From: Dipteris shenzhenensis
Taxonomy: Eukaryota
Assembly (NCBI GenBank): GCA_047967505.1
Contig: CM106538.1
Length of the DNA stretch: 64,000 nucleotides
Reading direction: 5' to 3' (one strand)
In this document: one piece after another, positions 1 to 64,000 of the stretch
How the letters are laid out: each line of letters starts with the position of its first letter
Numbering within the stretch: the first letter of the stretch is position 1
Notes under the pieces: generated by a model
Told to the model about the DNA's origin: nothing
Seen by the model: the letters and a program-made list of their open reading frames with translations, nothing else
Databases searched by the model: none
Translations under genes and position numbers: made by a program

Positions 1-1130
1 TCTTGTTTCTTCTTCAATTTCTCTTTCTCTCTTTCTCTCTTTTCCTCTCTTCTCTTTCTTCTATTTCTCTTCTTTCCATTGCTTTTTCTATTTTTCTCTC
101 TCTTTCTCTTTTTCTCTTTTCCTGTCTTTTCCTCTCTTTCTCTTTCTCTTTCTCTTTCTCTCTTTTCTCTCTTCCTCTTTCTCTCTTTCTGCCTTCCTGT
201 CTTTTCCTCTCTTTCTCCTACATTCTTTCTTCTTTATTTGTTCTTCTCTCTTTTCCTCTTTCTCTCTTTCTCTCTTTCCTCTATTGTCCTTCTTCTATTT
301 CTCTTCTTTCAATCTCTTTCTCTCTCCCTCTTTCTCTCTTTTCCTCTCTCTTTTCTCTTTCTCTCTTCCTATTTTCTCTTTCTCTCTCCCTCTTTTTCCT
401 CTTCCTCTCTTTCTCTTTTCCTCTCTTTTCCTTTTTTCCTTTTTTCCTCTTTTCCTCTCTTCTTCTTTTTTCTATTTCTCTTTTTTTCGTCTCTTTATGT
501 CTTCCTCTTTCTCCCTTTTCCTCTTTTTTACCTCTCTTTCTCTTCTTTTTTACATCTCTTTCTCTCTTTTCTCTCTTCCTCTTCTCATTCTCTCTTTTCA
601 TCTTTCTCTCTTTTCCTATCTTCTTCTTTCTCTTCATTTCTCTTCTTTTCATCTCTTTGTCTCTTGACTATGTTCCTCTTTCTCTCTTCTCTCTTCCTCT
701 CTTTTCCTCTCTTTCTCTCGTTCCCTTACTTTCTTTTTTCTTTATTTCGTCTTCTGCCCCTCTCTCTTTCTCTTTCTCTTTCTCTTTCTCTTTCTCTCTT
801 TTCCTCTCTTCTTCTTTCTTCTATTTCTCTTCTTTTCGTCTCTTTCCATCTTTCTCTCTTCCTCTTTCTCTATTTCTCTCTTCCTCTTTCTTTCTTTTCT
901 CTCTTCCTCCTTCTCTCCTTCTCTCTTTTTCTCTCTTCTTCTTTCTTCTATTTCTCTTCTTTTCATCTTTTCATGTCTTTGTCTCTTCCACCTATCTTCT
1001 TTCTTCTTTATTTCTCTCTCTCTTTGTCTCTTACTCTTTTCCTCATTTTCTCTATTTCTCTTGCTCTTCCTGTCTTTCTCTCTTCAAGTTTTTTATCTCA
1101 GCATCGATGCCCTTTCACGCCACACCCTTG
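1..1130. repeat. Long C/T-rich low-complexity (polypyrimidine) tract
   Basis: Almost only C and T in degenerate (CT)n/(CTTT)n units; the F/L/S-rich ORFs over it are compositional artefacts. Confidence 0.95.
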
Positions 1131-1754
1131 TGTCACTTGTAATCCACAAATGTTTGTAGTTTTTTTACGTTTGAGGAAGAGAGAGAGAGAGTGATCTCAA
1201 GCAATGCTAGGGTTTCGGTGATGGAGTGATGCTAGGGAGACAGAGGTGCTACTGTGGGGATGGAGCGATGGAAGAGTGATCCCAAGCAATGCTAGGGTTC
1301 TAGTGATGGAGAGATTGTAGGGAGAGAGAGAGGTGCCAATATGGGGAGGACGGAAGTAGAGGGTCACACTATCATTAGGGCAGAAGCAACAGGAGAGATA
1401 GGATGTAGGACCATGGTTTAGGGGCTATCATATTTTTTGAGAATTGTCTCCCCACCTTCAGGGGCTCTCAAAAAACATCATAATATGATCCTATTCCATC
1501 ATAGGATTTCACACACAAGAAGACATCGATGGACGAGGTTCCCCAAGTAGGTCCTCCACTACTATTTTCTTGTGTGTGAAATCCCTTCGTCCTATCTCTC
1601 CCTCTAATTATGCACTCTTGATAGCTACACCCTCTACATCTGCCCTCCCCATAGTAGCACCTCCTTCTCTCAAACCTGTGCCAAGTGATCGAATGCGTTG
1701 ATCAAATGTCTCAAAGATTGAAAAACTCTAAATAGTTGTGGATCACAAGTGACA
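1131..1754. repeat. ~620-bp imperfect fold-back (inverted-repeat) element
   Basis: Outer arms 1131-1175 and ~1710-1754 are reverse complements (TGTCACTTGT...ACAAGTGACA). Middle arms are ~1320-1410 and ~1582-1670. An inner perfect 18-bp inverted repeat, GGATTTCACACACAAGAA, lies at 1504-1521 and 1567-1584. Confidence 0.75.
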
Positions 1755-1764
1755 TGATCACTAA

Positions 1765-2440
1765 ATTTTCTCCTTGTGATTCCTTCTTTCTTCCTTTCTT
1801 CCTTTCTTCCTCTCTTTCTTCTTTGTGCATTCGTTTCACATTTTTCATGTTCTTCTCTATGCACTCTTTTTGCATTTTTGCATTCTTTTCCACATTTTTG
1901 CATTGTCTCATAGTTCTACATTCTTTTTCATTTCTACACTCTTTTTTGTATTTTTACATTCTTTTCTGCATTTTTGCATTTCTGCATTCTTTTCTACATT
2001 TATACATTGTTTTCCACATTTATGTATTCTTTTGTGTATTTTCACATTTTTGTACTCTTTTTCATAATTCTGCATTCTTTTCGTATTTTTGCACTCTTTT
2101 TCATATTTTCGCATTATTTTTGCATTTTTGCACTCTTTTCCACATTTCCTCACTCTTTCTCAATTATGCATTCTTTTTTGCATCTTTGCATGATTTTCCA
2201 CTCTTCCGTATTGTTTTTCTGCATTTTTTAATTTGTTTCCATTCTTTTCGACATTTTTGCATTCTTTTTCTCTCTTTCTCTTCTCCTCTCCTCTCTTCTC
2301 CTCTCCACTACTCTTTTTTGCATTCTTTTCTTCTCCTTTCCTCTTCCTTCTCCCTTTTTCTCTTCTTATTTTTGCGTTAACTTTTCTTTTCACATTTTCA
2401 TATTTTTATTTATTCATCTTTCTTTTTTGGGGTTTTTTTT
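1765..2440. repeat. T-rich degenerate minisatellite (TTTTTGCATTCTTTTCCACA-like units) with CT tract
   Basis: Recurrent TTTTGCA/TTTCCACA units. Confidence 0.85.
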
Positions 2441-2828
2441 AATTTATTCAACATGGATCCATAGCGCACGTCTTCCACTTCAGAGCACTCTAGCCATTCT
2501 AGGGGAGGCCATGGCCTTATGAGTCCCAAGGACTTCATAGCACAAATGAACCAATCCAACCTATAGAGATACCAGCATCTTATCCAGTCTTGGACGACAT
2601 AATATCGCACCTCTCCTAGCGCATCGGGTCTCCCTAGTGCTAGAGCACCAACATTGCTTACCCAACAAGTGTCACTTCACATTTGGTCAGGCATTTGTCA
2701 CCTAGCAACTGGCATCTTGCCTCTAGGAAAAGTAAGGGTAGTAGTTGGGGTAGAGCAGCACTGCAAATGTCGATGAGATAGTGCACCTTATCCACTGGCC
2801 CCCTCGTCATTCCTCCCTCCACCACCCC

Positions 2829-3086
2829 CTCAGGGGGTTCACCTCCAAAAATTTTAATGTACCACATGCATTCCAAAGGAGGGGTATTTTAATCCCACTT
2901 TTGGAAAAAATTTAACAAAATTACAATAACAAGAGGGGGTTTTTAATTCAAATTTAGAAAAAAATCCATTATTTCATAAGTAAAGAAGGGTGGTTTTATT
3001 GGGGTGGGAAAATTAGTTGAGGGGTTCTTAAAATACCCCTTGAACGCATGTGATAACTAAGATTTCTTAGTAATGCACCCCCTGAG
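2829..3086. mobile_element. MITE (258 bp) with terminal inverted repeats and an 8-bp target-site duplication (hAT-like TSD length)
   Basis: TIRs CTCAGGGGGT(T/G)CA at both ends; subterminal inverted match CACATGC...GGGGTATTTTAA; identical flanks ACCACCCC at 2821-2828 and 3087-3094. Confidence 0.8.
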
Positions 3087-3914
3087 ACCACCCCTCACTC
3101 CACCACTCTTAGCTACACCCATCGTCCTAGCAAGACTAAGAGGGGCTCTTATTGTGGTGGGAGTCTAAATGTAGATGAGACTATACATTCCCACCTCCCC
3201 CACCATGATGAGACGCAACTTGGTACTGTCCCCATGCCTTCTCGCTCCACAACCCCCACCTCCACCCTTGGTCCCACCCAAAGTTAACCCACCACCCCAA
3301 GCTCCACCACCACTCCTATCTCACACGTTGCTTTCATACCAGAGCATATTACCTCTTGGACCTTTCATATAGTCTCAATCAAATGGCAAAGATTCTTACA
3401 GACTCAAGGAGAAATTTATAAACCCCTCGAGATATGAGTTAGTGATGATTACATGAAAGCTTGCATGGGCTTTGTACTTTGACATCATAGATCAAAGATA
3501 GGAAATAGGCTAAAGGCTAGACAGAGTAGGCCTTCGTGGGCAACAAAGAAGATTGGACACATGCCAATAAAGATCTTAGAGAAACATTGGACAAGTTTGA
3601 GAATCAAAGGAGGGCTATGGCAAGATGGCGGAACACCGTAGGTACCTTGCACCTAGGAAGTGGCAAAAAGGTATGCTATGAGGCATGGGTGGTAAGTCTA
3701 TTTCTCTTATAATTTATTGTTCTATTTGTTTCATTATCCATATATGGCACTTCATCTAATTATCTTAATTTAAGTCCATAGGAATCTGTGATTTGCCCCG
3801 TCCTCCTACAGACGTGGAGTACAGATATGAAAGGAGATTAGGAGTGATGCCATTTTCTAGGAGCTGAAGCATCAAGGATGCTACATCGATTAGGCTATGA
3901 TGGTCGCTTGCTTC

Positions 3915-4500
3915 TATTAGATATGCTCAATGCCCCACCCTCCTAGTAACCACCAATGGTCCAAGGTGCTCAAGTTGTAAGGCCCCCATATGAGGAGAAG
4001 CCAAGTGTGAGCCCATGGCACTGGATGGATCCTAACTTGCATGTCAAATGAGGTCTATCCAATGAGACCATTGATGGTAGAAAGGTGATTGTGTGGGAGC
4101 CCCTAACTCTTAACGGTATAGGGAATATTCCTTGAATATTCCATGGATGACTAGTCGGTTCCATCGACTAGGTTGACTAGTCAGCTTCACCAACTAGGTT
4201 TGCTCGTTGGTTCCACCGACTACGTTGATCCGACTACCGCCCTCATAGCTATAAAGAGGCGACCTCCCTAGTCCATTGTATTAGATTAGATCTTCCATCA
4301 ACAGAGATCTTCTAGCTAGTAGCTCTTCACCCAGTATTTGTCTAGATCGCCATCTAAGCTCCATTGTGGGAGCGCACGGGTGGATGGAGCCATCATCTGT
4401 ACTACATTAGTATTCAAGGAAAATTTTGTTCATCTCTAGTTTGCTATGTACTTTCTATTCTTTGTTTAGTTTTTGTTCTGCTGCACTATGTAATTTAACA
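3915..4500 (+). repeat. 5' LTR of Copia A
   Basis: Near-identical to 8599-9182; ends TTAACA immediately before the PBS. Confidence 0.95.
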
Positions 4501-4964
4501 TGGTATCAGAGCCCAGGTGGCTCTAACGATCGAAGATAGAAGAGAGGTGAGGGCTTCAATAGCATACAGAGTTATGGCAATAGGAAGCAGCTTAATAGGA
4601 AGCGCTCAAGTTTGGTAATTGCTGCTACACCAACAATCCATGCATTGAGGATTCACCCGCTAGCCTTCACTGAAGGCAAGCTAGGTGGTACGAAGTACAC
4701 TCTGTGGAAGTTTAAAATTACTACTATTCTAGATTCATATGAGCTTCTGGAGACAGTACTAGGGACTGGACCACAAGGAACCACCGGCCCAGCAAATCTG
4801 GGGAGTAAGATACCTTCTAATGCCGACCTTCTACGAGCTTGGAGACACAGGAATGCAGATGCTCTATGTGCCCTAGTTACAAGTACTACTGATAGTGTTT
4901 TGACCTTGATTCAGCATACATCTAAGGCAACTGTGGCATGGAACATATTGAAGATTAGTATGAG

Positions 4965-5393
4965 ATGCGAAATCCTCTTCTAACACACAAGAAAAACTCA
5001 TCGTACTTCATTTTGCTATTTCAAATAGGAAATCGCGAAGAAAACAAAGAAAAAGGCACAAAAGGCCCATATTATATATATTCTATTCTATGTATTGCTA
5101 TAGAAAAAAGATATATTGGACAAACTAGAAATCTTGAAAAACAGATAGCACAGCACCAAACCAATCCTCCATTAAAATTGAAACATGATGTTAACAGGTA
5201 CAAATCGTTCCACTCGAACTTCAAAACATAAATCCTAGCCACTACAAACTTTAAAAGCAAAGCGGATACACTCGAAGAGAAATACATAATAGAACTCAAT
5301 ACAACCGACTTGAAATATGGCTACAATAACCTCAATGGAAATCCAGCATCTACTAAAAAGCCTTACTTTCTCAAAAATAGAGACATAATCTAG
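4965..5393 (+). pseudogene. GIY-YIG endonuclease domain relic inside Copia A gag
   Basis: Reading through one TAA (5229-5231) gives ...PYYIYSILCIAIEKRYIGQTRNLEKQIAQH...ADTLEEKYIIELNTTDLKYGYNN...*. This has the YIY/YIG motifs, conserved His, catalytic Glu and the GYN motif; the usual Arg is Gln. Confidence 0.8.
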
Positions 5394-8300
5394 TATATTA
5401 GAATCCTTTGAATGATTGTACTATCGAGGATAATGTTGAGTGGGCTTTGATGTACAATGATGGTGCTGTACTTGCCAACCTGTGCATTGCTAGAGTACAT
5501 GCAGAGAGAGAAGCTCTCCAACTTGTATAAACACCCCATAATGAAATGAAGCCCACACTCTTTGGGGCATTGTGTTGAGTTCTACTTTGGTATTCCAAGA
5601 AATTGTCTCAGGTGTCCATGCTTCCTTGCACTCCACGTCCAAAAGCATGTCTTAGCCTTGTAACTCCTCCTCCCCTCTCGTCCAACCTTGCACCCCTGGA
5701 GAATTATCTCGCAACTGAGAAGTTTAATGAAGGAGAGACAGTGGAGGCATTCATAACCCGAATCAAAAATCTACGTGACTAGATGGCTGGTGTTGGGATA
5801 CAAAAGACTAGCGAAGAGCTAGCTTAGCGGTGTCTCTGGATATGTCCACCAAGGTTTGATGGATTGGTAACAGCGCTTGACACTCAAGTGAGACCCCAAC
5901 CATTATCATTTGAGGAGTTCTGTGCTTTACTTTATGGAGGAGGAATTGAGGCTTAATGCTCAAGATGGAGGCGGCAATGGGGATGCTGTGTTCTCTACCA
6001 CTACGAAAGGCAAAGGTGGTTCCTCCACCAAAGGTGAGTCCTCTACTAGTGGTGACAAAAAGAAGAAGGGCGGCAAGAAGAAGTTTCAGGGAGAATGCTT
6101 CTATTGCAAGAAGGGCCATGTGATTGCAGATTTCCAAGTCAAGAAAGCAGATGAAAAGAATGGTACCCCGAAGAAGACAAATAAGGGGAAAGAGACAGCG
6201 AACATAGCAAAAGTAGAGTTGGATCTATTTCTGGCCATTGAGGAAGAGTGTTCCTCAATTCAAGAAGCGTCAACCACCACTGATTCAAGGGTGTTGGATG
6301 GTGGTGCCTCCCGTTACATGAACTGCAAGAAGGGTCTATATTGTTCCATGCATCCTCTATAGGAATGCATCACCATGATAGTTGGTAATAACGCAAAATG
6401 CCCTATTGAGGGTATAGGTACAGTTTCATTTGTTTCTATAAATGGAGATGTTAAGAAACTATCTAATGTGTTGTATGTTCCACAAATCAAGAGAAATTTG
6501 CTATCAGTTGCTTCCATAACTGATCTTGACCATGAGGTGAGGTTCAACAAGACAAGAGAAAAAATTCTAGATAGTGCAGGAAATCTTGTTGGCACAGGAG
6601 TAAGGAGGAACAACCTGTATGAGCTAAGTGCTCTCACAGCCAGTCGGCACAAGCAGACTTTGGCACAAAAGATTCGGGCACATCGGATTTGCAGTGTTGA
6701 AGGAAATGCAAAAGCAAAGTATGGTTGCTCACTTACCTGTAGTAGCAGAAATCAAAGAATCGTGTGAAGCTTGCATGATGGGCAAGCAACAGAGAAAGGC
6801 ATTCCCACAAGAAAGCAAGAATAGAGCAAATGCTCCTCTAGAGTTGGTGCATGTTGACTTGTGTGGTAAGATGCCTATGCCATTGCCATGATGGGTAAGG
6901 CAGCTCTATGACCATGATAACCAGATGCCTATGTCTGTTGAGTAGCATGCAGATGGACCAAGGCGGTCTCAGAGAATTGAGGAGCAAAGGAGGGCTTCTG
7001 CTCACATAGTCAATATGGCCTTGATGGCTGAGATTATTGTAGAAGTAAAGGAGCCTACGAGTTTGGAGGAAGCACTTGCAGACCAAGATTGGAAAATGCT
7101 ATGCAAGTAGAATATGATAGCATCATGAAGAATGAAACTTGGGAGCTGGTAGATTGACCACCTAACAGAAGAATATTGGCACCAAGTGGGTTTGGAAGGT
7201 AAAGTACAAGGCCGATGGTACTTTGGAAAAGTACAAAGCTAGATTGGTTGCACAAGGATTTTCACAGGTTGAAGGGTTTGATTTTTAGGAATCTTTCGCT
7301 TCGACTGCCAGAATGACCACTATTCGCACAATACTATCAGTGGCTGCTCATAAAAAGTGGCCAGTTTATCAAATGGATGTTAAATCAACATTCTTGAATG
7401 GTGACCTCAAGGAGGTGTACGTGGCTTAGCCACCTAGGTTTGAAGCCCCCCATGCTAAAAACAAGGTATGTAAGCTAAAGAAGGCTCTGTACGGGATGAA
7501 ACAGGCCCCAAGAGCATGGTACCAATGGATAGACAAATTCTTTCATAAATGAAACTTCAAAATATGTGCCTCACATGCTAACTTGTATGTGTATAGGAAA
7601 GGTGGAAAATCTGCTATTATTGTTCTATATGTGGATGATCTCCTTATTACAAGTGACGATGAAGACATGATCCCGCAGACTAGAAAGGCACTGAGCATAG
7701 AGTTTGAGATGACAGACTTAGGCTTGATGCACTACTATTTGGGGATTGAAGTCTGGCAAGAGCCAGGCAAGATCTTCATCTCTCAGCAGAAATATGCAAG
7801 GGAGATCTTGAAGGCATTTGGTATGTCCAAGTGCAAGGAGATAGCTACACCTATGGAGGTAAATGCGAGGCTATCTATGGAGGCTGCCTCACCACCAGCA
7901 GACATCAGGAGGTACATGAAGTTAGTCGACAGTCTCATCTATCTATCCAACACTAGACCGGACATCAGATTTGCTATTGGCATTTTGAGCAGGTTCTCCA
8001 ATAAGCCCTGAGAGAACTATTGGAATGCAAGGATGTGGGTGCTCAGGTATGTGAATGGCACTCTTGATTATGGCATCACGTATGGTACGGGCACTTCCTT
8101 GGCTCGTCATTGTGACTCAAATTGGGCTAGTGATGTTGATTCTAGGAAATTAGTTTCTGGATATTGTTTCTCTTTAGGTACAGGTATCTCCTCTTGGATC
8201 AGTAAGAAACAACCAATAGTGGCATTGTCTTCTACCGAGGCTGAGTACAAGGCAACATATTTTGCCTGCTTGTGAAGCAGTGTGGCTAAGGAGGATCTTA

Positions 8301-8598
8301 TGGCAAATGGGAGTGCAAGAGGATGAGGCAACTGTGCTGAGGTGCAACAATCAAAGTTGCATGGCCATTGCTAAAAATCTAGTGTTTCATGCATGCACAA
8401 AACATATAGAGATTCAATATCACTATGTGCATGATTTGATCGAGAATGAGATAGTGGAATTGGTCTACTGTCCAACAAGCAAAATGGAGTAGATATCTTC
8501 ACCAAGGCACTTGAGAAGGATCAGCTTCAGGGTCATCTTCAGAGAGTCAGCATTGGGTCGAGAAGGTAGTTCACCTACGGGTGGACATTGAGGGGGGG

Positions 8599-9182
8599 TG
8601 TTAGATATGCTCAATGCCCCACCCTCCTAGTAACCACCAGTGGTCCAAGGTGCTCAAGTTGTAAGGCCCCCATATGAGGAGAAGCCAAGTGTGAGCTTGA
8701 GACATTGGATGGATCCTGACTTTCCTGTCAGATGAGGTCTATCAATTAGACCATTGATGGTAGAAAGGTGATTGTGTGGGAGCCCCTTATTCTAGACGGT
8801 ATAAGGAATATTCCTTGAATATTCCATGGATGACTAGTCGGTTCCATTGACTAGGTTGACTAGTCAGCTTCACCAACTAGGTTGGCTCGTTGGTTCCACC
8901 GACTACGTTGATCCGACTACCGCCCTCATAGCTATAAAGAGGCGACCTCCCTAGTCCATTGTATTAGATTAGATCTTCCATCAACAGAGATCTTCTAGCT
9001 AGTAGCTCTTCACCTAGTATTTGTCTAGATCGCCATCTAAGCTCCACTGTGGGAGCGCACGGGTGGATGGAGCCATCATCTGTACTACATTAGTATTCAA
9101 GGAAAATTTTGTTCATCTCTAGTTTGCTATGTACTTTCTATTCTTTGTTTAGTTTTTGTTCTGCTGCACTATGTAATTTAAC
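8599..9182 (+). repeat. 3' LTR of Copia A
   Basis: Starts TGTTAG after the G-run PPT; matches 3915-4500. Confidence 0.95.
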
Positions 9183-9494
9183 TGAAGGAACACAAATGGA
9201 GACAAAAAGTGAACACCAGTGAATGGATGTGCTCACACACGAAAGCTCCTTCAATAGATAAGAATACAAAGTACTTGGCATATATAGTGACCAAGTAGAA
9301 CATAAAAGTAAACCAAGTACTAGACTAGCCTACAAGGTCATATCTTTGTATATGTCTACAAATCCCCCCTCAAAGATATGACTGAAGTACTCTGGAAACG
9401 TGTCAGAAGTACCTAGGGCACCTAAAGTACCATGGTTGCACAAATTCATCCATCAGGATATAGCAACCTATGGGGTAACACATGAATAACAATG

Positions 9495-11566
9495 TCATTT
9501 TATAACCCCCCCTGACATTGTTGTTATATCTCGTATCCCCAAGCCGTGTCGGTGACGAGTAAAAAGTGGAGCTAACAGGCTTTTAGTGAAGATATCCGCC
9601 ACATTATCCTCAGTAGGACAATAGATAAGATCAATGAAGCCATCCTGTATACAATCCCGAACATAATGATAATGATTCTCAATATGTTTCATGCGGGCAT
9701 GAAAGACAGGTTTTTTCCCAATGGCAATGCAACTCACACTGTCACACAAAATGGAAGTGGCCTCACCATGTTGGGCATGATGCAAATCAAACATAAGCTT
9801 CCTTAACCACATTGCTTCTATAGTGGCTGCGTTTGCTGCTCTATACTCTGCTTCACTAGAGGAAAGAGAAACACGGTCTTGCTTTTTACTGAGCCAAGAA
9901 ATGCAAACTGAACCCAATGAAAAACAATAACCAGTGGTGGATTTTCTATCATCCATATCCCCTGACCAATCTGAGTCTGTGAAACCACTCAGAGAAATGT
10001 CACAATTTGTAGCATAGTGCAATCCATGAGTAAGAGTGCCTTGCAGATATCTGAGAACCCGCTTGGCTTCTTGCCAGTGTGTGACTCTAGGACAATGCAT
10101 AAACTGACTTAGCAACCCAGTGGCATGTGCAATATCAGCCCTGGTAGAACACAGATAGATAAGACTACACACCAATTGTCTGTAAAGTGTGCCATCAAAC
10201 TTCTCTGCTATGTCATGCTTTGAAAGCTTGAGTCCTTTGGTCAATGGAGTGGCCACAGGTTTGCAATTTTCCATCTTAAATTTCTGCAAGAGACTCTTTG
10301 CATACTTTGTTTGGGACATACATATCCCTTCCTGGGTTTGCCAAAACTCAATACCAAGACAATAGTGCAAGAGACCCAAATCTGTCATATCAAATGTCTA
10401 ACACAATGCTATTTTGATGGCTGCAATTTGCTGATTATGACTGCCTGTGAGTAGTATATCATCCACATAAAGAACTAAAATCAGCAAATCTGATTTTTCT
10501 TGCAGAACATAGAGGTTGGACTCTGTATGTGTGTTCACAAAGCCCTGGGACAACAAATACTGATGTATCTTGTGATACCAAGCACGGGTGCTTGTTTTAG
10601 CCCATACAATGCCTTGCATAGCCTACAAACATTGTGTTCTTGTCCTGTAACTTCAAATCCTTGGGGTTGCTGCACATAAACTTCCTCTTGTAAATCACCA
10701 TTCAAGAAGGCAGTCTTGACATCCATCTGAAAGACGGGCCAGCCATAACTTGCAGCAAGAGAGATGACAGACCGAATGGTAGTCATCTTGGCTACCGGAG
10801 CAAATGTTTCCTCATAATCCACTCCCTCCTCTTGGGCATACCCCTTGGCAACTAGCCGGGCCTTGTGTTTTTCAATAGTGCCATCTGCATGGTACTTAAC
10901 TTTATAGATCCATTTGGTACCAACCACATTCTTCCCAATGGGCTTATCAACCAAATCCCATGTGGCATTCCTTTCAATGGAACTAATTTCAGATTTCATG
11001 GCTTCCTGCCATGCGGGATGTTTCATGGCATCCTCAAATCTTTGAGGTTCAGTTTCAGCTGCCATAACTGAAGCCATCAAAGCATAATTCACCTGTGATG
11101 ATGCATTCCTTGTGGCTGTCCTGGTTCTCCCTAAAGTTGGCTGAACATTAGCCTCTCTGAGGGTCAACCGTGCCCATTTTGGGACTGAATTTGCAGCACC
11201 ACCACTGGCTTCAGCCATAGCCTTGAATATCTTGAACCAATAAAACACTTCGGATTTGTTCTTCATGAGGAAGAGCCATGTAAATCTGGAGTAGTCATCA
11301 ATGAAGGTAACAAAGTACCTTGCCCCTCTATGAGTAGTAACATTCATGGGGCCACAAACATCACTGTGCACTATTTGCAATGCTCTTATTGCTTTCACAT
11401 CACCTTTCCCATCCTTTTTGAAAGGTAAGCGGTGCAATTTGCCAAGGGCACACCCTTCACATACTTCATTAACTGGCTGCTGTAATTTTGGCATTCCAAT
11501 AACCATGTTGTTGTTAAACAAATAGGTCAAAGCCCTGTGATGGATATGGCCAAACTGGCATGCCAT
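9495..11566 (-). pseudogene. pol: Copia B pol remnant (truncated integrase, RT, RNase H; frameshifted)
   Basis: HSDVCGP and FIDDYSR, then a jump to the integrase-RT linker; [30 protein letters not shown]. Confidence 0.9.
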
Positions 11567-11604
11567 AAATCACCCTGAGATACACATGATATAGCCATAG
11601 CATG

Positions 11605-13089
11605 CTAATTATAAGGCTGAGCATCAAGCTTGTACAGCCCTTTTTCATAAGTCCCTGTAGCCACAATAGCATAACCCTTTTTAGGATATCTAATCCTGCA
11701 TTGGCTGCCTTGAAACTCTACCAACATATGTTGATCATGAGCAATGGAGGAAACTGAAATCAAATTCTTCTTCAAATCTGGAACATACCAAACATCACGG
11801 ATGTATTGTTTCTTTCCTGAACCATCCAAGAGAATAGGAACATGTCCCACTCCCGTGATATCCTGAGTGGCATCATTAGCACAAACGACATGTCTACCAT
11901 GGACTGGTATAATGTCCTCAAACCAATTTCTATGATGAGTCATATGCTTAGAAGCACCACTATCCAAGTACCAAGGATCAGTGGTGGCCAAAGATGCATC
12001 AATACCCTCTGACACTGGCTCAATAAGAGCATGAGCATGTGTAGCATGTGACATACTAGGCTCCCCCCCTGTGTCAATGATCTCATGATCCACAACACCA
12101 AAGGCAAAGTCCTTGTCATCCTGGGCATAATGTGCATGAGAAGAGGCATTTGAATTTTCAGCAGGTGCCACAGAATTACTGTTTGTAGTCCCCCTCTTCT
12201 TCTCATTAGCAATCCTCTTCTGACACTCGGCAATGTAATGACCAGGCTTTTTGCAATAGTTACATTTACCCTTTTTCTTAGAGGCAGGACTTGCCTGAGA
12301 ACTTGCATTTGCCTCACTTTTGGGCTGAAATCCATTGCTGTTTTTTTTGTGAAAGTATCCTCCTTTTGACTGAAATTTGCCCTTTCCCTGCATAGCAAGA
12401 GCTTGCTCACCTTGGCGAGATGAATGAGCAAAATTAGAGGTTCTTTCCTCTTCTTGCAGGAGCAGCCCTACCAACTCATCAAATGAGACAGGTGCAGCTC
12501 TAAGCATGATAGACAAAGAGGTAACAAAAGTGCCAAATGACGGAGCCAGGCTATTGAGAGTGAGAGTGACCAACTTTCTGTCTTCTATCTCCTCATCAAC
12601 GCCTGCTAATTGATCTCTAAGATCAGTAATCTTAGCAATATGCTCTGCAATTGTTTGCCCTTCTTCCATCTTCAACTCCTTGAGTTGATTTGTCAAAGCT
12701 AGCACTCTAGCTTCATTTTTGACCTGATACATACATGCCAGTTTAGCCCAAGCATCTTTAGCATACCTGCAGGACTTGATAGTAGACATAATGTGCCTCT
12801 TCACTGAGAGGGATATCAAAGATAAAGTCTGGGCATTTCTTCTATCAAACCTCCTTTGCTCCTCCAATAGAGCAGGAGTAGGAGCTATGGATGTAGATGT
12901 GATGGATGAAGATGAACTAGTTGCAGCAGTAGCTGGCCTAGTTTCATCACCACTCACAATGTCCCACAAGCCCTTGCCAACCAAAATATTGCGGAGCATA
13001 AATGACCACAAGGCATAGTTTGATCCTTCCAATTTATCCCCTTCAGTGATAGTGCCAAAGCTTTCAGCAAGAGACATTATTCCTGACAA
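11605..13089 (-). pseudogene. gag: Copia B gag-protease ORF
   Basis: 494-aa ORF with KLEGSNYALW, a Copia gag core, CNYCKKPGHYIAEC knuckle and WYLDSGAS protease; breaks before the integrase. Confidence 0.9.
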
Positions 13090-14584
13090 ATAACTGACAA
13101 GAAGATTTGGGTGTCCAAGAAGCAGGAAAAGAGTGCTGAAGCAAATCGATTTGAAGTAGGAGCTTCCGAGGTGGATGTCAGTTTGATTCGGGGCTGGAAA
13201 TTGCTGAGAAGAGCACCAATGTAGCAGTAGATGAACTCGTATTGAAGAAGATGGCTGCTGCTACTGAGAAGAGCATCAATGCAACTATAGGAGACTGCTG
13301 TAGGTAGTAAAACAGCAAGAGGAGATGCCGGAAAGTGCTGGAAATCAGGGCGACCTGAAGTAGAAGCCCCCGGGCTCAAGGGCGACCTCAAAAAGAGGGG
13401 CGAAGTGAAGGCGACCTATTCGGGCTGAAGTCTGAAAATCAGCAACATTGGTTGTCGACCAAGTCCTGGAGAGAGGCGACCTGAAGAAGACTTCCCAGGG
13501 CAGCAAAAAAACTCAAGTTCTTCACGACAACTGACTGAAAAACGAGCTGGAAACTGAAGTGGGCTGAATGTAGGATTGAGAGCAACATGAGGACACGAGA
13601 GAACTTGCCACAAGACGGAAGGCAAGGCTGAATCTCGATTCAAGTGACTGACGCTCTGATACCACTTGAAGGAACACAAATGGAGACAAAAAGTGAACAC
13701 CAGTGAATGGATGTGCTCACACACAAAAGCTCCAACAGATGTTCAATAGATAAGAATACAAAGTACTTGGCATATATAGTGACCAAGTAGAACATAAAAG
13801 TAAACCAAGTACTAGACTAGCCTACAAGGTCATATCTTTGTATATGTCTACATTAACATCTCCAATCATCATTGTTCTCAAGCATGTTTGATGATACCAC
13901 TGATTTTACAATTAAGGTGTAATATCATTTTTTAAGTTGTTTCATTCTTATGGTAAGCATGTGGAAACCCAAGGTGATATAATGGTAGAGGAGCTTGCAA
14001 ACAGAGACGTGGGGGAGAGAGAGGAGGGCAAGGATCAAGTAGAGATGGAGAGGCCAAGGGATCAAGAAGAGGTGAGGTTGAGTCCAGTAGTTCAAAGGAC
14101 GATTAGTAGTAGTTTTGCCATTTTGTATTTATACACCTTCGGCAATTTTACCATTTTGTATCCCATCTTCAAATTATGTACTACCCTCTTTGTTAAAAGA
14201 AAAGTTTGTAATAAGATGTGATGATTTGAGAGTTTTAAAAAATCCTACCTTGGATGGAATGTTATAGCTCTTACCTTGTAATAAAACACTTACGATAGTG
14301 GGACAAAGTGGGGCTGAAACAAGCCCCATTCTGCCCACAATGTTGGCTCTTTCCCACGGCTTCTACATGAAGAACAGGGTGTTCTAGGTATGCAAGGTTC
14401 CAAGGCCTTTTGTCACCTATAGATATATCATTCTCGTTATTTGTAGTATAGGTGTAGCTTAACACATGAGGTCATATTCCAGTGAGAGACGTAGGCTTAA
14501 GTGTTGGAAGAAAACATTGCGCATGCTTGTGTGAAAGGAGTGTTTTTCTTCATGGTCGGGGTAGTGAACGCTTTCTCCTCCATC

Positions 14585-14710
14585 GGGGGTTGAAAGGTTT
14601 AGAAAGAGTTTAAGGGTTTGAAGGAGGTTCAGGGTTTAGAAGGGATTTCAGGGTTCAAAAGCTATTCCAAAGTTCAGAAGAAGTTCCAGGGTTCAAAAGT
14701 AGTTTCAAGA
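14585..14710. repeat. Degenerate ~18-bp minisatellite (AGGGTTYARAA-type)
   Basis: Repeated AGGGTTTAGAA / AGGGTTCAAAA units. Confidence 0.5.
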
Positions 14711-14857
14711 TTAGGAGGATCCAACATTGAGAGTAGAGTACATGGTGAAGAACTTCTCTCCCTTGCAGATCATAGAGGTCAAGGGTTGAGGAACTAATCT
14801 AAGAGATTAAGGGTTTATGGGGAGCATAGGAGTGGGAGAGGAAGAAGGGGTAAGAGC

Positions 14858-14891
<34 letters not shown>

Positions 14892-15886
14892 GAGGAGGAG
14901 GACAAGGAGAGAAGAAGTTGCAAGGTTGGAGGAGAGAAAAGTACATATACTTGACAGGCAATCTGGTTTTTAGGAGTAGCTGCTATTGCAATTGTAGGTT
15001 TGTAGAGACACCTATTTTTCATGCTCCCTCTTGTTTGCTGAAAGCCTAATAATGTAAGACCTAAAGTCTCTTCTTGCTTGTGCGATTTTGTGCAATGTTC
15101 ATTTTGTGCCAACCAAAAGCATTTAGACTTCTAGTCAGCCTATTGCTAACTTTTTGATATTCGGCATGTAGCCTGTGCTATCTGATTGTCCATGTTGTTC
15201 CATGTAATAATTGCTAGTGCTAAATGTTTCTTTGAGCAAATGTAGTGGGAATCACAAACTATGAGACAAATAGAAGCTTAAGCAGAGATCGCAATGTCCG
15301 AAGCTCCTTTGACATGTGTTTGAGGATTACCAGCTTCTGCAAAATGAACACATCCAACAAAATCTCCCTCTCGCTCCACTCAAGATCCACTAGTTTTGTC
15401 AATAAGTCTCCAACAATGCTAGTACCTAATCAAAATCCAGGCACTGACAATATCAATCTGCTAAAATACCATGAAAAAATGGAGGAGGCACTGATGGGAT
15501 ATGCCATGAGAAGCATGATGTGGCAACCATAATAGCTAAGAGACAAGGCATAGGGTAGGGGAGGCAACTCAATCACGATAGGATTTCCAACAATGAGGGT
15601 GGCATGGGCAGCACCAATTTGTTTGCTACCCTCAGTCTATTTCGGGCTGTGTAGTCTTTTGTCTCTCTTTAAGTTTGTGTGATCCATGTAGCAAACCATG
15701 CACTTTCAACAAGGCAATCTTTTCCATACGAATCCCAAGTGCATATTTCCTTCATCGGCTTCCACTAACTCAGGTGGAGAGTGCTGCCTCCATAAATATG
15801 TGGGAAATTTCATGAGAGCCACCTCCTTGGGAACATTCTACACATCCTTTGAAAGCCCAAACCCTCGTTCCAAAATATGTGCCTTA

Positions 15887-16047
15887 AATGCTAGGCTAGA
15901 GCATGGACAAGTGTGAATGCCCTGAATACTAGGCTTCTTGTGTGAAATCTTGGCTAGGCTTCACCCTGAATGCTAGGCTAGAGCATGGACAAGTGTGAAT
16001 GCCATGAATACTAGGATACTTATTTGCAATTTTGGCTAGGCTTCACA
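15887..16047. repeat. ~82-bp tandem duplication
   Basis: AATGCTAGGCTAGAGCATGGACAAGTGTGAATGCC occurs twice, ~82 bp apart. Confidence 0.8.
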
Positions 16048-16439
16048 ACCTGTTTTGCATCAAAGATGCTCCAAATGGCTACTCGAGCAAGTTTTTTTAA
16101 TAGTGCCCATCACTTTTTTAGGTCTCCAAAGAATTGGATAAGCCAAAGGCTCTTTCTTTTTGCACAAATGGAGCCTCTTTCTTCAACAAAAAATGGAGGC
16201 AATCTTCCCAAGTGTTGAGTGATATTCAATGGAAACAAAGAATCGTTAGTGGTAGTATCCATCACAAAGCTGGCTAGATACCCTCCACAAGTGCTTCCAT
16301 GGCATAGACACCCACAAAGAGGCAAATAGTGCTCCTAAGGCATGTTTTATTTTTTGCTTCTAGTAGTTAGATATAATGCAATGTTATTTTAAAAAAAAAC
16401 AAAAGTTGTAAGTTTTGTAGTGTTAAAATCTTGTAGAGC

Positions 16440-16864
16440 ATTGTGATATGTGAGATGAAGGTGGACACAATGGCTTAGAATTTTTTTTGGGAGATGTTGA
16501 ACTAATTGATGAAAATGCATATTGTCCTAATGGTGTAGATTTTCATGGGTTCATTTGTAGATGAGACTATATATGGAAAGGGAGAGGAAATTTGAATGTA
16601 AGGAAGGAGAGAACATGCTTGTTCCACTTCAATGATAGCTTGACAAGGCATACCAATCAATGCATTACTAAGGAATGTCATGGTAGACACATCGAACATT
16701 GTGAAGAATGGAGAAATAAAGAGGACAATAATGACACTACAATACAATACAACAAGATCAAGTTATTTTGGAGATCAGGGGTAGCAAATTCTGATCAAAT
16801 CCAATCATTACACTACCGCAGGTTGATGTGGTGGCATGTTTGCTTCTCTCACAAGGCATCCTAA
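16440..16864 (+). pseudogene. Degenerate transposase-like fragment (MULE/SWIM-associated type)
   Basis: ERTCLFHFNDSLTRHT...FWRSG...LMWWH carries a CxFH motif like the CxxH of MULE-type DDE transposases; recognised from memory, not by search. Confidence 0.45.
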
Positions 16865-17435
16865 TGATAGGATTAAGAGGGCTTAGGATCTCAAGGAAAT
16901 TCTATCATGAGAGGAGATAAAAATTATGAGAAAGATATGTAATCGTCCATCTTAAGAGATTGGACACAAACCTAAAGGGGAAGGAGTATCAAGAGCATAT
17001 CTTTGACAGTCCACGTTGTTCATGCTAGGAATTCACAAGAAGAGCTCACAAGGGAAATTTTGTTACCTAATTGTGCTGGGTCTTGATATGGATATAAACA
17101 TGTGCATTCACGACCTAGAAGTGAATGATGTATTTAAGATCCATAGCCATCCAAGACACTATGCAATCATTTAACATACTCTATTAGAATTATTTGTAGC
17201 ACCATGGAAATTTAGCCTTTTGTGTGTTTCAATTTTGGAATATTTTTGCTTGTTAAAGGATTTTTAATTCTATTAAATAGCACAAGAGAATGCAAGGCTT
17301 CAATTCGATTTGCATGATATGTTTTCCTTCTTACGATTGTGGGGACACACATAGAAAACTCATATGTATGCTTGGGGCATTTTTATTGCCAATAATTTAA
17401 AATAAATGTAATTAATTCAAAGTCTTCAAAGTATG

Positions 17436-20075
17436 TGATGGGATATCTCAAGGTGTATGCCTCAGGCACACCTTATGTTTCTATGTGTGAGTGCTAGAGG
17501 CACAGTTAAGTGCCCACAAGCACAATTAGGTGGTGGAGAGCCACATAGGATGATTGAGAGAATCTAGGAGCAGATTGAGGAGATGATTGTGGAGCTCTGA
17601 AGTCATCAGTGATGTCAGTGAGCATGTATGAGGTGCCTACTTAAGGACCTCACTCTTCTTCATTCTACGAGCAAGTAATGCAAGTATTCTGAGTTTGTGT
17701 CCACTCTTTGCTTTCCTTTCAGCTTACCAACATGGTATCAGAGCCCTTTGATCCCCCTTGAGCCCATTTTTTGCCACATCATCATCTTCTTCTTCATCTT
17801 CTTCTTCACCATCTCTCCCTCTTCTTCCCAAAGTTTGCTTAAGCTTGTTCTCCTCCGGTTCTCAGCCATTTCCCACGTCCTTCCTGCTGGAGATCCACCT
17901 TGAAGGGGCGAACCTCTGGCTAAGAGGAATCAAAGAAAACGTTTCGTCACCATTACACGATTTCCGTCGATTCTTCCTTCTGTGTTTTCTCTCAGCACAC
18001 CTTATCTTCCTCTAATTCCTTTCAGGGGTAGATTCTCCATGGCTTGGGCTATCCTATGCTGAAATCTAAGTAGCAATGGTTGCTTATTCAAGCTGAAAAC
18101 AGAGAAAAACCAGTCAACGTTGGAAAGGCAAGGTATGGAGTTCTGACGCCTTTTTGCACCTCTTCTTCCCAAAGGATATTCTATGGTATAACAGCTCTCT
18201 TTTGCCTTAAAAACCCCCTTTTCCTTTGCTTTGAAGAGTGAGCTACAAGCCCTCCAAGTTCAGCCTTTTAGTTTTGACAGTTTTGGACAAGTTTTTGAAG
18301 ATGATGCTACATAAAATGCTACTCTAGCATTTTTGGTTTTTTGAATCTTTCAATAACTTCAGTACAAGTGTGGCTTCAGTTTTGTTTTGAATTGCTAGAC
18401 CTAGTTTTGATTGGAAAGTATTCATTTTAGCCACTTCTATGAAGCATGCAAGAAGAAGCATCATTGATTGAATATTGGTCACTGGTCTTTGCTACATCAA
18501 GTGCTCATATTTTGGAAGTCTTTCAGTTATTTTTTGCCTTGTAAGAGAGATAGACACTGCCCAATGGTATCATTGCTCTTGCTTTAGGAGATGATTATAT
18601 TCACCATATCTCTGACTTAGAGTCTCCTTCAGAAGCTTGGCAGAAGCTTGACATGATTTTTGGTGCTAGCTCTCACATTTCTAAACTATCACTTAAAATC
18701 TCTTTCTTTGAATTGAAGATGGCTAGTGGTACTACTTTGGCAGCTCATGTCAACTATATGCGGAGTCTTATGACTCAATTAGCTTCTCTCAACTCTCCTA
18801 TTACTCCAGATGATGCTATGGCAGTGTTACTTAAGAGTATGCCTGAAGAATATGATCACATAGTTACCACTTTGAAAAATCTTCCGAATCCTAATCTTGA
18901 AGGTATTATCTGTGCCCTCCAAGAAGAAGAAAGGCATATGGAGCTCAGGAAATGCAATGACACTGTTTATGCTGTAAAAGTCCAGAAGGGCAACTATACC
19001 CCTTGCAATCACTGTGGAAAGACAAATCACCTTTCAAAGGACTGCTTCAAAATTAATCCATGCAAGCACTGTGGCAAGAACAACCATAATGAAAAGTTTT
19101 GCAGAGCCAAAGCAAAGACAGAAAATGCAAATCTACTTTCAGTTGATGAGCCTCCACAAGATGAGGCATCCTTTGAAGATTATGCATTTTAAATCATCTC
19201 TATGTATGCTCTAGATCTCTCTTTTTATGTCAAGGTACTCAGCCTGGATAGTCCTCCAAAATGAATGAAATAAACTATTGTGTTTTTGTGTGTTTTGTAA
19301 ACACCTCTGGTCACCTTATGATGTAGGCCATGTGTATGTTTTGCTCCATGGTACCTCCTGTAGACATTGTGTGCATGTACATGCAGGGGAGATAACCATT
19401 GGAAGGTCTTTTTGTATCCCTTTTGTTTACCTTACACCCATAGGAACCCTTGCTAGCATGAGAACCTAGCCATAGATTTATCCTTGACCACCATGAGATG
19501 GCATGAGAAACTATGAGACTAGATGTATCCTTGACATAGCCTGAGGCATTCCCTTGAGGGGGGGTTTGATGGGATATCTCAAGGTGTATGCCTCAGGCAC
19601 ACCTTATGTTTCTATGTGTGAGTGCTAGAGGCACAATTAGGTGCCCACAAGCACAGTTAGGTGGTGGAGAGCCACCATGAGATGGCATGAGAAACTTGAC
19701 CACCATGAGATGGCATGAGAAACTATGAGACTAGATGTATCCTTGACATAGCCTGAGGCATTCCCTTGAGGGGGGGTTTGATGGGATATCTCAAGGTGTA
19801 TGCCTCAGGCACACCTTATGTTTCTATGTGTGAGTGCTAGAGGCACAATTAGGTGCCCACAAGCACAGTTAGGTGGTGGAGAGCCACATAGGATGATTGA
19901 GAGAATCTAGGAGCAGATTGAGGAGATGATTGTGGAGCTCTGAAGTCACCAGTGATGTCAGTGAGCATGTATGAGGTGCCTACTTAAGGACCTCACTCTT
20001 CTTCATTCTACAAGCAAGTAATGCAAGTATTCTGAGTTTGTGTCCACTCTTTGCTTTCCTTTCAGCTTACCAACA
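17436..20075 (+). mobile_element. Non-autonomous gag-only LTR retrotransposon (TR-GAG-like, Copia-type gag)
   Basis: 297-bp LTRs 17436-17732 and 19779-20075 (TG...CA); PBS 17733-17744; PPT before 19779; TSD GTATG at 17431-17435 and 20076-20080; no pol. Confidence 0.95.
18653..19192 (+). CDS. gag: Copia-type Gag C-terminal part with two CCHC zinc knuckles (N-terminus upstream is degraded)
   Basis: LLKSMPEEYDHIVTTL, LQEEE, CNHCGKTNHLSKDC and CKHCGKNNHNEKFC, acidic tail then stop; upstream HHISDLESPSEAWQKLD is in frame. Confidence 0.8.
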   Translation: MIFGASSHISKLSLKISFFELKMASGTTLAAHVNYMRSLMTQLASLNSPITPDDAMAVLLKSMPEEYDHIVTTLKNLPNPNLEGIICALQEEERHMELRKCNDTVYAVKVQKGNYTPCNHCGKTNHLSKDCFKINPCKHCGKNNHNEKFCRAKAKTENANLLSVDEPPQDEASFEDYAF

Positions 20076-20349
20076 GTATGAAAGCACAAAAGTTGATCAA
20101 TTATGCTCAATCATAGTAGCTTGAGATGAATCTGAATTTTTTAATGGTGCTTCTTGTCGCCCCTTAAAACTCATTATTTGACCATGATTTCATGTGCTCC
20201 AATTTAGGAATGCATAGAATTATTCAGGATTTTTGTGTCTCATTAAGGAAAAAGATAATATTTTTTACACTTTATTTTTCTAAAAATAAGATTCCTTCTT
20301 TATTTTGCAATCGTGTTGTGTGGCTTTTTGAAGAAACTTATTACTTGAG

Positions 20350-20480
20350 CAATGATTTTCTAGGCTCATGATTGAAGTTGTTTTCATGGCATGCCATGAG
20401 CTATGACTTTCTAAGCTCATGAGGAATGATTTTCTAGGCTCATGATTGGAGATTTTTTTCATGGCATGCCATGAGCTATA
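20350..20480. repeat. ~75-bp tandem duplication
   Basis: AATGATTTTCTAGGCTCATGATTG...CATGGCATGCCATGAGCTAT occurs twice. Confidence 0.75.
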
Positions 20481-20599
20481 AAGATCATTCATTAAAAACT
20501 CACAAAACTCGCAAAAACTCTCGCAGAATGCCAAGCCCCAACCACAAGCCCGTATGGAAAGTCGTTTAAAAAGTGTAGCCCTTGGCATTTAAAACATGA

Positions 20600-22920
20600 T
20601 ACAGGGGCATTTGTTGCGCCCTTATATAGGCATTCACTTACCCTATGTGGACCTTGACACGTATAGCATTGGATCGGGGGCCTTCATGCCAAGGAATTCA
20701 TGTCTCTTGCCCTCGAGGCCACAGGTGATGTCTAATATTGGTCCTCATGTAAAAGGTAGTGACTTATGATGCCACTTCCCTCCTTGTTAGGGTAATAGTT
20801 GGGATGTTTGTGGTTGACAGGCTCTTCCCAATAATTAGGTAGTTCTTCTACCAATACTTGGTTGACCCGAGGAATACGAGGTGGGGGCGGTTGTGAACCT
20901 AGTATGGGTGATAGTAATGGAGCATGTTGTGCCCTATATTTCCCTGGATAGAGGGGCTCCTTGCACATTCATCAAGTTGGGTGTGGCCATCAAGGCTAGT
21001 TGGGACCTCGATTGGTAGATCGGTTGGGCAAGGACCTCTAGAAATCGACATTAAGAGGTGTTGTGGTTCCCCCATCTATAGCAATGTGCACGATAGAGGG
21101 CTTGCCTTGCTTTGAGGTGGGGGCACTCATTTAAAGGGTGATTGCCATTTCATACCCCACACCAAACATTCTCTTCTCGGGAATAAGTGGGGGTTAGTTG
21201 ATGTTTTGTTGGAGTTTATGTGTTCCACTACCGGCCCAATTGATTCAGTAGACTATTGGCCAACTCGTCGATATCTAGACCCTTAGACTCTTTGAAGGAT
21301 TTAAAAGATTTTCATGCAAAGCAATTGAACTCACATGAAATATCGAGGTACAGTGAATGTAAAGCTTTTATGAAAAAACTCTCAATATATGTATTGCTTG
21401 AATTTAAAAGAAACTAGAGGCCTCCATGCATCCCTATGGGGTTTGTTGTGGAGGCTTACAATTACTATCTAATAGCCACATAGGCTTACAAGGTTGTTGA
21501 AAAGGGAGGCGGCACACAGTTGTATCCTTTCGATCATGAGCTGACTTGGGAGAAGAGTACCTGAAGGTGACAAAAGGTCACCTCTAAAGAGCCATGTAGA
21601 AGACTGCATATAGGTTTGCCAATTATTTTAATCCCCTCCATCAACCTTAGAGTTGATTATCTCCCCACCCGTCGACCAAAATGGGGAGGAAAAACAAAAA
21701 TTAAGCATTTCCAGATCTCTGGGAGCACCAAATTCTTCACATATTTTCCCAAATCACTCCACGTGGGAGGCTAGATCTCCTTCCCCAAGAAATTTAGTTA
21801 TTAGCTTGGAGGTGGCTATGGGTCGACTCCTAGAGCGATTGGTGTTTCCTGATGGAAATATAGGTACGGTCAGGGGTGGATTAGCCCTCCTTCCTAGTGC
21901 ATCTACCAAAATGTGTATTGCCTCATCCGATAGCACTATTTGGGAATCTTGTGGAGATGGCATTGTTGTAGGCCTAATATGACATGGAGGTAGCCTCAAG
22001 CCTTGCCCTAGTAGCGGGGTCCATTAGTTTTCTAGTACCAAGGTTGGGGCTATGAAGCCGACTCCCTCGAACATCAGAGTTGTAACTGTTGGAGTAAACG
22101 ATCAAGCTCCAAATAGAGAGGGTTACTAAACATCTGCATGAATGCTCCTTGCATTCGTCTATAGGGTTGAACTTGCAAGGGCACATAGCTAGTGGCTTGT
22201 GGCCTAATGGTGGTGAATGTTGGCATAAGGGTTTCCCCCTTGGAATTCTTGTTAGTTTCTAAGGTCGGGGTTTTGTTTTGCAAAGTCCCTCATCCATGGG
22301 TCTTCGTCTTTCATGCACTTTGGGTTAGGGTGCCCCATGAAGACTGTGGGTCTTGAGTCCACAAAAATAGCCTCAATCCTTGCCTGTGGCTCAAGGACTT
22401 GTTGTTACTGGCGTCCCCTTTCCATGGGCACGCTGGCAAAAGGGTTCTCCATTTTTGTTGAATCCGTTCGGCCTAACCATCAAACATGTTGGATATAGTC
22501 CCCCTTAATTTGGGGGCTACGAAAGGAGCAGGGGAATGAGGTGGCACTATGCAGGTGTAGGGGGATTCGGAGGACCCCGGACCAGTGGGTTCTTGCATTT
22601 CCTCATTCAAGCTCTCAGTCTTGTCTAAAGTGGAGGGATTACTACTTCGAGGCCCTAACACTAAGTGAGAGCTAGGAATTGAACTCTCTATTGGAGCTGA
22701 ACCAAAATTGGAGTGAAAGGTGGGTTGCGTGTAATTTGAAATGCTATCCTCAGGTTTGAGCTTCTTGGACAAAATTCTGCCAGACCTCAAGTGCATGTAT
22801 GAGATTCCTACGAAGGTACACCCTACTACAAATTCAATGACATAGTGGTCATTGCATAGCAAGACAATGGAGAATGACAAGGAGCAAATGGTGGAATCCC
22901 CACAAAAGGCCACCAAAAAG
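20600..22920 (-). mobile_element. Highly degraded Ty3/Gypsy (Athila/Tat-like) 5' internal region with gag relic
   Basis: Minus-strand TTTTTGGTGGCCTTTTGTGGGGA (~22896-22919) resembles a tRNA-Asp-type PBS; MHLRSGRIL N-terminal motif; KFLGEGDLASHVE gag-like segment. Confidence 0.5.
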
Positions 22921-23489
22921 TTGGTAGTTGGGTCTAGCTCTCACTTTCAAGATCAAGCACCACTTGGATGATACTACAATGCAAAATGCACTCTTGCTTA
23001 CAAGCTATGAGGTTGCATGCATTTCGTAAGCTACCTTGGTGGACTTGGGCAATGCATATGGAGGCCAAAGAGCAGTCCTAGATCTTGCAAGGCATAGATG
23101 GGCACCTGACACTTGAAGTTCTTATTATTGTGGAATTGGTTGCCATAATTTTTCAGATGCCTTTGGACTCAGTTGCTCTAGTGAAAGCTCCATACAAGTA
23201 CCTTGATGATGCCATGGTGAAGGAATTCGGGGTCCCAACCCATTCAAAAGGGTATTTTCTTGTGAAGAATATAACTATGTAGTAATGCAGTATGCATAAG
23301 CATGCAATCCAGTGAATTGGCTAGTGGTGTTTTATGACAAAATTATGGGTGAAGTTACAATTAAGGACAAAAGGAAAAGTCTAGTCCACACTAAGCTCCA
23401 ATCCATTTTGTTTGTGCTATTTGTTCATATCCCTAATGTACCCTTACCCCAACAATCCGGGTCTCAAAATTGTGCTTGTACATGTGCTA

Positions 23490-23890
23490 GGGAGTGTATG
23501 TGGGCTTTGTATGTGCATTGTGGATGAGTTTCTATGTGTGGGAAAGTGTGAGTGCATGTATGCATCTATGTGTTCATGTGCAGGTGAATATGATTGTGTA
23601 CTCATGTACATGTGTGTTTATGTGTCCTTGCAAGTGTGTGTGTCTAGGTGTGTGTGTATGTGCATCATATCAATGTGCACCTCTGAATGCACATGGGTAG
23701 AATATGTGCACCCATGCACATGAGTATCAATTCCATCTATCTTGCACCATGTCTCTATCTACTATATACATACATACATACATACATGAATGCATATGTA
23801 CGTAGATATGGATGTATGTACTTGCATGTGCATGAGTGCATGCGTGTGTGTGTGTGTGTGTGCATGTGTGTGTGTGCATGTGTGTGATGC
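23490..23890. repeat. (TG)n/(TACA)n degenerate microsatellite field
   Basis: Direct reading. Confidence 0.85.
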
Positions 23891-25145
23891 AGGCTTTACT
23901 AAAAATCAAACTCACACACCACAGCACATGCCACAAAGAAAAGCCAAGAGCTTGATACACCAATTGATTCCCTAACGCCACAATGAAATCGGATCTTATA
24001 GTGGAGCAACAAACAATAACAATAAGTGTTACCACACCCTTGAAATTAGAGGTGCTACAAAAGCTACTATGTGACACTAAAGTGGAATACAATAATTAAA
24101 AACATAGATCAAGGTCATAAGGCAAACTCTTTCAGAAGTAGCAGAGACAACCATACATTCTAGCAGAGAGAGAATGCCACTAACACTTTCTATTGCAATA
24201 AACAAAATCACTTATAACTATTTATTTTTGCAAGTAGACTAGTATGTTTCCAACAAAGGGTCTCCTAGAAAGCTGCCCTTGATCAAAATGGGCACTTTCC
24301 ATAATTTCTACATGCAAGCGACAATTGATATGATTTCTATGGAACTCAAAGTCATATACATAATTAGTTATAGTCAAAGAATCTTTTAATATGTCACTTA
24401 TTTTAATAATGTAATATCTCACCCCTTATAAGTTATCATTAAATTGAAGAACTATTAAGTCAACAAATCCAATTAGGGCATGTTAAAGAGCGATGGACAA
24501 AAGTTGTGGTATATTTTAAGGAAAGTGTTTGCTTTTGCCAATTCTCTATTAAGTAGGTGCTACTTTACCTCCATAATGCTACTTTATCTCCATAATGAGC
24601 ACATTTGTTCATTTAGGCACTGGAACAACAACTTCTTCACAAATAGTTATAGGTCAAACCTGGAGAGTTTGCCCAAGTCCCATTGATTCTTTTAATGAAA
24701 TAGAGAACACCTATGTAGCCCACGTCCTAATGTTTCAGAAGCTTGCCTTTTCCTATAATGTGCATATGATTGTTGCTCACTAATACGTCTCTTGTGGTGA
24801 TGAATTCTGCAATTTTTACATGACATAACGATAAATTGGAGCCAACTCTCCATATCAAAAATTCATGCCAGCAAGACTTTGACTTTACGTCCACAATCGT
24901 GATGATGAAAGGCCTCTTTGATTTCATAAAGAAAAGCTCCTCTCTCTATCCAGAGCATACCCACTCATAATATATTGAGATTGAAACTGCATGTGACATT
25001 TCTACTAATGTTTGTTCATGTTTGTTCTTGCTTTATATAACTTTGGCACAATTCCCCCACATTAGTGGCATCCCAAGAGCGATGGCTCTTACATTCCTCC
25101 CCTTAAGCACTTCTTCCGAGGAAGGAGGGTGATTCTGTCTATTTG

Positions 25146-25146
<1 letters not shown>

Positions 25147-25189
<43 letters not shown>

Positions 25190-25228
25190 CCTCAATCTAT
25201 CTATCTATGTATCTCCCTCCCTCCCTCC

Positions 25229-25272
<44 letters not shown>
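25147..25272. repeat. (CT)n microsatellites
   Basis: Direct reading. Confidence 0.95.
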
Positions 25273-25273
<1 letters not shown>

Positions 25274-25304
25274 CCTCCACTCTCCTTTTGCCTCCTTTTT
25301 TTTA

Positions 25305-25404
25305 NNNNNNNNNNNNNNNNNNNNNNNNNNNNNNNNNNNNNNNNNNNNNNNNNNNNNNNNNNNNNNNNNNNNNNNNNNNNNNNNNNNNNNNNNNNNNNNN
25401 NNNN
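25305..25404. other. Assembly gap (100 N)
   Basis: Run of N; contiguity across it is not guaranteed. Confidence 1.
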
Positions 25405-28083
25405 TGCGCCATGTCACATCACTCCATGCATGCTCAATCTACCCGTCTACTAGTTTGGACTCAGCATGGAACCATGTCAATTTGCCACTACAGTCTGCTA
25501 CCATTCGCAGTTGTGCCATGTCACCATGTGTCTTTGTGTCTCTGCTAGGTGTCCATGCTCTTGAACCTTCTCCTACATGTGTGGACCTCCCTGCCGCTCT
25601 CTCCAAACCTCCACAACACTGCACATGGATCCTCTCCTTAATAGATAGTATAGAAGTATAGATGGTAGGAAGAGATTTAGCAAGGCCCACATTTCCTTAA
25701 AGTTACTTAGGTTTGGAGAATTGGGAATATTTCCAAATTGCCTCCCTTGCCTTTCCATATCTGATAAAATAGTAGAGAAGAATTCATGATACATTATAAT
25801 GGCTTTAGGTATGAGAGTTTTCAATCTCTCTTTCCTACTCATTTATGGAATATGGTATATATTGGTACCTGGGAGATTCTCAATACTTCAAATAGGGGAT
25901 TGCTAAAGCTAATGGAAACTCTTCTAAATCCCTTGAATTACCATACTCTAGTGTTCTCTATTTGTTCATATACAGATGATGTTCTCTAAAATGAGGGTTA
26001 TCATGATCAATAGGGTTCCATAAATGAGAAATCAATAAAAAATTGTATATTCTTTGAGAAATATACCAGCATGGTTGGTGTCAAAAATTATCACTGGGAC
26101 TTTTTTGCTTGTGGGTTTTTGCTTAGAAACTATGCACATCCGCCCTCAAGGAGGCCCCAACTTTTGTGCTACCTGAGCTAATGGACTGACCCATAGAGAG
26201 CCAAGAAGACATACCACCACCACCAGAAGAGGGAGATATAGGGTTGGAAGAGGCTGGTTGGATCATGAGCCACTAGGGAATCTAGCATTTATTACCTTTG
26301 AGGAAGCAGGCTAGGCTTTACATTTTTTGTAGAAGTTCCATCAATACAGTAGGAGTCAAGTTTTTTGGGTATGCAAAAAGTGTAAGAGGATTGGGAATAG
26401 TTGAAATGGGACAATGATATCTTAAAATACCAGATTGAATATTTGAAGGGATATTTGAATTTCAAGGTAGCAAAGCAAAACATTATGTAGGAATATTTCA
26501 CAGAATAGAGGATCATATTGGAAAGAACAATTCAAGAATTCAAGAAAGATTGCAACAAAAAGCTTAATGGAATCTAATTGGAAGCATGGTCCATAAATAT
26601 TCATAAGAATATCTCAATTGAGTTTGAATAGTTAACTCAACATAATAGGACGCTGATGGGGGAGAACATGATAATGAAGGAGAAGGTGTAGCCTTGACAC
26701 AAGTGGAGGAATACACAAAATCCATGGTGGATGAAGCGTCAGGAGAGATTGTGGGTACGTTTATGTCCGATGTGGACTTGAAAGACCTAAAAACCAAAGT
26801 GGCAGAGTATATGATAGGGATATGGTATCAAATACAAAATAGACTATATAGACTATTTCACCTAAAGAAGTAGCCTTTGTAGGAATGGGATCAACAAAAG
26901 GAGGGCATATCTAACTTTCTATTGCAAAAACAAGTACAAGAACTATAGAAATAAGTTTATTTTCTAAAATCTAAAGCCCTAGTTGTAGAAAGATAGGGAA
27001 TGATGGATTCCTTCCAAGAGGAAAATTCACAACAGCTTGGACACGAGGAGCAAGAAACATCCTCGGCCAGGTTTTCTTCACCATTTAAACCGTTTTTTAT
27101 ATTTTTATTGAATGTTTAGCAAAAATGCCTTGGAGTTTTCATTCAAAGTTGTACACAAGGTGGAAAAGGCAAGCACACTAGAAATGATACATATTGCAAA
27201 CAAGGATGCTGCAAAGGCTTTGCTCATGGCGGCATCTAATTCCATTGTGATAGAAGAGGGTAAGCAAATGGATGTTTATATAGAAATCCCATGCGGGATA
27301 ATGAATTCATTGGATTCTTTAATCGATAGAGTGGTGGGGGAGGTCGAGGTGTCTTGGCCTATGGATGATGGAACCACTAACACAATGTAGAAACAATTTG
27401 TTAGACTATGCCAACTCAAATTTGCAGATGGCAGAAGGACCCAAATTAAATGAATGTTCTGAGAAAGATGATGATACAGTAGCACGGTTTGCTCACACAC
27501 ACAAGGTGTGTTAAACAAATCCATCAACACACCATAATTTTTTCTTTCTGAATTTACTGATCACTTTTCTTTATTATATGATTTTGTAACCCTAGCAATC
27601 TTTTGATAAGAAATTTCTTCTTAAGGATGTAGGGGACAACAATGTATGGATGCTACCAATATCTTGGTATTGTACCAAGCTCTACTAATTATCAATGCAT
27701 AGTCCCAGACTGGTGAGATGTTGCACTAGATAGGGGGTCTGCTATATTCCAAAAGTTTGAGATGGAACTGGCTAATCAAGTTCTTGAAGGTTCAGGTCAG
27801 AAAATTTGTTCCAAATTTCCTAACCACTAAAATGTTCCATGTGTTAATTGGATATGTTATTACCTCAAATTAGCATTTAGAAAACATGTTTAGGATAAGA
27901 TAGGTTTTGAGATTCGAAGTGATGTAACTATCCTGAACTACTTTTTCACAAGGAATCCACACATCGTGCATGTGATAAATGGGTGTTCAGCATCCATTCT
28001 TGAATATGAAAGCACGTCAAATTCAAGTCTATCTACTCTATTCACATTGTTGTACTATATGTTTGATTGTTATTTTGAAATCC

Positions 28084-28088
<5 letters not shown>

Positions 28089-28152
<64 letters not shown>
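28089..28152. repeat. (GA)n microsatellite
   Basis: Direct reading. Confidence 0.98.
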
Positions 28153-28156
<4 letters not shown>

Positions 28157-29636
28157 GATCATTTTCCAATGCATGTTTTGAGTGGAATGAGAGAGCATGA
28201 ACCTTGGAATGTAATCTACTAAATCCGATCTCAAACCCTGGAGTCCCAAACCCTGTTAATAGCACACTGCACATAGAATTAAGTTCCTCTATGAGCTTGT
28301 AGGTATTTCTATATCCACTTTCTTCGTCTACATCACTTGTATGTGTAGTGATCCTATATTACATCCTACTTATCCAAACACTCAATTGCATGATGTAAGC
28401 ATTCTTCCCAAATTGCAAACTTGGGTATGGTACATTATTTGACATCTCATACATGTAGAAAATAGGACATTTACATGAAAAGAATCACATTCACTCAAAA
28501 TTGACTTGAGGTCACTAAAACACTTGCTTCAATTCAATGTTTCCATCTTTGTCCTTAATGCATCCCTTATTTATACAATGAGTCCTCATTGAGTCCCACT
28601 ATATCTGAAGTGGTGCATGGGTGCTTTCCTTTTCTTGGATCCCCTAGGTTGGATCTTCTCGATCAAATTTGCCACCATTTTCATTCAATCACTAACATGA
28701 AATTGGTTGACTGGTTCTCCTATTTTTCCCTCTATTGCTGAATAGAGATTAGCTCTACATCTCAGATCCATAATTCAAATGCCCATAGTTTGACTTGAAT
28801 GTGGTCCAAGTCTCTCTTTAATTGCTTGATCGTCTTCCAAGACTCTTCATTCACAATAGCCAGTTGTGTTTTGAGTGATCAAATCATCTACCCTTGGAGG
28901 ATGCATTACCAACCTCCCACTTCGAATTTCAAGTCTTCCTCTTGAAACTTTGAGTTCCACTTGTGGGCATGAGATTGTTGCATCTGTGTCTCCTCCTACT
29001 ACAATTGAGTAGCATGATGGACCATCTTTGCACAAGGCTTTCAAAATCGTTGGATGCAATCCTTTGTATCTTTTAGATTTTCTAGGCAAATCTCTAAATC
29101 ATGGATTTAGATTGCTTGAGCCATCAAAATCTTTCCTCATAATCCCTATAGTAGCCTCGACCTACCTCAGCATGTCCATCTACCCCTATAAAGCCTAGGC
29201 CTACTCTTATCCATCTGGTTAAAATTCATCTTCATCCTCCTCTTCTTGTACCTCTTCATATTCAGAGGACTCCTCTATAGGTAGGCATTTATCCTACCGT
29301 TTGAGCAAAGGGTTCTAGAGGGAAATCAAAATCTCTATGGAGAGAAGAGATCCTTGATCAATGTTAAGAGTCTTGGATAGGGGCTAAGGTGGCAAAGAAA
29401 TTGGAAGAAAAGAAACTTCCTCCTATATGAACAGGGGACGAGAACTTGACTTATGATAAAAATCCCTCCCGAGGCATCAATAAGCAAGTTGGTAAATAAT
29501 AAAGAAGAAGAATGAATTCTCATTGCAAAACATACATATCTTTGGCAAATAATAAAGAATGTGTAGAATGGTTTTACTAATAATTTGGTACATACTAAAA
29601 AGTGTTGTGGAACCATTCTGTTGTAGAGTCCCCCCC

Positions 29637-29736
<100 letters not shown>

Positions 29737-32699
29737 GTCTCGAACTGAGGTCATAGATTTGAAACCATTTCCTTCCAAGACTTTATGGCTCGATGTGGAA
29801 TATTGACCACATAATGGTGCCTATTGGCAACATTTGGGGTGTGCAACTTCTGCATAAGTCAATGAAATTCTGGGTACTACAAACATGCACTAGATGCCCA
29901 TCGACCCAACCAACCAAGTCGATAAAGTAATGGGGTCCAAATGCATCAACATTGAAATCGCATTTCCCCCAATTCATGTTAGAAGAGAAGACAACCAAAC
30001 TAGAAGTGTGATAAGGATTACTTGGGGTACCAGATCCACTTAAGTGGACAATTGCTTTGCCTTTTTCTTTACCATGGCAAAGGATAAGCATTCAACATGT
30101 GACCTAGTTTGCCATATTTTAAGTAGAGCACCATTGCTTGAGCTTCCGCCTAGTCAAGAGAATTGGTATGAGGCTTTTTAGCACAAGGCACCATTGTTTG
30201 CTCAATGTTTTAGCGGGTTTATAATTCATTATCTTAGAAAATACCAAGCAACATTAAAAAAAACTAAATTCAACATACTCATCATGCCCTTGGAAAAGGG
30301 CACACTCTTCTTGTTGCTAGAGGCCTTAAGATAAGGGGAAAAGTCATCAAACCAATTACTTTCAAATTTACATGTGAATATATCAACTAGTTGCATCTAA
30401 ATGCAAAATTTATTCTTTGTACATGATCCCAAACAAGGAAAGAGGAAACTTGATCTAAATGGAGGGGGAAACCATGTGACACAAAGAAAAGTGATTCATG
30501 GCCTTGCGTGCCACCATTTGATGGCTAGTTATAAGTAATATTACTTGTGGGATGTGTAGTTTCACACTTTAGAGAAAGGTGGCGAGAGGACATAGAATAA
30601 TTGTATGAGACAAGTGAAGCATAATTTGAAAGGATGTGCATGCAAGGAGAGGTTGCAACTTGCTTTTTGTGCCCCAATAGACTATAGATGCACATTGTTT
30701 ATTGTGTGAGTACTTGTACCATTAAGCATTGGACGTTGGGTCATCTAACAATAGTCATTATCCCTCTATACTCACCCATGTAGACAAAACATGTGGTCAT
30801 GTTAAATCTTCTTTTGTGAAAAAAACTAAGAAACATGCAGAGTATGCTTTAGATTTAGGTGTCCCTTCACGTTGGCATGAACGTGCTCACAATAAGTTAT
30901 TGTGAGCACGTGCATGCCAACTTGTATGAACTGGCCATAATAGGCCGACACAACTTGCTCAAAGGTAAGAATTACACACCACCAATAGTTTGACTTTGGT
31001 TTTGATCCAAAGCACGATTTAGTAGTCACATGTTTGCTATGTTCTTATGTTTTGTCTTAAAGAAAGTTTCATGAAGTATATGATAGATTACTTTGAATAA
31101 AGCTCACGAAGTTTGATATTATCAAGATTCTCATCATGTTCTTGAAAAGAGAACTCTTTTGGTATCATGGAGGCCTTGAGCTAATGGGAGTAAAATGATT
31201 GGGATGTGGAATCATCTAATAAGTTACTTCAAAAACTTAGGAAAATATTGACACATTAATGAACTACTTGTAAAAAGAGCACACTTCTTACTACTCTAGA
31301 GGCCATTAGAGAAGGGAAAAGATACAAATAAATTATTAAAATGTCAACTCAAAGACATCAAACCAATCACTTCCAAGCCATCATAGCGCAAATACAAATG
31401 AGCAAGTTGTTAACTGCATTGAATGGTTCTTTGTTATTCCAAAAAAAGGGGGACAATAAAGATCATGGTCTTGGTGGATAGCAAATCAATTTGACACAAT
31501 GAAGATTGGTTCATGAGGGGTATGTATAAGGCTCTTGGGAAATGTAAAGATGACATGGGAAGACGTGTAAAGGTAACTCAAAGCATGGTTTACAAGGGCG
31601 TGTATACAAGGAGACATTGCATCTTAACTATTATGCCCCATTGGAATGTGGATGCTCATCACGTAATGTGCAAGTACTTGTATTGCTAGTAAAATAGGTG
31701 TGCTACTTGGATAATCTTTCAAAAAACCAATGTAGAAGTGGGTCATTCACACGTACATCTCTTGATTGAAATATTGGTGTATCGGTGCAACGATACATGT
31801 TAACATTAGGTCATGTGACCATAGATGCATGCTAATGTGTTGGGTCTACTAGCCACATAGGGCTTCCGCAATGTGCTTTGAAGGCAATGGAGGAATGTGT
31901 GGATTGTAATAGTGTAAAGAATCAGTGGCCTATTGCCTTCCATCAAGCACAAAACAAGGTTTTGATGCTAAGTGTAGCCCCCTACCTCTACATTTTTCCA
32001 ACATCTTATTCCCTATATTGATTCATATTGAATTAGAGAAAAACAACAGATACGAGTTGTATTTGAAGAGGTACTCATCCCCTTTGTGTTAGCACCATTG
32101 GGCATCTTTGCACTAGTATGAATAGAACCAAAAGGTAACTAGCATAAGTGCATGAAAGAGCTTGCATGGGGAACCACCTTTTGCACTAGGGTAGAGGGGT
32201 CAATTTTAGCTCATCTAAAAAAATTTCCATGCAAGCCTACAATTTAGCTCACCAATGCAGTAGGGTAGAGGGGTCAATTTTAGCTCACCTACAATGTAGG
32301 CAAATGCATGCAAAAGTGCAAACATCACTCGCCCTTGCCATGGTATGGCTAACATTTTGACAAATGAGGTTGTTTCCACATTGTTTTTGCACATTTATCA
32401 AATCTTTTTAAAAAGATATGTTGTCCCCCTCACAAATATGAGGAATACATGGGGCCACATAATGGCTCAAGACTTTTTAAGGGAGTATTTATCTTGCATG
32501 GGCCAAAACAAATATGAGGAACAAACTTGAGACATAATACTTAAAAGGATAACCTATGCTTGGAATAAATTAACATATGCACCAACCTAGGTTAATTTGT
32601 CCTCCATGGGCCAAAGCAAGTTGCCAAGTGGGCTCCTTTGATTTTTCTTGTCTAGAACCCTCTTCCAGTGTTCAAATACTAGGATATCTTCATCTTCCA

Positions 32700-33750
32700 A
32701 GATACTAGAACTTTTGACCTGAGGCACAACTTCTACCATTGCTGCACTAGATGCCGGCCCATTCGACAATTTGCCTCCTTCTAGTTCCAACCTACTCGAC
32801 TCTAACTGACAATCGGCTCTTGGAGGTCCTCTCCTTTCCCCTTCGAGTCACCTCCTTCAAAGTTATACTTCTAGCTACTCTCCAAGATGGGTTGTCCCCC
32901 TCCTTTCCTAGCCCCTTCGCACAAGGCTTCCCTTTTTTCTTACAAACGGTAGTCCACCCATCCTTATCCGATGCACTCGATTGATTCCCCCCCTTGCAAT
33001 CTCTTTCCGAGACTCCCTATCTAGCTGACCCTTCTCAACTCTAGGCAACTCACTCTTCTAACCATCCTTAGAATCCAAATACCTGAATTCTCTAGCCTTT
33101 GCATGTAGGTCACTTTGACCAATCGATCAGTCCTTGAGGGGCAATTTCCCAAGAAGGGACCTTTCTACTTATAAATGAAGCAACTATATGGAACATTGCA
33201 AAGCCTAACTTGCTAAGTGTGAAAAATCCCATCTAACAGTTTTATTCTATCATGTCAGGAACTTCTTGAGCTCAAACCTACAAGATCCATGCTTTAAATG
33301 GTGTTCTCACTGAAGGGGGGATAAGGAGAAGCTTCCCTTGCAAGGAGTTCCGAACTCATCCACCAAAAATGAAGGATGCCAATGAACCACCACTTCTACA
33401 AATTGGAAAGAGCGACCCATGAGTCGTTTCGGACCGCTTTAGACACATGACAAAGAAGGAAGAAACCTTTTCCTAGAAATCTAGCTTCATATGCATTACT
33501 TGGTAGCTCACTTTCATATTTTGAAAGCTTCTCACGACAAGATCAACCTGTGAAGAAGAGATACACTCCTCCCTTGGTGACCCTCCCCAACTTTGGATAA
33601 ATGTTTTCCATAGGGACTTCACAACAGAAAATGTGCTTTCCACTCGTGTCCTTCCACCCCTTCTCTCCATCTCTTGATCCCTTTTGGCAACATTTTGCAT
33701 GCACCAATAAACACGCCTCCTCATCATCTGGTAGTTCTAAAAAGCCACCA
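32700..33750 (-). mobile_element. Degraded LINE ORF1 relic
   Basis: Minus-strand KGFFFFV segment (DUF4283-like) and a decayed zinc knuckle CFIYK*KGPFLGNCP near 33135-33185. Confidence 0.45.
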
Positions 33751-33869
33751 CAAAGTAGTCTGCCTACGGTATTGGAGTCTTGATTGATCCTTCTCCTCAC
33801 CCACCTCAATGTTCACCCCTCATCACACTAGTTTTAGACATCTGACACTTACCGGGATCTCTCGCTTGA

Positions 33870-34165
33870 AATCTGTGCACTGGTCTCTCGACCCTACTCG
33901 CTGAGCAAACATGTGACACAAGCTCCCCCCTCCGCTATGTTCTCGCGAAACCACCTTCTTGACACTAATCCTCCCCTTCCCCCTTTATATACCCCATTCG
34001 CTCAAAATCTGTGCAATGGTCTCTCGACCCTATTCGCTAAACAAAACAAGGGCCGCTCTCTCCCCCTATATTATCGAGCTTGTGCATGCAATGTGTGACA
34101 CAGGCTCTGCCCTCCGCTACGCTCTCGCGAGACCACCTTCTCGATACCAATCCTCCCTCCCCCCC
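33870..34165. repeat. Diverged tandem duplication (possibly 5' UTR repeats of the LINE relic)
   Basis: AATCTGTGCA-TGGTCTCTCGACCCTA and TGTGACACA-GCTC...ACCACCTTCT blocks each occur twice. Confidence 0.6.
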
Positions 34166-34779
34166 GCCCCCCCCCCCCTCTTTATTCAACCTCTGCCTTA
34201 GTTTAATCACACACTTGCCCTCTTACTTTTGACCCTTCTTTAGGCTCTGAGAGGTGCCCATTGCTTGGTGGCCTATTGAGCCAACAGGAAGCGAGTTTTT
34301 CAATGATGGGTGCCTGTGACCAAACTTCTAGTCCTACATGGACTCAACGTCTAGCGAAGAGAGGCACCCTTCACATTTGCCAATCACCTGTGTCTTCAGG
34401 GTCTCACAAATTACAAAGCCATCGTGGGGCAGTGTGTGCCCATGGCTGGGAACTCAATTTTAAAAACCCACGATGGGTAGCTAGTGTGTAATGGGGTGAA
34501 CCCATTCATGATTGCCCACACGTTAGGCTCTACTTGGGCACGCTCTAGCCATGTGTATATTTGCCTTAGAGGGCTTCCCCACGCATGCTAGTAGCATTCC
34601 GATGCCCAAAGACTTTGATTGGCCGAGATCCTTCAATCCTCGATGCCAATCATTAAAGTGGTGTGCAAAACTTAAGCGAGGGCGAATGGTTTATCAAGCA
34701 GGCTCTTGCAAGCAGCAGACACGCGGGGACGGAGATCAGGCTCATTGGTGTGTGTCGATCTTCGGTGACGGGGCAGGAA

Positions 34780-34890
34780 GTGTGTCTTAGTTGGATTGGA
34801 CGTGGCAAGCCAAAGTGGCGCGTGGAATGCCTTTTTCAAATGACATGGTGCCACATCATTCTTGGCGTGTCATTTAACTGAGTATAACGT
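34780..34890 (+). promoter_or_regulatory. Putative acetate kinase promoter with ABRE/G-box-like elements in a CpG-retaining island
   Basis: ACGTGGC 34800-34806, CGCGTGG 34819-34825 and GCGTGTC 34865-34871 lie 150-220 bp upstream of the ATG. Confidence 0.45.
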
Positions 34891-35018
34891 GTTTGTGCAC
34901 TCTCTCATCCTCTGCCTGCCCAGTCATTGCAAACAAGACGCGTATCTTTGGCACCTCGGAGCTCCAGTCCAAAGTTCCAATTCCGGACTACCATTCCTTT
35001 GCCTTCGCGCAGTTTTTG

Positions 35019-35065
35019 ATGGCTCGATCCGTGCTCGTGCTCAATTCTGGAAGTTCCTCCCTCAA
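35019..35065 (+). CDS. ACK: Acetate kinase exon 1 (MARSVLVLNSGSSSLK; acetokinase N-terminal phosphate-1 signature)
   Basis: ATG at 35019; VLVLNSGSSSLK matches the acetate/butyrate kinase signature; phase-2 donor AA|GTGAGC at 35066. Confidence 0.9.
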
Positions 35066-37736
35066 GTGAGCCCGCTTTTCCCTCACCTTCTCGTCAGATT
35101 TCAGTCCAACACTAGTTTCGCATTCAATTGAAGGCGGTCTTCAATGCGGCCCCTCCTAATCTGCTGTGCCGTTACACAACTTCTGCAATGTGTGTTTGTC
35201 CCTAAGGGCACGCGATGGGTGTGCATCACGATGAGAAGCTCATTCTAGGTTTCGTACCCTATTTCATGCATCAAAATCTGGTCGGTGGCTCCCTACTGAG
35301 CCTCATTGGGCAGTACTCTCGTGACAACACCGGAATCGACCGATCTGTACATTTTTCTTGTGCATTTGGTGGTTTTAGTCCTCTTAGCTACCTTCAAAAG
35401 GACGAAAGTCTTTAACTGGTCAGCAAGAAGAAAGACGCTCTGAAATGGAGAAACCAGAGCTTCAACGTCTGAAGGCTAGCAGTGTTAAGCACTCGTTTTG
35501 TCCGATCTCTACTACAGCCGTGGAAGGAAAAAGAGCATGCTTTCGTAGTGTGAAGAATAAGGACGTACAGCCATAAAAAAACTATTGAGAGGTATCAGTC
35601 CAACGTGGAGGAAAATTGAGGTGCCTTTCTCGATGCCCGCACTAGTGAAACTTGGGCTACTTTTAGGTTCGTGTTTACAAAACCACATTTTTGTCCTCGG
35701 AATTAAGCGTTGGGGGATATATGACAGCTTCTGTCAATCTGCCATGTGGAGGATAATCTGAATGTCAGCTGTGCAGAAGGGTATGGGTACTCCTATGGTG
35801 CACAATATCTATTTCTTTGACTCAAGGGCATCCTTTGTTCGTGTCAAATTTATTTATTACAGCTTGGGCTACCATGTTCTTCTTTACTAGCTGCAAAAGT
35901 GCCTCAATTTTGGATTAGTTTTTTCTGTGCGGCTACATCATCTGTACTACAGCCTTAGAGGTGCTTATTCTATAGATGCTTGATGTTGTTGCAATGGACT
36001 TTTGCAAGGCCATGACACTCATCCGATGCTGCTCATGTATCATTATAGGATTGTTACAGCTGCTCTCCCATCCATCTATTCACCTTTTAATTTCTCCATT
36101 TTTGAGATCTAGTTTTGGTGTTAGATTCCTCAGTTTGGCAAAATTTTGTCACACCCATGTGCCAGCCATGTGGGTTGAATGCATCTCCTCTAACACCAAC
36201 GACATATATCAGAATCATGATCGTAAACATGTCAAGTGAGCTACTTTAACACAAGCCGATTTTGAACAAATATGGAGAGAGGAGAGGAAAAAAGTGGAGA
36301 TGAGGAGAGAGGGCATATCTAGAGAGCACATCTTAAAATACTAATTGTACACTAGTATTAGCTGAAAAGAATGAACATATACAAACCCCTTTAGGGTCAG
36401 GCTTAGGGTCTCCAACCCTTTCCTTTTTAGCACTCTATGTGTTAGTGCTATGCACATATGATAATACATGATGTTGAGATGGTTCCTCAACACCTTTTTT
36501 CAAGATCAACATCATGAAGTAGGCCTTCTCCCAAGATGATGATTCTGGGAATCGAAGAAGGATTGAACATTACATTCCATCACACCCTTAATGGGAATGT
36601 TCTTCCTCTGCGTCAAACCAAGAGCGTGTTGGTGTTTTTTAAAAAGCTTTTTCCCAAGTGGTTTGGTAAATATATTTGCAACATTCTCTTTGTTGTCACA
36701 ATGTTGTAGTGTGATGTTGAAGGGTTGGTGGACATTTTTCTTTAGAGGCTAACTGTCGTATTTTATTTTATAGTGCTTTAAGTATATGGTTAAAGGAATC
36801 AATGTCAAGGTCCTTGTTGAGGGCGAACGGGCACTGACTAGATGGTTCTAAGGTGAGGGGCCTAGGTATACCAAAGTGTGTAATTGCCAAGGGGCAAATG
36901 GAATGAAGTGATACTCCAAGAAAAGGGTAAATGGTACATCTAAGGATGGCCCTAGGAATGTGACATGTGGCATGTAGAACCATCTAGGGAGTTGTGGGCT
37001 TTGTGTACAGCTTGCAGGAGAATTAACACATAATTTAGAATCGAGATTGATGTCATGAAGATTGGTTGGGAGGATTATCATAGTGCCATTGCCTGTGATT
37101 AAAGGAGAAATTGTATTCCTGCGTTTCATTTTGGTGTATAGTTACCTTGGTCGTTTCATTTGGTATTAGAGTCGGTGATTGAAAAAGGCGATTGTGATGA
37201 GAGAGTACACATCGTTTTAATTGCATACAGAGGTGGTGACTCGAGTGTCTTAAAGTATGCGTCGTTTTCATGTATGACTCAAACCTAGGGCTTTAAGGTT
37301 CTGTTACCAAAATCCTCAACAAAGAATTCTACGATCGAAAAGGGGCTGCGGTCGATTGAATAAGAGAGCATCGATGGCTGCATAACTGAGTTTTGTGGGG
37401 GCAAGGCAAATACAAACAAGGAAAGATAGAAATTTGGAAGGTCTTAGAGATGATATTGTTGTGGGAAGTGACGGGGCTACGGCAGTTACAACAGCTAGTA
37501 ATAAGAAGCTAGTGCAAAGGAATTCATATGGTGCATTGCTACAATGGGAATGGGCTTTGCGGTAATAAACTGTTGGAAATTACCCAACAGAGGGTACACA
37601 GCGGAAGACTAATAGAATTGCCTAGGAGCTCACACATTGTGGTGTGGGGTGTTAAATCACTAACTTCTTAAACTTATGTGCATGGAATAGATGTGCAGAC
37701 TCATCAATAGATAATGAACCAGCCAGATAGAGAAAT

Positions 37737-40700
37737 TGTAGGCCATCTTCTGGTGGTTCTAGTGATGTCCTATAGGCCATGGTATGTGCCTTGTAGGCAT
37801 AAATGTAGGCACTTGTAGTGTTAGTGCCCTTTAGGCCACATAGGATACTTAGTCCTATGTGACACCTAGGACACTTAGTCCTAGGTCTAGGTACAAGTAC
37901 CTTGTACTCCTATTTTTCATTATCCTAAGTGTCCTAGGTGTCACATAGGACTAAGTGTCCTATGTGGCCTAAAAGGCTGACGTGACAGACTCGATCGACT
38001 TTTTGCAACTTGCACTCTCTCTTTGCCTATCGATCCTACAGTGGTATCAGAGCAAGGTTTGACTCGTCTTCCTGCCCCAAGACTCCTTGTTGTACCTATC
38101 CGTACTGGTTTCCTATGTCGTACAGATCTGTACCTCCATCGTACTTGTGCAGTACAACTTTCGAATTTGAGCCGCCGTACAGCAATATAGTTGCGTGTCT
38201 GTGACACCGTACGTTAGACTCCGTACACGAGTACTTGTTATGTACATGCGCCGTACTAGAGTCATTGTACTTGCGTTGCCGTACAACTGTACGTATTTGC
38301 GTCGCCATACAACTGTCACCGTACCTGCGCCAATCTACGTATCTTCTGCACCTACATTGCCGTACTGCCCGTACAGATTGTTGTGCCACACTACGTACAT
38401 CTTCCGTACCGGCACGTGGGAACGTATTGTTCCGTACAATTTTTAATACTAGATCCGTACTTCAACCGTACACCGTACGGTGTACTTGATATGTACTTCA
38501 TCCGTATAGTTATTGTACACTGTACTTGAGCTGTCCGTACAGCTAGTACTTCTTTCAAGTGATCCCCGTACAGATGGTTGCACGTACAAGGTTACATTGT
38601 GGACATTGGTATTTTTTGGGGCTTTCAGTTCATTTCAGCTTCTTTGGTTGCAAATTCCTGCAAGAACATTGGGGCTTTGGGATTTGGTCTGCAATTTCTC
38701 GTTTAATTGCAATACATTGGGTTAGATTGGAGTACATTGAGTCAGATTTTCAGACATTGAGTCACTTCTGCAGGACATTGAGTCAGATTTGCATACATTG
38801 GGTCACATTTGCAAAAATTTCAGCAAAATTTGGGGCTTTTCTGCATTTGCCCATTTTTTGGCCTATTTGCCCTCAATAAATTTGGGGCTTTTGCCATATT
38901 TGCTATTTTTTTGAAGTGAACATTGCCTGTCACAGTCACATTTGGGTCAGATCTGCATTTGACCTTTGATTTGGGTCAGAAATTTGCAGATATTTGCTGT
39001 CATTTTTGGACAGCCAGCTTTTTGCAGTGATAGCCTTGAGGCTTTTGGGTTTTCAGGTCTTTTTCAAGGTATCACATTTGGTATGGCTGGGAACAATCAA
39101 GATTTATTTGGAGTTCTTCGTGAAGATGATAAGTTGGATGGCACCAACTATCCGATGTGGTCTTATCTCATGAAACATATTCTTGTTGCAAAGCATTTGT
39201 GGAATATTGTTTCCGGGGCTGATCTGAGGCCCAGCCAATGCTACAGTGGTTGCCTCTACTGCTGGTCCTTCTGCAGGGGGTACTCCTCCTGATGCCTCTT
39301 CCTCTAGCACTCCTGTTGCTGCTCTTCCAACTCAAGAACAGTCAAGATGGGATGCAAGAGATGCAAATGCACATTCATGCATTGCTTTATCATGCAAGAG
39401 AATGATTATTCCACCCATCCGGTCTTGCAGGACAGCAAAGGATGCTTGATAAATTGGCTTCTCTCTATCAGATTCGCAATGAAGATCGTGTTGCATATTT
39501 GAGAAGGCAATTACAGGAAGTCAGTCTGAATGAAGGTGAGTCAATGGATGCATACTTGACAAAGGTCAAGGACCTCGTGGAACAGCTTGCCAACATTGAT
39601 GCGGTGGTACCAAATTCACAGCTTGTTAGTGCCACATTGAATGGACTGCCAGATGCATATCAAGGGTTTGCTACAACCCTTTGATTAGTGGCCATGGGTA
39701 ATCCAGACCACTATTCTTTTGATCAGCTAGTTACTTTGCTTTTGCAGGAAGAGCAAAGTAGAGCTAATAGACAAGCCATTATTCCTGATCATGCATTTGC
39801 TTCACAGCAGACAGGAAGAGGCAAGGCTTCCAAGCCTATGGGCAAGCCAAAATTTGTGCATAGCAGTTGCAATTCCTCCCATGCATCTAAAAATACAGCA
39901 GATAAGGCAAAGAAGAAAAGATGCAACTATTGTCGCAAGCCTGGACATGACATTTCAGAATGCAGGAAGTGCATTGCTTCAGAGAAAAAGAAAGCAGGAT
40001 TGACAGTTAATGCCTCTCATGTTATTGAATCCCATGAGCCAGAAGATGCTTCACATGCACATGCTCTTCAAGATGATTGGGCATGGGCTGTCCATTGCTC
40101 ATTTGATCCATCCAAAGCTGATGCATTCTTTACTGCTAATGATGCTCAGTCCTGGTACTTTGATAGTGGTGCTTCCAAGCATGTCACATCTTGCAGACAG
40201 TTGTTTCATTCTTTAGCTGATGCACCTCGAGGGGGAACTGTTACATGTGCTAATAATGCTTCATATGCTGTAAAAGGAGTTGGAGATGTGCAGCTCACAT
40301 CCATTTCAAGCCATCCTGTCACTCTGACAAATTTCTTTTTATGCTTGGCATTGAAGTCAACTTGATTTCAATTTCAGCAATTGCTACTTCAGGTTTTAGA
40401 GTGATTTTTGATGGCTACAGATGTCTAGTTTATGATCTTCGTGATGACAATGCCATAGTTCTCACTGGCATTTTGGCAAAAGGGCTTTATCACCTTGATC
40501 ATCATTTAGCTGCACTTTCTATTGAAGCATTGGCTATTTCAGATTCACAGCTTGCTGAAAGTCATCTTTGGCATGAGAGAATGGGCCATCTCAATTATAG
40601 AGCTCTTGCAAAGCTACATTAACAGCAGATGGCAAATGATGTACCTCAGACTCACACAGTTTCCAAACATGTGTGTGAGGGTTGTCTTTTGGGTAAGATG

Positions 40701-43160
40701 CATCGATTTCCTTTTCAAAAGAATTGTCCAAAACTCTTACAAAGGAAATTGCAGCTAGTACACAGTGATGTCTGTGGCCCAATGAGGACAAATGCCATTG
40801 GGGGGTATAAGTATTTCATGACTCTCATTGATGATTTCATAAGATATTGCTGGGTATATCCTTTAAAGGCTAAATCTGAAGTTTTCTTATGCTTTCAGAG
40901 ATGGCTGAATATGGTTGAGAATGAATCAGGATGCAAGCTTGTCACCCTCAACACAGATGGGGGGGGAGAGTATATGTCAAAGGAGTTTGATGCATTTCTG
41001 TCTTCACGGGGCATTATTCACTCATGCACTTCACTAAGCAATAATCAGCCACAACCTCATGCTGATTTGCAGGTTTCTCTTCCGGTACAAAATGATCCCA
41101 CTACTCATGATGCAGTCATTGAAGAAAGAGCTGTCAATAGACAGCAAAGGCAAGTTCCCAGATGGCTTCTTGATACATTGAGGGACAGCAACAAGATCAG
41201 CCTTTTGCTGCCCGGACAAGATCAGGGAACAGACAGCATGGTCACTTCCTTGAGTTTGCACTCCTTGCTACAGCTTGCAATGAAGAACCTCTGTGCCATA
41301 AAGATGCTTTTGACAGCAAAGAGTGGATGGATGCAATGAGAGCTGAGTTACAATCTATTGCCAAAAATGACACATGGAAATTAGTAGATCTCCCTCCCGG
41401 CAAGCATGCCATTGGAATGCGGAGGGTCTACAAATTAAAAAGGAAATCTGATGGCAGCATAGATCGATACAAAGCCCGTCTTGTTGCAAATATGCCCAAC
41501 AACAAGGCATTGACTTTAAGGAGACATTTGCTCCCACATCCAGGATTACTACCATTAGATGTGTCATTGCCATTGCAGCCCATCATCATTGGCAAGTGCA
41601 CCAACTTGACATCAAGACCGCTTTTCTTCATGGGGATCTGCAGGAAGAAGTCTATGTCACACAACCTCGTGGCTTTGAGGTTGTTAATTCTGAAAATAAG
41701 GTATGCCGGCTTAGAAAAGCCCTTTATGGTTTGAAGCAGGCACCCAGGGCATGTATGCCAAAATTCATGCACACTTACTATCCCTTGGTTTTCAGAATAG
41801 TCCCACAGAACCCACTCTTTATGTCCGTGGGAGTGGATCTGATTTTTTAGTGCTGATTTTATATGTGGATGATACGCTTATCACGGGCCCAGATACTCAG
41901 CAAATTGCAGCTTTCAAGGCTGATTTGCAGCAGGTTTTTGAAATGTCAGACATGGGACAGCTCCATTATTATTTGGGCATTCAGTTTGCTCATGTTAAGG
42001 GGGGTATCATGATGTCTCAGTCCAACTATATTGGACAGGTCCTTGATCGTTTTCAGTTTGAGGATTGCAAGCCAATCTCTACTCCAGTGGACCCTGGCTT
42101 CAAATTCTTAGCTCATGATGGGAGCCCACCATGTGATATCACTCTATATCAGCAGGTTGTTGGATGCCTTATTTATTTATGTCACACCAGACCTGACTTG
42201 CAGTATGCAAAATCTCAGCTCAGCAGATTCATGCACATGCCCAGTTCACAGCATTGGCAAGCAGTGAAGAGAGTCTTCAGATATCTCAGAGGCACTCAAG
42301 ATTTAGCCCTCTTCTATAGTGATCAGGGTTCAGTTACCATGCATGCTAACACAGATAGTGACTGGGCAGGATGTTCCGACACCAGAGTGTCACATACTGG
42401 CAATTGTTTTTTGCTTGGCAATTCATGCATCTCTTGGCTCAGCAAGAAGCAACCAACAGTTGCCACATCTAGCTGTGAGGCTGAGTACAGGGCAGCTTTC
42501 ACCGCTACAGTGAAGTGTGTTTGGCTTCGACAGTTACTTACAGATCTTGGTATTCGCCAGACATATTCTCTACACTGACAGCCAGAGTGCTTTGGCCATT
42601 GCACGTAACCCAGTGTCTAATGCGCGTACCAAGCATATTGAAGTTCACTATCATTATGTTCGGGAGCGGTTGTCAGCAGGAGACATAGAGTTGTCCTATC
42701 TTCCCACAGAGGACAACATAGCAGATATGTTTACAAAGGCACTTCCTCGTCCCAAGTTCGAAGTCTTCCGACAGGCTTTACACTTGGTTCCTTTTGTTAC
42801 ATGATGTGACATCCCTTGTACATTCATAGGTGGCTATATCCTTTTGGATGAACATGTGCCACCATGACCAGAAAATACCAGGTACTCTGAGACGTTTCCA
42901 GAGTACTTCAGCCCATCCTATGGAGGGTGGTTTGTAGGCCATCTTCTGGTGGTTCTAGTGATGCCCTATAGGCCATGGTATGTGCCTTGTAGGCATAAAT
43001 GTAGGCACTTGTAGTGTTAGTGCCTTTTAGTTTACATAGGACACTTAGTCCTATGTAACACCTAGGACACTTAGTCCTAGGTCTAGGTACAAGTACCTTG
43101 TACTTCTATTTTTCATTATCCTAGATTTTGACGTGACATACTCTATCGACTTTTTGCAAC
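37737..43160 (+). mobile_element. Ty1/Copia LTR retrotransposon C (integrase C-half deleted; 3' LTR truncated)
   Basis: 5' LTR 37737-38040 (TGTAGG...CTACA); PBS 38042-38053; gag KLDGTNYPMW and CNYCRKPGH; protease WYFDSGAS; RT YVDDTL; RNase H SSCEAEY; 3' LTR from 42933. Confidence 0.93.
38090..38590. repeat. CGTAC/GTAC-rich array in Copia C leader
   Basis: About 30 GTAC tetramers in 500 bp by manual count, mostly as CGTAC. Confidence 0.9.
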
Positions 43161-44066
43161 CACCAAAAAAATATATTTCCGTCCAAAGCTATGGATACAA
43201 TACAAAAGAGAGAAAGATCTAGAGTCCCACCAATGGTGTGGTCCTCTGATCTTCCCACAAGGTCCTTCTCCTATCTGCCAGCTATCTCTAGACTCGAGCC
43301 TGCGTGCTCCACCTCGAGCGTAAGTAGCCTATCCATCCAAAGATCACAACACCTTGCTGCCCTAGAAGACAGCCAAGGTCCAGCCTCTAGGGAACTCAGT
43401 CTGCAACACACCTTTCACTCTCTTTCACCCCCAGTGTGAGGCCCAAGGGAGTGGCTTCTGGCTGCTTCTGTCTGCTCCTGCTCTTGCTGAATGGTTGGAT
43501 GATGAATGAGGCCCAGAGCCTCTCCTTTTATAGGCCCAAGGCCTTGCTGCAAAACCGACCAGAAGGGGGAGTTCTGGCTGACCCACTCAGCCCCTCCCTG
43601 ACCGACTTTGGTGCCTCAAGGGCCTTTGGCCTACACTTCTTGGCAAGGCCCAGCCTAGTATCCAGCCTATAAATAGGCCTGGTTGGCTGGCTCTACCCAG
43701 CCCAACCAGCCTGTCTAATCAGGCCGACACTTCATGCTGCTGTCCCGCCTTCTTTGCACCATGTGGCACTACCCCGTACAACCCCATACACTGCTGATGT
43801 CACCTGCCAGCTCATTGGCTCTGTTCCAGCCTGATTCTCCTGTGCAGATCTGCCTCAACCAATCCTAGACAGCCACTTGGCCTTTCTAAGCCCTTGCTGT
43901 CCTCCATGATGTCTTCCATCGGCCAGGTTCTCTCTTTGGTTTCTGCTTACATGGCAGCCCATGTGGTAGCCCCATGCTTTTCTCTGGGCATGTTATGCCC
44001 TAGGTCTCCCTCCCCCATGCTCTCCTCATATGGAGGCTTATAGATGGGGAGGTGACCTTTCCAACA
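43161..44066 (-). mobile_element. Partial solo-LTR-like insertion
   Basis: Minus strand begins TGTTGG at 44066 and has a TATA box (CCTATAAAAAGG); non-coding; other end truncated. Confidence 0.45.
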
Positions 44067-47000
44067 AAAACACAGTTCTTAAGGCTATTGAGCATCTATA
44101 GGTTTGAGTCACGGATGGGAGTGCCCAAGCATGGACTAATTGTGGGCCAAGGGTAGGCCAAAGAGTGAGCCAAAGGAAAGTGCAGGTTGCTAGAGCACGT
44201 GCTGGCTGGGATAGGACTGAGTCACAATTGAAGCTCTCTCTCTCTCCACACAGGCTGGCTGCTCCAGAGGACCTGAGTCAGTGGGAAATCACAAAAGGTT
44301 GTAAAGGGGTTGGACCTTGCATGCCAACTGAGTTCTTGAATGGTGGATTAATTTGCAAGGTTCTTTGACGACATACTTTACAGGCCGTAGAAGGACGTTC
44401 AATTTATAGTGGAGAAGCAAGAAATTGAGCAGGGAGCTTTCTTTTTTAATTTAAATCTCAATCTGCCTGTGTTATAAAATTGCAGAGTTTTTTAAATTAC
44501 AGCAGTAGTTTTTTCCAATTATTTGAGATTGCAGGTATTTCCCTAGTATAGGGAAAAATAGTTGGCAGACTACAGACATATGCTTGTATAGCGGGACGTT
44601 TTGGGAGTGTGGTATTTGCTTGAAGATTTCAGTTTGATTAGTGTGTGTTAAAAAAAAAACCCCCCTACCTTATGGATAGAGGCAAAGCAATAGCAATGGA
44701 AGTTAAAGAAGAAGCTTCTAGGGTGGATCCCGTAGAATCGGGAATCCGGCCGATCCCACAGGTATTGCATCCAACAGCCCATACACTGTATGGTAGAATT
44801 GCCTTATTAGAGGATGCCTTGCAACAGATTTTGGCTCAGCAGCTGCAAGCTAATGTAGGACAATCCGAGCTTAGGAAAATGGTTCATAGTATGTCTACTA
44901 GACCATCTCATAAGGAGAAAAGTAAAGCTCCAATGGAGCCTGAAATCAGTGTTAGTGTTCATACGGTCGAGCCTCGGAGGGCTAAGGTGCCACCCACATA
45001 TTTAATGAGGCAGCGGATAGATGGTGGATAAAACAACAGAGGGATGGAGTGGCATCCACTACTTAGGAGGGGTTCAAGAAAGAATTCAGAAAACACTTCT
45101 TGCCTCTTGGTGAAGCATCTCGAGCTTGGGATCAATATAGAAACCTTCATCAGAGAAATTTATCAGTGATTGAATACATTGATAAATTCAGAGAAAGTGT
45201 AATGAAAGTTTATGAACCTTTACCTCAGTTGGTATAGGTAAAATCTTTTATTTGTGAACTGAATGATCGGATCAAGATGGAAGTTCGGGCTAAGTATGCG
45301 AACACTAGTATGCGAACACTGTAGATGAAGCAATTGCCATAGCCTTGAACTATGAGGATGCCAAAGGAAACATCCTCAAACTTCGAATTCAGGAATGTCG
45401 CCCTGGGTAAGGCTTGGCATTGTAAGAAGAATCTAGCCATAGATTGGAAAAAGCATATCTATCAGTTCAAGCTGAACGATTTGTTGTATGTCTTGCAAGG
45501 TGAAAAAGATTTGCCTCAGGGATCGTTAGTTTCCGTAATGGAAGTTCGCAAAACTCAATAAGAGTTCTTGTTTCTTTATACAGCATCGATAGAGCCGATT
45601 GATGGTCCATCGGCTAGCACTGATGTTACTCGAGATGGGGAGATGGCCAAGTTGGTTGATCATATTGTAGAGGAGTTCTCGGATTGTTTAGTTGCCTTAT
45701 GGGTTACCTGTAGAGTGGACTGTTCAGCATAAGATTAAACTTATGCTGGGAGGCAGAACAAGTAAATAGACCTCCCTATAGATTAAGGTTTACTGAAGAA
45801 GCTAAGGTGCGAAGGCAACCTCAAGCTGGGGCAGATTCAGCCCAGTTTCTCACCTTTTGCTTCGCCAGTGATATTGAAGAAAAAGAAAGATGATACTTTC
45901 CACCACTGTATAGATCACTCATGCAGGAGTTTAACATGACGATTCGGTACCGAAGAGGGACGAATAAAGTTGCTGATGTGTTGTCACACGTAATGCATAA
46001 TATGAGTTTCACGCTATTAGAGAGTGCTCTAATGGGTGAGATTAGGAAACTCAAAAGATAGATGAGTTCGCATCCAGAGTCTTTGGCCTAAGACACGTGT
46101 GCTTAAACCCGGGGAAAAGAATGACTTGGCATCCATAAAAGGCCAAATTTATGTTAGATATAACATAGGGCATGATATGCTGAAAAGAAATGGCAAGGTA
46201 GTAGTACCTAATCAGAATGATCTCAGGCAGAGAGTCATTCAACAATGCCATGATAGCCCGTGTGTGGACATTAGGGATCGAGAAGACATATGATCTTGTG
46301 AAACAAGATTTCTTTTGGTAAAAAATAAAAAAACATATTCATGAATGTGTGACAAGCTATTTTTCGTGTCAAGTGAGTTAAGGCTGAGCGGGTGAAGCCC
46401 TTGGAAATACCACTAGGTAGGTGGGAGAGCATTTCCATGGACTTTATAGTTGGTCTGCCTTGTGGTGGTTGATCGTCTTACCAAGATGGCTCACTTCATT
46501 CCGACTAGGGAGTCTGTTAGTGTCCCGCAAGTGGTGGATTTGTTTATTAAACATATATTTTCTTTGCATGGATTACCCAGATCCATAGTGTCAGACAGGG
46601 ATGTTAAATTTATTAGTCATTTTTGGACTTCAATGTTTGAGGCACTAAGGATTGAGTTGGGAATGAGTAGTGGGGATCATCTTGAAATGGATGGTCAGAC
46701 GGAAATAGTCAACCAGACTTTAGAGGATATGTTTAGAGCATATGTTTCATTGAGGCAACATACGTGGAACAAGTGGTTGCCACTATTAGAATTTGCTTAC
46801 ATGTTAGAAAACATTCCTCTACAGGAATGAGTCCATTTGAGTTGAACTATGGTTATAGACTAGCAAATTTAATTGTGGTTGGAACATCTCAGAATAGAGC
46901 TAAGGCATATGCGGATGAAAATAGATCCGTTATAGGGGATTTAAGGAAGGATAATTTTTTTTCCTCAGAATTCCTTCACACTATAAGTCTTTGACTGCAA

Positions 47001-48799
47001 GACAGTGTGCTAAGTTATCACATCGATACTGTGGGCTGTGGTTAATTCTTAAAAGAATAGGCAAGGTGGCCTATAAGTTGGAACTACCACAGGGTTATAA
47101 GGTGCATCCAGTGTTTCATGTTTCTCGTTTAAAGAGGTTTTTGCACCTAGGTGACTCATTGATCGAGGGTGTTGTTTTGTTTCAGGAGATAGAGGATAAT
47201 GCAAGGCATAAACCAAAAAGAATCCTAGAACGAGAAACAACATAGGTATGCAATCGAAAGATACCAACGGTGTTGGTTGCATGGCATGGTCTACTTCTAT
47301 CTGAGGCTACTTGGGAATCCGTATACCAGATGCGGAGAGCTTTCTCAGATTTTATCATGGAGGACGCTGATGCCTGAAGAGGGAAGGAATGTTATGCTCA
47401 AGCTGAGATAACATGACGTTGGAAGGATCGGTGGATATTTTCCTTTAGAGGGCCAATGGTCGTATTTTATTTTATAGCGCTTCAAGTATATTGTTAAAAG
47501 AATCAATGTCAAGGTCCTTGTTGAGGGCGAAGTGGCACTGACTAGATGGTTCTAAGGTCAGGGGCCTAGGTACACCAAAGTCTGTAATTGCCGAGCTTTT
47601 CTTGTCAAACTCTCTTGTACATCTAATGTATCTCAAGACTCTGTTGGCTACATTTCAGTGAGACTGTTTTGGATTTGCCATAAATTGTGTAAGTGAACGC
47701 ACTGCATAACTAATATCTGGCCTTGATAGTCAGATATATAAGAGATCCGATGAGCTGCCGATAGTATTTTTCATTGACTGTAAGATTTCTCGATCTTTTG
47801 TCAGTTCCAAGGGAGTGGTTGCAATCTTGCAATTTGCCATATGAAACTTTTTCAGGAGACTATTCACATATTTTGGCTGGCTCATAAAGGTGTTGTCTGA
47901 GTTTCTCTAGAACTCAATTCCAAGATAATAGTGCATAAGCCCAAGATCTTTCACGTCGAACTTTGTAGATAACTCTTGCTTTAGCTTGCTAATGAAGCTA
48001 TCATTGCTTTCTGTCACAATCAGATCATTTACATACAAAAGTGCAATAGTAATGTCTTCCACTTGAACTTTGTAGTAGAGAGCATGATCTGCATTGGACT
48101 TCATGTATCCCAAATTAGCAAAAATACTTGTCGATTCTGTTATACCAACTTCTGGATGCTTGCTTTAAGCCGTAGAGACTTTTCTTGAGATGGCAAATCT
48201 AATACTCCTTCCCTGGTTCAACATAACGTGCAGGTTGTTGCATGTAGACTTCCTCATCTAGGTAACTATTGAGAAAAGCATTTTTGACATCGAGCTGGTA
48301 CACATTCCATCTGCTGAGTGTCGCTAGTGATATTAAAAAATCATATGGAGTCCATCTTTGCTATTGGAGCATAAGTCTCATCATAATCTTGACCATATTG
48401 CTGTGCAAAACCTTTTGCAACTAGTTTGGCTTTGTATCTTTCAATGCTTTGTACTTCACTTTGTAAATCCATTTGTTTGCTATGGCTTTTTTTCCTAGTG
48501 AAAGGTCGCATAATTCCGAAGTATGTTTTTGTACAAAGCTTTCATTTCTTCATTCATAGCAGTTTGCCACCAGCTCAGGTAGTCCTTCTAAAATGGTGAA
48601 GGGATCCTGCAGCCAAACGGGCACAAGTGAATATTCTTGGAACCCGGGTATGAAGTCATGCTAGAAAGAGGCCTTGTGAACTGAGAGAGAAATTTTTTCT
48701 AGGCTGAGACCTAGACCTACCTAGAATCCTAAGACGGTAACACTAACCTATTGTTTTCCCGTGGGTACTAGTGAAGATGGACTAACTATCTGACTTGAC

Positions 48800-49430
48800 C
48801 TAAGGCTGAGAGACTGACCTACATAACTCGTGCTTGATTGTCCTTGGACAAGGGCTCACAATGGGGTCACGGCATATGACAAAATATCCTATCATAGGAA
48901 CTATTTGGGATGTCTAGTAAGCATACTTTACGTTTTTGAAACAAAAGACCATTCCGAATGGAATACTGATCTTAGATGTCTCTCCCCTAAATCAATTGGT
49001 TAATCTCAGCATGTCCCAACTTGGACCGATAGATAGATATGGCTAAAGTAATGATCATGCTCCTACATGCCTTTAAAGGATAAAAAGAGACCAGTTTGGA
49101 TCTTCGTGAACTTATAAAGGTCACAAAACCTTTGTATCAGATTTCAAAGTTGAAATCTTGCATAAGCTCAGATCATCTAGCCCGTACGGCCATGTAAGTC
49201 TGAAGCTTTATAAGAGTACTTAATTGATGTGTTATCAACACACTCTACAAACTGAGAGCCATATAAATAATGCCTCCGCTTCTTCAATGCATGGATAACA
49301 AATTGTTCCTTTTTATGAGTGGGATATTTGAGCTGTGCTCGTGTCATCTTGAGGATACAGGTTGGACATCCTGAAACAAGCCTGCACCAATGGCATAATC
49401 ACTAGTATCCGTTTAAACCGCCAATGATTT
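48800..49430 (-). mobile_element. Gypsy RNase H fragment
   Basis: TDTSDYAIGAGLFQDVQP...RRHYLYGSQF...ELMQDFNFEI. Confidence 0.75.
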
Positions 49431-49697
49431 ACTTTCATCCACAGATTGCAACATAGCCGTGGTAACCACTACATGGTTCAGCTTTCTGAGGCACCAGTTA
49501 TTTCAGTTGATGAAACTTAAACAGAGTTTTGAAAAAACAAATCAGTGTTTTTGGATTTTATGCGATGCAGCGTTTTTTATTTTTAGTGAATGTGTGGTTT
49601 AGTTCTTGCAATCTAGATATTGTCTTTTTGGCAACAATTATAATGAGTATCTTTGTGCTCTCGCGTTAATGAGTATCTTTGTGCTCTCGCGTGTCAG

Positions 49698-49824
49698 GTA
49701 TGCTCTATACAACCTGAAGCAGACAGCGAATTGCATCTCACAGGGAGTCATTGAGGGCATTGGCACATCAAAATGTTCCATCTCTCATAAGAATTTACAG
49801 CTTGGACAGAATGTCAAAATGCAG
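49698..49824 (+). CDS. ACK: Acetate kinase exon 2 (K/YALYNLKQTANCISQGVIEGIGTSKCSISHKNLQLGQNVKMQ)
   Basis: Acceptor TCAG|G at 49697/49698 completes the split Lys codon in the correct phase; no stops; matches the acetokinase KxxLxx...GxxExIG segment; donor CAG|GTGGGT at 49825. Confidence 0.88.
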
Positions 49825-50300
49825 GTGGGTTGTTTACCATTTCATTCCATCATGCCTCTTTTGCTTTTGCCGTTGGTGCTAGAAGTTACTGTAGTCCTAA
49901 ATCTTCTTGAGGAATGGGTTTCTCAGATGAACATTGTAGAAGGGAATTTGACTGTGTCCATTTGGAGTGCAATGGGGGTCGTTGGCAAAATGCAAGTGCA
50001 AACTATCATGATCTTGTAATCGAATTTTAAATACTTGAGACTTCAGAAACTATGATTTTTCTGAAAAACAGGTTGTGTTACTTGCTTTGATTTGGGGCTC
50101 TTTTTCCATCTTTGTCTCTCTCGATGCTTTGCAATAAATGCCAACACTGTTTGGGTCAAGGTCAAAAGGCATGCCTTTCCCTTGTGGAAGGATCTTTTGA
50201 TCCGGATAAGCTACTCCTTATTTGCCAGGTTAGAACTGTGGCATGACCGAGTATTGTTTTTCAATGCTAGGATGGAAACTAGATTAGTAGTCACTAACCA

Positions 50301-53300
50301 TAGTTAGTGAACTAACTGCGGTTAGGGGGAAAAACCTCTTAAAGAGGGAAAAGTGCCCCTAACTAGCTTATTAAATTACATTGGTCACTGCTGAATTATA
50401 TCTATAATTCTAACACCCCCCTGCAGTGCCAATGTCATGTACAAGGCTGATCAATCACCAAACGGATATAAGTTTAGGGCACTGCGAAATGCCTCAAACT
50501 TTTCACGTGGTAGTGCTTTGGTGACAATATCTGCAACGTTGTCATGTGTGGACACAAAGATCATACTGATCTCTCCTGCATGCAACTTCTCTCTGACGTA
50601 GTGATAGTGAACCTCAATGTGCTTCGTGCGAGCATGAAACATTGGATTCTTTGCCACTGCAATGGCACTCTGACTATCAGTGAGAATTGGAGAAGGACCC
50701 TCCAATCATAGATGAAGATCAGCAAATAGGCATCGCAGCCAGACACATTCAACTGTTGCTGTGAAAGTTGCCCTGTACTCAGCTTCACATGATGAGGTAG
50801 CCACTGTAGATTGTTTCTTGCTCAGCCAGGAAATGCAAGATTTACCCAAAAAGAAACAATTGCCACTAGTGGACTGCCTAGTGTCATAATCACCAGCCCA
50901 ATCTGAATCACTGTAGGCATGCATCTGCAAGTCACCCCCCCTGGGAAATAACAAGCCAAAAGACTTCGTGCCCTGCAAATAACGGAAGATGCGCTTAACT
51001 GCTTGCCAATGCATAGTTTTTGGGCTGTGCATATACCTGCTCACTTGAGATACTGCAAATTGAATATCAGGTCTAGTGTTGCAGAGATATATGAGGCATC
51101 CAACAGCCTGACTGTAAGATGTGGCATCAACTGATTCTCCTACATCATGCATTGTGAGTTTCAGCCCCGGCTCCATGGGAGTGGCTATAGGCTTACAATC
51201 ATGCATGTTAAATCTGTCCAAGAGTTTCTGCACATACTTGGACTGAGACATAATAGTGCCACGTCTCTCTTGAGAGAACTGGATCCCCAAATAAAAGTGA
51301 AGCAGCCCCAAATCTGACATGTCAAAGGTGGTCTGCAAATCAGCTTTGAAATCTGCAATATTATCTTCATTGGACCCTGTGAGCAGTAAGTCATCGACAT
51401 AAAGAAGGATGACTAAAATTCCCCCCCCATCCATCTTGATGTAGAGAGTGCTCTCAGTAGGACTATTGTGCAGCCCCTTGCTGGTCAAAAAGGCATGAAT
51501 CTTGGCATACCATGCACGAGGGGCCTGTTTCAGCCGATACAAAGCTTTGCTTAGCTTGCATACCTGAAGTGCATTTGCTGTAATTTCAAAGCCTGGAGGT
51601 TGTTTGACATAAACCTCTTCCAGCAAGTCTCCATTTAAGAATGCTGTTTTTACGTCCAACTGATGAACATTCCACTCAAAATGTGCAGCCATTGCAATAA
51701 CAGATCGGATGGTGGTCATTCGGGATGTAGGAGCAAATGTCTCCCCATAATCTATGCCCTTTTTCTGAGCATAGCCTTTAGCAACCAGCCTTGCCTTGTA
51801 TCTGTCAATGGAGCCATCTGGCTTCCGTTACCTTGAAAACCCATCGTGTACCAATGGCATGTTTACCTGGTGGCAAGTTTACGACATCCCAAGTCTGATT
51901 TTTCTTAATGGACTGCAACTCATCGTGCATGGCATTCATCCAATGCACATTGTCCTTTGCTTCTTCGAATGTTGCAGGCTCCTCCTCATCGAGAAGAGTA
52001 CCTGCATAATTTGATTCCACTGAATTAGCACCTTCCATGTGCCTTGCTGCACTGCGAGTCCTGCCAGGTAATGGAGCATCAATCTTACTCTCTCTGAGAG
52101 TCTGTAACAGCCAGTTTGGGACTGTTTTTGCTGCATGTATGTCTGCAATTTCTTGCTGAACCACTTGTTCCACTGCCTGTGGAGGTGGCAAGACACCTTG
52201 TGGCTGAACTGGAGCATCGGGAGGTGGCTGTAAATTCTAATTTGCATTAGAATATCAGCAGGGGAACCCAAAGCAATGGGTAGTAACCCCTCAAAAACAT
52301 CCTTTGAAGAAGAAGGCATATGAAATTCAGCCTGAGTGTGAGCTGAATTTTCTGCAAATATCACATCTCTACTGACAATGATCTTGCGTGTAGCAGGATT
52401 GTAGAGACGGTACCCCTTGCTTTCTGCACTGTACCCAACAAATATGCACTTAATTGCCTTATCTGAAAACTTATGCCGAAATTCAACTGGCACATGAGTA
52501 TATGCAAGGCATCTAAAGACTCGGAAATGATCCACTGAAGGCTTTCTCCCATTCTAGACCTCATAGGGTGTTTTTGTTTTCAAAGCCTTAGTGGGAGCCC
52601 GATTTAAGATGTAGTTGGCACACATCAGACCTTCAAGCCAGAATTTGTGAGGCATGTGTTTGCTTTTCAGCATACATCTGTCCATCTCCATAAGAGGTCT
52701 ATTTTTTCTCTCAGCTTTGCCATTTTGCTGAGGGGTCAGCCTCAGTGTGAGCTGATGCACAATACCCTTGCCTTTCAGAAAAGCATCAAAATCTGCAGAC
52801 AAGTATTCCCCACCTCTATCTGTGCGCAACGTCTGTATCTTGAGTCCGGTTTCATTTTCAACCATGGCTGAAAAGTGTTTAAACACCATGAACACTTCTG
52901 ATTTGTGCTTCAGCCCAAAGACTCAAGTGAAATTGGAGTAATCATCAATAAAAGTACCAAAGTAGAGATGACCACCCAATGATGGAGTCCTCATGGGACC
53001 ACAGACATCACTGTGTATAAGCTGTAATTTGCGGACAGCTTTAATTGAACCATCCTTTTTGAAGGGGAATCTATGCATCTTGCCTAAAATGCACCCTTCA
53101 CAGGCATGTGGAGGAGGTATCTCAAGAGGTGGCAATGCATCAACCATAGAGTGCTTCTGAAGCGTCATCACGTTGTTGTAATGCATGTGGCCATATCGGG
53201 CATGCCATAATTCTGCATTCTGCATGGCAGCAGTAGGAGTAGAAACTGCAAGAGCATGGGCTGCTCTTTTCTCAAAAAGATCAAGCTGAAAAAGCCCACG

Positions 53301-55757
53301 CAGCAGAGTACCAGATAATCTCAAGGCATAATCATTTTCCCTGTCTCGGACATCACATTTGTCATCCTCAAAGATGACCTGAAATCCAGCCCTGTTAAGA
53401 GTGGACACCAAAAGAAGATTCTTGGTGATACCAGGCACATATAAGACATCTGAAAGTCTGAAAACTGAGCCATCAATGGGAGTAAGCTCAACTTCTCCTG
53501 TGCCACGTACTGAATATGACGAGTTATTGGCACAAGTGACTTTCTTACCAACGGGAGGTGGATGCAAGGAAGTAAAGAGACACTTCCTAAAAGTGATATG
53601 CTTGGATGCACCGCTGTCAAAATACCAAGTATTCAGTGTTTCATTGACACTGAAAGCAGATGCATCCGTAGAAGAGTCATAACTGCAAGTCAAAAATGCA
53701 TATGTATCATCATTACAAGTGGCTGTACTATCCCGAGCATCTGGAGCAGCCAGCCTAGAAATCTGAAATGCAAGATAAAAAGGCATAATCCTGTCCAACA
53801 AAGTTGGCTGCAGCATCCCCACTGTCAGATGCATGAGGAGCTGAATCTGAAACAACCATACTGGAGCTGTTTTTCTTCTCTTTTGCAAGCCTTTTCCTGC
53901 ATTCTTCAATGTGATGACCTGGCTTTTTGCAGTAATGACAAAAACCCTTCTTCTTGGGCTTATTTGCATCATTTTTAGCCTTTTGTGAAGGCTGTCCTTA
54001 CCCACTGGAAGGCTGATTTACTGATGTCTTTGCCTGTCCCTTTCTTTTTGACTTGAACTTTGAGAGCATAGCTTGTTCACCTGCACGTGAAGCCAAGTTT
54101 TTCCTGGTCTGCTCTTCCTGAAGCAGAAGTCCTATCAACTTATGAAAAGTGAGAGGATTTGCACCCCCCCTCAATGATAAGCTCAGCGAGGTATGAAAGC
54201 TGAGATAAGACTCAGGAAGAGAATTCAGAGTGGTGTTAATCATCTCTGAATCAGGAATTATCTCATCTATGTTCAATAATTGCTCTCTGAGATCTTGTAG
54301 CTTTGTGAGGTGGACTGGCATGGAGTCACCCTCTTCCATATGTGTATTACTTGCCTTCGAGGTCTTACACGACCGGATATGCGGAATGATAAATCTTTTC
54401 ACTGAAAGAGAGATGCATGACAAAGCTAAGGCATCTCGTGAATCCCATCTCTTCTGCTCTGGAGTAGTGGCTTTAGTTGCACCAACAACTTGTTCTGCAG
54501 CTGCACCCTGTGCATGACCTCTTCCACCTCCTTGTTGAGGAGGGGTATTAGGTGCCATACCTGCTGGTCGGATCTCACCCCCATTCACATAATCCCATAA
54601 ATTGCGAGAAATCAGAATATTGCGTACCATAAAACTCCAGAGGGAGTAGTTGGTACCATCCAACTTGTCTTCCTATGAAAGACCACCGAACTGGAAATCA
54701 TTCTGATTTTGCTGGGCCATATCTGAGAAAGAGATTAGTAGATACAAGACTGAATTCCCTTACTGGGAATGAAATGCACAACTCCCAAAAAACACAGCCA
54801 AGCACTGGCTGTAAATGCAACTCAGATTTTTGCACTTGCACTGTCATAATTCTGTCCAAGCATAAAAAAACTCTCCAGAATCTGCCAAAAGTGCTGCAAA
54901 ACACTTCAAGAAAGGCAGTATGAACTGAAATGTCCAAAGTTGCTCTCCCAACACAAAAGCCCCAAAATAGGCTTGAAATTGCAACCAGAAAGGGGCAAAT
55001 TGATCAAAAGCCCCAAATGTTACAAGAATTGCGCTCTGTCTGCAAAAGCCCCAAATTTCACTGCGAAATTGCAGTGTAATTACAAAATCCCTAAATTTCT
55101 TCAAGAAATTGTACTGCAGAATTGAAAGCCCCAAATTTCGAGCTTGAAATTATCTGCAAAGTCCCAAATTTTGTCTGCAAGATTGCAAGTAGAACCAAAA
55201 AGCCCCAAATTTCTGGAGCAGATTCTGCAAATTGATTGCAATGTCTGCAACAAACAGGATGCGCCAAATGTACTCCCAAAAACTGACCCAAATAATGGCT
55301 GTCTGCAAAATGTGCCTGCTTAAGATCACCTGCAAGGTACAGCTTGTGCGCAGGTACAAAGTGTACGGCCAGGTACGATCAATGTATGGATTGCAGGTAT
55401 GATTGGTACGTACGGCGATGATGCAGGTAAGGTTGCAGGTGTGAGCAGGTACAGCACGTACGGCAGGTACGCGTTGGCACAGCAGGTACAGTATGGTCAA
55501 ACAGCTCTGTAGATCAGGTACGTACGGCGTTGTACGGGGACAATTTGTACAGTCGTACGATCGCGAAGTACGACGAGACTATAAGTACGGCTCTGATGCA
55601 AAACGGTACGGCGACGTACGGATGATGATGCAGAAGGTACCACTGATACGGACTGCATAGGTACGGTGGGTACGGCAGAGTACGGGCATGTACGGACGAG
55701 TGGCACAAGTGCAGTACGAAACTGTACGTATTGATTAGGCTACAGGTGCAACCTTGT
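50301..55757 (-). mobile_element. Ty1/Copia retrotransposon D (full integrase, frameshifted; 5' LTR and PBS lost), in ACK intron 2
   Basis: gag DGTNYSLW; protease WYFDSGAS; complete integrase HSDVCG, TDRGGE, QNGKAER, CIFVGYS; RT YVDDLL; RNase H; PPT 50416-50421; LTR edge at 50415 (left boundary approximate). Confidence 0.9.
55330..55740. repeat. GTACG-rich array in Copia D leader
   Basis: Dense GTAC/GTACG motifs, equivalent to the array in Copia C. Confidence 0.9.
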
Positions 55758-56230
55758 TTCAGGACGTTCAACCCATTGTGTTTATTAGTTAGAAGCTAAC
55801 TCCAGCTTAGGTTTTATATCCTACACATGAAAAGGAGCTCTTTGTTGTAGTTCGTGCATTGAAGAAGTGTAGGCATTATTTATATGGCTCCGAGTTTGTG
55901 GTGTATGTGGACAATATATTACTGAAGTACTTCTGTATAAGAGTATGTACTAAAGAAAATCTTTACCTTCTCAAGTCCTTGACTAGTCACTTCCATGTAG
56001 AATCTAGATGCAACTGTGGCTACTGAAATTTATAGGCTCCTTGCATTTGCAGTTTGGCAATTCGATGTGCCTTGCCTCTGAAATTTTTTTCGCACACATA
56101 CTGCTTCGGATTTGCGTGGTCGTAAAGGTAGGTGGTCCGAGCTCATGCAGGATTTCTAAGGGCTGCCACTAATGTGGTGGATGATGGGTTAAATTGCATT
56201 GGTTTTGTGAACTTTTTGAGTCTCATTGAG
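55755..56230 (+). mobile_element. Gypsy RNase H fragment
   Basis: LFQDVQPIVF...YPTHEKELFVVVRALKKCRHYLYGSEF...ELMQDF. Confidence 0.75.
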
Positions 56231-56238
56231 ATCTGAAC

Positions 56239-59200
56239 TGTCATGTGCACGGATTGGTATCTGATGTGTACTAGGTACACAGGACTAGCTCAGGTTAGCC
56301 TGGGGAGGCTTAGAGCTAGGCAGGCTTGATTCTCGGGTTGAGTGGCAAGGGTACGAACTATTTATAGGTCTTCGCTATTTTTGGCGCTCGGGGCCTGAGT
56401 CTATAAAAGGGGCCCAGGGGGTTCAGTTCTCAGTGTGCAGTTGGGAGCAAGTTTCGTTCCCAGGTGCTAGGTCTGTTCTTGGATTGAGTCGCGGACGCGC
56501 GCCTGCATCTTAGCGTAGCCCAAGGCCCAGTGGCAGATCCAGGGCTTCACAGCGCCACCTGGTGGTATGGGACACCAGGCTGGTTTGGATCTGATTGGGA
56601 GTTCGTGCCAGTAGCTCAGCTCGTGGCTCGGAGGGGACATCTCCTGATTCGGGATCACATCCCGTAGATGTCATGGTTGGGTGGTGAGCAGCCTGCTCAG
56701 TTCTCACGTGGTGTGTGTGTTTGTTTGCAGATCAGGGGTTTCAGGAGTGCTGGGATGTGTCAGTTGGTATCAGAGCCAGCTCCTGAGGTAGGAATTTCTG
56801 ATGCGAGAATTTATGACGATTTCTTCCTCCAGGTATGCCCTAAAACTTGAAATTTGTTGCTGCAAATTCTGCGTGGTTCCTGGGTTATCAGGGGTGGACA
56901 GTTGGTAGGGAAAAGGCAGAAGAAAGGAGGGAGAGTTTCGAAATTCCTGAAGGGGGCTGAGAGAGAAGGATGTAGGAAGCACGAGAGAGAGCAGAGAAGA
57001 AGGAAAGAGAGGCGAAGGACCTGACAAGGGCTGCGGGGGAGGCGGAGTTTTGGACGCCAGGGCTGTACGGAAACTCGGCCAGGGCAGGGAGAGGCGAGAT
57101 GTGCAGGAACAGGGTGCGGCCAGCCTGCGTTGAGGGTTGCTTTTTTCGAAAAAAGCACCCCCTCCAAAGCTGGGAGGGTCGGCCTTCTTTGGAAGCAGGG
57201 CTTCCTAATTAGGCTGCCCTGCTCCCTATATAGATGGGGCAGGGTACCAGCCCAGCCATAGCTTGCAAACCGCCTAGCTGCACCATCGAGTTGTGTGCCA
57301 GCCCTGCGCCAGCCATCCGTACAGTGCCTGCGTCAGCCTGCCGTGCACCTGCGCCAGCCCTGCGTTAGCCTGCCGTACACCTGCGCCAGCCCTGCGTCAG
57401 CCTGTCGTGCACCTGCGCCAGCCTCCGTCAGCTACTGTACGGCCTGCGTCAGCAGCCGTACAGCCACGTCAGCAGTCCGTACGCTGCAGGATTCCGTACG
57501 TTGCATCTAGTAGCGGGTTCAGCCAGATCCCGGGATCCGTGTGCTTCCGGTTCGCCAGTTTCCAGCATCTCCTTCCGTCAGCATCTCTTGGGACGGTTTT
57601 CCTTTGCTCCATTCTCCTTTTCGCTTCGGTTCAGTCAGTTATTTCTCTCAGTTTATATTCAAATCAGATTTCAGTTATGTCTGATTCTGCAAATCCCGAG
57701 TTCACCATGGGAGAGCAGGATTTGGATTACACTCTTGTGGGAGAGGAGGATCAGGGTCTTTATGATGACCTGATTACGAAAAAGGCCTTCAGTGAATTTA
57801 CCACTGCTCTGGATGGAAAATTCGAGCAGGTTAATGCAAATCAAACGGGGTTGACACAGCAACTCCAGGGGATTCAGGCGACTCTCACTCTTCTGGCTAG
57901 CACTGTACAGGCACTCACGCATGTGGATGCCATGGCCTCAGTGCTAGGCCCGAATGTAACTCCAGATTCTTTTCCAGGAGATCTAAAGTCTAGAACGAAG
58001 GAGGTAGTTGACACTTAGTTACACAAGTGGCAGGTACACTTTCAGTTCCACCCATACCCAGATGAGAAGAAGATCCAGCTTGCAGCGGGTTTCATGTTAG
58101 GTAAAGCATTGCTATGGTGGAAGGAACTCCAGCCTAAGCCCGATACATGGACAGATTTCGAAGGGGTCTTCAGGAAGGAGTTCCTGAAGAAGGAGGATGA
58201 TTATGATATCGTTGGCAAGCTTAAAGCCCTCGATATGTCAAAGTTAAACTTGTCTTTTGAAGTTTATCTTCAAAAATTTCGGGATCTGCAAACCAGGGCC
58301 ACTAAGATGGATCCAGTGACCTTGTTAGGTTTCTTCGTGGATGGTTTGCCAGATTCATACAAGTTGCAGATAAAGAACAACAAATGCACAACGTTGCAGG
58401 AGGCCATGAATTATGCGCGCATTTATGATGATACCATGGCCGGTGCTAAAGCAACTACAGTTTCCGACACGAGTGGAAAGAACAAACGCAAGTTCTTTCA
58501 GCCTACGACTGGTACTGGGGAGACGAAGTCTACGGACAACGCCTCCAACAAACACTTAACTTAGGCTAAGAATGGTAAAGCCCGTTTCCTTCGTACTTTG
58601 AGGCTCATGAAAGAAGGACGTTGCTTCTATTGCGAGGAGCGGGGCCACACCAAGAATGAGTGTCCAAAGCGCAAGAACCAAAAGTTAGTGCTTGGACCGA
58701 AGCTCCAGGCGGGTCCACGTACCACAGCCAAGGGAGCGAACTAAGTCTCGATGACAGGTATTTCTGTAAATGTCATTACCTGCCCACTTTCTTGTAATTG
58801 TACTTTCAATACTTCGTTGTTTGGTTCCCATGATCTTTTCCGAGTTTATAGAGAAGTTATGGACCAGCAGGTTCACATTCTCTTTGATCCGGGCAGCTCT
58901 CACAACTTTGTTAATTACAAATTTGTGCAGAAGATGGGGCTGTCCACAGTACCTAGCGACCACACCTATGAGGTGCAGCTTCCAGCTGGGAAGCAGTTTT
59001 GGGATCGCAAGGTTGAAGCGCTTCCTATCCGGATTCAAGCCTACACAGGGGCTCTTACATGTTATGTTATGCATCTGGAGCATGTAGACTTGTTGATCGG
59101 AATAGAGTGGTTTAAAACCCACAATATTCAGATTGGATGGACGGAGCATACGCTTTCTTTTGTAGATAAGGACACCCGATTTTGTATTCAGTGTGATAAA

Positions 59201-60816
59201 ATTTCCTCTTCTCAGGGGCCTATTGTATCTGCGATGCAGCTTCGGAATATATTAAACAATTCTCATTATGATGTCTATCAGTGTGTTTTGATTCCGCTTT
59301 CTTCATTTGTTGTTTCTGTAATTAACAAGAATGATTTAAGTGTGTTTGAACACTGTGAATTGAGAATGTTGTTAGATAGTTTTAAAGATGTATTCCCTGC
59401 TCAACTGCCGGAAGGTTTACCTCCAGAACGGGCAGTAGATCATCGCATAGACTTAGTCCCAGGGGCTCAACCTATCAGTGTACCACCTTATAGGATGAGC
59501 CAGGTAGAGGAGGATGAGTTAGCTTTACAGCTTCAGGATTACATGAATATGGGCTATATACGCCCAAGTAAATCACCTTGGGGTGCACCTGTCCTCCTAA
59601 GAAAGAAGAAAGATTCTTCCTGGAGAATGTGTATAGATTATAAACGATTAAATAAAGTGACAATTAAGAATCGATACCCTCTACCTCGTTCCGATGATTT
59701 GATAGAACGTTTGGCCGGAGCGAAGTATTTCACTAAGATTGATTTGCGTACGGGTTATCACCAAATCCGTATCTATGCTAAACACATAAATAGGACCGCA
59801 TTCCGAACTAGGTATGGTCATTACGAGTTTCTCGTATTACCTTTTGGTTTGACCAATGCTCCTGCTACTTTTCAGCAGATGATGAACGATTTGTTCAGGG
59901 ATTTTCTGGGGCAAATTTGTTGTAGTGTTCTTAGATGACATCTTGGTATATAGCAGAACACTTGAGGATCACATAGGACACCTCCGGATTGTCTTAGTTA
60001 TACTTGGGACACAAGATTTCTTCTGAAGGTATTAGCATTGATCTGGATCGTATCCTGAAGGTTTTAGAATGGCCTATCCCTCAGACTGTGAAACAACTTC
60101 GTTCTTTCCTAGGATTTACGGTATTTCTTCGGAAGTCTGTGCGTGATTATTCACATATCACGGCACCCTTGACAAACATATTGAAAGGTCGTGGATGCAG
60201 GTCTACCCAGCCGATCTCTTGGAATGATGCAATGAACAAGGCTTTTGAAACCTTGACGTTTTCTATCAAGGAAGGACCCGTTCTTGCATTACCCGATCCT
60301 ACCCGGCCTTATGTTTTAGAGGCCGATGCGAGTGATTATGCGATTGGGGCAGCTCTATTCCAAGAGGCCAGACCTGTAGCTTTCGAGAGTAAGAAGCTAG
60401 ACGACACTCAATATCGTTGGCCCACACTCGAGAAGGAACTTTATGCTGTAGTGTATGCTCTTAAGGTTTGGAGACACTACTTGTATGGTTCAAAGTTCCT
60501 TGTATTGACTGATCATCAGTCAATTAAGTATGTGTGTGATGGATCAGAATTGAGGGGACGGAAAGCTAGATGGGCAGAATTAATGCAAGATTTTGATTTT
60601 GAAATACGTTATCGTAAGGGTTCTTTGAATAGTGTGGCGGATGTCTTAAGCCGAGTTAAGTTTGTAAATGCTTTGTCATTTACGGAAATATCCTCAGACC
60701 TATTTCAATCCTTGAGAGGGCTATACGCAACTGATAGTCATTTTAGTTCTTTTTGGCAGAGAGTCCAGGATGGGAGCTCCATGGTTGACCAGGACTCAGG
60801 GATTGTGCCACCTAGG
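56239..60816 (+). mobile_element. Ty3/Gypsy retrotransposon (5' LTR, gag, protease, RT, RNase H), interrupted by a hAT element
   Basis: LTR 56239-56762 (TG...CA); PBS 56765-56776; gag ALLWW/TWTDF and CFYCEERGH; protease [35 protein letters not shown]; RNase H DASDYAIG. Confidence 0.93.
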
Positions 60817-63800
60817 CATAGTTACCAGCCGAAACGGAAACGGAAGAAACGGAGTTTCCGGGTCCCGCCGAAACGGAAACGGAAGAAACGGCAATATGAT
60901 ACAATTTATGTATAAAAATTTATTTTTTATACATAATATAATTATCAATAGAGTGCAAAGCATACATAATACAAATTACAATGATCTATACTTGAAGGCT
61001 GAAGCTTCAGGCTTCAGCCTTCAAGCATCAATGCATCATTCATGATTCATGCCTCTATGATTCTAAATTCTTGAATGATGCTTCAATAATCTGAAATCAA
61101 CATGTATCATGAGTCATGACTAACAAGTTTGGCATTACAAGAATCTGAACTTTAGAAGTTTGAAATACTTAAAAGTTTAAACTTAGCACACAAGTTGAAA
61201 CTTGAAACTTGAAACTTGAAAGTATTCAATGTCCAGACTCCATAGATGATCATGATTCATGGTCCACAAATTTCATGATCATGATTCATGACTCATGACT
61301 CATGAGTCATGCAAGACTCAAAATAAAAGCACTCATGGATGATATAAAAAAAAGCAGTAGGACTACTGATCATCTGCATCATCCATGGACTCCTCGTCAT
61401 CGTCATCCTCTGCGTCCTCAGATAAGTTCGAGGCATCTGTGTCACTGTCTGAAGAAGAATCATCAACATCAGGATCAGGACCATCGGGTGCAACTGAAGT
61501 ACTAGCACCATCTCCAGATGGTTGACTGTATGATCGTGTGTGGTGTGCTGGTGCTGACAGCTCCTCATACAACATGGTGTACATGTCCAGCTCCTCCCGT
61601 GGGATATCTGGTATGACCTCCATCTTCTCCACGTCCACCTTGTCTACATTCACTTGGCGAGGTTCGGGGCAGCCGGCGGTGAACTCAAGGAGACGGAGGT
61701 TGCAATGACAAAACACCAACCGCTCCAATTGAGCCGTGCTCAATCTGTTCCTCTTCTTTGTGTGAAAGAGGGCCCAAGTGCTCCAGGTCCTCTCACAAGG
61801 ACCGGAACTGCAGTCCTGTGAGAGAACACGTATAGCAAGGCGTTTCTGCCATAAGCCAATTAAGCCGAGATAAGTATCAGGAACTTGATAACTTTAAACA
61901 TATTTGTAGTAGATAAAACTTCAAATTACTTAACGACTAAGCTCCAACTAGTGGCGTTGGAACTTGTCTCTTAGACTCTTACCAAAGTAGGAGTACAGTT
62001 GCCATATTTCTCCCACCAGGAGACAGGTTGCAACTGTGTCTCTCGGAGCCTAGCTGTAGGTCGACCAAAGGAGAGGCTGTGATTGCGGAACAATAGAAGT
62101 TCATCCTCCAGTCTTCGTTGCATCTCCAAGTCACCACCCGTCCAATTTTGTAGATACTGTTGCATCCCCTCCTCCAACTTGTCATTCTCATATTGCTCTT
62201 GACTGCGCCAGAGCGGATGCAATACATGTGCCACCGCATGGATTGGGCGGTGGAACCAATTCGACCGCTTATTCCATATAGCACGGATGGACTCAACCCT
62301 AAATCATGCCACAAGAAATTAGAATGCATTATGCATGCAAAATTCATAGACTATAGATAATAGTACATACATAATATATATCTGAAAATTCCAGGCTTCA
62401 TGATAACAAATTGCCATTTAGTAACTGCAATAATGATACATATTACAAAAGTAAAAAGTCTTACTTATCAGGCGATAGGGAAGTGTTTCTGTTGAGGGCC
62501 TCTCCAATCTTGTCCATAAACTCGTACAAGAGCCCTAATGTGCTTCCCTCCATGTCTGTGATGCGAAGCACCGTGTAGATAGGATTAATCGATTTGATTA
62601 ATGCCTCCGCCTGATTCCACCTAGACTCATCCATGATCATGCGAAAAAATTTGATAGACTTTGCTTGGCCTCTATCATCCCAATCTCCCCACTCCCGAGA
62701 CACAACCGTGTGCAACAAGCCCTGGCGCACTCGCACAAGCCTCTCCACCACTATGAACATATAAGCAAACCTTGTGGTTGGAGGTTTCAATAGCTCAAGG
62801 TCACTGTAAGCCCGATAGATGCTAAGGACTTTGGGTCTCTTCGTGACAAACTTCACGATACTGCGGGCTGTGGAGAAGATGGCATCAATCCAAGGTATCT
62901 TCCCTAGGTCCTCGATCAAAAGATCAAGGCAATGTGAGGCACAGGGTGTCCACACAATCTTAGGGAACTCATCTTCTAACATGGCACCCATTGACACACA
63001 ATTGCTGCCATTATCTGTCACCACCTGCACCACATACTCAACACCTATCTCCATAATGGCTGCTCGTAAATGCTCCCAAATATACAGCCCTGTAATCACT
63101 GTACCTGCAGTGGAAGCGTCTATGGCTCTCAAGAACATGGTTCCCTTGCAAGAAGACACTAAAATATTGTACACATTCCTCTTGCGTGCATCTGACCATC
63201 CATTGCATAAGAGTGTGCATCCATATTTTTTCCAAGTCTCTTTCAAGGGCTTCATTTGGTCTTCCACACATTCCCTCTCTCTTCTTAGCTCTCTTGTCCG
63301 CAAGGCCTGATATGTAGGCCCTTCCCATTCATACCCAATGCGGCTTACGGCTCTCATGGCCTTCCTCCATCGTGTAGTCTTCGCCACATGAAAGGGTATT
63401 GCACATTGTATGAAGAGCTTTGTGAGCTCACTAGTGGCCTCCTTCACTGCTTGCTTTTGCAAGCGTGCTTGAATGCTAGACCTTTGCAGTGATCCTCTTT
63501 TCCCCGCACTAGCATCCACACTAATTGATCCATGTGGCAAGGGTGTTCTTGTGGCACTAGGACCCGCGCTCGATGTAGTTGATGCCCCTCTACTTCTCTT
63601 TGCAGAACCCAATGTGCTGGCATCATCCAATGGCTCAGTGTCAGCAGCCTCTTCTTCATCTTGCAGCCCTTGTCCTCCACTTTTTGCAGCCAAGGCTGCC
63701 ATACGCGCACGCTTCCATTTTGTTAGGCCACCTTTCACTGCAGTAGGCACGAACTCACAAGGTCCTACATCCTTGCAGGGAACACCTGCTAGATGGTCTT

Positions 63801-64000
63801 TCACCCGTGTGACAGACCCCGTCTTGCTTATGCCGCAATAGTTGCATCTCCACTTCTTGGAGCCATCGCCTCCTTTATAACTATCCAGGAGGGAGACATG
63901 CACCCAATAAGCATCTCTCGGCATTGAGGAGGATGGAGAGGTGAGAAGGAGGATGGAGAGGTCACAAGTGACTCGTGAGAAAGGATGGGAGGTAGACTGT
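60817..64000 (-). mobile_element. hAT DNA transposon (3' end at 60817; 5' end beyond the window)
   Basis: Abrupt break in Gypsy pol at CATAGTTACCAG; subterminal AAACGG repeats 60831-60891; transposase gene inside. Confidence 0.92.
61363..63924 (-). CDS. hAT transposase, 3 exons (63924-62465, 62298-61983, 61845-61363; 752 aa): BED zinc finger, DUF659-type core, dimerisation domain
   Basis: WRCNYC...KDHLAG; VTDNGSN; WTPCASHCLDL; CERTWS; KRNRL. Both introns are GT..AG and phase-compatible, with no internal stop. The first catalytic Asp reads Asn (LCNGWSD). Confidence 0.9.

Follow-up and report, generated by a model that had tools for sequence, protein, structure and literature searches.

A dead stand-alone GIY-YIG nuclease gene inside the gag region of an old Copia retrotransposon of Dipteris shenzhenensis

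Orthodox I-TevI-like homing endonucleases are defined with C-terminal NUMODs placed behind a linker, and the GIY-YIG proteins of the Slx1 and MSH1 type are devoid of the C-terminal Asn and carry RING or MutS partner domains (PMC1564403); in Penelope-like elements, according to the available part of their description (PMC8557442), the nuclease carries a zinc-finger-like CCHH motif, two Cys being located between GIY and YIG, and is fused to a telomerase-like reverse transcriptase. Free-standing GIY-YIG genes are presented as common in eukaryotic viruses and virus-like elements in the accessible sections of a further source (PMC12220804), while mitochondrial linear plasmids, on which GIY-YIG domains are frequent, have been reported in the nuclear genomes of land plants (PMC10583447). 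As to the acquisition of foreign sequences by plant LTR elements, Bs1-type capture and abnormal template switching (Veju, BARE-2) are described in the available part of PMC13317346, where maize Bs1 is said to combine pieces from three host genes and to be expressed as a new chimeric gene.

The window analysed here, that is, the whole stretch of 64,000 nucleotides from contig CM106538.1, contains at 3915-9182 an element which belongs to the Ty1/Copia type, as indicated by its two LTRs, its primer-binding site, its purine tract and the order gag, Pol_BBD, gag_pre-integrs, RVT_2. The domain order of Ty1/Copia elements is gag, protease, integrase, reverse transcriptase and RNase H. Outside gag, the following parts were identified:

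3915..4500, plus strand: 5' LTR, from the LTR alignment and motif positions; it begins with TATTAG, against TGTTAG in the 3' LTR.
4501..4512, plus strand: primer-binding site TGGTATCAGAGC, read from the sequence immediately 3' of the 5' LTR, which we take to be the initiator-tRNA-Met site usual in plant Copia elements.
6363..6891, plus strand: Pol beta-barrel (PF22936, E 3.8e-13) and GAG-pre-integrase (PF13976, E 5.4e-14) domains.
7100..8590, plus strand: reverse transcriptase followed by a putative RNase H-like region, both with several stops and frameshifts.
8599..9182, plus strand: 3' LTR, from the LTR alignment and motif positions, with a purine-rich tract ending in GAGGGGGGG just upstream.

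The two LTRs are 96% identical (22 differences over 584 aligned columns, K2P 0.039). Residues 143-243 of the RVT_2 profile match 7553-8011; the RNase H region is tentatively assigned solely from its likeness to the translation of a neighbouring Copia and gives no Pfam match. An earlier reading of the locus, made from the letters only (hereafter the sequence-only reading), had the integrase core lost, and indeed neither rve nor the SH3-like domain was matched by Pfam in any of the seven Copia ORFs scanned, only some 300 bp separating the pre-integrase domain from the reverse transcriptase, where both would be expected. The 5-bp target duplication is absent as well, the flanks being GCTTC and TGAAG; since both rve and this duplication are missing, the element, an old one, is a deleted and non-autonomous copy. 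The loss of integrase is independent of the insert described below, since in the neighbouring Copia (9495-13260, minus strand) rve is truncated though gag is uninterrupted.

The gag region is split into two parts by a foreign sequence:

4540..4976, plus strand: N-terminal part of gag, ending in YEMRNP; it matches positions 5-70 of the PF14223 profile and aligns with residues 72-171 of the neighbouring Copia gag.
4977..5680, plus strand: foreign insert, 704 bp long, without a second copy in the window (a blastn self-comparison of the window returns the self hit only), around which the gag residue counts close exactly.
5681..6130, plus strand: C-terminal part of gag, from SNLAP-LENYLATEKF onward; it matches positions 85-149 of PF14223, and its alignment with the neighbouring Copia gag begins at residue 189 of the latter.

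The break after YEMRNP (4976) agrees with the sequence-only reading, which placed the resumption of gag at about 5696 and estimated the insert at about 720 bp; the insert is there, but its size is to be corrected to 704 bp, only 5025-5393 of which is the nuclease ORF, and it most likely ends at 5680 rather than at 5695. By residue counting alone, its similarity not being significant, SNLAP (5681-5695) would be part of gag, and since it fills the gap exactly, zero gag codons would be lost. Between the two matched pieces, 14 positions (71-84) of the PF14223 profile are uncovered, and about 14 residues are present when SNLAP is counted; with the neighbouring Copia gag as reference, 17 residues are expected around the insert and 17 are found. 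Both junctions are positioned exactly between gag codons, without loss, and the length of the insert (704 mod 3 = 2) agrees with the switch of gag from frame 0 to frame 2 across it. Other lesions are present in gag: its frame shifts between 4953 and 4959, with 5 nt between that include a TAG (4956-4958), and the C-terminal part, whose PF14223 match spans 5681-5932, carries two in-frame TAG stops. Both PF14223 scores fall under the Pfam curated cut-off, as expected of a decayed gag copy.

The insert is one complete small gene in sense orientation, composed as follows:

4977..5024, plus strand: leader of 48 bp, open in the gag frame, 31% G+C.
5025..5393, plus strand: dead stand-alone GIY-YIG ORF of 122 codons plus TAG, identified by its PF01541 match and by alignments to relatives.
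5394..5680, plus strand: trailer of 287 bp, 44% G+C, with stops in all three forward frames.

The frame of YEMRNP, open from 4959, continues stop-free into the GIY-YIG domain, as had been noticed from the letters; PF01541 matches the ORF with E 3.2e-9 and 37.4 bits (cut-off 22.6), far beyond chance, and the motifs YIY, YIGQT, H, E (E84) and GYN (N101) are all found. A join of gag and nuclease in the same frame is expected by chance roughly once in three, a reservation made in the sequence-only reading that holds. The predicted structure of the ORF shows the expected GIY-YIG fold (pLDDT 88.9), and the ORF covers the family from the start region of its relatives to its own stop (TAG, 5391-5393), which shares its column with the ends of 7 of 28 aligned relatives. 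The gene is dead, since an ATG of its own is replaced by ATA at the start position of the relatives, an in-frame TAA is found at 5229-5231, and Q occupies the alignment column of a nearly invariant, catalytic-type Arg; this stop and this substitution, together with the frameshift in gag, had already been listed and are borne out. With 33% G+C, against 44-45% in the Copia, the ORF is of foreign composition. No coding sequence or RNA family is recognisable in the trailer, Pfam matches none of the five ORFs of the trailer and the opposite strand, and a search of the rest of the window for a source of leader or trailer gave matches at chance level only. As shown by the ORF's own TAG and by a trailer that is closed by stops in each of its three frames, read-through from gag via the nuclease into pol is impossible; nucleocapsid, protease and reverse transcriptase are thus untranslatable behind the nuclease, and a gag-nuclease-pol polyprotein is not formed.

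The ORF belongs to an extensive family of GIY-YIG proteins, short and stand-alone, which are of homing-endonuclease (I-TevI catalytic domain) type. A protein search retrieved 199 relatives at E<=1e-3, the nearest being 49-52% identical to the window copy, and at 50% identity the best 150 hits are distributed over more than 100 clusters; in the tree, the window copy is found on a side of 112 rows, 109 of which are short, apart from the 36 long rows. The members of this unnamed family are characterized by a length of about 95-145 aa, by H-x3-PP-x-RM-x2-D past the YIG motif and by a C-terminal tail of the YWFLK-R-LI type, and the Asn of GYN is invariant. In alignments, motif table and tree, the window copy displays the length, the post-His motif, the short conserved tail and the Asn, reading NPPLKL where the family has PP-x-RM; it shares the length class and the tail with the family, but it is a pseudogene, distant from even its nearest relatives. 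A DNA-binding domain is absent both from the ORF and from its short family, no retroelement domain is carried by any of the 18 longer or other protein hits, and no relative attached to gag was found. In the word-index searches, none of 47 candidates scored for longer forms and none of 2 at near lengths, while 7 of 2998 scored when alignment was used; tblastn against phage records gave no match at E<=1e-3, and PADLOC returned nothing for the window copy. To our knowledge, a GIY-YIG gene of homing-endonuclease type has not been described from the nuclear genome of a land plant. The value of the locus is modest and consists in a large GIY-YIG family without a DNA-binding part and in a gene of homing type in plant nuclear DNA.

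Among solved structures, the catalytic domain of I-TevI is the best match both by fold (1mk0 and 1ln0; TM 0.74-0.79 on target, rmsd 1.9 A) and by profile (E 2e-9); families of phage homing endonucleases also match the ORF, and TIGR01453 does so with E 6.3e-7, yet at 29.6 bits, below its cut-off of 56.05. Unlike the I-TevI-like homing endonucleases, the ORF lacks both a linker and a DNA-binding domain at its C-terminus, GYN being followed by only about 24 residues, and it is associated with no group I intron or conserved host gene, its host sequence being a retrotransposon gag. A group I intron or other RNA family as the origin of the insert was rejected, since no Rfam match was obtained in 4700-5900 at E<=1, nor, over the window as a whole, at gathering score. 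The Slx1 and MSH1 type was discarded too, the ORF having the Asn of GYN and Slx1 chains matching weakly. The locus recalls the Penelope-like elements in that a GIY-YIG nuclease lies inside a retroelement; nevertheless, a single Cys is present between the motifs GIY and YIG, in agreement with the earlier statement that no Penelope CCHH is apparent, the ORF is free-standing and terminated by a stop of its own, and the sole reverse transcriptase is the Copia-type RVT_2. The resemblance to maize Bs1, as far as the available part of PMC13317346 describes it, lies in a non-retroelement sequence in sense orientation between the LTRs of a defective element; in contrast with Bs1, one whole small gene is found here, inside gag, and it is dead.

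Signatures of transposition are missing from the insert. No significant microhomology is present at the junctions; a CCTCT-type similarity between them was considered as a target duplication and rejected, since as many as 48.5% of 4973 random window pairs attain its score of 12. A short repeat, CCTTGCAC.CC, found at 5624 and 5686 near the right junction, was left unused, its estimated frequency over 900 bp being about that of chance. Terminal inverted repeats of the insert were not found, the best pair being 72% complementary with its right arm 80 bp inside the insert, and poly(A) is absent. Helitrons end in TC...CTRR and are inserted between A and T; a check by eye of either strand showed no such ends, and a Helitron was excluded.

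Taken as a whole, the best explanation, to which we assign about an even chance, is that a foreign small gene was captured passively and non-homologously in the gag of an old Copia. That the GIY-YIG insert is passive cargo is very probable, and the view of the sequence-only reading that foreign DNA with a GIY-YIG gene from an undescribed family was captured fits this picture, the captured sequence being a complete gene whose family is large and made up of short stand-alone proteins. The route of insertion is less firm, end-joining capture having a chance slightly short of even: a break in the gag of the Copia would have been repaired by DNA-level non-homologous end-joining, a stray DNA fragment (whether the copy of a gene, a cDNA, or DNA from an organelle plasmid or a virus) being joined in; such an event can proceed without loss and does not require a target duplication. 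The cargo would play no role in the movement of the Copia, its own stop severing gag from nucleocapsid, protease and reverse transcriptase. At present the locus is one more instance of foreign sequence in a defective plant LTR retrotransposon, and what is known of Copia integration is left unchanged by it. Two counter-points to end-joining have to be considered: the gene-shaped insert, in the orientation of the Copia transcript, is equally compatible with an mRNA captured by reverse transcriptase, and the loss-free insertion of a whole gene equally suits a self-mobile unit.

Template-switch jumps are thought to be the route by which foreign sequences are picked up by plant LTR elements. According to the first of these alternatives, which is possible though rather doubtful, the reverse transcriptase would have switched, during cDNA synthesis within a Copia particle, from the Copia RNA to a GIY-YIG mRNA packaged with it, entering in the 3' untranslated part, would have copied this mRNA as far as its 5' end and would have returned to the Copia RNA. 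The sense insert does resemble a tail-less mRNA, with its 48-nt leader, whole ORF and 287-nt trailer, and the lack of target duplication, inverted ends and poly(A) is in keeping with such an event, as are the template switching and Bs1-type capture that the available part of PMC13317346 describes for plant LTR elements; it would nonetheless require two independent jumps ending on the very next gag codon, free of both loss and duplication, a rare accident, at junctions devoid of significant microhomology, and no further copy is known, the insert being single in the window.

A selfish, free-standing, homing-endonuclease-like gene might instead have invaded a Copia family at its gag, which we consider unlikely; its spread, equally unlikely, would proceed via break-induced gene conversion among the numerous homologous copies, or on copies mobilised in trans. 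The precise, loss-free insertion of a complete gene unit and the homing-endonuclease type of the nuclease domain point in this direction, and so do the free-standing GIY-YIG genes reported as common in eukaryotic viruses and virus-like elements in the accessible sections of PMC12220804, as well as the fact that some relatives, such as P0003 and P0070, resemble decayed copies of each other. Against it, the family lacks a DNA-binding domain for target finding, no related protein attached to gag was found, and in the 64 kb window the insert is single-copy, being carried by none of the remaining Copia-like gag regions observed in it. If such a reading were true, the nuclease gene would be parasitic on a retrotransposon family. 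The broader proposition, that the insert is either a live selfish GIY-YIG gene of the plant lineage in Copia gag or the fossil of an mRNA of a large DNA virus or a mitochondrial plasmid, trapped in a Copia particle, is likewise regarded as improbable.

An artefact of assembly, through a mis-join or a chimeric read, is highly improbable; at least one assembly gap exists elsewhere, a run of 100 N at 25305-25404, but no N is found near the insert, and a random mis-join would seldom place both junctions between gag codons without loss. Finally, the proposal of the sequence-only reading that a Copia lineage had swapped its DDE integrase for a GIY-YIG nuclease expressed with gag is hardly credible and is abandoned, for, despite the absent integrase core and the nuclease in the gag frame, the ORF ends at its own TAG before a trailer closed in all frames so that no pol can follow, the nuclease is devoid of a DNA-binding part, a join in frame is expected once in three, the neighbouring Copia with its intact gag is without most of its integrase yet nuclease-free, protein searches gave no retroelement-fused relatives, and a literature search over titles and abstract openings shows no Copia with such a nuclease.

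With regard to the donor of the captured gene, the GIY-YIG genes of viruses and linear plasmids may provide a lead. Like those of giant viruses, polinton-like viruses and virophages, as described in the available part of PMC12220804, the gene is small and stand-alone; unlike viral or plasmid GIY-YIG genes, the window copy has no adjoining viral or plasmid gene. Look-alike clusters of generic GIY-YIG type in the Atlas carry the labels giant viruses, phages or bacteria and provide a weak hint, and the structural matches of the ORF include chlorovirus and mimivirid proteins.

The element at 3915-9182 (hereafter the first Copia) is a Ty1/Copia element, whose gag is interrupted after the residues YEMRNP by a foreign block, PF14223 being present as two pieces around it; its other domains are a Pol beta-barrel domain, a GAG-pre-integrase domain and RVT_2. 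Its ends were located by LTR alignment:

3915-4500, + strand, 5' LTR, with TGGTATCAGAGC immediately 3' of it
8599-9182, + strand, 3' LTR, with a purine run directly upstream

The two LTRs show 22 differences over 584 aligned columns (K2P 0.039). The flanks (GCTTC at 3910-3914 vs TGAAG at 9183-9187) carry no matching 5-bp target duplication, and the 5' LTR begins with TA where the 3' LTR begins with TG; mutation or inter-copy recombination could be the cause of both features. Since stops and frame changes are many throughout the coding region, no integrase-core or SH3-like domain was matched in the seven ORFs scanned, and the stretch between the pre-integrase domain and the RT is only about 300 bp long, the first Copia is a non-autonomous copy, old and reduced by deletion. 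The sequence-only reading, which had described the split gag, the lost integrase core and a gag frameshift near 4955, is borne out on these points; indeed, the frame shifts in the 5-nt interval flanked by 4953 and 4959, in which a TAG stands in the YEMRNP frame.

The extent of the insert was measured with two rulers. The match to the Pfam gag profile breaks off at position 70, close to 4953, and is taken up again with position 85 on the E of LENYL, and the 14 positions between are filled by about 14 residues if the five SNLAP codons (5681-5695), which share the LENYL frame, are counted as gag; in the uninterrupted gag of the neighbouring Copia (9495-13260, minus strand; profile 3-168 in a single stretch), 17 residues run from AW to the L aligned with 5696, and 17 are likewise found here. 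The rulers agree that gag would have lost nothing at the insertion and, the counts closing without loss, they would place the insert at 4977-5680 (704 bp), SNLAP being provisionally assigned to gag by residue arithmetic only. The left edge proposed earlier (4976) is thus kept, and the right edge, formerly set just before 5696, is moved to 5680; 704 mod 3 is 2, which equals the shift seen from frame 0 to frame 2.

The nuclease ORF (5025-5393) lies in the YEMRNP frame, which is stop-free from 4959 into the GIY-YIG domain (PF01541, E 3.2e-9; 37.4 bits, cut-off 22.6). Both lesions previously listed in it are present: an in-frame TAA at 5229-5231, and a Q in a column where the relatives have a nearly invariant R. 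When 1.84 billion representative proteins were searched exhaustively with HMMER, 199 matched at E<=1e-3, 15 of them at E<=1e-10, and nothing reached E<=1e-30; P0001 (143 aa) came top, at 49% identity (E 2.8e-21). The majority are short proteins, with common motifs YIY..C, YIGQT, R..QH, a PP-x-RM-x2-D stretch, LE..YI, GYN and a short tail. In a tree of 154 rows (the window copy and 153 database proteins, P0038 being excluded as a low-complexity false hit), a weakly supported split (79) separates the window copy's side, where 109 of 112 rows have almost nothing behind the domain, from 42 rows, 36 of which carry long C-terminal extensions like those of classical homing endonucleases. The terminal TAG (5391-5393) falls in the alignment column where 7 of 28 relatives end, and the ATA at 5025 is at most one residue from the Met of the closest relatives (P0002, P0003, P0070); the ORF has no ATG start of its own, the sole in-frame upstream ATG being the M of YEMRNP. 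On this alignment the ORF spans the entire length of the family. In the pairs P0003/P0070, P0011/P0149 and P0042/P0049 one member looks like the other after a frameshift or decay, which suggests that the short family is multi-copy and decaying in some genomes.

A confident alignment-based model of the nuclease (pLDDT 88.9) has the I-TevI catalytic domain as its best solved match (TM 0.74-0.79 on target, rmsd 1.9 A; no fold match at E<=0.001), as does the profile comparison (E 2e-9); a DNA-binding part is absent from the window nuclease. Among viral models, the top matches come from chlorovirus, mimivirid and phage GIY-YIG proteins; further matches are to phage homing-endonuclease families and, below its cut-off, to TIGR01453.

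As to the route of arrival, the junction score for a target duplication (12) was equalled by 48.5% of 4973 random pairs and is not significant; neither terminal inverted repeats, nor poly(A), nor (by eye) Helitron ends were found at the insert. The 48-bp leader and the ORF have 31-33% G+C, the 287-bp trailer 44% and the Copia 44-45%; the trailer yielded no RNA family, no Pfam match among five ORFs on either strand and no relatives elsewhere within the window. The route we tentatively prefer, at somewhat short of even chances, is that a stray DNA fragment would have been captured at a break in gag by a non-homologous, loss-free event. Its main rival, capture of an mRNA via template switching, suits a sense-oriented, mRNA-shaped insert, and such uptake is described for the plant LTR elements Bs1, Veju and BARE-2 in passages of PMC13317346; it requires, however, two jumps onto adjacent nucleotides, and we consider it unlikely. 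That a self-mobile, homing-endonuclease-like gene spreads through Copia copies appears improbable; a single copy of the insert lies in the window. Possible donors, as leads only, are giant viruses, polinton-like viruses and virophages with their free-standing GIY-YIG genes (passages of PMC12220804), to which the Atlas look-alikes also point, or mitochondrial linear plasmids, found in land-plant nuclear genomes and often bearing GIY-YIG domains (passages of PMC10583447); the passages of PMC5408684 make no mention of GIY-YIG.

The proposal that integrase had been swapped for GIY-YIG in a new Copia architecture is not supported: the ORF has its own stop and the trailer behind it is closed in all three forward frames, so that nothing past 5393, including nucleocapsid, protease and RT, is translatable with the nuclease; the in-frame join, already recognised as a possible 1-in-3 chance, follows from an insertion site on a codon boundary combined with a leader of 48 nt; in the neighbouring Copia, with intact gag, the integrase is truncated as well (only positions 4-65 of the 102 in the rve profile, then directly RT), which makes integrase loss here independent of the nuclease; no retroelement domain was found in 18 longer or otherwise notable relatives scanned from the 153, and none of 47 candidates scored in a search for longer forms; the missing DNA-binding part and the single window copy add to these grounds.

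The neighbouring Copia starts about 300 bp past the 3' LTR of the first; in it, gag and protease lie in one long open frame of 551 aa. The window further contains:

1-1200 and 1736-2400, + strand, long pyrimidine-rich tracts (58% T, 32% C in the first)
25305-25404, assembly gap of 100 N, with CT-rich simple sequence on its flanks
39685-42578 (+ strand) and 50706-54672 (- strand), two more Copia-like elements, with gag, pre-integrase, rve or SH3-like, and RVT_2
57278-60915, + strand, Ty3/Gypsy element, with Ty3 capsid, RVP_2 protease, RVT_1 and RNase H
62461-63999, - strand, open frame of 512 aa running off the window end, DUF659 (E 1e-47)

The DUF659 frame looks like a transposase-related plant gene, presumably hAT-like. 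Against the first Copia's RT, the two further Copia-like elements reach only about 65% nucleotide identity. The pyrimidine-rich tracts give Ser/Leu/Phe runs in every forward frame, and a dinucleotide-type repeat also occurs near 29500-29700.

Follow-up and report, generated by a model that had tools for sequence, protein, structure and literature searches.

Two exons of an acetate kinase gene separated by a transposon-rich intron in a fern or close relative

Exon and intron structure

The window (the whole stretch of 64,000 nucleotides that was analysed) contains on its + strand two short exons that jointly encode residues 1-58 of an acetate kinase (ACK). The coding part of exon 1 (35019..35065) starts at the ATG at 35019, and its 47 coding bases give MARSVLVLNSGSSSL plus the AA of a Lys codon, Lys16. 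There is no in-frame ATG between the nearest upstream stop codon and this one. By direct reading, the donor context is CAA/GTGAGC at 35065/35066. Intron 1 (35066..49697, + strand) is 14,632 bp long, has GT..AG borders and is in phase 2; its acceptor reads ...GTGTCAG/G at 49697/49698, where the G is the third base of the Lys16 codon. Exon 1 plus this first base of exon 2 encodes SVLVLNSGSSSLK, which puts the motif (V/I)LV(L/I)NxGSSSxK right at the N-terminus. Exon 2 (49698..49824, + strand; 127 nt) consists of the third base of Lys16 plus 42 codons, YALYNL...NVKMQ, translated as YALYNLKQTANCISQGVIEGIGTSKCSISHKNLQLGQNVKMQ, and its 3' border is CAG/GTGGGT at 49824/49825. Our rereading gave the same borders as the earlier note on this DNA, which had described a 47-nt coding exon with a phase-2 GT donor and an AG acceptor 14,632 bp further on that completes the Lys codon. 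A perfect tandem duplication of 26 nt (49641..49692, + strand; 2.0 copies and 100% matches in Tandem Repeats Finder) ends 4 nt before the acceptor AG.

Six public sequencing runs were compared with the stretch, of which X1 and X2 share 0.28 and 0.20 of it, respectively, while X3-X6 have next to none of its words. X1 and X2 are RNA by guess only, and their contigs are assembled. The joint 35065->49698, which skips the 14,632 letters from GT to AG, occurs in one contig of X1 and one contig of X2, from two studies, with 59 and 128 letters, respectively, on its shorter side; the junction that the earlier note had predicted between these two positions is therefore found in each of these runs of guessed RNA. 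The X2 contig (record 9, 1,803 letters) was placed on 34915-35065, with two other letters and four gap letters, and on 49698-49825, with one other letter. Its cover of 34915-35065 gives exon 1 a transcribed length of at least 151 nt and a 5'UTR (34915..35018, + strand, minimum extent) of at least 104 nt, the 47 nt being only the coding portion of the exon. Another 1,520 letters of this contig lie beyond exon 2 and were placed nowhere on 34700-50000, and a continuation of this length is compatible with a coding sequence of about 1.26 kb plus a 3'UTR. Since only 58 of about 420 residues fall in the window, we infer from the length of this contig that the rest of the gene is intact. The GT..AG borders and the exact removal in the X1 and X2 contigs (guessed RNA) identify intron 1 as a spliceosomal (U2-type) intron; in principle, a processed DNA copy could yield the same joint. 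Two bins of intron 1 without read-contig cover (35211-36232 and 48497-49518) were excluded from the evidence.

Intron 2 (49825..64000, + strand) opens with the donor GTGGGT and runs off the window. When the window was searched by tblastn with the related proteins P0001 and P0004, only residues 1-58 were found and no exon 3 or later ACK exon: downstream of 49848 no match was better than E ~4, and the other matches across the window were at chance level (E >=0.7). The window thus includes 14,176 bp or more of intron 2, in keeping with the earlier description of an intron of over 14 kb that leaves it. The tblastn match to exon 2 extended upstream to 49672; we rejected this extension as in-frame intron read-through because the contigs join at 49698.

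Transposable elements in both introns

Both introns have been inflated by insertions of LTR retrotransposons and hAT elements. Repeat and Pfam searches found a degenerate Ty1/copia LTR retrotransposon in intron 1 (37736..43123, + strand), whose 192-nt LTRs (37736-37927 and 42932-43123) are 96% alike. Between them, the Pfam domains Pol_BBD, rve and RVT_2 follow one another along the + strand on ORFs at 39685-42575, in agreement with the gag, integrase, RVT_2 order of a Ty1/copia element, but in several frames, so that the reading frames are broken. This element sits inside an outer pair of direct repeats of unassigned strand, which are 89% alike and are possibly the LTR remnants of an older element; the left copy (36712..36891) was found by self-blastn and repeat search and the right copy (47414..47595) by self-blastn. 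The nesting of transposons that the earlier note had seen in intron 1 is therefore plausible. An integrase-core fragment of a second retroelement lies at 46450..46830 on the + strand (Pfam rve, E 1.1e-05, 26.1 bits, under the 32.6-bit cut-off).

Intron 2 contains a Ty1/copia element on the - strand (50494..54672), recognized by Pfam RVT_2 (251.5 bits), Pol_BBD, gag_pre-integrs and Retrotran_gag_2, and it is 67% alike to the intron 1 copia element over 1,468 nt. It is followed by a Ty3/gypsy-type element on the + strand (57278..60915; Pfam Ty3_capsid, Retrotrans_gag, RVP_2, RVT_1 and RT_RNaseH) and by hAT-like transposase ORFs on the - strand (61363..63999; Pfam DUF659, 162 bits, and Dimer_Tnp_hAT, 21.7 bits).

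Assignment to the acetokinase family

With exon 2 alone (42 aa) as the query against 5.8 billion proteins, six of nine candidates matched at E <=10, with E values of 1.2e-14 to 5.1e-12 over 100% of its length. All six are PF00871 proteins of 407-421 aa that start with the exon 1 plus exon 2 peptide. Identity with exon 2 is 86-88% for five fern-clade acetate kinases among them and 76% for the sixth. A chance motif is ruled out by the exon 2 E value of 1e-14. The first 16 residues of P0001, the best relative, are the same as MARSVLVLNSGSSSL plus Lys16, and P0001 scores 474.9 bits against PF00871 (cut-off 22) and 476.9 bits against TIGR00016 (cut-off 293.4). The 42-residue exon 2 query by itself matched no Pfam family at E <=0.01, so it is through its relatives that the gene is assigned to the family.

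P0001 aligns end to end with the solved acetate kinases of Methanosarcina thermophila and Thermotoga maritima (PDB 1g99, 1tuu/1tuy and 2iir; E 1.8e-107 and 3.9e-113). Through P0001, the N-terminal motif is aligned to residues 2-14 of 1g99, and N9, S12, S14 and K16 of the window fall on residues 7, 10, 12 and 14 of that structure, whose equivalents we take to matter for catalysis. In our family alignment, A1, residues L6, V7, N9, G11, S12, S13 and S14 are nearly invariant. The segments GHRVVHGG, PLHNP, FDTAFH, YGFHGTS, TR-GD and P-EE, presumably the catalytic segments of the acetokinase family, are present in P0001 as compared with 2iir and 1g99 and across A1, and they would lie beyond the window in this gene. 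The earlier note had looked to downstream exons for such motifs; the segments are there in P0001, but tblastn found no further exon within the window. Its main claim, a spliced acetate kinase of a non-flowering land plant, is borne out by the exon 2 matches, the N-termini of the relatives and the X1/X2 joint. The window gene is an ordinary member of the acetokinase family, and the window very likely covers the promoter-side end of a nuclear ACK gene with spliceosomal introns (PF00871, TIGR00016) from a fern or close relative, with residues 1-58 carrying the putative N-terminal phosphate-binding motif.

Distribution and descent

Among the matches listed, orthologues named "Probable acetate kinase" occur in Adiantum, Selaginella, Araucaria, Riccia and Chara, and others are recorded as hypothetical proteins in Ginkgo, Diphasiastrum, Marchantia paleacea, Ceratodon and elsewhere; the named orthologues among these matches span ferns, lycophytes, gymnosperms, liverworts, mosses and green algae. 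Every major group of non-flowering land plants that was sampled has ACK. Although the earlier note had called the gene "hidden", its orthologues are already catalogued in public databases, and it is a gene known from those databases and not a new land-plant enzyme. Adiantum ferns are the closest named relatives. Their two proteins, GOP47_0006950 of A. capillus-veneris (UniRef "Probable acetate kinase") and L7F22_022630 of A. nelumboides, are both 86% identical to the window gene in exon 2, share its N-terminus except at residue 2, and belong to PF00871 at 416-417 aa; they come from other species, and the comparison covers the residues 1-58 that are visible in the window. With a fern or an Araucaria query, the best 120 of 8,000 scored candidates, a listing with many unnamed rows, included no named flowering plant, in agreement with the absence from well-studied flowering plants that had been claimed. 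We found no literature on ACK, phosphotransacetylase (PTA) or phosphoketolase in land plants in the searchable papers. The main text of PMC6732389 does not mention acetate kinase, and the available part of the introduction of PMC9983610 (2022) names eukaryotic ACKs only from fungi, Chlamydomonas, Phytophthora and Entamoeba.

A phylogenetic tree of 62 sequences was built by a quick method with SH-aLRT support; its root was not inferred, and some branches are long (Chlorokybus, Spirogloea). The streptophytes (100), land plants (96), ferns plus gymnosperms (97), gymnosperms (100) and ferns (99) all form starred groups, and the chlorophytes branch next to the streptophyte clade (92). Since the tree follows the plant phylogeny, it argues for vertical descent. 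The window gene would then be a vertical descendant of a green-lineage ACK that streptophyte algae, bryophytes, lycophytes, ferns and gymnosperms have retained and flowering plants have apparently lost. We consider it very likely that the locus is a spliced nuclear ACK gene with introns inflated by transposable elements, descended vertically within the green lineage and apparently lost in the flowering plants.

One might suspect that the gene was acquired horizontally in recent times or stems from contamination by bacteria or fungi, given that ACK is mainly a bacterial enzyme and that, among the matches listed, proteins from bacterial metagenomes share about 50% identity with the fern proteins, as much as the chlorophyte ones do. 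However, the GT..AG spliceosomal introns are filled with copia, gypsy and hAT elements of plant type, the tree mirrors streptophyte phylogeny on starred branches, and in the fern-query listing identity declines in steps, from ferns through lycophytes and gymnosperms and then bryophytes to streptophyte algae. Such an origin is thus extremely unlikely. The locus could instead be a dead 5' relic, perhaps still transcribed, in which exons 1 and 2 survive from a gene broken by its transposon load or by lesions outside the window. Each intron does hold several transposable elements, no exon 3 follows within 14 kb of exon 2, and nine database entries of relatives lack the part encoded by exons 1 and 2. 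Against this, neither exon is interrupted and the conserved N9, G11, S12-S14 and K16 are retained, contigs from two runs show an exact splice, the X2 contig continues past exon 2 for 1,520 letters, as a complete mRNA would be expected to, and exon 2 shares 86-88% identity with five fern-clade orthologues and 76% with a sixth; we regard a relic as very improbable.

It is somewhat less improbable, but still unlikely, that this family member uses another substrate or phosphoryl partner and is not an ATP-dependent acetate kinase; it would then be a propionate kinase or depend on PPi as the Entamoeba enzyme does. The top NCBIfam model carries the name "acetate/propionate family kinase", no equivalog model reached its cut-off, and the solved structures that match strongly include propionate kinases. 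The best two of these structures, 2iir and 1g99, are nevertheless acetate kinases, although sequence alone cannot settle the substrate. Butyrate kinase was rejected, its models scoring far below their cut-offs.

Predicted location and function

As an acetate kinase, the protein would catalyze the reaction acetyl phosphate + ADP <-> acetate + ATP. A metabolism of acetyl phosphate with PTA or phosphoketolase as the partner enzyme, as the earlier note had proposed, would be a candidate role in this plant. Residue 4 of P0001 aligns to residue 2 of 1g99, and there is therefore no N-terminal extension; the predicted enzyme would thus lack a transit peptide and probably acts in the cytosol. The M. 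thermophila and T. maritima genes are prokaryotic, intron-less and usually paired with phosphotransacetylase, whereas the window gene has introns. In Chlamydomonas reinhardtii, ACK1 and ACK2 act with PAT to produce fermentative acetate and ATP in the chloroplast and mitochondria, according to the portions available of PMC8003979 and PMC9983610. The Chlamydomonas enzymes are of the green lineage like the window gene, and chlorophyte ACKs adjoin the streptophyte clade, although our alignments contain no Chlamydomonas sequence; they are organelle-located (PMC8003979, as far as available), whereas the window protein starts at its catalytic core with no presequence. Fungal ACK, which works with phosphoketolase (XFP), and the PPi-dependent ACK of Entamoeba are eukaryotic ACKs that operate without PTA (PMC9983610, available part), and both are possible models if land plants lack PTA. 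No fungal or Entamoeba sequences were among the best 120 of 8,000 candidates with the fern and Araucaria queries.

We suggest, tentatively and with more doubt than confidence, that non-flowering land plants from liverworts to gymnosperms have a presequence-less cytosolic ACK in a pathway undescribed for plants and lost in flowering plants. Examples would be a pathway with phosphoketolase, one without any PTA, or a route for acetate activation or acetyl-phosphate signalling. If true, flowering plants would differ genuinely from other land plants in their metabolism. The role of acetyl phosphate in non-flowering land plants is a testable question of modest size.

Gene models lacking the N-terminus

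Nine shorter entries (P0008, P0009, P0027, P0028, P0030, P0031, P0032, P0033 and P0039) all lack the part encoded by exons 1 and 2, and four of the nine come from named genomes: Taxus, Cryptomeria (isoform X2), Selaginella and Ceratopteris. This part does stand at the start of both Adiantum models and of many others, so the expectation that gene predictors would miss it holds for the shorter entries but not generally. Its exons of 47 and 127 coding bases, set among introns of 14.6 kb and >14.2 kb, make the locus a clear illustration of how gene models can lose the catalytic N-terminus to the very large introns of ferns.

Gene structure and splicing

The acetate kinase gene lies on the plus strand and opens with an ATG at 35019. 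Its first exon contributes 47 coding bases (35019-35065), which read MARSVLVLNSGSSSL plus AA, and ends at the donor CAA/GTGAGC, with GT at 35066. The acceptor AG is at 49696-49697, and the next base, a G, finishes the Lys codon; exon 2 (49698-49824) then reads YALYNLKQTANCISQGVIEGIGTSKCSISHKNLQLGQNVKMQ in frame up to the border CAG/GTGGGT at 49824/49825. Our reading of the sequence agrees with the earlier note, which had proposed this 47-base exon, a phase-2 GT donor and, across an intron 1 of 14,632 bp, an acceptor completing the Lys codon. The same note had intron 2 exceeding 14 kb and leaving the window; 14,176 bp of it lie inside, and a tblastn search of the whole window with P0001 (the full-length best fern-clade relative) and P0004 (another database acetate kinase) matched residues 1-58 only, with no further acetate kinase exons. 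A perfect 26-nt tandem duplication at 49641-49692 stops 4 nt short of the intron 1 AG. In the exon 2 frame it begins with ATG and loosely mimics an acetate kinase start, which is why the tblastn match extends upstream of the true acceptor.

The junction that the note had proposed to look for was found. A search of public runs with 49560-49960 returned six, among them X1 and X2, from two studies, with 0.28 and 0.20 of the sampled words, respectively; that both are RNA is only a guess. When their assembled contigs were aligned to 34700-50000 at 90% likeness, one contig in each joined 35065 to 49698, skipping 14,632 letters bounded by GT..AG, with a shorter side of 59 letters in X1 and 128 in X2. 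The X2 contig (record 9; 1,803 letters) covers 34915-35065 and 49698-49825, and its remaining 1,520 letters align nowhere on 34700-50000; such a molecule could accommodate a coding sequence of about 1.26 kb and a 3'UTR. Since the contig starts at 34915, exon 1 as transcribed spans 151 nt or more, of which at least 104 nt are 5'UTR. Formally, an intron-less DNA copy could also give the join, as neither run is on record as RNA; with the intron missing exactly from GT to AG in two studies, spliced mRNA is the best reading. The X2 contig carries an extra GCTT in the 5'UTR behind 34936 (four gap letters) and three other differences, two in 34915-35065 and one in 49698-49825, which point to another individual or a closely related plant as its source.

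Encoded protein

Exon 2 alone (42 residues) gave no Pfam match at E <= 0.01, so the family assignment comes from its relatives. Six proteins of 407-421 residues, among nine candidates, matched it at E <= 10 (E 1.2e-14 to 5.1e-12, 76-88% identity), and all six carry PF00871, bearing out the assignment to the acetokinase family in the earlier note. Two of the six have a named source: Adiantum capillus-veneris, whose protein UniRef calls "Probable acetate kinase", and A. nelumboides. The N-termini of all six are the same or nearly the same as the joined exon 1 and exon 2 peptide. P0001 is identical to the window gene over the first 16 residues. It scores 474.9 bits against PF00871 (cut-off 22) and 476.9 bits against TIGR00016, "acetate/propionate family kinase" (cut-off 293.4), and falls under the cut-offs of the butyrate kinase models. 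It also aligns end to end with the solved acetate kinases 2iir (E 3.9e-113) and 1g99 (E 1.8e-107). Its residue 4 aligns to residue 2 of 1g99, and therefore N9, S12, S14 and K16 of the window protein correspond to 1g99 residues 7, 10, 12 and 14, which we take to be important in catalysis. Overall, this is an ordinary member of the acetate kinase family, passed on by vertical descent.

Distribution and origin

Among the best 120 of 8,000 scored candidates, P0001 was 81-82% identical to Adiantum proteins and 76% to Ceratopteris (over a 242-residue model), followed by the lycophytes Diphasiastrum (67%) and Selaginella (61%), the gymnosperms Ginkgo (65%), Araucaria (63%), Taxus and Cryptomeria (both 63%), and the liverworts Marchantia paleacea, Calypogeia and Riccia with the moss Ceratodon (62-63%). 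Streptophyte algae were next (Chara 59%, Mesotaenium 57%, Closterium 56%, Chlorokybus 50%), and chlorophytes, oomycetes and bacteria stood near 50%. With the Araucaria protein as query, the taxonomic picture was the same, and no named flowering plant was among the matches listed for either query. The earlier note had presented the gene as a hidden land-plant acetate kinase; it is not new, as orthologues from ferns to liverworts, moss and streptophyte algae are already in public databases.

A quick maximum-likelihood tree was built from 62 rows chosen from the 120 matches, with 58 left out; 42 rows were labeled (28 by the source's organism name, 14 by source only) and 20 were others. SH-aLRT support, by a quick method, was 100 for streptophytes, 96 for land plants, 97 for ferns plus gymnosperms, 100 for gymnosperms and 99 for ferns, all starred branches, and chlorophytes adjoined the streptophytes (92); the tree is unrooted, and long branches were flagged (Chlorokybus with Spirogloea). 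The pattern reads as vertical descent, apparently followed by loss on the flowering-plant line, rather than as a recent transfer.

Annotation in other genomes

The claim that the gene is hidden held only in part. All nine shorter database entries that we read lack the part encoded by exons 1 and 2, but many other models include its motif, namely both Adiantum models and those of Diphasiastrum, Ginkgo, Araucaria, Marchantia paleacea, Ceratodon, Chara, Mesotaenium and Chlorokybus. P0008 and P0009 start right after the missing part, and the first residue of the partial Taxus model is exactly the one past the exon 2 border. In Cryptomeria isoform X2, Selaginella and P0030 the N-terminus is unrelated or shortened, and the first residue of P0031, P0032 and the Ceratopteris model lies much further along the protein. 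Named genomes stand behind four of the nine, P0027, P0028, P0033 and P0039 (Taxus, Cryptomeria isoform X2, Selaginella and Ceratopteris), which lack the N-terminal motif; annotation truncation at large introns, or an alternative isoform in one case, is the likely cause. The other entries are short contigs and may simply be incomplete. The interest of the gene is modest and lies in what it teaches about annotation and in the role of acetate kinase in non-flowering land plants, which no paper found here discusses.

Predicted location and function

Ahead of 35019 the reading frame contains a stop and no additional ATG, and in the alignments the relatives begin at the catalytic core, from which we infer that the enzyme would be cytosolic. 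Acetate kinases interconvert acetyl phosphate plus ADP and acetate plus ATP. The spliced transcript form and the family N-terminus with its conserved residues are seen directly; that the window enzyme would catalyze this reaction follows from knowledge of the family. According to the introduction of one paper (PMC9983610), the partner enzyme is phosphotransacetylase in bacteria, Chlamydomonas and Phytophthora and phosphoketolase in fungi, and the Entamoeba enzyme has no known partner; no land plant is named there. A literature search, with subscription journals mostly outside its reach, returned no paper on acetate kinase in land plants, which is weak evidence of absence in print.

Repeats in the introns and upstream

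A degenerate Ty1/copia element occupies 37736-43123 of intron 1; its 192-nt LTRs are 96% alike, and Pol_BBD, rve and RVT_2 keep their order, though they are spread over several frames. The intron also has a weak integrase fragment under the Pfam cut-off (46450-46830). A pair of outer repeats of about 180 nt, 89% alike (36712-36891 and 47414-47595), encloses both. This arrangement fits nested insertion, as the earlier note had described for this intron. By Pfam, the part of intron 2 inside the window holds a copia element (about 50.5-54.7 kb, minus strand), a Ty3/gypsy-type element (about 57.3-60.9 kb, plus strand) and hAT-like ORFs with DUF659 and Dimer_Tnp_hAT (61.4-64.0 kb, minus strand).

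Upstream of the gene, several Ty1/copia fragments (RVT_2, rve, Retrotran_gag_2) lie on both strands at 4540-19189, and ORFs of 130 residues or more revealed no other host gene. The first kilobase or so of the window (1-1084) is a CT-rich, low-complexity array (period 8, TCTCTTTC-like), and strand skew is strong over 1-2000 (GC skew -0.48, AT skew -0.58). At 19483-19887, a 212-nt unit is present in 1.9 copies with 100% identity, pointing to a duplication of very recent date.
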